A stretch of DNA of 56,718 nucleotides, filler included, from Sluysia triapertura (taxonomy: Eukaryota), in NCBI GenBank assembly GCA_046118255.1. It is 4 parts of 4 records of this genome, joined end to end, with 100 filler letters (N's around TTAATTAATTAA, not from the genome) between each part and the next. Parts side by side here need not be neighbours in the genome. Positions count along the whole stretch, not along the records: positions 11,179 to 25,594 come from JBJNIA010260512.1; 3 more parts are not named here. One strand, written 5' to 3'. The notes under the pieces were generated by a model. That model made no database searches, was not told where the DNA came from, and saw nothing but the letters and a program-made list of their open reading frames with translations. The position numbers and the translations under genes are program-made. This document shows, piece by piece, positions 1 through 56,718 of the stretch. Position 1 is the first letter of the stretch; every line of letters begins with the position of its first letter.

Positions 1-77
<77 letters not shown>
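1..77. repeat. (AAT)n microsatellite
   Basis: Directly visible, about 25 units with one interruption. Confidence 0.95.
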
Positions 78-79
<2 letters not shown>

Positions 80-1187
80 CATAAAACGTTCGCAAATTAT
101 ACTCGGATTTTAAATGATGTATATGCTGCGGAACATCTCTAATACCGTCCAGTGAATTGTTCTATTTTAAGCAATGTAAAACGTAATTAAAGGTTTCAAT
201 ATTTGTAGTTAAAAGACTCTAATATTTTTATTAAGATATTGACACATTTTATATTTGAAAAATAACTAAAGGTTAAATTAAACGGTGTAAAATTATAGAT
301 TTCTATGATAGTTGAAAGAAAATTATTTTTCGCCGTTTCTTGAAATGTATGTATAATCATTAGTCCTTTCGAGCATCATTTGATAGATTGATCGAACTTT
401 AATTCCTATTGAATTAAATACTGTTTTAACATACTTAGCTTCATCGCTAGCCCGTACTCTTTTAGATACCTTAAAATCACAAACACTAAAAGTACTTCGA
501 GAATTACTAAAACGTAGAACATACATTTGTGATGTCCGGTTTATTGTTAATTTATAAACTGAAATTTTAGTTTTAGTAAATAATTTAATTTCAAAAAAAC
601 TGTTATCGAGTAAGGACTTAAGGTCCAGTTTGGCTAAAATTGGATTTAAGGTCCGAATCTATAAAATAAAATCGAATAAAAGTAAAATTGAAACTCGGCT
701 AAGGCCAGCAAATGACTTATTAACAAAGTAGTAACAAAAATAAAAATCTGTCGTATTTATTAATTTATATATCACAACTTTTGAATCAATAAACTTTACA
801 ACATATTCTAAGCTAAGATTTAAAGTTATGTCTTTTAAAAGTTCAAAAGGCAACTTCTTGGAGTTCTCTGAATTTAATTGGTCATTTACACAATGTGTTT
901 TCTGTTGTTTTATGTTCAATAGCACGTTATAAATTCTCTTTATTTAGTACGTATATTATTATAAAATTCTATTTATTTAAAGTTCTTCATTAAAATAAAG
1001 TTTATTATGAGCGTTGACATCATTTACTAAATAAATAATTATACTAACTTCCTTTGGAAATAATTCAAATTTTAAAACTTTAAAACTTCAAAAGTTTCGC
1101 ATTAAAAATGTAATAACATGGAAGATCGAATTCATAATAAGAAATATCACTAAAGATAAAAGAAAATAGACAGTTAACAAAGCTTAC

Positions 1188-1397
1188 TTCCAGAGTTGTG
1201 TTCTGATCTTTCAGAAACTCTAAATTATTCTCTAAATCCGTAGTTGCCTTTTCACTTTTTACCAATACTGGTTTAGCTTCATCTAGGGAATATTTTATCA
1301 TAACATTAGCACCTAGGTCTAATTTCACTTTACTTACTTTTTCGTTTTCTGGAAATCGATGTAACTGATTTGTAATCTCAAACTTATGAGATGCCAT
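1188..1397 (-). pseudogene. VBP1: Prefoldin subunit 3 (VBP1)-like fragment/exon
   Basis: KVKLDLGANVMIKYSLDEAKPVL...LENNLEFLKDQNTTLE matches the VBP1 motif KVCLWLGANVMLEYDIDEA...LEEDLDFLRDQFTTTE. Ends at a GTAAGC donor. Conserved Trp lost, small in-frame deletion, no convincing flanking exons. Confidence 0.7.
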
Positions 1398-1807
1398 CAG
1401 CACAAATGGCATCAGATGTGCTGATTCAAAGTGATTCATTTCGCATAACTTGTATTTTTGAAGTAATTCTTGTTTAATTTTACGAGATTCAAGAAAATTA
1501 GTATACCTATGAAATTTAATGTATTCATCGTGATTTTATACAAAATCTTCAGTGGAATTTCGCAAACATTGACGCCATGATAATTGTGGTACCTAGATGA
1601 AGTCAAAGTAGTATTGGTAAAATTGTAAAAATGACATTTTGGTACTAAATTTTTTGTGTAGAGTATCAAATTGTATAGTGAAATTTCGTTCAGTGCAATT
1701 ATAATGTAGAGAATGACAACTTTTTACGTTGAGGTAGTTTATTTTAAAATTTTTTTACAATTTAGTCTTAATACTGCAACTGACAGTCATAAATAACTGC
1801 CAAAAAG

Positions 1808-1861
<54 letters not shown>

Positions 1862-1891
1862 GTTATTATTATTATTATTATTATTATTATT
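1808..1891. repeat. (ATT)n microsatellite
   Basis: Directly visible. Confidence 0.95.
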
Positions 1892-3014
1892 TAGATTCCA
1901 TATTTCTGTGATCCTGACAAATTTACGATTATGAAAATTAATTAAAATAACGAATTTTACTTTATCTCTATCGACATTCCATCATTAGAAATACTAATGA
2001 AATTCAACATTACACCTTAATTCTAATGTTATTTTATCGTGTATGTACATTTTTCAAGAAATTTTTAAATTTTTAATTAAATTAATTAATAACTATACTT
2101 TTATATTTTAACGATAAGGCCCTATATAAAATCCACTTTTCTTTCTATTTTAATTCACATATTCCATTAACGAACATAATTTATCTTAATTTTTTATTTT
2201 ATTCTCTCAATAATTCTTACTTTATTCTTATACTATATATAAGTTACAACCCTTAGATCTGCTTCATCTTTAACTAAACCCAAGAGAACCATAAATGACG
2301 AAATAAGCATGTGTTGTTGACATGCACAGTAATTAAACAGAATTCCAGATTTTATAGCAAATTATCTAAACACTATATAAAGAACCACATTGTTAATTAT
2401 TCTCTTCCTTTGTAAGAATGCTGATTCAGTAAACTAGGCAAACACTAACAAGTTCCTGATATCTTTATTGCAAAAATTTATCGGCCGAATCATCCAAATC
2501 CACTTTTGGAGATCTCGAAAAATTGACAATACGGTCCATTTGATGACTAGTGCTAACTAGTAGAAGTGGAATATTTCATTGAAGGAGAATGTGATGTATA
2601 GAAGAAATAAAAACTAAACCTGGTAATTTAGCAAATTTAACCAATGTGATAAATCTGCATGGTTAAATAAATGTTTTTTTAATTAATGTATAAATACTTA
2701 TAATACTTATAATATTATAAGAATTATAATATTAAATCATTTTTTACATCATATATTTTAAAATACATTAATTTGATTAAATATTTCTTATTTTATATTC
2801 CTTGTTTTATATATTCCTTATTTTGTTTATATACTTTGTTAAATATTACTGAAAAATATTTTTTATATGTCACGATTTTTATAAAATCCATATGCACATA
2901 TATTAACATTTATAAGTTATTTTTCAATTATTGTAAAAGTTATTAATTGATATTTTTTCTGCATATTTATTTTGCTACTTATTTTATTACTTTACTGTAG
3001 ATAATCTTAGAAAA

Positions 3015-3956
3015 ATGGTAAATCATAAGATACATTGTTTTATTTTTAGTTTTCTGATTTTGTTCAGATTGATTTCGATGTACCCATTACGAATGTTGCT
3101 ATTTTTGCTGATAAGAGTAAAGCGCCTTCATGCTATCAAATCGTAAATGCATTATTTTATATTTATTTGTCTTAGGTTGATAAGACTTTTGATAATTACG
3201 AAGATGCCGATCTGTGGAAAGATGGTTTCCTAAGACGCACATATAGGTATATTGGTTTTGAAAAGGATAAAAATTCGAGCGTAAATTTTGTAAGCTTTAA
3301 TTTTTTTAATAGGATGTTTTGGTGGGAATTCAAATAATCAATGAAAAAGAAGATATACCTGCAGGGTTTTATCCTATTGAAAATACTTTTGATTCAAGTA
3401 AAATATTATATTTAAATAAATACATGTAGACGAAAAAGCTTTGAAGAAAAAGTTGGTTTGTGTAAAAGTAGTTTCGAAGAATGTTGCTAAAACAGCAATT
3501 ACAGATTTAATTATAAGCCGATCTCGACGAATCCCTATGGGCTATACAACAATATGGTTTGTTTGGGTTTATGAATTTATTTTATTGTTTAGCGATTTAA
3601 ATAATATGATATTGGCTTACAAATTATCTCATATACAAGCAGAAAATATGAATGCACCAGTAAATTCCAATATTCAAAACTCTGATCAAATAAAGTCTAG
3701 TGAATTTATTAGAGCAAATAGTACTATAGGTCGACTGACCGTGACACGTATACTTTTAATCTATATGATTCAATTAATATTTTTTAGCAATGTCAGGTGT
3801 TACGTTTCGTTTTGTGAAAAAAAATCAATCTAAAGGTATTATTGTTACACCATCAGTAGAAAAATTAAAAAGCTTAGATCAAATTGAAAGAGAAGTAAAT
3901 ATTGATTTGTAATTTAGTAACAGCATCCATTTAAACATTTTCACAATAAAGACTAA
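3015..3956 (+). CDS. MVB12: Multivesicular body subunit 12 (ESCRT-I; MABP + UMA domains), 8 exons
   Basis: Exons 3015-3017, 3068-3142, 3176-3280, 3313-3397, 3430-3556, 3593-3747, 3788-3894, 3924-3956 (last tentative), all GT-AG and frame-compatible. Motifs PITNVAI..KAPSCYQIVDKT..DADLWKDGF, DIPAGFYPIENTFDS..ALKKKLVCVK, and UMA-like PMSGVTF...KSLDQIERE. Confidence 0.9.
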
Positions 3957-5539
3957 AATTCCTGATCCTATGTACTTTACAAAGTGGGAAAGTAAACTAA
4001 CGTTTAATTTGTAAATATATTTTAAGTCGCAACTTTTAAATAGCGCTCGATGTTTACAGTATTTCTCATTTTTAAAATTCTCTTTATATTTGCGCAGAAT
4101 TTTCTTTTATTATAACTGAATTTCTTCAAATGCTTTTGTTATATATTTTATGTTCGAAGGTATTTGACGTTTTGTAAATCAATTGTGTCAATAAATGAGA
4201 ATTAAAATCATTACAATTTCACTTCATATCAGGAAATAACAGTTAATATATCTGTTATTCGTTAGTTAAGGAACGAAACATTTCCTTTTTTATTTCAATA
4301 ATAAAAATATTGATATAAATGACTTGATTTGTTAGTATTGTTTTAAAAATGATATTAAATGATAAATGACAATTACTCATAATTAGAATTCATATTACAT
4401 ATATTAATTGAAAATTATTGTAAATGAAGTTTGTTCTAAATTAAATATTAATTAAAAATTACTGTAAATAAACAAATATTTAATATTCAGGTAAACATTA
4501 AAAGTTCAATGCTTAATTTAAACTTAAGATTTAATTATAAAATAAATAAATGTTTGAATTAAATTCCAATATGTGGCAACTAATGTCTAAGAACTTGCAA
4601 AAGGTGAAAAATATAATTCGAAAATATTTGAAGATAAGAATAATTTCCTTGAAGCTAACTTTCAATGAAGATTTCTTGAGATGCAGTATAGAGACAATAT
4701 TTTAATGTAACATTAATTAAAATTTAAAATACCATAGGAAAAATTACGTGTAGTCTTTTAATTTTTTGTGCTATAACATTTTATTCGGAGTTTTAATAAA
4801 TAAACTTGTTGAGTTTCGCATCTTAATTGTAATTTCTAAATGAGAAAATTTGAGTTTTGACACCTGAGGCGAGTAAAAACTTAAGATTTAAGTAATTTTA
4901 ATTAGTAATACTAGTAGTCTTGAACGTCGAAATACAAAAAATATATAAGCTATTAAAATGGAAAAACTTATTAAAGTTATTAATGTAAAATCATAAAAAA
5001 GTAGCTTAAGAACATTCATGTACAATTACTTAAATTTTACAAATGAGAATAGTTCACTATTAGTTGAATATTTAAATGATAAATATTATAGAATATATTT
5101 AGTTATATTACACTAATGCTTGCAATAAAATACATAAAAATACTTAAAATGTGACATTTCTAGAATATGAAAAAGTATATTTTTGAATTTTCTAATTTTA
5201 CATTATTTAACGTTGAAGTTTCGCATGTGAATGGCAGTCGTAGATCTTTGAAATTTAAACACGATGTAAGGGGGGTAATAAAATAAACAAAATATTATTA
5301 TCATTTGTATTTAATATTACACTAAAAATATTAATAATCTAAAGTGTAATTTTAATCTCAAATAAAATAATTAAATAATCGTCAAAACTTTTAATGATTA
5401 TTAACAATAACTAAATACTAAAATCAAAACATTTTAATAATCACAAAAAGAAGCTTAGTCTACAAAATGTTTTCTATTCATTGCTCCCTTTTATACTTTT
5501 GTTTTATCCATTTATTCTCAAACTTACAATTAGAAACAC

Positions 5540-6617
5540 TTATACACAAATCATCAGAACTTTTGAATATTAGACCAACCATAGCAATTACATGGTACAA
5601 CTTGTCATGCAGAACATAAAAATTCGATTAACAAACCATTATTTTTCTTCTACTCCATTTTTTTCCTAAATTATTTATTAAAACAATTGTTATTATCAGC
5701 ATACTAAAAATGATGACTTTAACTTTAGTTCTTGGAATTCAATTAATTTTCAATTCCTCACATTCAATTTTCTAGTGGAAAATGTTTAAAGTAGTCATTC
5801 ACAAACATTTCAATCTCTTCGGATTCTCTTTCATTTCTAAAAATACCAAAAACCAAAAGTATCGGCAAAGTTGATCATGATCAAGTGCTAAATTCCTTAG
5901 TAAATAAAATTAATGAAGTACATAAAGTAAAGTAATAGTGCAATCTGGTGAAGAAATATTAGAACAATATGCTTACTTAGTAAATTTCCAAATTTCAAGA
6001 TCAATGCTTTTATCGATCGTCTTCAGTTTATGACTTTAACTATTCAAAAGGACGAGTATTTACTACAATCTTTAGTTAGCTTTGATGCCGACGAAGTTCA
6101 TGATATTGAATGAGGTTTTAAATTTATGTTAACTTTTGTACTGGATAATCATTTTACTTTTGCGACCATTACTAAAATTGTAAATGTTGGTGAGTTAGAA
6201 ATTAATGCAACTTGTAATGTAGTGGTATTTAAATATGGAAAGGAATACAGCAAAGCTATGAATTAGTCCGTTTATAAAGTTGTTTTCGGTAATAAAGGAT
6301 CTCCTTATGGTCATATTAGTTGCATGAAATGGCCTATATCTGACATATCTAATGCTACAGTGCAAGTTGGTCAAATAATAAAAAATGATTTATGTTCAGA
6401 TCATTTACAACATTATCCTGCTGTAGAAGATGATGACAACCAATTACAGTTCCTGAACAATCAATTCACCTCGTATGAAGCAAGCTTTCTTAATTCTCTT
6501 TCTGCTTTCTTTAAAGATGATACATCTCTCATATTCCTTCTTTCAATTTGTTGTAAATTTAGTATAAAAGACTGCAACTCTTATTTTAATATGTTCAATA
6601 TTATTTTGTTTTTTTAA
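5540..6617 (+). pseudogene. Decayed orphan membrane/env-like ORF, copy A
   Basis: Broken reading frames ending in hydrophobic SLIFLLSI followed by CCK. 5543-5830 aligns at nucleotide level with 25146-25490. Confidence 0.4.
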
Positions 6618-7964
6618 TGGAAATAATATGATTAGAACTTTGGTAGTAACCAACTCTCTATTAATCAAGTAACATTAAATAAATATTTTGTAATAAATTT
6701 AGCCTTAAAATTCACACAAACATAATTTTTCTTAATTAAATTTTAATTAATTAATTTAACTTATTTTATTTCTAAGTTTAAAGGTTTTATTATGGTTATA
6801 ATGTTATATACTTTATAACGCACTCAGAGGTTCTAGATGCTTTCACCTTCACCACTCTGATCCCTTTTCTACTTTTTTATGTTAATTATTAATGTATCAA
6901 ATTTATCTTTAAATATCATTAACCATCATTTTTTAATTGAACATTTTAAAGGTTCCAAATTTTTTACAAGGTCTCAAAAGTTTATTAAGGCTTAAGAGTT
7001 TTAAAAGATTCCAACAGATCAATGAGGTTCCAAACTCTTAAGCCTTTGTAAGGGTCTTATACCATACAAAGTTTTTTGGAATTCCAAGGTATTTTTCGCT
7101 TTCAAAATGATTATACACATTATCTACATAAATTCAATACAATAGGAAATCTAACAAAATCATATACTATTTTCACAAAAGTAGAACATCTTTGCTCTTT
7201 GTAATGATGTCTGCAATTTAATTTTATTATCTTAATTATGGGTATCAGCCATAGATATTCGTCATTAATCGTTTTTTTACTAAAATCAGAATGGTTAAAT
7301 CTAATATTTAATTTACATTTAACACGTAGATAAGATAAAATTTCTATAAATTCAGATAAAGATACATGATTCAAATTATCTAATAATTTGCTAATGTCAA
7401 CTTCATTATTTGCGAACTATCCCTAAATAATTCGATGAAACCAATGTTTATCAAATAAAATATTAGTAATTCTAATACTTGAGTTACAAAAGGTAACTGA
7501 TGATTGTTAGTTAAACTAGCCACGCATTTGGGAAATTTATTCTGATAATTTATACATGAAAACATAATTTTAATACTAGTCTAAGCATGGTTTGATAAAC
7601 ATATATTCCTCAATACATTGGCTTTCTGATAAATTGTAGTCAATACTGCAATTATAAAGATAATTTAATTTCAACAATAAAACATGATTTTTAACACTTA
7701 ACACTTATTATAGTACCATAAAATTGAACATAGTATGAACTAAGCCGTTAATTATTTTCTCGAGCTTTTCATCATGGCACCATTATTAAATCTTAATTTA
7801 TTATGACTGAAACTTAATATTGTTCTGTAAATGACGAAATAAATCTTTGAAACATTTTGATAAACTGAAAGTTGAAAAATTTTATGTAATTGCCAAAAAC
7901 ATTTATTAAACAGAACCATAATAACAATGACAAAGATGATAATTATTATTGTTAATATAGATGA

Positions 7965-7965
<1 letters not shown>

Positions 7966-8023
<58 letters not shown>
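7966..8023. repeat. (ATT)n microsatellite
   Basis: Directly visible; explains the poly-Ile of ORF 7752..8147. Confidence 0.95.
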
Positions 8024-8026
<3 letters not shown>

Positions 8027-8550
8027 TATTTTGTATTTCAGTACAGATATGATTTCTCATTAGAAAATTCCGTTCTTCAAGACTAATTTCATTACAAATT
8101 CGATCAGTGTTTTGTAAAAACGATATTGATATATAATGCATTATCATTTGATTGATTGAAATATTTTATTAGGCACTCGGATTATGTAAATATAATTTGG
8201 AATTGGTACAAATTTCATAATTAAATTTTAAGAACATTTTTTAATAGAAAAATGGATCTAAAATAATTTGTTAAAATAAAATTTAATTTTTTACAATTCA
8301 TTGCACTTTGTAAAAATAATTTAGTAGTAGCTGCTAATCTAAGGTTACAGATACGTTAAAGTTTATATAAATATTTTAAAAAATTGTACGAAAGACATCT
8401 TTTGTACAGGATGAGTAATAAATAATGCCGCATTTTTATTTTTTGAAACTTAATATAATTAAGAAACTTGATCTTAATTGATAATTAAATTTACTTTAGT
8501 ATACTATTTATTATTATTATTATTCAGTGATGAAACAAAGAGTGTGCATC

Positions 8551-9350
8551 TCAATATTGTACATCTATTAATATATAAAATATATTTATATGGTGATAGC
8601 TTTTAGTAATTCTAATATTTTTTGTACGTTTATTAACTTTGAAATGAAGTACATTAATTTTACAACAGCAAATAAAAGAAGAAATCACCACCGAAATTAA
8701 ACAATTGAAAATTGCGTGGATGTACTTAATCAAGAATATATTTTGATATTCAATTATTGATTAAGTATTATTGTGTATGTCATTTATTTAAAGTACTTTA
8801 TTTTGACAATGTTTATTAAGATTTGATGTTATGTAAGCCACATTCATATTTAAGCGAAAATTTTTGCATTTCAAATTTCATAATTTGTAATGTGTTTGAT
8901 AGTAATTTGATTAAATTTTTGATGATGAAATTTTTTGAATTAGCATAAAGTTTAGATAAGAGTTATAGTTTTTATAAATGATGTTTGATACATATTTCAC
9001 TAAAAATTACGGTTTGTTTTATGGTTTTAAATTTATTGCAATTTTGGTTATACGTACTGAATAAACTGTACTTTAAGGTGAATAACGAAATAGTAATAAA
9101 TCGATAAATCTTTATGAAAGTTGAAGACCTATTGTCATTTATGGAAAATACGGATACTTCCATTTGCATTGGATTGTGCGATTACGTTTAATAATTGTAG
9201 GATGACTGAGTTATTCATAAATGGCTGGTATTTATCGTCTTGTTTAAAGCTAGCTTTAAACCATTCAATTATAATGTGTTTGTAACAAACCAAGGTGTAT
9301 AAAGATCAAGTTCCATTGTAATCATGTACTGTTGCGTCTTTGAAAATTAT
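8551..9350 (-). pseudogene. Decayed orphan membrane/env-like ORF, copy B
   Basis: C-terminal IFNCLISVVISSFI-CCCK then basic tail. Internal LLNVIAQSNANGSIRIF resembles LFSNVIHANGNSRIF at about 14560. Confidence 0.4.
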
Positions 9351-9611
9351 TAATTACGATAAATTAATATCAATTTAATTAACATAATTAAAATCTCAAT
9401 AATTTAAGTACTCACTATATCAAGTATGAACTGTGAATAATTTTCTTATTTTAATAATAATTATTCACCTCCAGAATTAAGTTTTTAAATCAAATTAATA
9501 ACAACTCAATAATATAATGAATACAAAGATCTATACAAATTACTATTGTAAGTCTTCACTGAACAATAATAAAAATAACCAAAATTACAGAATTAACAAT
9601 AACGTTTAGAA

Positions 9612-9768
9612 TGTCGAGATATAGGCCTAAGGTGCCGCTTGGTATTGTTGACTATTCTAATCTAAAAATTGTTAGATAAGAGCTGAAAGCTCAGTGGAGG
9701 AGCACCGAACTGCGCAGCGAGAGGTCCCGGGTCCGATCCCTGATTAGTCCATTTTATGAAGACTAACA
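9612..9768 (+). mobile_element. Short LTR (TGTCG...TAACA) containing a tRNA-like sequence
   Basis: 157 bp, TG...CA ends, homologous at both ends and in the tRNA-like part to 33662-33805, followed after 2 nt by a PBS. Confidence 0.7.
9680..9751 (+). pseudogene. tRNA-derived sequence (Ala-like T arm) within LTR; not a functional tRNA
   Basis: GAGCTGA-AAGCTCAGTGG (A box)...AGGTCCCGGGTCCGATCCC (B-box-like)...TTAGTCC-A. D stem GCTC/GAGC intact, anticodon stem unpaired. Confidence 0.7.
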
Positions 9769-9770
9769 TT

Positions 9771-9784
9771 TGGTGAGCCCGACG
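9771..9784 (+). promoter_or_regulatory. Primer-binding site, tRNA-Trp type
   Basis: TGGTGAGCCCGACG vs canonical Trp PBS TGGTGACCCCGACG (13/14), 2 nt after the LTR-terminal CA. Confidence 0.75.
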
Positions 9785-11078
9785 ATATATTAAAGTACAT
9801 TTTTTAATTTACTTAATTTAAATTTGTTTAATCTGATAACTCAATAGAAATGTTTTCTCCTGATATAATGATATTGTATTTAGTGTATAATATTGAGTTT
9901 TATTAGTATTTTTAATGATGAAGTATTGCGAAATATGTCAACGTAGGTAGCATAAAAATTAGTTATTTTTATAAGTTAAATGTGATGCTTATAAAGTTAC
10001 TAATTCAAATATGTTATTGTACTTGACGTGCTACGTAAGGTTGACGCGCCAAAGGTTCTTATGAAAAATAAGTATATTATTTCATTAATTTTATTCTAAA
10101 ATTAAGTTAACTAATTTTATTGTTAACAATACAATAATGATATAAAATTTTAATTTAATCCCATTATCTTTCGATAATTAAAAAGATAATGAAATTGAAC
10201 ACTAACTCATATTGCTGTCGAAATTTAATCAGTAAAATTGGTCGGCTTATCACCGACTTAAAAAGAATAGACAGCTTTAATTTCTGTCTTGTTCAATTTC
10301 TAATTTTTCCATTTTCTAAATCATCATAAAGTTGCTTTATAAGCGGTCGTATTTTTTTCAAAAATTTAGACATAGACAAGAGTTAGAATCAAGGCAAGAA
10401 AATAAAACTAAAACTCTCTATTTGTACGGACGCTGCTTCAAGTCATCAGTGGATAAAGGTGAAATTGAAACTATGTCTTTGACAATCAGTTAAAATAAAA
10501 CATTTTTCTAAAAATAGGAACAAAGGTTAGTAACGTGTTTGGTATTAATTATATTTTGTATTAATATGGGCATCAAAATTTATCTTAGATAAGTTGTGTC
10601 ACCCTTAATAGTGATTTGTTGTAAAATTCATAATTTGAAGACGATTTGTTATTAGAGAATAATTTGTATTGCTATATGTATTATTATTTGTATTGCTGTT
10701 TGTATTATTATAAAGAATATTTGTTGTAATCTTGTAATAATATTGGAGAATACATCGATATTTTGAATTTATTTAGTTATTTAGTTTTAATTTGATAATT
10801 TAAAAATAAAAGTATTAAAAAGAGAACAATCCCTTACAGACTGTGTTAATTTTATTTGGAGGACCTCCAACTGTTACTTAATAAATGCTTCTATTAACAT
10901 ACTTTTTATGAAGATATCTTGAAACTGACATTCATAATAGACAAAATTAAGACTTATTAGTGCCAGCAAACCATCTTCTCATCATTACGTTAATTAACGA
11001 AACAGTTCATCAAAATTCTCAACATTGTGCTACTTCTCATTCAAACACAGAAAACAATTCTAAGGCACAACATATATA

Positions 11079-11178
11079 NNNNNNNNNNNNNNNNNNNNNN
11101 NNNNNNNNNNNNNNNNNNNNNNTTAATTAATTAANNNNNNNNNNNNNNNNNNNNNNNNNNNNNNNNNNNNNNNNNNNN
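11079..11178. other. Assembly gap with artificial six-frame-stop linker
   Basis: 44 N + TTAATTAATTAA + 44 N. Confidence 0.95.
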
Positions 11179-11435
11179 TTTAATGATAATAATAATATGC
11201 AATTTTATAAATTTAAGTCTGATTTTGACTCAAGATGTGTAATCGTGAGTGTTTATAAATGTAGATGAGTTTGAGTGGATTTTAAGACCGTTTTAATTAA
11301 TCGGGTCTGCAACTTATAATAAAAAGCTTACTAAATCGAGCACGAAGATTCCAAAAATGATGATCAGCAAATTGAGCAATTGTAACCAATCCCAAATCAA
11401 TTCCAATTGACTTGACTGTTTTTCAGTAATTGAAC

Positions 11436-11575
11436 GCTTCAACAAAATTAACAATCGAATGACCCAAACGTCCCACAAAAATTAACAATCGAATAATCCA
11501 ATAATGCTTCAACAAAATTAACAATTGAATGATCCAAAACGTCCCACAGAGTTAACAATTGAATGATCCAGTAAC
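11436..11575. repeat. Tandem repeat of about 35-bp alternating A/B monomers (70-bp dimer x2)
   Basis: Units start gcttcaac / gtcccac and share TTAACAATYGAATRAYCCA. Confidence 0.85.
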
Positions 11576-11823
11576 TGATAATTGCACAAAGCTCCAAATA
11601 GATTTTTTACTGTTGATTTTAAAGATTATGTCTTAGTTTAATGATCCTTACCTTTATATATTTTTTTTGCTTATTAATTATTGTCTAATGACATCATATA
11701 AATAAATAATTTATAAACAGACAATTTTCTGAAATAATAAATAAACAGTTTTTTGAACATAAATAATAAGTTTCCAAAGATTTGTAATAATAAGATGAGA
11801 ATTTAAACATAAATAATAAATTT

Positions 11824-11984
11824 CCGTTATAATTAAAATGATTTCGAATGTTTATATAAATATTAAATCGTTGATATCCGTTATAATTAAAATGATTTCG
11901 AATGTTTACATAAATATTAAATCGTTGATATCCGTTATTATTAAAATGATTTCAAATGTTTACATAAATATTAAATCGTTGATA
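11824..11984. repeat. 54-bp tandem repeat x3, plus degenerate upstream copies
   Basis: ccgttataattaaaatgatttcgaatgtttayataaatattaaatcgttgatat at 11824, 11878 and 11932. Confidence 0.9.
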
Positions 11985-12368
11985 AACTTTTTATTATTTA
12001 ATTTTAGAATTATTATTTACAAAGATTATCATGTTTTTTATTATTATTATTTTGCCATAAAACTTTTTTAAAATATTATTATTTACAACTTAACGTAATT
12101 TATCTTTCTAAATTATTTACAAAATCTTTATACCTAAATTATTTACATTATTATGATTATCATATTTATTATTAATTATCCCTCTAGTATTTTTGTACTA
12201 TTAATCTATTAATATTAAAACGCACAAAGGTCTAAATCTAAACTAGTGTATTCAGGTGAATGACCTCATTCGTTAAAAAAACAATATTATTGCCTCCTTT
12301 AATTCCACAAACAAAATTCGCCGTCCTTAATAAACGTATAACAATGAGCGCAGGGCCATCATAAATTT

Positions 12369-13050
12369 ATGGGACAAAATAAAAGTCAGAAGAATAACAA
12401 TGATAAACCAAACAATTGGCCTGCAGGTTCGAACATGGTGAAGCAAAGGCTTACCTATGCTCAAGCCTGCAATAACGGCACTTATAAGAAAATCTGCGGA
12501 CAAACAGAGTCCATGACTAATGAAATACCACTACAACAGAATTCAATCAGAATAAAAATTAAATGCCAGACCTGTGGTTCCAATATAAATACCACGAGAG
12601 ATCCGAAGAGGAATATCACTATCTTAGACAATATTACAAAACATAAACAAGCTTGGTTCGTCTATAACTCGAAACCATTTATGTCAAATCGTAGTTTCCA
12701 ACAACGTGGAATTACCAATGGAGCTACGATCAAATTTCAACACAAACTATTAGGCGGAAACGATGACCCACCAAGTACCAAGAATGAAAAGACTGAAACA
12801 AACGCTGAAACACCTCTCTCTCCAGTCAATTTCTTCTTTGACAGTAATGTCACCAGAATACCCTGATAGTATTACTCGAAGCATATTTGAAATCGCAAAA
12901 TGTAAGTAATGCAACACTGAAATTTTCTATAGCCGTGCCATCGTTGTCCCTGGACTTAGTGGTCGCTATAAGCCCTAAAATGTCAACATATTTGTGAGCA
13001 CTCAATCCATTCGACGAATTGAAGGACGTCTTAACGACACATTTTAGTCA
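12369..13050 (+). mobile_element. Ty3/gypsy-like gag relic with N-terminal leader and ubiquitin-like domain
   Basis: 165-aa ORF (MGQNKS...; Ubl at 12546-12758 ending KLLGG). After two frameshifts it continues as MSPEYPDS / LLEAYLKSQNVSNATLKFSIAVPSL...NPFDELKDVLTTHFS, resembling the DUF7041-type gypsy Gag N-terminus (FWPEDPELWF..LEAQF...I.SD.TKF..VV.SL...NPYD.LK..LI.RFS). Confidence 0.6.
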
Positions 13051-14029
13051 TAATAGCAGTGAACTTTCCCATTAATACTTCCATTAATATCACTTTTAAT
13101 TTCCGGACAAACCATAAATAATTTTGTCTGATTTAGCAGTAATGTTGTTATTATTATGCCTCTTAGGCAATTAATTTATATTATTATGTTATTTTATAAT
13201 TGCAGATACTGGTTCCAGCTTGATTCTGCATAAGGTATTTGATTTTAATTGATTTAACAAATATTGACTTGTAGTAAATTGTGTTATCATTTTACATAAA
13301 TAAAATTTCTATATTTTGGATCTCAGTATTTTATCTATTATTTTATATAGACATTATATAACAAATGTGGAAGTAAATATCGTACTTTTTGATAAATAAT
13401 AAATATTTACGTTTTGTTTTGTATATATGAACAGGATGCGATTAAAAATGTTCTTTGTATGATACTAATTCATGTAAATTATCAAAAACTTTATTAATTT
13501 CAATTTCAGCTGTTTCCTGATAAGTATAAATAACACTTTCCTGATTTTCAACATAAATTCAATACGTGATCTACTTGATTTTTCAGTGCATAAAAATCGT
13601 GATTTATTTTTGCTGAGTCTACTTTTTCTTCAAAAATAAGACCTTTGGTAAGATATTTTGATTTTCGAGTTCCGTTAAATAAATATGACAATATTCTCTG
13701 ACATTCACAACAAAATTCTTTCGTACCTTTACTGGCGTGACAGAGCACTTGATTTCAGTTTTGGTTTATTATCTTAACAAGTGATTAATACAGAGGTGAA
13801 TTGTTCATTTAACAACAAATATCCAGTTTTAAGTAAATTAACAAAATCGATTTTATATTGTTCGTCGTATTAATGATTTGTTTGGTGATTAATTTCGGTC
13901 ATTTTATTTTTAAGATTTTAATTCATCAGCTCACAATGTTTTAACTACTTCATCTGCTTCTGTGTATTATATTTAAAACACGCATTTGTGTATGTGATTA
14001 TGTCATGTATGTGTGGAGTTCACTATATT

Positions 14030-15184
14030 ATGCATTCATTATTTTTATTTACATTAATTTTATTTTTTCGAATGAATCAATCTAACATCAGCATTAGTAA
14101 AAATTACGTTCCAGTTATAAGTCAGAATCATATTTTTTTAATCATATTATTACGAGGATATGCTCTGATTACAGTCACAAACAATTTTATTGATGAGAAT
14201 ATGCAAGATATAATTTTATTATTAAACGGAGTACAATCGACTACTTTTGAAAATCAGGTACGCAGAAATACTTCATGCGGAAAAACTACTTCAATATAAA
14301 AAATACTGCTGAACTGAAAAAAAATTCCGAAGTTATGTGGTTAGAGGATTCTCATTTAGAATTAGAAGAGTTTCATAATCCTGTTAATAGGTACGACAGT
14401 TCATGCAGTAATTTACATAACTCTTTGTATGTCGATTTCGATTGTTTTACGGTGAACAATGGATTAGACGACGTTCAAATTTACTCTACCTATAATTTAA
14501 TTCAATGTATTTTAATTGTGGGTATGGAGTAGCAAGTGAAATAAGTTGTTCACTGGACTTATTCAGTAACGTCATCCATGCTAATGGCAATAGTAGAATT
14601 TTTATCTCTTCCGGGATTATTTGCTCCTTCGTTCGGTTTTCATCAACTTCATTTAATAAAAACTAATCAAGAAAATCTTTTGATTAAAAAACGAAAAAAT
14701 TAACTAAAATGAAAATGTTTGTTTTTGGAAATTCAGAAAAAACGATATTGCAACAGCCGAATTATCCTCAAATTTGTATCAAAATACAACAAAATAGTAT
14801 CACTGAGAATGGTTCTGATTGTATGACTCTAAAGGTGCCTAATTTAACTTCTGGTCGATTTCTTCTGTTTGTAAACTGTATCTGTGGTAAAAAAGGTGTC
14901 GATATGCATGGAGAATGTGAAATAATTAATAATATTATGAATAAAACATGTTCCGCAGTATTTATAAATTCTATGTACAATCCATTAATTCATCTTTGTT
15001 AACCATCAACTGCTCTATTTTGCACCGTAATATCGTCTATACTACTTCACTTAAAACAAATATTATTCATGTAACGACTTTGTTAAAAGATGCAAGTACA
15101 AACGACAACACTAAAGATAAAATCAATAATTATACTTTAGATGCACTCGAGAAATTCAACTTATTAAATTTATTCTTTTCATAA
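14030..15184 (+). pseudogene. Decayed Cys-containing orphan/env-like ORF, copy C
   Basis: Signal-peptide-like MHSLFLFTLILFF followed by four successive same-strand ORF fragments, beta-rich with several Cys and NxS/T sequons. Confidence 0.4.
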
Positions 15185-18100
15185 ATTCTTTTCTGATGTA
15201 TACATCATACATACATCATTAACTGACTATTGCAAAACAATCAAAATCTTCGGACGATACCGATTTAAAACCTTTATCACAACTACAATGTCTTACGTTG
15301 CGACTAAATATAGTTCAACTACACAATGCAAAAACCTCGCAAACACTAAGTTTTCTCACTAAATCTCCAAGATTTGAAATATAGATTTTTTAATATTTGC
15401 TTACTGTTTTATTTTTATTATTATTATCGACTTATAGTAAATTGATAATAATTACTATTATTATTAATTAAAAATATGATGAATCAATAATGATGATATA
15501 GACAATGATAGTCTTAGAAATGTGTAAAAAGCCAAATCTTAATAAAGATGTAGATCGTAATGAAAACATATTTCCTCATATAATCATCAATTTAAGTTTT
15601 AATACAAGTTTCTCTAACTTATATTTACATCTAATATTCCATATGTAATATGTTAATGCTACATTTTTTTATTACATATCAGATTCGGAATTGTTCTTAC
15701 ACAAAGATTCATTCTAAATATTTCTAGTGTATCAAATTGTTCTATGATACGCACTTCTGTGTTAACATTTTTAAAATTAATTAAATAATTTCTTTCGTTA
15801 TCTCTTAATGTAAAAAGCAAGACTTCTATTTTTCTATAAATAATATATTACCAATTATTAATTATTACTTATTATTAATTTTATTTATTTATATATTTAA
15901 ATTTATGATTTTAATTTTCAATTATTAATTTCAGTAATACTTTTCTATTGTTAATTTAATTTTCATTATTAAAATTAAATTTTATTTTTAATATAACTTT
16001 ATTTTTATTTAATTTTAGATAGAGACCTGACAGTTGAATTTATATGTAAGTCGTTTTGATGCAACAACAGAACCTGAATAGATTTTAACCAAATATTTTA
16101 TATACTATAACTCTTAAGAACCCTAACAATATTCTATGATCAAATGTACGAAATTACATCTGCCCTATTTGTAATACACAACTACTATCAAATTTAGCCG
16201 AATATTTCTTTATAAATACAAGATGGAAAACGCGATATATTCCCAAAGACTACGTGCTTGAAAACAAACGAAAACACTAATTTGTTAATTTTTTCGAAAC
16301 ATTTCAAAAAAAATACTAAATAAAATTATTAAATAAACCATTACTACTAGCTTTGTGATTGAGATGACAAATTATAGCCTCAAAACTATTTTTGTTGAAT
16401 TCTAATAAAACAAAATTAATGCCTATTCAAAGTAATAATCAGGATTGTGCTGTTTTAAATATTTCCTTTCTGAATTCTTAAATATTATAAATGCAATGTT
16501 GCGAAGGAAATAAGAACTAAAGCTTGAATATCTTATAAAAAAAATTCCGATGTTTAATTTAATAAAACACAAATAAATTATTTTGCGAAATTAATTTTCT
16601 ATTCATTTGTTTAATTTAAAAATATATTTATATTTGTAAATATACATTTGATGGAAAACCTTTTAAAAACAAATAAAATTTTATGAAATTTTATTACTAT
16701 TTTAAACTATTTTTATATATTTTTATACCCAAAATAAATGCAGATTAAGTATGTTGAAATCTGATTATTGGATGTGATGCATTAAATTTAAATTTTCTGA
16801 GTAACTGACAGAGCAAGTAATTATTTAAATCAAAGTCGTTCAAAATTGGCTAATTAATGGTTTATTAAAGCTATCATTACTAGTGGAATATTTTTGTTGA
16901 TCTGCACCATTGTCAAGTACATTATCTCTTTCTTGAAGTTTCAAAAATATTTCACGATAATAGTTTAATTCCTAAATATAAATAAATATTAAGTTATACT
17001 TGGATAATCAAAAAGACGAATTATTGAACTTGGAACTTATTATATAAGTTAAATTGTTGTATTGTCAGGTGTGCTTGTGTGTGTTGCATTTTTGAAAGTT
17101 TTATTTGATAAATAAATTGATGTCCACTGATTTCTCTTTCAACTTCATTAACAATCATTATTAAAACTAAATTATTTCGATCTTAAAAAATTAAAAGTGT
17201 AACATAAAAGTACATTCACTTAAAATTTAATATATTAATAACTTAAAATTGAAGTTGGTATCAATAGAAATTTATATTAAACTAAGTTTAAAAATTTTAC
17301 AGTGTAAAAGTCGCAAGATCAACTATTAGATATTTTGTAAATGTGTAGACAATTTAATTTGTCGTCGCAATAACTTTTAATTAGAAGTACGAGTCTCGAA
17401 GCATTAAATTTATATAACTTGGAAATCAATCGACTACTAAAAGGATTTAAAAATTCAGTATGGCCACTAAATGAAACATTAATAATAGAAAATAGTCTAC
17501 TCATAATTGAAAACAAAACATAATAAAGTTTAAAAATAATATATATTGTATTTTTTGTTTAAAAAACGTGCATCAAATATCAAACTGTGAGAGTGTAATT
17601 TATACAAATTTTAATAAAATGAAATATTCGAGTAATCTTATTAGCTTTAAAAGAAACAGAAAAAGTTCTGGAGTTAAGAAAGAAAATAACAAAGACGAAC
17701 TTAATTTAAGAAATAAAATTTAAAAAAATGGAATTTGTGAATATCATGATTCTGGTTAAACAGAAGCATCATAAGAATGAAAAACAAACGTTTTTAATAA
17801 AATGTAAATGAAAAGTAAACAAATACCAACTAACTCATAATCACTAAATGAATGTACATGACAAAATAAAATTTTAATATGACCAACCAATATATTTTAT
17901 AATATAATAAAACGTATAATATATCATATATGTAAAGTTACTTTTTAGTTTATATGTTAATTTACTTCTCTTCTATAACAGCATCAAGAAAAATATATTA
18001 TCGACAAAAATGCAACCTGTGTTAATTATAATTGATTGCTTTTATTGAGAAATAAAAAAATTAAATTATTGTTTTTAGACAATTTTATTATTTATTTAAT

Positions 18101-19632
18101 GTTTAACTATTATTTTTATTATAATAAGTAAAATATTTATATTTAATACTAAATGGAATACCTAAAAACATTAAAAACATTTAAAATTTAATAAATTATT
18201 TAATATTAAAAAATTTTGTTTTAAAAATTCAAAATATAAACAGTTTTGTTTATATAAAGAAATATCCAAAATGGTTGTGTAAATTTCTTATAAATAGGGA
18301 AATTTAAGCGAAGAAAATTCAAGTAATAAAAATTTGTTGGAAAAATTCAAGCAGCTTTGTAATTAATCCATGAATTTAAGTTTATTTTTATAAGTTTAAA
18401 GTCCTTATCGTAAAAGGAAGGACCTAAAATCCACTTAATATTATTTTTTAATTTTGATGCTAGGTCGTATAAGGCTAGCTCAACATTCACCTAAAATTAT
18501 ATAAATATCAGATCCGTCTGAATATTATTAAAATATTATTATTATACTTGTATAAATTTGAATATTGTCAGTTAATATACATTAAGATTTTATTCTTTTT
18601 CGTATAAAAAATCATTGTTTTCCTTAGACGTAAAAAGGCTAGCTTAACTTTTAAAAACATAAGCATTTTGTTAGACTGTAAAAAGCTAACTTAAAATACA
18701 AATTTAATATATTTATCATAAATACTACGTGATCGATTTCGAAAGCTACGTGACTGTTCTTAAACTTAAAATATAACGTGATTAAATTTAAAATCCTAAT
18801 AGAACGACTTCGTTCAGATTTAAGTCGTATAAATTGGGCGATCTTATCTCCAGAATCTTTTTGCAAGCACAAGTTAAATCTTTTTAAGTAAACACTTGCA
18901 CTTTCAAGAGATTCAAAAACATAAAAACAAATATCCAATGTTTTAAAATTATATAAAATAATAAAGATAATTGATATAAAATGTGTGACAATGAAGTAAA
19001 ACTCTATATTGTTTTCATTTTTTTAAATGATTTTATATCTAGCTTAAGCTAGATTCAAATAAATTAGATTTTTAGTAAAACAATAAAATAAACCGTTTAA
19101 AGTTTTTATAACTAAAAAGTTTTATTACAATTTTATAAAACACAAATTATATTATTACAAATACAAAAATGGGTGTATTCTGATAACTATCTTGATTAAA
19201 TGCAACATATTTTGTATCAATAAGGCAAATAAAATTAATACCAATAAAAATTTAAGATTATGAAAAGCAGTACGGGAAAAATATATTTTAGTATAAATTA
19301 GGCTTTTCTAATCCTAAATATTTAATATATAACTTTTTGTTTGTCATATTTGTATAAGATCGTATAAGTTAAAAAGTTAGGGAATAGTGGCAAATTTTGT
19401 GTTCATAACAGATGAATTAATTTTATTATTCATGCATTAACTTTGTATTATTATAATTATAAAAATTCAAATAACTTTTCGAAGTTCCTCAATATTTTTC
19501 ATTAATCGCTGATTCTGTTGCATAACTTCACTTAATTTTGTTAGATTAGAATCTTTCATTGATTCCAGATTCGAATTGGATATTGAAGCAACCTATTATT
19601 ATGTAACAATAAATTATAATAATAATTTGTTA

Positions 19633-20251
19633 TAGGGTGTTTCAATATGTTACGTAAATTTTGCATGAATAACGTAAACCTTGCAATCAATTAAGTAATA
19701 TAAGTATTTGAAAAATAAAAATATTTAATTAGTTTAAAAAATGAAAATCAAAAATATAAATTTAGTTTTTATTCTAGGATTATTTCTTTGTTTACGGCTT
19801 TATTCAAATGTGAAAGCATTTTCCTATAAAAAGCACGATAATATTCTGAAATTATTTCTCTAAGTTTATCAGAAATTAATATTTTCAATTCATTTTCATT
19901 TTTTGTCACCTCAGATAACTAAATTTTTTAAAACCGAAAAACATTTTCTATTGGATTTAAAAAAGGATAATAGGTGGTAAGTATTTCATCTTTTAATCAT
20001 CGATAATAATGAATTCTGGTATTATCCATTATAAAAATAGGATCATGTACATTTTTTAACGTACGTACTGATTTTATTACTTTAATAGTTGTTTTATCAA
20101 ATATTTTATAATAAATGACGAATTTTTAAAGTAATTCAATGTTTTTATTTTTCAAATATTTATATTACTTAATTTATTGCAAGGTTTATGTAATTGATTG
20201 AAAGGTTTGTGTTATTCATGAAAAATTTACGTAACAGATCGAAAAACCCTA
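19633..20251 (-). mobile_element. Internally deleted IS630-Tc1 (DDE_3) transposon with long TIRs
   Basis: About 105-125 bp imperfect TIRs starting TAGGGT(G/T)TTTC. Minus-strand remnant PIFIMDNTRIH...YLPP / YPFLNPIENVF. Confidence 0.85.
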
Positions 20252-22063
20252 AATATGAAATAATATATGAAATAATAAAAATATTAAAATTTGCAAATTT
20301 AATGCGATCACAAATTTTGCATTACATGCGGTTACAAGTTGTGTTATAAAATAAATAATGAATCTTTATTATTAACAAAACTGAGCTTTTCATTGGAATT
20401 TTAACATTATTTTAAAATTTATTAATCAAAATTACGCGAAATTTTTCGAAAGATTAAATTGAATGATTAAAACACTGCATTTCAAACATATCTATCAGCT
20501 AGCAAAAATAAAAAAATTTTGTTTAATTTTAAATCAATATAATTTTGAAATAATTATATTATTAGGGGTAATATTTGAAGTAATTTGAATAAAACTAGAA
20601 TTTCACATAATTTCTGTGTAATATAAATATTAAAAAATACTCAAATAGCAAAGAAACAAAGTAAACATTATAATTTATTATAATTCTTAAAATAAATATT
20701 TAATAATATAAACAATAGTTTAAAATAAATTACTCAATAAATTTGATAAATCTATGAAAAACTTGCAAATTTGAAAATGAGAAATAAATATTTCAACAAT
20801 ACACTTAAAAGAAACAGAAATACGGAATAATGAAGCTTACCATACTTAATTAACCAGAACAAGAACACCTGACATGCAAAAAAGTGGACTTATAACAAAG
20901 CTATAATATAGAATTAAATTAAGTGGGTGTAAATACAACATTTACAGTGGTCAAAACCCAACATTACCTATTCATACAATAATGTACTTTTAAATTCTAG
21001 AATTTTCGATCAATCTTCATTGGTTGATAACAAGTATAGACATACTAGTATGAATCGAATTTCAATTCAGAATTTAATTTATCAGAAAATTTATTAATCA
21101 CTAGTTGGTTCTCATTACTAATTCTTAATGACGCTGTATTGTGGTTTATATAGCCAACGATTTAATTCAGTGCTATTCGATTTTAATTCTTAGGCAGTAA
21201 AAATTTAGTACATACCATATATTACTAAACATTTGTAGTTAACCGTACTTAGTTTTTTGAATTAATATAATGTAGTTAATTTTGGTGATTTTTTTGATTT
21301 ACGTTAAAATCTTGTAATTGAATGCTAGACCATAAAAGCTAGCTTAATTTAGTTATTAAATTTATTAATAAGACATTTATTGTAGGCGTGTACTGCACCG
21401 CTATTTACACAAAATAGGATTAAGTTAAACAATCCTTAAGTAATAAATCATAGGATTACTAAAATTTTGATTATGAGAGTCTTCCACTTTACTACTTAAG
21501 TTAAATCCTAACAACATCTTTTGCTTGCAAATATAAACAGTTTCGTGTTAGGCGAACTGACTTCCAGGTATTTTTTCGTAGCAAAACTACTTGCACAATG
21601 GTCAAAGCATATATAATCAATTACAATTTTATGCTGAAATCAATTCACTCACAATCATTAAATTTTATGTAACTATTCAATACAGAGAAAAGGGTAATGC
21701 TATTAAGCTCTATAAAGTAAGAAGGTTTTTACTGCTGTACAGAATTTTAAACAGTTCAAAATACAAAACTTTTCAAATTCTAAAATAGTCATTAGATCTA
21801 AATTAATATGATAATGTAAGTTTTATATAAGTAAATCTAGTTTTTCTCAAGCTTCTGCATTCTTTCTTCCACGGTAGATTCTTTTCTCTTAATCGCCTTT
21901 CCAAAATTTAACTGTGCTGACGTGAAGTTATCGTTAAAATTGTGTTCAGTGATAAACAATATCTTAAGAAAAATCTAAAGACCACGAAAAATGAAGGTGT
22001 TTGTAAAGTATAATATACTACAGCTTACATTGCAAACTTTGTAGCAAATAAATTAAATATATA

Positions 22064-22471
22064 ATGAAATTTGTTCACATTGTTGGTCCCATTGTTGGCA
22101 AAACTACAATATCTAACAAAGCATCACAATTGCGTGGTAGAATATTCATTGATGCAGATGATTCAGAAAATAATTTTAACAAAATTAAAAATAATAAATC
22201 ATTGAGCGATGAAGATAGATTACTATAGTTAAGAAGAATCAGAAATTTCATAAAAATTTAGAAAATAAATATATTAAAAATGCAATATAGGGAAATAATA
22301 TATCTTCTTTTTGTGTATTTAAAAGTACCATATGATATTTTATATCATTTTTTGCCAGAAAGTTTAATTAAATCTCAAATTTCAGAATGTCAATATAATG
22401 CAAATCATGAAAATTGCACGCATATTAGTAAGACCAAAGATAATGAGATTTTAAAAGAGAATAAGACCTAA
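22064..22471 (+). pseudogene. IDNK: Gluconokinase (IDNK/GntK-like) pseudogene
   Basis: Single frame: MKFVHIVGPIVGKTTI...FIDADD..ENNFNKIKNNKSLSDEDRLL*L...LKMQYREII.LLFVYLKVPYDIL.HFLPESLIKSQ. Two TAG stops, shortened P-loop, ACSAL motif missing. Confidence 0.75.
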
Positions 22472-23907
22472 AAATGAACAAATTAATAAAGTTATACGCA
22501 AGAAATTTAAAAAGAAATTAAAGTTAAGAATATCAATACAATAATTTAAAATACTGTCGCGATACAAATATTATCAAAAACAATGTCTTAAATTAGTATT
22601 ACTGAGTCATACTCTTACCATATTCAAGAACAGGTTTTATCTTCAGAATATTCAAGAAATAACCGATGATTTTATATATTTTCGATAATTTTTAAGTCAT
22701 TGTACCTTAAAGCTGAATGAATAGTAGCTTCTACATAATCATCAATAGTGTATGAACGTGCAAATATCGTGTAATAATATTTAATATTCTTTTAAATTGT
22801 TTTATAAGTATGTAAATATTGTAAAATCAATTATAAATAACTTTTAATTTTCTTTTAAATTGTTTTATAAAATTAATTTTAATGTAAATAAATCTTTATT
22901 TTAAATTCAATTATTGTAAAACATTATTGTAAAAGCAGTTTAAAAACAAAATTTTAAAACTTCATTGAAATAATAATAAAAGTAGTAATAAAATTAGTTT
23001 TTCTAAGCAATAAAATTTTTAATCTATATAATAAAAATTGGTAATAAAATTTTGATTGAAAAAAAAATTTTATTATTTTTATGAAATTTTTGTACAATTC
23101 AAAAATCCCTTTTGCATGTCGTTACTTTCGATGTTACGCATTCAGAAATTTTTTCTTACCAAATACTAACAAGCGCATTTAAAATAAAAATGAACATTAT
23201 AAGAAAAGGCTCTATACTATATTATGATCTGGTCATGTTAGTAATATTCTTACTAATAAATCATTAATAAATAAATCTGAATCTAATTGCTTTAATATCT
23301 CAAATTATTAGTAGAATATTCATTGAATTAGTAGAATATTTCGAGATTCGATAACTCATATGTCGGATAAGTCACAGACAGTATCAATGTTTAGAGAGCT
23401 ATCCTCATTAACTATAAACTTAGATTGCTTTTCAACTATTGTTCTATTAAGAGATTTTTTAAAACCCTCAAGAAAAATTAATGTAAATTGAAATGATCTT
23501 TAAGGTCAAAAAATATTATCTAAGTTAATAATTTTAGAACTGAGATTTTAGTCATGCCTACAAATCGGAAGTTGCACGATTATGCTTGCAGATAAATCCG
23601 GCAATAAAAATAACAAATATTTCGCTTGCTTATTTTGTAATAGAAAATTATCAAAAGTAACTATTAACAAAACAACATATTTTAAAATAAGTTAATTGGT
23701 TTAGCTATAAGTAGAAAAAGAATTTCGTGGAGATGTCTATTATATTGATTAAATAAACAATATTGTAAACCTAAATATTAAATTAGTTCATTTTAATTGA
23801 AAATTTAAGTGTGTATTAATTTTTTCTGAAGTAATCTTTATTTAGAATATTTAATTTGCAGCGAAAAATCTACATACGGAGTAGAATAAATCATTGAAAA
23901 TATTTAA

Positions 23908-24090
23908 CATTAAACATACCATAACCGGTCATCAGATTTATTATAATATAATTTTTTTAATGTAAATTTGTTTGTTTATATATAAAATTAAGTCATATTA
24001 TAAAATGGTTAAAAAAGCAATACAATTTCAAAGTATTTTTTAAAGTAAAAACTGAAAACGGTCATTTGACCGGTTGTGGTACCTTTAGTG
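23908..24090. mobile_element. piggyBac-type MITE, 183 bp
   Basis: TTAA on both sides; 24-bp TIRs CATTAAACATACCATAACCGGTCA / CACTAAAGGTACCACAACCGGTCA (20/24). Confidence 0.85.
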
Positions 24091-25145
24091 TTAAACTTTT
24101 ACAATAAAAATATGAACTTAGAATCAAATAACCTTATGACCAAAATCAGTTTCAGTTTTAACGTCATGTAATGATCTAGAACGAGAAAAATGAATTTCGC
24201 TTTCAATTTGATATGCATCAAAATCGGTTTAATTAATTTGTTTCAAACTTAAATTCAAATTAGGTGATCTATAAGGAACTCGGGACACACGAACTGGAAC
24301 ATGGAATTGTTTTTTAAATTTTTTTAATTTTCGATGATTCTACCGATTTAAATTTGTTCATAAGTTCTTCAATATTAAATTTACTCAAATTTTTAGATCG
24401 TAACAATCTGACACAAAAAAACCAATTCATTGTAAGTAAATAAGCCATTTCTACTGCTGGTAAGTTTATTCAAAACTGAATACAAATGTTGAGGTAAACC
24501 AGGTATTCCATGAGGCAATTCAATTTTTATTTGTTCTAAGCTAGCAAAACCACTACTATTTATTTCATAAACATTAAATAATTTGCGTAATTGGGATGCA
24601 AATTCCAGAGATAAATTAGATATTTGTTTTACATTAAAATTCTGCATGTTTATAATTTATAGATCATTTTTATTTGATAATATTTTATGTGATGAGTTCC
24701 CTACAGTGTCCAAAAGAAAAAAACCAGAGGTGAAGCAACAAAAATTAAAATTTGACAAATAATAATATTTATATGCTTTCAAGTAATTATATTTCAACTC
24801 AAATAACCAAAAACTATAAGATAAATTGGGCAGGGAGTCTCCAAAAAAATTTATTAATAGCTGTATTGAAAAATAGAATATTTAAAATTTCTTAAGATAA
24901 ATTGTATAGGGAGTCTCCCAAAAAATTAAATGAATAACAAAATTATGTCGATATTTTCAAAATTAAAACAAAATCTCCCCAAAATTATTCAATTATAAGA
25001 AAAACTAATAATAATAATAACAAAAAATTTACCAAAATTATTGATCTTCACAACATTTGACCGTTAGCTGACTGTGTGCTTGTGTCGTAAAATTTTATTT
25101 TATATTCTATCATTATCCAATAAATCCGGAGTTTCACAATAAAAC

Positions 25146-25490
25146 ACACACAAATCATCAAAACCTCTTTGATAATTAGACCAACAATAACAATTTCGAC
25201 AATTTCATGGTACGATTTGTCAAACTTCATTAAGTACAAAACACGAAAATTGATTTATTATCAACTATCTACTCTACTCAATCTATTTTTACGTAAATTA
25301 CTTCTTAATTAAAATAGCATTCAACAATATTGTTAACATACATAAAAATAATGAATTTAATTTCACTTTTCAGAATTTAATTGATTTTCGATTTTCAGAC
25401 CCAATTTTATAATGAAAAGTGTTTAAGCTTCTTATTCTCAAAAAACCACTCTATAAAAAACATTTCAAAATCACTTCTAAATTCTCCTCT
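25146..25490 (+). repeat. Dispersed repeat homologous to 5543-5830
   Basis: Colinear shared blocks acacaaatcatca..attagaccaac..catggtac..ttgtca and aatt.aatt.attttc.att...caatttt...tgtttaa...aaacatttcaa. Confidence 0.75.
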
Positions 25491-25594
25491 TCCATAGCAG
25501 TCATCATTCTAAGTATTAAAAATTCAACATTGCATAATTAAGAATTAATTAAAATTTGACTTTGCTCAATATTAAGGCTTTCCTTGCATGAACT

Positions 25595-25694
25595 NNNNNN
25601 NNNNNNNNNNNNNNNNNNNNNNNNNNNNNNNNNNNNNNTTAATTAATTAANNNNNNNNNNNNNNNNNNNNNNNNNNNNNNNNNNNNNNNNNNNN
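25595..25694. other. Assembly gap with artificial linker
   Basis: 44 N + TTAATTAATTAA + 44 N. Confidence 0.95.
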
Positions 25695-25979
25695 AACCAC
25701 AAATAACATTGTATATACTCATAGCCGTTGCTACTTCACAGCCTTCTATTCACCTTACGTATCTTTTATTCTATTTTATTATTTGTATATGTAAGAAATT
25801 AGTAAGATACGAAAGAACAGATCATGTAATAAGACAAAAATAAGGATTTTTATGCGTTTCTTTTTAATAACAATAATAACAACAGTATTATTACTGTTGT
25901 TACTATTGTTATTATTATCTCTTTTTATCATTATCATTTTATTATTAAATCATGTGAATAAGATTTAGTCACTTTTATT

Positions 25980-27450
25980 TGGTTACCGCCATCATCAGTA
26001 ATACTTACTTTGATTAAAAACGTCCAGACTTTGACAGTACTGATGATGGCAGGTATATTCTATCTACATCAATTTATACACCCAATCAGAATGATCATCA
26101 ATAATTACAATTTCAAAACTCTGATTGGGCAAACAACTTAGAGCTTAATTTAGAATCAAAATTACAAGCAACACCAGACACAACAACATTGCACAAAATT
26201 TCATTTTCATTGGCCATTATAATTACTAGCATTTCCTTCATACAATCCGAGCTAAAAATAGTTTCGTACATTTGATTGGAGCAGGGAATAGAAGAGAGCA
26301 AAGTCAGTATTGGCTACTAAAAAATTATTATCATAGTAATAAACAACTAACCTCATAAGTTGGATAAAGTACAATTTCACAATACTACGGATTTACTCAC
26401 AATTACGTTCATAGATCAATCAATAAAATTTTTTTGGTATTATTATAACTTTTATTTGGAAAAATATTCATAACAACTAAAAAAACAATCAACAAGAATA
26501 TTGGCAACAAAATTTCACAAAGTTTTTATACTTTTATCTATATCAAATATGAACTATCTGAGTGATGTTGTTCAAAGCAATTCCATATCAGCTTATGGTA
26601 ATTTGAAGTCATATATTAGGAATAAATTCAATACATCTAAAACTGACGCTCTTTTGCAGCATGTTAAGCAGTTGACAATTTCTAACGTAAAAGAAAATTG
26701 GATATATGTTTCTAACCAGTTTATTGTACATAACTCGTTAAAGATAAATGCTTCAATTTCATCATCGGATGTACAATTAAAATCAAGTTATCTGTTCAAT
26801 AACAAAAATTTAAGTCAATATAAAGTCAATATTAAATTTAAGGATATGACCAATATATGCAGTGTTATATATATTTATTATGACCCTATTCCTGATGATC
26901 CTAGTCAGTCGACTGATTTAGAAGAAGAAAACTTAGTACCTTTAGATATCAATGATGCAATAATGAAAAGTTCAAGAACCATTCATGTGCTACAATATAT
27001 TAAGAATGAATTTAAATTTTCTAGTTCTGTAATTTCGAATAATGATGATATAATGCTGAAGGCACTTTTGGATGGTACATTTCGTGTAGATCAGGTTCCT
27101 GACGCGATTAGTTTGAATATTGGTGAACTTACTCAGGTAACGTGCTACAGATTCGCCTCGAATTTGATGAAGGCACTTTGGGATGGTAAGTTTCTTGTAG
27201 CCATATCCGACAAATCTCAAGATACTACAAGTAATACTTCGACATTAAATTTTATTTATTATTTTACTTATAACGATTATTTCTATATTATTTATTATAG
27301 TGTTAACTATTTGTTCAAGTACGAAAATGGAATCTGGGATGAAGGAAGACTGAATCTTACATATTTTTAGATAACTTACAAAACTCAATAAATTATAATC
27401 CTCTATGTGTTTATGTCTTCTATTTTTATGATGCAAAGCTAAAAAAACTG
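25980..27450 (+). pseudogene. Orphan membrane/env-like ORF, copy D (289-aa open segment 26501-27370)
   Basis: Long intronless ORF with broken 5' extension (STDDG...TTTLH). Distal hydrophobic MCLCLLFL*CKAKK in another frame. Confidence 0.45.
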
Positions 27451-28339
27451 TAATAAATTTAAAATAATTTCATTTTATAAAATTAAAACCATAAACGAAT
27501 TATTTATGAATGTAGGTCACATATCAGAAGCAATTATGGAGCGTAATTTTAATTACTTTGTCATCAAAATAATGTATAAACGGACGATTATGTTCCATGA
27601 AATTTCAAAATTGTCGATCCAGTTCAGTCTAAAATTAAAATATTTGAATTATTAAAATTTGATAACAATATAAATAAATATAAGTCTTTGAAATATAAGT
27701 TTCACGAATATTACTATATCTTATACAAATTAACGCCCTCAAAATCTTTCATAACCTTAAAACATTATTCAATCTACAACAATAAATCATTAATAACAAC
27801 ATTACCCTCCATACTTCACTCTTCTTAATAGGTCTTTAATCCACGATCTTCCAATATTCAAATGTCGTTCTCAATCAAGAACTTAAATCACCATTTAAGA
27901 ATCCATTCTAACATTCTCCATTTCATTAAACGACATACGTCTACTATCATACCTTTAATCGTTAATTACACATATAAATTCACTTAAACCAATCTCTCTT
28001 CAGATATTTAAGTTTTAAATATATTCAAATTCATTGCAATATGTGTAGAAATCAAAAGGATTCAAAGGAAGATCGTGTACAGTTTTAAAGAATTCAGTAA
28101 TTTATGTAATTTAATAACCAGAATAATTTTTACACTGTTTCTTTGTCGTTATTATTACAGCATTTAATTCGAGAATCTTTTATTTAAAATATGTCAAGAA
28201 TCAAAGAAAGAAACAGAAAGTTTATGTTCGTTAAGGTACAAGAAATTTATGTATTTTTTAATTATTTTCAAATAAAATAACATTAACAATAACAAAATTA
28301 TGTATTATTAATGTTACAAAAATTTATAACTTAATTTAG

Positions 28340-29900
28340 TATCTACCATCACCAGTATTGACACTACTCACTACAGAAAATACATTTGTGTCAATACTGA
28401 TGATGGCTAATCATTCAGCATAACCACACTATCAAATCACTCTGTCAATTTTCCAAATTTGCTCACATATTACTGGCCATCCAACCAGAATGATATTTGA
28501 TACTTTGCAAACAAACATTCCTGGTTGGATGTTGGTGTGTACCGATCATCTGGCCCACAAAAATTAATGCTAAGAAAATAAAAATCATAATTTTTAACAA
28601 AAGTAGAGAGAAAGTAAAACTTTAATAATTCCAACTCAATACCAATTGATATGTTTTATTTACGACTTCGAAACATTTAGTTTAGTTGCAAAAGTGATAA
28701 CGTGACAATTAAAAATGATGGATCTAACTTGTATAGTCTACTAGAAATCAGCCAGTATTTTAGTGATACCTTATTTATTGGATCTTACAATGAAACATTT
28801 TGGTTTAATGATTTAAATAGCGTGTGCACCATCGTAAAACTGTTACTGCTACTAATATTTTATTAGAAAATCAATGTTCGAAAGATTATAAATCAATATT
28901 GATATCGAAGTACCATGTGGATAAGAATCATAATGATTCACTCACTAGAAATCATAACCAAATTCAGAAGCAGAGTTTAGATCGTTTATATTTAGTACTC
29001 CAATTCCAATTATATTACGGCCGTTACTCTTTCCGGAATGTTATGATTTTATAAATACATTAGAACGTATTTCTTCATGTGAATATCTAATAAAATCTAA
29101 TTACAATAATCGATTTAGTGTTATGAACTTACAATTATATCTATTGAGTTATTTTATGAATTTAATGTATGATCTAGTTAAAAAGCGTAATAAGTATACC
29201 TCACTTAAACATAATGAAAAAGGAATTCTATTTGTTCAGTCAATTCCACATCAATGGCTTCTTATGTTTGATCCGTCGCATTACTATCAATCATTTGCAC
29301 ATGTTGAAATTAATTTAGTCAATACAGGGATAGTTCCAACATCAAAACCGAAATTAAAAATTATCAAATTAATTCAAAATAACGGTGAATTTAGAGGCCA
29401 TGAACTTTTTAATCTCAATAACCACCATCCAAAAACATTTTTATGTGCAGAATGTGAATTATCAGAATATATACTCATCATCCGACTTTATAAATGTCTG
29501 GAGCAATTTACGAGTTTCTGCGATGTTAAACAGTTAAAAAGACTTGCTCATACATGTTCAGCAAACAACGATTTTAAATGTCACGGTAGACTAAGTGATA
29601 CCACGATAGAATACAAGATTAATGTTAAAACAACAATTGAGTCTCTGGAATTTAAAAAGGCATTAAAAAGTATGTAATTGGTCAAGTAATAAAATTCATT
29701 TGTAATAATCAGAGTTCCAAAAATGTAAATTCTTATTTTATTCAAAATTATTATAAATTATATGATTATTTTATTTCAGATGATCATTCTAAGACAACAT
29801 GATGACTCCAGAATATAGTGATGAAAATATTAGTTTATAAATTTAGATTAAATAAAAATTTCATAATTGTCTTTGCATTCATTATTTATTTGAATAAGTC
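28340..29900 (+). pseudogene. Orphan membrane/env-like ORF, copy E (184-aa open segment 29123-29677)
   Basis: 5' end NTDDG...ITTLSN parallels copy D and shares its hairpin. Cys-containing distal segment; hydrophobic FIIVFAFIIYL near 29860-29890. Confidence 0.4.
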
Positions 29901-30199
29901 ATCTAATAATTTCAAACATTTCGAATTAAATGAATACAATATTGATGGTAAGAAAAAATGTCCGAATTTAAATCTCAAATTATTTAAAATAAGCATATTT
30001 TCATTAAATTAGTTTCACTTTAAAAGAATAATTTTACTAAGTTCAAAAACAACTCCACTAAAAGAATTATACATTGTAACATTATTAACTTAACAAATTT
30101 TCAGTATTCCTATACAAAAAATTTAACCTTCATTATAAAAATGATAATCATAATAAAACGCTGTAAAAGAAATTTCCTTATTCAATACCACACTTTTAA

Positions 30200-31024
30200 T
30201 ATATGAAAGCTTGCTGTACTGAGCACTTTCGCATTTATATTTCTAATTGTTCTATTACCAGAACATTGCTTTAATCGGCAGTTTTTTCTCTTTTTGAAAA
30301 GTAAGTGATTTTGTATTTGTTGAAGATGTCGCCGTATTTGTAGTTCTTTCTTGGAATTTTTTATACTCATCTGCGAGTTCTTCTCCTAAGTGAGATAAAA
30401 ATTTATCCGTGAAATATTTTCACTTGTCGTTTCATTTCCATGAAGGAATTTTGCCTCATGGCGTTCGAAAAAAATAAAGGATCCAATTTCTTCTTCCATA
30501 AAAATGATGCGTGACATTTTCTTGCTCATATGAACCACGTATGTATAAAATAGCTATAAATTCATCTAATTTACCTCTAGATAAACTCCATTCTTTTCCA
30601 AAAACTTTTCGTAATTCAAATTCCGTTCATTTTAGAATGTTTCCATAATATAGTTGTCAAATAGTAAATGAAATGCTGTGCTTACCTTACCCTTTGTAAT
30701 ATTTCTTTTGGCATGTCCAGTTGATAATAATATGAAAAGGTGGTCTTCATATGTTTCTATCTTCTTCCACCTACAGCACTTTCAGTATTCTCCTGTTCAT
30801 TATTTTCTTCACTGTCGCCTTCAGAATCTGTCAGCAACCTAATATTCTTTCGTCTTCTACTTGCATTCAAAATATCTTCCTCTTATTTTCACATTTGCTA
30901 TCTTTATCGATTTCATGGTCAAATCGGAAAATTCAGATTGTGAATCTTCATCAATCTGAGTGCATTTTTCACTTATATTATTTATTTCTTGCAATACCTC
31001 TTTCATATTTGAAATTCTGGACAT
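30200..31024 (-). mobile_element. piggyBac (PGBD4-like, DDE_Tnp_1_7) transposase remnant, catalytic core deleted
   Basis: Acidic N-terminus; TGHAKRNIT / GKVSTAFHLLFD / EWSLSRGKLDEFIAILYIRG / FLWKKK..PLFFS; jumps to ISRINF/LGEEL and C-terminal KRKNCRLKQCSGNRT. Confidence 0.85.
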
Positions 31025-33311
31025 CCTTATGATTATATATAAACTAATCCATAAACTTCCAGTTAGATAAAAAATAAACTAGCCAGTATTATAAACACTC
31101 CTATTGACGCACCTGAAATGGTAATTTTAAAAATTTTACATGATCGCAAATTTGATGTCACTGCGAAGGGAATGCCAAATAAGTTATTTTTTATTTTTAG
31201 TACTTATCATTTCAATGATCTGCAGTAAAATGCAAGATTGTGTTATATTTTTTATAACAATTATAAAATTTAAACGGGTTCGTCTGTAGTCTACGATTTA
31301 GAACGTGCAGTAGACGTAGCTACAGATATAAATGATTTCCTTGTAAATGCAAAAAAATGTTTCTTTTATATTTTCTATGTATGTGTGATTATTCCTTACT
31401 CTTCAGTAATCGTATATGTATATGTACCCAAAATCTTTTAATTTAGTATGTAACCTTTAAAACACAATTTACGTACAAACTTTAAATAAACTTATACTTC
31501 CCTTATCAAAATACTTCTCACGAAGGGTCTCTTATTACTTATCAACTTTAAAAATAAACTCAACAACTGCACATATATATTAAACAAAGGTTATAAACGT
31601 TATTCCAAAAAATATCATACACAACAGATAATAATAATAATATATAATATATAAAATATAAACAGTTTACAAAATTAGAAGATTTCTCTTCTTTATTAAT
31701 ATATTGTAAGTTAATAAAGTATTTTAACCCAGGAAATATTCTTGGGTGTAATGTGCTAGATTTTAAGTAATATTTTATAGCTAGCTATTGAAGCTACACT
31801 TAAAAAACTATTATCTTACTTTAACTTTACGATAGCAAAAATGTCCTGATCAAATATCCAAAAAATTAGTTCGGTGATAGTTCAATTTCTCAATTTTATT
31901 GTAATGATGAAATTCTTATATATCGTTGTGCTTGGTGGACCTTGCTCCGACAATAAATTTTATATTTTGTACTTTGAATTAAATAAAAATAATTATTTAA
32001 TGAATAATATACTTTGTTTTGAACTTTGAATATAAATAGTTCTTTAATGAATAATAAATGAAAATAAACAATAAGATTCGGTCCAAAGTCTAATGATAAT
32101 TATTAATTATTAACTTGAAAATAAAAATTTAATTTAATTTATTGAATTGTTCATTATAATCTTTTAAAATAATATTATTTATATCGTTAATTTCACTTAT
32201 TTACAAAATTTATACCATTACTTTTCAAAATGCATATGATTAATTTTATTTACATAATATAATGATTTGTAGAGTATTATTTGTGGTTTATGTAGGAAAG
32301 TAACAATGAAGTGAAAAGGTTGAGTATGAAATTTTATAAATGTTAAGGATAACAAAATTATTATTGATAAGCGTGACACCACACGAAGCACTTAAAAATT
32401 AGTTATTTTAACTAGTTTTTATAATTTAAAATTTAATTTAACTATTTTCGATGTTTCAGTATTAATAAAGTATATATTAAATTGATGTTTATAAAGATAC
32501 TAAGCCAAATATTTATTAAACGTTTTAACCTATTTTCTATACATGAACTGGACAGTACCCAGACCACAATAAAAACTCAATGCTCATTAACCACTAATAA
32601 GTACCTTAACAATAAAATTTAATCCGATTTCTAAAGAATTGTAAGATTCAATAAGTGTTTGCCACCACTGTACTGCCTTATAACAGCAAAAGTATATAAT
32701 TTTCTTCTATTCTGTTTTTTGTGTTCAATAATAGAAAAACTTGGTTCCTTTTTTCCAGGTAGTCGGAACTCGACTTAATTATTGAGCATGTAGACAAGAT
32801 ATGCTTGCTTCGTAGAGTCGGTTTTATACCGACCAATTTTATTAATCAAATCTAAACATAAATTTCGGTCTTAATATTATCCAGCAATTATCCAAAGATG
32901 AGTTTTGTGGCAAACAAACTCTTATCTTTGGAAAATAATAAAATTAAAAGTTAAGATAATACTTATCAATACAATACATTAACTTAAATTGAGAATAAAT
33001 CCAAATATAAAACTTGTCTTCAGTAATGACTTTTGATATAATAATCATTTAGAATGATCTTTTAATGAGCATTAATTTGATATATATTTTTATTATATAT
33101 GCTTTATGATATAGTACACTTTATCATATTGTATGCTTTTTATTATATACTTTTTTTACATTGCGATATCCTTTCGGTCACTTTATTTTCGGATAACCCC
33201 AACATTTTGATAAATACCAACTTCAAAGTAAAACAGCAAATGATATAATGATGAAAATAATTAAATAAGGCACAACAAAAAATGCATCGCAGCAGCGCAA
33301 ACATTTCATCA

Positions 33312-36300
33312 CTAAGCAACGGTAATTAGTGTTACATTGTCACTAGCACCTGTATGGCACATTCCACCGACCATAATAATACCCCCACCATCTCCAAATT
33401 CTTCAGCATCCACTCTCATATCTACGAAACAGTTTCCAGAAGCATGCATCACTGGAAGTTCATCTGGAATCAGCGACCATTTATTTGTTGTGACCTCCAA
33501 TTTCTCGACCGATTTCGGTACAGACGGCATGCTACCTGAATTAAATACTACTATTATTCGAAATAACGATAATTATTATCTGTGAATCTGTGGATGTGTT
33601 AATACAATAATTAAATATTGCTACAAATTTAATTTACAAATGAATCAACAGTAATACAACATGTTGGGATGCAGATCTAAGTGCTATAGAATAATGATAG
33701 TGTAATTAACTATAATAAAACAAAATTGTTAGACGGGGCTGATAGCTCAGTGGGTAGAAAAGGCCGGGCTAAATTCCCGGTCAGTCCACTTTATGAAGTG
33801 CAACAAAAATACGAAGCAGTAGCATACAAATAATTATAATTGAAATGTATAGTTATAAAATAGATAAAACATGTGAACGTAAGAAAATTATCCTAGAATA
33901 AAATGTACGAAAATGAAAATTCAAAAGAATATGTTCCAAGTCCTTAAGCCCTTTGCTCGTCAATTGTTACACGGGCACCAATCGTGTTAGAGAATTGGCT
34001 CAACACATGAGCATGGTCACATTACTGCAAGAAAAACACCACGCATATGTTAAATTCCAATGATGAGTTTCACTCGTCAAATATACCCAGTGGGTTAATG
34101 ACTAAGAAAATATAGTATTTATTCTGAGTAGCTTTTTATTTCATTCAGATCAAGCAGCTCTGTGTAATGGTGTCGTCACACTCAGAAACCATGGTGTTTG
34201 TTATTCAAATATGTACACCAATCATATGACTGGGAAATTAATAGTGAACCTGCTCAAATCACATGTAACATATTCTGATTTACACTCATTTAGGTAACCC
34301 TTATTTAATCTTTGTAGCAAGTCATTGTCACTATAACAGAGCATTGTCAAATGTTTAATTTAAACTTTCGATAATAAAAAATTAAAAAAACAATTAATAC
34401 CGTGTTCCAGAAAATAAGACAGGGCTTACATTAAATTTCACTTCAAAATATGACGGTAGGGCTTATTTTGGGAGTTGTCCTATTTTCATCTATCGAAAAA
34501 CAAAGTTACAAAGTAGAGATAATTATGAAATTTCTAAATGTACAAAAAAACATTAAAACCGATCTACATTTAGTAAGGAATATCACGTTTCATGTTTAAA
34601 AACACCGCAAACTATAAATAATTCAAACGTTTTTATGTCACTATGAGCATTCTTAATTTAACTTATTTTTGATATTTTAAGTCGTTTTCATTGATATTGT
34701 GCGACAAAGGAGAAATGCTTTGATAATTGCTAATAAAATCTTACTTGGAGGATTGTCTTGTTATATTCAGTCACATCAGAAAATGAACCAGAATGCTTTG
34801 ACAATGAAAGTATTGTAATTTAAAATGTAACTCTTATTAGGTATCCTAATCGGCTATCAACCAGGTCTTGTATTCTGGAAACACGGTATGTACTTGCTTA
34901 TTTTCAAAGAAACAGTATAGATTCTTTTTTGTATAACTTACTACTACTAAAAGAATCAAAGAAAAACTAACTAACATGTAATAAAGAAATTAAGTACCAC
35001 TTCAAATCATGTTTTCATTGGCAATCTCTCATTGACCAATAGGAAGATTCAGTATCTTGTCTCAATTTATCAAATGAAAGATAAGTAGTTTCGACTATGT
35101 TTCATTATTGTTAAAGATACGATTGAAGAGCATCTTCCTCCATTGAGACATGAAAACCTGGATTTATAATATAAAGAATTTGTGATTATTGATTGAAGAA
35201 ATGGAGGTACTTAAATTAAATTAAATTTTTATTTCTATTTCGGATTTAGACCATTATGACAGAAAGGATCAGTGGAAAATGCACGAACTAATGTTATCGT
35301 ATCTTCCAGGGTTTAGTTCTGCTGATTAGAACGATAAATAAGCAACAGTAGTAAAGATATTATATCACGACTCTAGAAAATAAGGACATCGGACAATTCG
35401 TCTTTCTTCTTAACAATTTAGAGTTTAAGACCACAGAAAAACAAGAATTTCTTGTGAGTTCACATCCACACAGTTTGGCCAGAGTGCATGACTGTCGGCA
35501 AAATTATCTAAGAATAAATACATGTATCCACACGTTGTGACTGCAGTACCGTCAACAGTTAAGATGACATTCGATGTTGTGCGACGAATAGTAAAATTAG
35601 TAAAACGAATATCAATTAAGAATGAAATTGCCTTTCGAAATTCATGTCTTCCCTGTTGCTTATTGAGAAATTCACTGGAATTCCCTGTGCTACCACCGTC
35701 TAATCACGAAATTATACTCTCTTTTAGGATAGCATTATTTTCATCGTCGTACTTAAGGCTTCATCTGGATATTTATGCTAGTAGAGGATTGGAACTCTAA
35801 ATCTTGTCCGATAGAAAATAATATTTATTTAACCAATAAGGAAAACATATAAATTGAGAAATACAAACAAAACATCATCTTTTGTCGCCCACTTCTCTCT
35901 TCATCATCAACAACGAAATTACCAACAATTAATTTTGCAATTATTCGCTGACAGTTTCTCGCAGACACAGTACCGGTGCCAAGCACGGAGTTAATCTTCT
36001 GCTCAATTGCTCGCGCATTCATTCCATATTTCCACAAAAAGTACGTCAGCTTTTTCAAGTCTACCATGTGGCACAAAATAATATTTTTTAAATGATAGTT
36101 ATCTGAAGCAATTAGGGTAAGGTTGCTGTATAAAACTTAGGATTTATCAAATAAATAGAAAATAAATGTGTTGCTCAACACTGTTAATATTGGTATTATG
36201 TATTATAACTAAATTAGAAAAATCTATATGCTTTCACTTAATAAACTCATTCTTTAAAAACTTACTTCGGTACAACTAAGTCAACTTGTTTCTTAAATCG

Positions 36301-39300
36301 TACCACCTTTCTGAGCAATTATTTTGGATGGTTTGAAACAATGGACAATCTTGTTTCATCAACGCTATATATCTGGTCAGCAGTGAAGTTGTATTCATTT
36401 AATATAGAATCGTATTTATCAAAGAATCCACAAACACTTTCTTTATTGAAAGCCTTGGCTCTGGCCATTGATGTTGCCACTTCTTTCCTGCAATTTGTTT
36501 TTCTTTATTGAAACAGTGCGGTAATTTATACTTTTCTGCCAAGTGAAAATAAATTCTTCTTAGATCAGTTGCACTAAGCCCAAAAAGCTTGATTCTAAAC
36601 TAAGAACATGTGTAACCAACTCCTCCATGTTTTCAGTCATATCCTTAGGCCTTCCAAATTTGACATTTTTATTTAATCCTTTAAAATGACGCCGCAACGT
36701 TGGTTTAAGGATATTATATTGTCTATGAGCTTCATTGAATCCAATAACGCCTCGTCCATATCTTCCTGTTTCCATGCATTATACATTTGTTTTGACTGCC
36801 TTGACATAATTAATTATAAGATAGAAATTAAACATTTAAAAATGATTTAATAATGCATTTAAACTAAATATTTCTTCATAAAACATTGAAATTTTTTAGA
36901 TTTACAGACGATTGAGGATGTTTTGTTTATGTTTCCAATTTACACATTGTCTTTATTAGTTAAATAAATATTATTTTCTACCGGACAAGACTTTCGTTCC
37001 AATCCTATATTTATCAATTTATTTTCAATCTGAAGATCTGTTCCGTCAGAAGTTTGCTAATTTAATGACTTTTCAAATTCGTCGATAAGCATTATTAAAT
37101 ATTATTCATCACTATCTAGCCAAAGAGCTGCGGATTCTATACGGTCTTGACCTAACATAGATCTTATTCATAGTCTTATTATTCGTCTAATTTTGTTTTA
37201 TATTTATCTAAGGAAAATAAAATATTCGATTCACACAAAACAATAACATTCGAACTAACCTATGCCACCACATACATACAACTCTTTTTCAGTGCAAAAT
37301 AGTCCGAAATCGGCTCTAGGCTTCAGCATATTCGACATTTTACTCCATTTACCTGACAATAATTATTAATAAAATTAAGAGAACAGATCAAAATTATCTT
37401 AAAATTAAAATTAACAAGTTTTTATATAATGTCTTAATACGATCCAATTATTCCGAAAATTCGTTTAACACGAAGTAGATCGATTGTACGAGTTATTTTC
37501 TATTTTCTATTGTTTTCTTTAATCTACTGTGTCGTCCGATTATTATCAATCGATGTGCCTTATCAATGCGACAATGAGTTGTGAGGTACACATCTTCAAT
37601 ATTTATTATTTCCAAACTTCTAATAGTCAATCATGCTGTTCTTTATCTAGTTCTAACCGAAAATAGGTACATTATTCAACTACAATACAGTCAGTCAATT
37701 GTATGAATAAATATGACTCATTTTATTCATGAATACATGCGCAATCACTACTACTTATCATTACACTACTATGCAACAGATGGTATTGCAGATGCCTCAG
37801 TGCACATTGTAAAGATATCCTACGATATATTCAATTAAAATAAATAAATAAATGTTCAACAAACAAATTCGAAGATGACAAGCCTCTATTTCGGACCAGT
37901 ATTTATTTAATCGATGAATCTATGAAAGATCCAATTAAATCCAATTAAAATTTATTCATTTATCCTAAGCCGAGATATAATGGTCCCAGAGTGTTTATTT
38001 TTGTTAGTATGTCAGTGAAATTAATAAATTAAATTCAAAATGAAAATTGGACTCGAGGTCCTGCATCATGTTATTTAATATAAAAATTAGTAAGAAGTCG
38101 TAAAATTTATCATAAATCATAGAAAAAGCACCAATTTGCTCCCACATTCGTGAATTAATTACAATTATATAACCGCTAAAGTTTACTGAATCATTAATTG
38201 TACTAAAATTATCCAATGTTTTAAAGTCGCAACCATAAAATTGCATACTCTGGGAGAACGAGAAAGATCATCTAATCTCGTTTGACTTTCTCGCAACGGT
38301 CTCATAACATTAAAATAATCAGCTAGACGTCTGTGATAATCTTTAGAACAACCATGGACATTGCGTATTACGTGAAAGTAATTCCGTACAATATTTTCAT
38401 TTGACGAAAATTTATCATCGTTTACAAACATGGTTATCAAGTCGAATGGCATCGATAAGATGACAGAAGATTTTTAATAAGTAACATAATTTGAAATTTA
38501 AGCGAAAGTTTCATAAAAAGAAAAATTATAAAGATTACACAAGGAATGATATAAGATAAATAGGATAAATAAATAAATATAAGAATAATAGTCCGTCTCG
38601 TAAATCTCCGACAAGATCCGAAGACAACTAACTAGTTTGGAAGCATCGCACGAAACTTTATTATCTTCTCCTGAAGTTTGCAGTTTTCTAAATTCATTCC
38701 TACGATCGGCGTCACTTTCGAGACTGTTTGAAAATGAGCTTAAATCTCTAAATCCGTAATTTTGATGGCAACATCAATCAGAAATCTTTCTCTTTGAAAG
38801 TGAAGTATGGTATAATAAACTAGCTTCTTTCTTCCATATAACTTTAACATTTTTTAACATTCAAAAATTTTTAAAACATTTAACAAAGCATTGAATATTG
38901 AAACAAAAACTGTGAAACATCACAGTCACATAAAGATATTAATATTTTATTTATGGATACAAGTATCTACATCACCTGCAAAATTTGATACGTGTACAAA
39001 TAATTTTGAAATAGATAAAATGTGAATGAAACAGAGTAATTAAATGGATATAATTCGTAAGAATTGGAATTTTAACTTGAACTGAAAATCATTCTTTACA
39101 TTTCACTGACATTTCGTTATGTGGATGATCAGTCCTGAACACAACGCTGAAGAATTCGAAATGGTTGTGTTTATAATTTTCAAGAATTGACTTCGCGTTA
39201 AGTCATTGAGATATATTTTATCTTCATCGTATCACGCATTCGTACTCATGTACAGTTTGTATTTACAAATTTTGCTTCTAAATATCCTTCAGTAAATCCA

Positions 39301-40071
39301 GCAGATAGTCTGATTAAATTTGCCCAATCTAATTACTGTCCAAATAATTTTAGAGTATAGACATTTACATGATAAACTACAGGGATAATTAGAATTCTAG
39401 GCGAGCTGTCAAAATGGACGAAGGAGGCGGCATCAACGAGAACACTTTAATTCATTTATAATTAATATAATTTGTAGATTGCAATGATTTTATATATTAA
39501 GGATTCAGTCATTCTGGATTTTGTAAGTTGAGTGAAATTAGTGAAATTATGAGATGGAAGAAATGTTTGTTTGTTAATGAGTGTAACAAAAATGAGATGT
39601 ATAGCTGTAACATCACACGAGAAATAACCCGAAACTCTTTGAATACGGAAAGAGAAGTGTATCGAGAAATTCATAGTGAGAATTTACAATACGTAATCAG
39701 CGAAAAGAAGTTACGAGGATGCGAAAACAATATAAATGAAAATGAATTCTGATAAAGTTATAAATATTTGACAGCTGTTAATTTTGGACTACCAGTGAGT
39801 AATAAATTATTTATTGCAAATTCGAATATTGATAAATTATCGAAACCCCAATAACCTGGATTTGATAGATCGTACTTGTAGACTAGAGAAGTGAAACCTT
39901 GTCTTGGGTCCTCACAAAGTCCACCTAGTACGAATATTGAATCCCCTACTCGACCAAATCCATTGAATATGTGTCGATAATCAGACGGAATTGGTTCCAG
40001 AACTGCCCAATCATTAGCCCGGAAATCAAAACATTCGCAAGAATTCAAGGACTTTTTTTCGTGTCGTCCTC
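33312..40071 (-). CDS. Kelch-repeat protein, last three exons (5' part not found in window)
   Basis: Phase-1 exons 39856-40071, 37260-37352, 33312-33535 splice to GGRHEKKSLNSCECFDFRANDW...IFVLGG...VYKYDLSNPGKWSKMSNMLKPRADFG...LYVCGGIG...SVEKLEVTTNKW...MVGG...VA*. Confidence 0.88.
33662..33805 (+). mobile_element. Solo LTR (TGTTG...CAACA) with partly deleted tRNA-like sequence
   Basis: Perfect 5-bp terminal IR. GGGCTGATAGCTCAGTGG...TCAGTCCA at 33736-33788. Flanks aaca/aaaa, a possible degenerate 4-bp TSD. No PBS. Confidence 0.7.
34400..34886. mobile_element. Tc2/pogo-type MITE, 487 bp
   Basis: TA-flanked TIRs CCGTGTTCCAGAAAATAAGAC / CCGTGTTTCCAGAATACAAGAC. Confidence 0.85.
35880..36067 (-). 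mobile_element. mariner (Mos1-like) transposase N-terminal HTH fragment
   Basis: FLWKYGMNARAIEQKINSVLGTGTVSARNCQR...GNFVVDDEERSGR. Confidence 0.85.
36300..36807 (-). mobile_element. pogo-family transposase remnant (psq HTH, CENP-B HTH, start of DDE_1)
   Basis: WKQEDMDEA / GFNEAHRQYNILKPTLRRH...FGRP...ELVTHVLSLE / ATSMARAKAFNKESVCGFFD...TADQIYSVDET. Confidence 0.85.
38250..38810 (-). pseudogene. Degraded BTB-BACK fragment nested in the Kelch gene intron
   Basis: ILHFQRERFLIDVAIKITDLEI*AH (BTB start) followed by MPFDLITMFVNDDKFSSNENIV...LADYFNVMRP (BACK-like). Confidence 0.4.
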
Positions 40072-40907
40072 CTGAAAGAAACAAAGTAATACAATGATAA
40101 GATAAAAAATAAAAAATATACATGCATAAATTCATAACATTTACAAATGTGATTGCATTCCATTTACAAATGTATGCACAAATACAAGCAGAATTAATAA
40201 CAATAGGACGGAGTATTAGGTATCATATTAGTATGTTTGATGACAACAGAATACAGATTCAGTTAGTTTCATCATTAATAGATCAAGCAGATCCCGATTA
40301 AAATTCAAATCATATTGAAAAGGTTTGTTACAAATAATGATTGTTTCAATGTCAATAAAATCGTATGCTAGTTGGACAGAAAAAGAACTAAAACGTGATC
40401 AAACAGCCAAATAAACTATAGCAACAAGACGGATGTAATCGAGTAAAAGTATATGGCTAATATTATAGTACGAATTATAATTAGTGTATTATAGTCATTG
40501 ACAATAGATCAGTATAAAAATGTCGAATGAAATATTCAAAGTAAATATTTGAATATCGATAATTCGAATGAATTATTTCTTTCTTATGTTTCATGTTCGA
40601 TGAATAAAAAGCATCTTTTGCAATTAGTTGTAGTGGGCTGCAGTCGCGACACAAGATGGACAGTTCTTTTTTTACATTAGACAGTTAAATGACACAATTT
40701 GCATGAAACAAATAAAAGTATTGATCAAGAAGTAAAAGCTTTCGAGACCTGTGCGAGAGAAGCAATAAAATATTAGAACTAATCTCTGAAGCTACTTTCA
40801 AAGATATCACATAAATTTTTTCAACGTCGTTTGTAAGTATATAATTCATCTGTCTCATAACTGCAGTCGATTTTATACTATCATTTTGATAATTATAGTT
40901 TTAACGA

Positions 40908-41067
40908 NNNNNNNNNNNNNNNNNNNNNNNNNNNNNNNNNNNNNNNNNNNNNNNNNNNNNNNNNNNNNNNNNNNNNNNNNNNNNNNNNNNNNNNNNNNNN
41001 NNNNNNNNNNNNNNNNNNNNNNNNNNNNNNNNNNNNNNNNNNNNNNNNNNNNNNNNNNNNNNNNNNN
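40908..41067. other. Assembly gap (160 N)
   Basis: N run. Confidence 0.95.
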
Positions 41068-41665
41068 TTATTTTATTTTATGTTAATCGCCTACTATTTA
41101 ACGAAACAAAGTCACAATAACAAATTTATAAAATTATTTCTGAATTCGTAAAATAAAGTTGAACAAAGTCTTAAGCTCGAATAGGTTTGATAAGCGCCGA
41201 ACTTTAAATTTAAAATGTTTTCTTTTAATAAAGATAAATCAAAAGGAACCTCGAGTTCGAATATATTTCTTCATTTCATAAGCCCTTATTAAAGCTACAT
41301 TGTCAAGGGCAATGAATTTAAACATGCTTCAAAATCAATGATATTGGTGCTGCTACACATAATATAATGTAGGATTCCGTTTATCAGAGTTGTTGCAAAG
41401 ACGAGGTTAGACTTAAATTAGATGGGTTAATTAAGAACATTATGCGTTCTTAAACTCGACTCCCCACACTATTGGATAACAGTGTTACATCCAATCATTG
41501 CAATGCAGAAATCGGAACTCTTTAATTTTAACCTTCTCCTTGTTTAAATCCATCTTGTAACTTATAACCACAATCGATCACAATAGGTTTACATAAATTT
41601 CATCGAGAATCCCAATATCAATAATTTAGCAAATTTGGAAACCAACATGAATATTTCATTAAGAC

Positions 41666-41666
<1 letters not shown>

Positions 41667-41730
<64 letters not shown>
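41667..41730. repeat. (AAT)n microsatellite
   Basis: Directly visible. Confidence 0.95.
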
Positions 41731-41944
41731 CTATACAGAATAATTCACAGTGATAATAAGAATTAAGTGATAGGTTGTATATCGTTTATATTTCAAAAAT
41801 ATACAACCAGTACTGGAAGATTATGAAATATTTAAGAAAAAGACAACGTTGTTTCTCTTTCAGAAATATTATAGTGAATGATGTATTTTAAGCGCCTTTG
41901 AGTACTTACTTTGTAGTAGATATGAGTCCGATATAAATTAATAA

Positions 41945-42006
<62 letters not shown>
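41945..42006. repeat. (ATT)n microsatellite
   Basis: Directly visible. Confidence 0.95.
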
Positions 42007-42504
42007 GCTACTATTAATTGAGATTATATTGTAGAGTTTAATGAGTTGAAATTTCATTGTAAATAGCAAATTAGATGCAAATAGTAAAATCTTGTTTAAA
42101 ATAATTATTATTTTGAGTTATTAAAATTTTTTATAAATTTATATATTAATATTTTGTAACTTGTTTCTATTTCGATTTTATTTAATAAAATTTGTAACCT
42201 TTGTTTTTTGTTATTTGAATTGAGTATGCAAAAGCTTTGATAATATTAAAAAATTGTTAAGCATTAAGAATATTTAAGAGTAAACCGTAGCAAATAATTA
42301 GTCTCTTGCCCAAGTAAACTATTTTCATTGTTAATAGGTATTATGCGTGACCTTGTAAGTAAAGCACCTTACATTTAGTAACTTAATTCTTAAGGCATCT
42401 TGAAGCAACGACTTGTGCGCATTTAAATCGTTGACTTCAAGGAAACCCGTTGATTAAAATCTATATTTGCTGGGATATAAGTTTTTTAAGAGAGATAAAA
42501 TACC

Positions 42505-42930
42505 AGCAATATAGAGGTAATATATAAAATCAAAATTTAGTAATAAATTAAAAGTAATCTTTTTAAATTGAGATTCTATAAGGATAATAAAAATCAAAAT
42601 TTATAAACATTAAACTTTATTATCATAGTTGATTGATAATAAAATAAAATCAATTAAAAATAGGATGAAATAGAAATAATATGAAATCAAAATTTAACAG
42701 CGCAATATTCGATCAAAGTCATTTTAAATTAAAGATTAGGCAGAATAAATGGAAATTATATGCATTTAAAATTCAAAAAATAATATGATGAAAATCATAT
42801 TAAACTGAAATTATATAGAAATAATATAAAATCAAAATTTAGTAACACGTAAAATAACTAATTGAACTGAAACTTAATAAACTTTATTATAAAATTATTT
42901 ATAAATAATAACTATATAAAATCTTTTTAT
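42505..42930. repeat. Degenerate AT-rich minisatellite
   Basis: Recurrent AAATCAAAATTT core and tagaaataatat motif. Confidence 0.6.
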
Positions 42931-43186
42931 TATGCATAATAATATTATACGTCTTATAATCTATAATTAAAGCAGATTATGTATGACTGTAGTTATTGAT
43001 TATTGATTTTGTCTTATTGGTGTACATAATTTATTAATTAGATTTTTATAAAGTAATTTTTAAAGATTTTAAAGAGATAGTTTAAATAATAAAAAATAAT
43101 AATATCGGTTCTATTTGGAAAACCAATCGTTTAGTACACAAATATTACGTGAAATCGACTCGCACCAGTGCAGAGATTATTTGGTA

Positions 43187-43306
43187 ATAGACTTTATCAC
43201 TTGTAATTCGAGTCGTGCTGATAGTTGAGTATACCTGCCTGCTCGTATAGACTTTATCACTTGTGATTCGAGTCGTGCTGATAGTTGAGTATACCTGCCT
43301 GCTCGT
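43187..43306. repeat. 60-bp tandem duplication, 59/60 identical
   Basis: atagactttatcacttgt(a/g)attcgagtcgtgctgatagttgagtatacctgcctgctcgt x2. Confidence 0.92.
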
Positions 43307-44011
43307 ACAGGCAAGATTATCAATTCTCGGTTCTATTCAACGAGTCTTTAAAGCTCATTTGAAATTAGCAAAACTACCACTATCAATTGTAAATTGTCTC
43401 AGAATTTATTTTAAGATTACTAAAATTATAATTATTATAATTATAATATTTGAATAAATCATTGTATTAGTTTATTTGTATTTGTAATTTGGGGAAATTG
43501 AGGATAAGACTCTCTCGAAATAAAATAAATTAAAGCATCTTTTAGGATGAAATTAAAATTTTGTAAAATGCGATAGTGTAGACAAAAGCTTAAATTAATT
43601 AAAATTAGTCAAAGCATAGTCAAATAAAATTAGAGTAAATCTAAAGTGTACAAAGTGAAATAAAGTTTAGAAAACAAAAAGAAATCCTCAAAATCTAAAA
43701 AACCTAAACAGAGTATAACTGTATAAATAAAGATAAGAACCTAAATTAATAAGGTTTGAAGAATAAATTAGTCTATCTCGAACAAATGAAACAAATAGAA
43801 AACATTCGACATTAAAAATAAATATTTCGAATCGAATAGGACTTTGAACAAAGTTAACATTAGTGCATAATTAATAAACATTGAGAAAGTACATAATAAT
43901 GCGGATATATTACCATATCACTAAATATTTAAGCTACATGATCGAATATTCATAAATAATTAACTTTTTTACACTACTATTACTACTCCAATTACTCAAT
44001 ACTATTTTTAC

Positions 44012-44014
<3 letters not shown>

Positions 44015-44055
<41 letters not shown>
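44015..44055. repeat. (ATT)n microsatellite
   Basis: Directly visible. Confidence 0.9.
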
Positions 44056-44141
44056 GCACTATTATTAAACATATGTGTAGTTATAAACATAATGCTACAC
44101 TTAAAAAAATTAGAGACGAATTTTTCCAAATGGGAAAGTTA

Positions 44142-44241
44142 NNNNNNNNNNNNNNNNNNNNNNNNNNNNNNNNNNNNNNNNNNNNTTAATTAATTAANNN
44201 NNNNNNNNNNNNNNNNNNNNNNNNNNNNNNNNNNNNNNNNN
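44142..44241. other. Assembly gap with artificial linker
   Basis: 44 N + TTAATTAATTAA + 44 N. Confidence 0.95.

Positions 44242-44315
<74 letters not shown>
44242..44315. repeat. (CTA)n microsatellite at contig end
   Basis: Directly visible. Confidence 0.95.
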
Positions 44316-44316
<1 letters not shown>

Positions 44317-44387
44317 AGTTACTACTACCATCTTCGATATCCGAAATTATAAAAATTATTAATTAATAAATTAATTTTATTGATTTT

Positions 44388-44730
44388 ATGGAAGAAAGTA
44401 ATATTAAAGTTTTAATTGAAACAATACTTGACAATGCTCTTAGCCAAGCAATATACGAACAAAGCATTGGTTTATTACTTCGTAATGTTTATTCAACAAA
44501 AAATTACAAAGACTTGTATTACGTAGATATTTCAAAAAATTATTATTCAAATATAGAAGCATTAAAGAAAATTTATTACTTATTAAAACATAATGGTTCA
44601 TTTGTAAAATAGTTGATATATCTCCAATCAAATCTCACAGTTTCTTAGTAAAACTCAATCTCGAACGGAACCTGATAGAAAACCTGTCAAGTATAAAAGT
44701 TGAATTTTTCAAGTACTTGAATCTCAATCA
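44388..44730 (+). pseudogene. Leucine-rich-repeat (LRRC23-like) fragment
   Basis: YKDLYYVDISKNYYSNIEALKKIYYLL resembles LRRC23 YIHLRYVDISENHLTDLSPLNYLTHLL. Frameshifted continuation FLVKLNLERNLIENLSSIKVEFFKYLNLNH. Confidence 0.45.
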
Positions 44731-45074
44731 TCGGGTTTCGATGTATAATGGAGATTTAGAAGAAACGAAATCCACGGTTGAATTAACTGATATCAGAATA
44801 TATACTAATCCCTTTATTATAATTTTTTATATTGTTTATTTCTTCAAAATAAATTTAAATTAAATTTCGCTGTATGTTTTTCTAGAATTTGATCTTTTGT
44901 TTATAGGCCTTAAGCCTATTTTGTTAATTAATTTGTTAATAGTTAATATTTATAATGTATTTGTTAATCTGTTGATAAAATTATTAAAAGCGAATACCAA
45001 AATCCACTCTATATGCTACGGTCGATTCCTCGGACATCTTGTGCACTTGAATTGCCAAAAAGCTTTGAGTTTAT

Positions 45075-45690
45075 AAATATGTTTCAAACATTCCTTCATT
45101 AAATAATATACATATTGAGAAGTCAGGACATCTTTTAATTTATGTAATGCCATTTTTGTTTATCATGTTCTAGTTCTGTTACTTGTTGTCTTATAACCTT
45201 CTTATATTTTTTAAAATAAATCTTTTTAATAATACATTTCCTTAATTAAATCTTGACTCTGAATTATCTTACGTATTATATGAATTCATAAATAACAATG
45301 GAATATTAACATTTATATTTATTAATTATAGAAACGTTAATTAAACGTTAGCTCAGTAATTAATTACATGAGTTCGATGCATATCATATGAACTTTAAGG
45401 CCACCATTTAATTTTGATACACTTAATTGATTAAAATAGTCTTTTATCAATTCACTATCAGCATCTCTGGAACGTATTTTTGTATAGTAAACAAATTTCA
45501 TTCCAATCAATTTCATTACCAGCTTCATCTAAATAATGTTTAAACAGAATTTTAAATACTTCGAATTGCTTTTCAATAATTTCACAATTTTGTAATAATT
45601 TCTAATTGTAATAACATTTCTAAAGCAATGCTTATTCTCATTTCTGCATCTAGCCATTTCTTTAAATTCTTCCATAAAGTCGCTACAGCT
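45075..45690 (-). pseudogene. UGP2: UTP-glucose-1-phosphate uridylyltransferase (UGP2) pseudogene fragment
   Basis: Colinear motifs FEVFKILFKHYLDEAGNEIDWNEI, FNQLSVSKLNGGL, NIPLLFMNSYNT* (cf. FRKLFHRFLQEKGPSVDWGKI, LNKLVVVKLNGGL, VPLVLMNSFNT), with frameshifts and stops. Confidence 0.72.
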
Positions 45691-46090
45691 TCTTCAATGA
45701 AATTTTGGTGCACTTAATTGTTGCATATTCACAAAATTTAACATTGTAACAATAAAATGGAATAAACTTTTTCTGATATTTTATATCAGTTAAATAAATT
45801 TATTTAATTTTTCGGTTATAAACGATTTCTAGTCTTTCTTTTATCAATTTAATTCTGACGAATTTTTATTTTATTAATAATATTGCCAAAATTTTATTTT
45901 TAATTTATTTCGTACCATGCTTAAAATTTTTATTGGCCAAATTTGCATCTAACAAGTTAAGTAACAAATTGTACTATTGCTTGTACATAAATTATTACGT
46001 AACGTGTAAAATTTTTTTCCTTTATTATTATCATTATTATTGTTATTAATTTATCTAGTTAATTTTTCGCTTATCATTTCCACATAATCC

Positions 46091-46163
46091 ACACATTATG
46101 AGCGGGTATTTTTAAGTACAGTCCATAAAACGGGTAATAATACCCGCCCCGCTCATAATGTGT
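46091..46163. mobile_element. Miniature inverted-repeat element (piggyBac-like end)
   Basis: Perfect 16-bp IR ACACATTATGAGCGGG, internal palindrome CGGGTA-ATAA-TACCCG, TTAA on the right side only. Confidence 0.55.
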
Positions 46164-47438
46164 TAACATACGCTTTAATACTTCAGTGATTTTTATGGTC
46201 TTTTACCTTGCGAAATTTAAACGAAAAACTACGAAGAATAAATACAATATAGCCACTCTGCTAACCAATGATTAGTGATAAGATATGACCTTAAACCCGA
46301 TTAACATGCATATCGAAATATTTAATTAAAAAAGGTGAATAAATCTCATCATTTTGTGCTTTTTCATCAATATAATAATGTAAATTTATTTGAGCAAAAT
46401 ATTATATTATTATTTAATAATTAACGCTACAACAAGTCATTGCGGTTAGTCACTATTGTAATGCTACTCTGCGAACTAATAAATCAGAACACATTTCTTA
46501 GCAATGAAGTTAAGACGGTGCTTATACATATAATAAATTCTGATACATAAGAATCGAGGAACTACTACAATATGATTTTAGTAATTTTGTCCTTATCCTC
46601 AAAAATTTCACGTTTATCTCATCCCGGATCACAGTATTAGAATATATTCCTGACAATCATAGTAACAGTTCAAGTAAGAGAGGTTACGGAATTTTCAATA
46701 AAACAAGTAAAACCATGGTTAAATTAATTGAAAATATTCATAATAGAAGGCCTTAAAGTGTCAAAAGTTTTGATTCTGGAAGCACATTATCAGTTAAAGA
46801 AAAATTTCATTTTTTAATGAAAAAAGTGAAAAAATATCTCACGAAAATTAACACTCGTCAAAAAAACCTATTCGATGTTTGGATCAAATATATACTATTT
46901 CAGAAAAAGTTTTTTTTATGCTGCTAGATTATTTTCTACAAAAAAAGATGACACACGTTTGGGCAAATTGTGCTGCTTTGTGAATTTACTTTTCAAAGGT
47001 TTTAAAATAGTTCTTTGTTATTTATATCATCTATCTCATATCATTTCATGTTTTTCACTGTTTATATTATTTTCACAGTGATATTTATAATCTAAAAGTT
47101 TGATGTGATAGAATAGAATATAAGGATAGACATTAGAAGATAATTAAAATTTTTAAACTTCAATTATCTTGATCAGTTTCGTAACATGGAATAGATATCT
47201 GTAGTAAATATTATATCTTTATTTGTAAATTACTTCAAAACTTCTTTCGCTCGAAAAATACCAAAAAGAGTAATAATAAAATAAAAGCGCCAATTTATTC
47301 GAGCAGTTAATTACTGAATATTTTTGGGCAAACATGCACAAAATTAAAAACTAGCAGTTTATACTCGATATCTGCTTATTTCGCACCTTTAAGAAATGAT
47401 GAATCGTGACTATTTTAATTCTAAAGTCTTTTTGAGTA

Positions 47439-48722
47439 CAGTTTTTACCCTCTTAATTTGGCCAAAAGTGGAGAACACCAAAAAATTAGCCAAAATCTAG
47501 AGGTTTGCTAAATATAGAATTTATATTAAAATAAAATTAAAAAAAGTAAATCTTTGTTTGTTCTTGTTTCATTCTTTGTATCGGACTTAAAATAAATGTA
47601 AATATAATTAGATCCCAAAGCTATTCGATGCTTTAATAAAGATGTTTTAAGAAACCTAAACAATTAACAAACTAAAGACATAAGATATAAAACTAAAATA
47701 AATAAATAAATAAATAAATAAATAAAAGCTTATAATGCCAGTATCTATAATTGCTTCCAAATCAAAATTGTTTGGTTGAAATGAATATTTCATATTATTT
47801 TTATAGATTTATAACTTCGATTGTTTGTATAAATTTCAATTGTACGTTTTATTCACTTTTATTTTTTCAACTTCTTCAATAAAACTAGATTTATTTTCAG
47901 AGTTGTTACAATCTCCTCCTTGAGCTTTATGCTCAATTTCATATTCTAATAATGTGTCGTTTTCACTACAAGTAATTAGCAAAAATTATCTTCCTCCATC
48001 GAATCTTGATTATCTGCTTTTGGAGAAATTATTTTCAGTCATCAATATTGGGCACATATCTCAACATTGTTTTCTGCTTCACATTTAGTTGAACCCCACT
48101 CTGCTGTTTTAAAGAATACTTTTGAAATCATCATAGCTAACATTTAAATTTAATTGTGCTTCCCCATGTAATTCTTTAAGATCAAAATGATGTCTGATAT
48201 TAAACTTTTGTAACCATTCCTGCAGAGCTTTAAATGCTTCTGCAAATTTTAAAGGTTTTTCAATAAATATTTTATCTGTAAATATTGCACCTTTAACCTC
48301 TAAATAATCTACCAATTCTATCCTGTAAGTGTCAATAATTCCATATTTTAATTCCCTTTCCTTAGGTTTGATCAAAAATGTACCTTCACTTTTTTAATAA
48401 TCTTGTTTTTGTTCAATTTCAAATTATTAATTGACTTACGTTAAATTGCTTTTTTTTAATTTGAATGAAAATATATCCGCTATTCTCCGCTTTGATCTAA
48501 AAGTAAAGAATTTAACTCAAAATTTCAATTTTTTCATCATCTGATAATGTTGTGTATTTTTCTCTTCTCATTACGGCTCAAAAATTTTTTTAAATTTATA
48601 CTAATTTGTGTTTACGTTCTTTTTAATATTACACAAACAATTTTGAAGTTAATTTATATAATACAAGGTCTAAAAATTTTTGGCCAAAAGCAGAATTTGG
48701 CCAAATTTAGAGGTTACTATTG
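47439..48722 (-). mobile_element. Tigger/jerky-like pogo transposon, internally deleted
   Basis: Imperfect TIRs CAGTTTTTACCCTCTTAATTTGGCCAAA / CAATAGTAACCTCTAAATTTGGCCAAA. CENP-B-type HTH: KYGIID...GAIFTDKIFIEK...FKALQEWLQKFNIRHHF..KELHGEA. Confidence 0.8.
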
Positions 48723-48998
48723 ATTTTTAACAAAATTTTTCTAAAATTGACAAAAATGAGATGTTGGTCAATAATCGTAATAAACTGCACAATTTTTAGT
48801 TCTAATATATATTTTTATACAAAAAATAATTCAGTTTTATTTCTGTATATCTAAACTAATCATATTTATCTTTTAGAATGTGTTTTGGATTGTCAGCCAA
48901 TAATGATATTTGATTTTATAATTTGAACATTTTATTATTGGTTTGAATTTAAAATAAAATGTAACAAAGCAACTTATATAATTATAATATTTAATTAG

Positions 48999-54562
<5,564 letters not shown>

Positions 54563-54898
54563 ACTTTTAAAAATATTTTTTAATCCATTATTGATTTTTT
54601 ATTACGACACCATAGTTATGATATTTACATAATTGGTGCGATTATTTAAATATACAATATCTATTTACTTTTATTATCAAATCACAATACTTAAAAGTAC
54701 CATAATCATAAAATGTCACATAGAAGTCAACTAAATAAATCAATATTATAATAATAATAATAATAATAAATAGAAAAATTATAAAAATATGATCATATTG
54801 TTTATTATTGTAAATAATAATGATATAAATAGGGAAATGTAGAAAACCTATCATTCAATTTCTGATTAGTAATACAAATCTTTTCTAAAAATGTAACA

Positions 54899-55875
54899 TC
54901 AGTTTGATAAAGCGTTTGAACTATTTCTGGAGCGATTTGAGTTTAATTTTGTACTTGACCAAGTACAAGCTTCGCCTTTTAATAATACTCTGTATCCTTG
55001 TAGCAAACACGGCCATATATGGTGGTTTACAAATGAACCCATATAATCTGAGTCATAACTTCTTCGATATTTATGCTGATCAAACATTTCGCCATCTGCA
55101 GTTTCTAATAAACTCAATCCATTCACTGTACCTCCAAAATTCCAAAACAATTGTATACATCGATCCATAAATCCATCTAAATCTTTAAAATTGAATCCAT
55201 TTAATAATTTATAATTGTAATATCGCTGACGTTTGCATTTTCTGTGTAACATTATATAAACGAGTTCCGCTTTTAAGTTTTTTAAATGACTTTTTGGTAT
55301 TACTTGTCGATATTCAAAATTACTATTGTGACTAAAAAACATGTTATGCATATATTGACCATTAACACCTTTGTATGCTTTAGATAAGGTTCGTTGAAGA
55401 TCCGATACAAGTTTTGCTGCTGTCATAACTAAAGCAAATATAATTCTTTGATTATTTTCATGATCATAAGCGTACTGTTTCAGTACATTCATAGCTTGTA
55501 TTGGTGATACACTGAACAAATCATTATATCGAACAACTAAACCTTGTAAATAAGTATCATTACAGATTTCTTCGATATCACTACCTCCACAAAAATCACC
55601 ATGGTTACTATTTTCTTCTACTCTAGTCATTTCTGGTGTATCTACCGATTTTGTCAAACCAGATACACTTCTACTGCTATTATTGTATTGCAAATTTTTT
55701 TATATCCGAAAAGTTCGGTAATGAATTCGAACGACATCCACTTAATAGTTTTTTCTTTTTTCGTCTTTGTTTTGGTGATGTTCGATTATTTCTTTCAGGA
55801 CTAGTTTCTTTGGATAATTCAATAACAGCTTCTTCTAATTCATTAAGACGTTGAGCTAAGTCGCTATTAAATGAT
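54899..55875 (-). CDS. SPATA18: Mitochondria-eating protein (Mieap/SPATA18), terminal exon with apparent 1-nt frameshift at 55695-55701
   Basis: [41 protein letters not shown] matches Mieap [23 protein letters not shown]...MKGEAVT. Acceptor at 55876-55877 with a coiled-coil-like upstream frame. Confidence 0.85.
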
Positions 55876-55898
55876 CTAAAAATTTGTATATTGTATCA

Positions 55899-55964
<66 letters not shown>

Positions 55965-55965
55965 T
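55899..55965. repeat. (ATT)n microsatellite
   Basis: Directly visible. Confidence 0.95.
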
Positions 55966-56718
55966 TAACTGCCAAACATATATCATTTGAGTGTTTAATT
56001 AAATATAAATGTTACTTTCAAATTATTTTCAGATGCTTATTAGAACCTGCAATAAATTTTACTCCAATCGGTGTGTTTACATAACACGCAACACTACGTA
56101 ATATTGTTGATCGGTTATTGCTTTAAAGTGCTTAAAATTATGCCGGCACCCATAAGGGTATTATAAAGACATTGATACAACCTACTTATATAGATATATA
56201 ATTAACACATAATTAATAGAAACAATTTTAATTAATATTGTTTAAATACATCGTACTTTATCATACAAATGGGTCTGATTTGATTTTGCCAGTTATTGTG
56301 ATCATTATGATTATGATTATGTGTTAGAATAATAATGGTAGAGTTTTATGATTTTATAAGATTTTATGTCTTTGATGATGGCTTCTACTTTACTAAAATT
56401 ATAAGATGATTAAGATGATTATTCTAACATTGATAATAATATGTGGTGTAAGAGATGGAAGTGCAGTTTTGTTTGATTAACGTTAAAATTCAAGGTCTTC
56501 TCCTTAAAATCAAATAATATAAACTAGACTCATTAAATGTTTCTTTATCAAATGTAAGTAACAAATACAAAGTCTACAAAATGTACTATACGTAGTTATA
56601 TTTTGGATGCTCGTAAATTTCTTTAAGTTTAAATTTAACACTTTAATTATTTTAAATGTTATTCTGATAAATATTAATGTAACTTAAATTATAAAATGTC
56701 AGTTATTTAAATACCTTT

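Follow-up and report, generated by a model that had tools for sequence, protein, structure and literature searches.

A probable ubiquitin-like domain ahead of a decayed DUF7041-type Gag in a multi-copy Ty3/gypsy family of Sluysia triapertura

The locus, its open reading frame and the leader

The window, meaning the whole stretch of DNA analysed (56,718 nucleotides, filler included), was taken from Sluysia triapertura. Its GC content per kb is 20-33% throughout, as in AT-rich eukaryotic DNA. Exon-like Pfam matches elsewhere in the window belong to the prefoldin, kelch, ABC transporter and MIEAP families, and include a MIEAP-domain ORF on the minus strand (54899-55699, E 3.6e-24). Two open frames on the plus strand, 26474-27370 (298 codons) and 28958-29677 (239 codons), gave no convincing Pfam match. 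The gaps at 11079-11178, 25595-25694 and 44142-44241 each consist of 44 N, a 12-base stop-codon linker and a further 44 N, and order and distance across them are uncertain.

The main features of the locus are given in Table 1. The ORF that begins with MGQNKS ends within the region where the Gag domain starts, and its LLGG sequence corresponds to aa 127-130 (12747-12758). Its extent, length, start and di-glycine, all described in the initial annotation, were confirmed by translation, and the chance of 165 open codons at the local composition is approximately 1e-5. Three word-indexed protein searches returned no relatives of the ORF, and a search of 1.84 billion proteins gave two matches, both of which are tandem-repeat artefacts. 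Neither the ORF nor the Gag remnant had a related locus among viral and metagenome contigs. Three matches to a degenerate pattern for the end of the ubiquitin-like (Ubl) domain were set aside as unrelated phage methyltransferase-like genes.

Table 1. Features of the element and of nearby sequence in the window
Feature	Position	Strand	Remarks
tRNA-Trp-type primer binding site (PBS) look-alike	9771..9784	+	follows ...AACA-TT; 1 mismatch; 0/100 shuffles; sole one in window
165-aa ORF	12369..12866	+	leader, then probable Ubl domain, then polar linker
MGQNKS	12369..12386	+	fits MGxxxS/T myristoylation pattern; sole in-frame ATG before aa 23
Leader hairpin (aa ~17-37)	12419..12480	+	z -3.35 on plus strand, -4.27 on minus strand
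Probable Ubl domain (aa 60-130), end K-L-L-G-G	12546..12758	+	short helix; hydrophobic binding patch mostly lost
Polar linker	12759..12834	+	scores as DUF7041-type Gag N-terminus in the ORF's own frame only
Best Gag start motif match	12835..12861	+	frame +1; modest (rank 61 of 112,251 positions)
Decayed DUF7041-type Gag (capsid N-terminal part)	12875..13135	+	frame +2; likeness fades at ~13100-13135
FIIADTG	13193..13213	+	past KP motif; overlaps splice-acceptor-like site
AT-rich stretch	13274..13414		matches repeat of roughly 3,000-4,500 copies (run depth)

The MGxxxS/T pattern is the N-myristoylation consensus used by retroviral Gag. Only one of the 184 ATG-started ORFs of the window begins with MGxxxS, where approximately 0.004 per start is expected, and by its sequence the leader presents Gly2 and Ser6 as a candidate N-myristoylation site. 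Just three of the first 20 residues of the ORF are basic, and no MGxxxS/T start was found in the 72 related Gags measured among the metagenome loci listed.

Other copies of the element were examined in contigs of one public sequencing run, possibly the source of the window itself, aligned at 80% likeness. Judged by run depth relative to a single locus, the leader hairpin matches a repeat of roughly 4,500 copies, and depth drops to 24 at 12409 and to 40 at 12483 on either side of it. The abundant hairpin-bearing relative either has no Ubl-Gag or is more than 20% different there. All four majority differences of this high-copy repeat within the hairpin fall at third codon positions of the ORF (chance approximately 1 in 81), so the leader is likely translated. 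Since the second Met is among the codons changed in the repeat, 12369 is the likely start. The majority differences at 12437 and 12455 are partners of one pair in the predicted centroid structure. Constraint on the leader seems to act at two levels, its protein sequence and its RNA or DNA structure, and the conserved hairpin probably serves the RNA of the element as a signal in cis. No Rfam family was found for the hairpin, and nothing significant was returned by Rfam in 8000-16000 either.

The hairpin and the AT-rich stretch downstream of Gag have nearly equal run depth (~74,000-78,000, compared to 16.6 at the locus of the window itself). They may both belong to a single abundant, non-autonomous derivative without Ubl-Gag; a joint between the two was absent from the joints listed. 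Upstream of the ORF, where the sequence is repeated in the run, are two tandem arrays, 11436-11574 and 11823-11984, whose units measure 70/34 nt and 54 nt. On the other side, 13900-15250 is a low-copy repeated region of ~2-6 fold depth, which may represent cargo or a small family of host genes and contains two ORFs (14251-14532 and 14688-15002) that match no Pfam family. Farther along the window, a MITE-like element (19633-20251) consists of an inverted repeat pair of ~110-130 nt flanking ~380 nt, and a mariner-type HTH remnant is present at 35825-36136 (E 0.005).

The Gag remnant and the extent of this copy

The Gag remnant was compared with at least 115 metagenome loci carrying the Gag start motif, 79 of which, each with at least 110 open residues, were used to build a Gag profile. 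When stops were read as X, 12860-13072 matched Pfam DUF7041 with an E value of 0.008 (0.046 in another run), a match that does not reach the curated Pfam cut-off. Our own profile matched 12875-13096 at E 2.4e-5 locally and at E 0.009 over the six frames of the window. Stops interrupt the remnant at 12995, 13073, 13085, 13097 and 13115. Because the best start motif lies in frame +1 and the Gag core in frame +2, two frame changes are a fair reading, the one in or just after the linker and the other between ~12862 and 12875; a reading with one frame change only was dropped once the frame +1 start motif had been located. The distance from start motif to core is ~20 nt shorter than in intact relatives. 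The twice-frameshifted, DUF7041-like Gag that had been proposed from the sequence is thus upheld by both profiles and by the frames of motif and core, and the frame changes and stops mark this gypsy-type copy as dead, as had also been claimed.

The remnant is likely CsRn1-type. Like this element, members of the CsRn1 lineage of Ty3/gypsy (CsRn1, Kabuki, CsRn1_Cv1) have a DUF7041-type Gag, and a tRNA-Trp-type PBS is described as the mark of that lineage (PMC3630058). An exact PBS of this type was found 71-454 nt upstream of the Gag motif in 38 of the 115 metagenome loci listed, while viral contigs gave no match to the Gag start motif. This copy differs from the CsRn1 lineage in that it has no CHCC knuckle, pol or paired LTRs. 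Neither pol motifs, nor a CHCC Gag knuckle, nor a PR-RT-RH-IN order with GPY motif was found near the element, because the copy stops before them and is truncated. No LTR pair was recognised, as comparison of 8000-12400 with 12401-30000 gave no repeats beyond AT-rich noise. An isolated C-x2-C-x4-H-x4-C pattern is present on the plus strand at 17547-17590, 4.4 kb beyond the Gag remnant.

Between the PBS look-alike and the Gag motif downstream of it are 3.1 kb and an assembly gap, and for these reasons the look-alike was not assigned to the element. No tRNA-Trp PBS was found nearer to Gag, even with three mismatches allowed, a level at which 11 of 100 shuffles gave a match. The repeat beside the look-alike is short and resembles a tRNA (Rfam tRNA, E 0.78), and it has two diverged copies: that at 9665-9784 ends in ...AACA with the look-alike following, and that at 33662-33805 is bounded by TGTTG...CAACA and has no PBS. 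The repeat may be a SINE, or else a short LTR whose core derives from a tRNA.

The initial annotation had also suggested a protease relic, FIIADTGSSLI. These letters are present but misplaced: the DTG follows the KP motif after 96 nt, compared to 405-722 nt in 37 of the 38 measurable relatives (the remaining one at 160 nt), and the site overlaps an acceptor-like sequence. FIIADTG was accordingly rejected as an in-place protease.

The ubiquitin-like domain and its pairing with Gag

To judge the region aa 60-130, 121 ubiquitin loci from viral contigs, representing 96 distinct sequences, were used as a reference set. The global alignment to these ubiquitins spans 69 columns, of which 25% are identical, and is broken by a gap of 7 residues at the helix; it places Gly129-Gly130 in register with Gly75-Gly76 of ubiquitin at the last strand. 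Its score was matched by none of 5000 shuffles, and by 7 of 5000 when LLGG was kept fixed. HHalign in global mode was likewise equalled by 0 of 130 shuffles, with or without LLGG fixed, and in local mode by 0 of 130, or 1 of 130 with LLGG fixed; the HHalign probability itself was only 1-6%. The ubiquitin alignment had been described as end to end. The likeness and the register of the di-glycine hold, but "end to end" is too strong, since the match is carried by the half from aa 93 on. In the ESM Atlas the top match was a ubiquitin-family cluster (0.90, 151 of 256 features), which the tool grades as a lead, and the ten best named matches all belong to one clan, that of ubiquitin.

Another explanation is that the N-terminal extension is real and family-wide but not derived from ubiquitin, its first half perhaps being a cysteine-containing module, with C-x2-C at aa 66-69. 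In its favour, the likeness rests on a local match of 38 columns together with LLGG, and the local HMM score against the 96 ubiquitins was equalled by ~5% of shuffles (247 of 4923 scored) and was lower than that of eight unrelated six-frame segments of the window. The low HHalign probability points the same way, as does the Atlas value of 0.90, which 4-10% of shuffled proteins also attained. Searches with the ORF gave no ubiquitin-clan match in Pfam and no ubiquitin match by sequence in the PDB, where aa 34-95 had a weak match to YJU2 (E 0.36). Such an origin is nevertheless unlikely in our judgement: the full-length ubiquitin register beats shuffles that retain LLGG, and the Atlas neighbours are all of the ubiquitin clan. 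From these comparisons aa 60-130 are probably ubiquitin-like.

Modelling did not add to this. A beta-grasp had been expected from AlphaFold and fold searching, but the single-sequence model was an all-beta model of low confidence (pLDDT 59.6) for which two fold searches gave no ubiquitin match. When AlphaFold was guided by the ubiquitin alignment, a beta-grasp with a 6-residue helix was obtained (pLDDT 81), having a TM of ~0.8 to ubiquitin, NEDD8 and SUMO; this comparison is circular and indicates compatibility only.

Ubiquitin receptors, those of the ESCRT pathway included, bind the Leu8-Ile44-Val70 patch. Ubiquitin residues Leu8, Arg42, Ile44, Val70, Leu71, Arg72, Leu73 and Arg74 correspond here to Gln, Trp, Val, Gln, His, Lys, Leu and Leu. 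Recruitment of ESCRT through the Ubl domain, one of two roles initially suggested, is unlikely because the binding patch is mostly lost, and the ORF holds no late-domain motif. The surfaces of ubiquitin that deubiquitinases read (Arg42, Ile44, Val70, Leu71) are changed as well. FUBI likewise has Leu at the position of ubiquitin Arg74 (PMC10611586).

Across Ubl and Gag the run depth is ~5-25 times that of the locus in the window. Both parts are present at no fewer than five further loci, with 80-88% identity to the window in each. In five of the best 15 of 29 joints, on separate contigs, a Ubl side reaching 12734-12791 is connected with a Gag side that begins at 12856-12892. The depth of these linking contigs is 16-36, and at least one contig extends 162 letters either side of 12850. 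In the two readable copies the identities of Ubl and Gag are 83% and 85%, and 88% and 80%; these similar values indicate that the two parts aged together. As Ubl and Gag are found together on other contigs, their pairing is a family trait that predates these copies. The proposal that other genome copies share it therefore stands on the five listed joints, against chance insertion beside a Ubl pseudogene. Among copies, the linker between the two parts varies in both sequence and length.

One continuous frame from Ubl to Gag is likely, provided that the domain is ubiquitin-like, because the linker resembles a Gag N-terminus only in the frame of the Ubl domain. Scores for the 20 residues that follow GG are 3.9 in the frame of the ORF and -14.5 and -22.8 in the other two, on a scale where 83 real Gag N-termini, scored in-sample, have 5th and 25th percentiles of -1.3 and 4.1. 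In the related metagenome Gags, Met lies 2-100 residues before the start motif with a median of 28 (n=72, from the 77 loci with an upstream stop in view), and here GG precedes the motif by 94 nt, or ~31 residues. A Gag starting at an ATG right after GG was considered and dropped: three other contigs share a difference at 12799 that is a stop in frame +1, which makes the two frame +1 ATGs after GG unlikely Gag starts.

The leader-Ubl ORF might instead be a separate accessory gene upstream of gag, comparable to the small ORFs of the MDG1 group, in which case Gag would have a start of its own or arise through recoding. Accessory ORFs ahead of gag have been described, of which some show MGxxxS/T (bioRxiv 10.1101/2025.03.14.642691), and the differences in linker length among copies would suit such an arrangement. 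So would the spacing: relative to the window, Ubl-Gag spacing in the two measurable copies is +24 nt in one and, according to which anchor is taken, -17 or -18 nt in the other, and only -17 gives a single frame, so that three of four spacing measurements retain the broken offset. Both copies bear indels of their own (3 gaps in ~620 aligned letters), and no copy with one open frame was seen among the run contigs. Against a separate gene are the Gag-like linker in the Ubl frame only, the loss of alternative starts through the frame +1 stop in three contigs and the lack of a slippery heptamer at the junction; inspection of the ORF by eye revealed no transmembrane stretch like that of sORF2. On balance we consider a separate gene improbable.

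Relation to known systems and possible processing by the host

We tentatively favour reading the locus as a dead remnant, lacking pol, of a multi-copy Ty3/gypsy family that has a DUF7041 Gag. The first gene of this family would encode leader, probable Ubl and Gag in one protein, cut by a deubiquitinase after the di-glycine. By analogy with FUBI-eS30, which is cut by a host protease of the USP type (PMC8354635; PMC9703124), a host enzyme of that type would cut here. Gag released in this way would have an N-terminal stretch of the usual length, as judged by its ~31 residues to the start motif against the median of 28 in relatives, and it is because of this that the Ubl domain may be regarded as a removable cap, like FUBI on the ribosomal protein eS30, which would set the timing or the amount of assembly-competent Gag.

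Ubiquitin inserts act as host-protease cleavage signals in pestivirus polyproteins. The initial annotation had envisaged an ancestral element encoding membrane anchor, Ubl and capsid, with host deubiquitinases as one possible means of processing Gag. In a bolder version, a myristoylated leader-Ubl-Gag precursor would be the functional equivalent of a retroviral matrix-capsid, and host deubiquitinases rather than the element's own protease would free the capsid from its membrane anchor; we regard this version as quite doubtful.

It is also conceivable, at a low probability, that the Ubl domain is fused to Gag and never cut, acting as a structural or interaction domain (in solubility, as a decoy for the ubiquitin pathway, or in membrane targeting with a leader that would be myristoylated), and that GG is a relic of a captured host gene. 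The linker and frame evidence for a fusion applies equally to this case, the residues contacted by deubiquitinases are altered, and a SUMO-like domain is described within the ORF1 polyprotein of planarian Burro (PMC6431247). Set against an uncut domain is the position of GG exactly where a normal Gag would begin, together with the GG codons in other copies, which show no majority difference among the 40 best-supported rows of 324 (weak evidence). The largely lost receptor patch and the missing late-domain motif also speak against a domain retained for interaction.

In the 72 DUF7041-type Gags measured, the residues before the motif include neither Ubl nor MGxxxS/T, whereas ~160 residues would precede it here, and none of the 115 metagenome loci listed gave a match below E 2 to the ubiquitin profile or to the ORF. 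The giant planarian gypsy element Burro/GYPSM1 is reported to carry a ubiquitin-clan domain (Ubi2/SUMO-like, PF11976) in its ORF1 polyprotein (PMC6431247), so a domain of this clan in a gypsy polyprotein is not new. That domain, however, is described as lying far downstream of an N-terminal retrotrans_gag, amid MATH, BIR and BCL-2 domains (PMC6431247), whereas the present domain stands ahead of a DUF7041 Gag and has a di-glycine at its end. FUBI-eS30 (FAU) and the ubiquitin-ribosomal protein precursors are described as having an N-terminal Ubl that ends in x-x-L-G-G and is removed by host USPs (PMC8354635; PMC10611586). Those precursors are host genes with the Ubl at the extreme N-terminus; in this mobile element a 59-residue leader comes first and the cut is predicted.

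The sORF2 of the MDG1 group also lies upstream of gag, and an MGxxxS/T site is predicted in it (bioRxiv 10.1101/2025.03.14.642691), but it is presented there as a separate transmembrane, fusogen-like protein of 63-107 aa, and the word "ubiquitin" is absent from the main text of that preprint. OTU and Ulp1 proteases are reported as ubiquitin-pathway modules of the Ginger, Helitron/Helentron and Mutator elements (PMC2836005); these are DNA transposons, which according to the same source carry the protease and not the substrate domain.

No Ubl ahead of a gypsy Gag was found in the literature, and "ubiquitin" does not occur in PMC5408684 or PMC6238403; Repbase Reports, GyDB, Dfam and most subscription journals lay outside the search and may already note the domain. 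Within the searchable literature, then, the view that no LTR-retrotransposon family has been described with a leader-Ubl-Gag layout still holds, and it is the placement of a Ubl domain with di-glycine before Gag that seems to be new.

If the pairing alone is real, it is one more captured domain in the gypsy catalogue. If the fusion and the cut are true, a retrotransposon would leave the opening step in the processing of Gag to the ubiquitin system of its host, at a control point that has no description for LTR elements in searchable papers. The family would then parallel, in nature, the ubiquitin-Gag fusions made by engineering, and would offer a simple case in which to examine how ubiquitin-pathway parts are captured by mobile elements.
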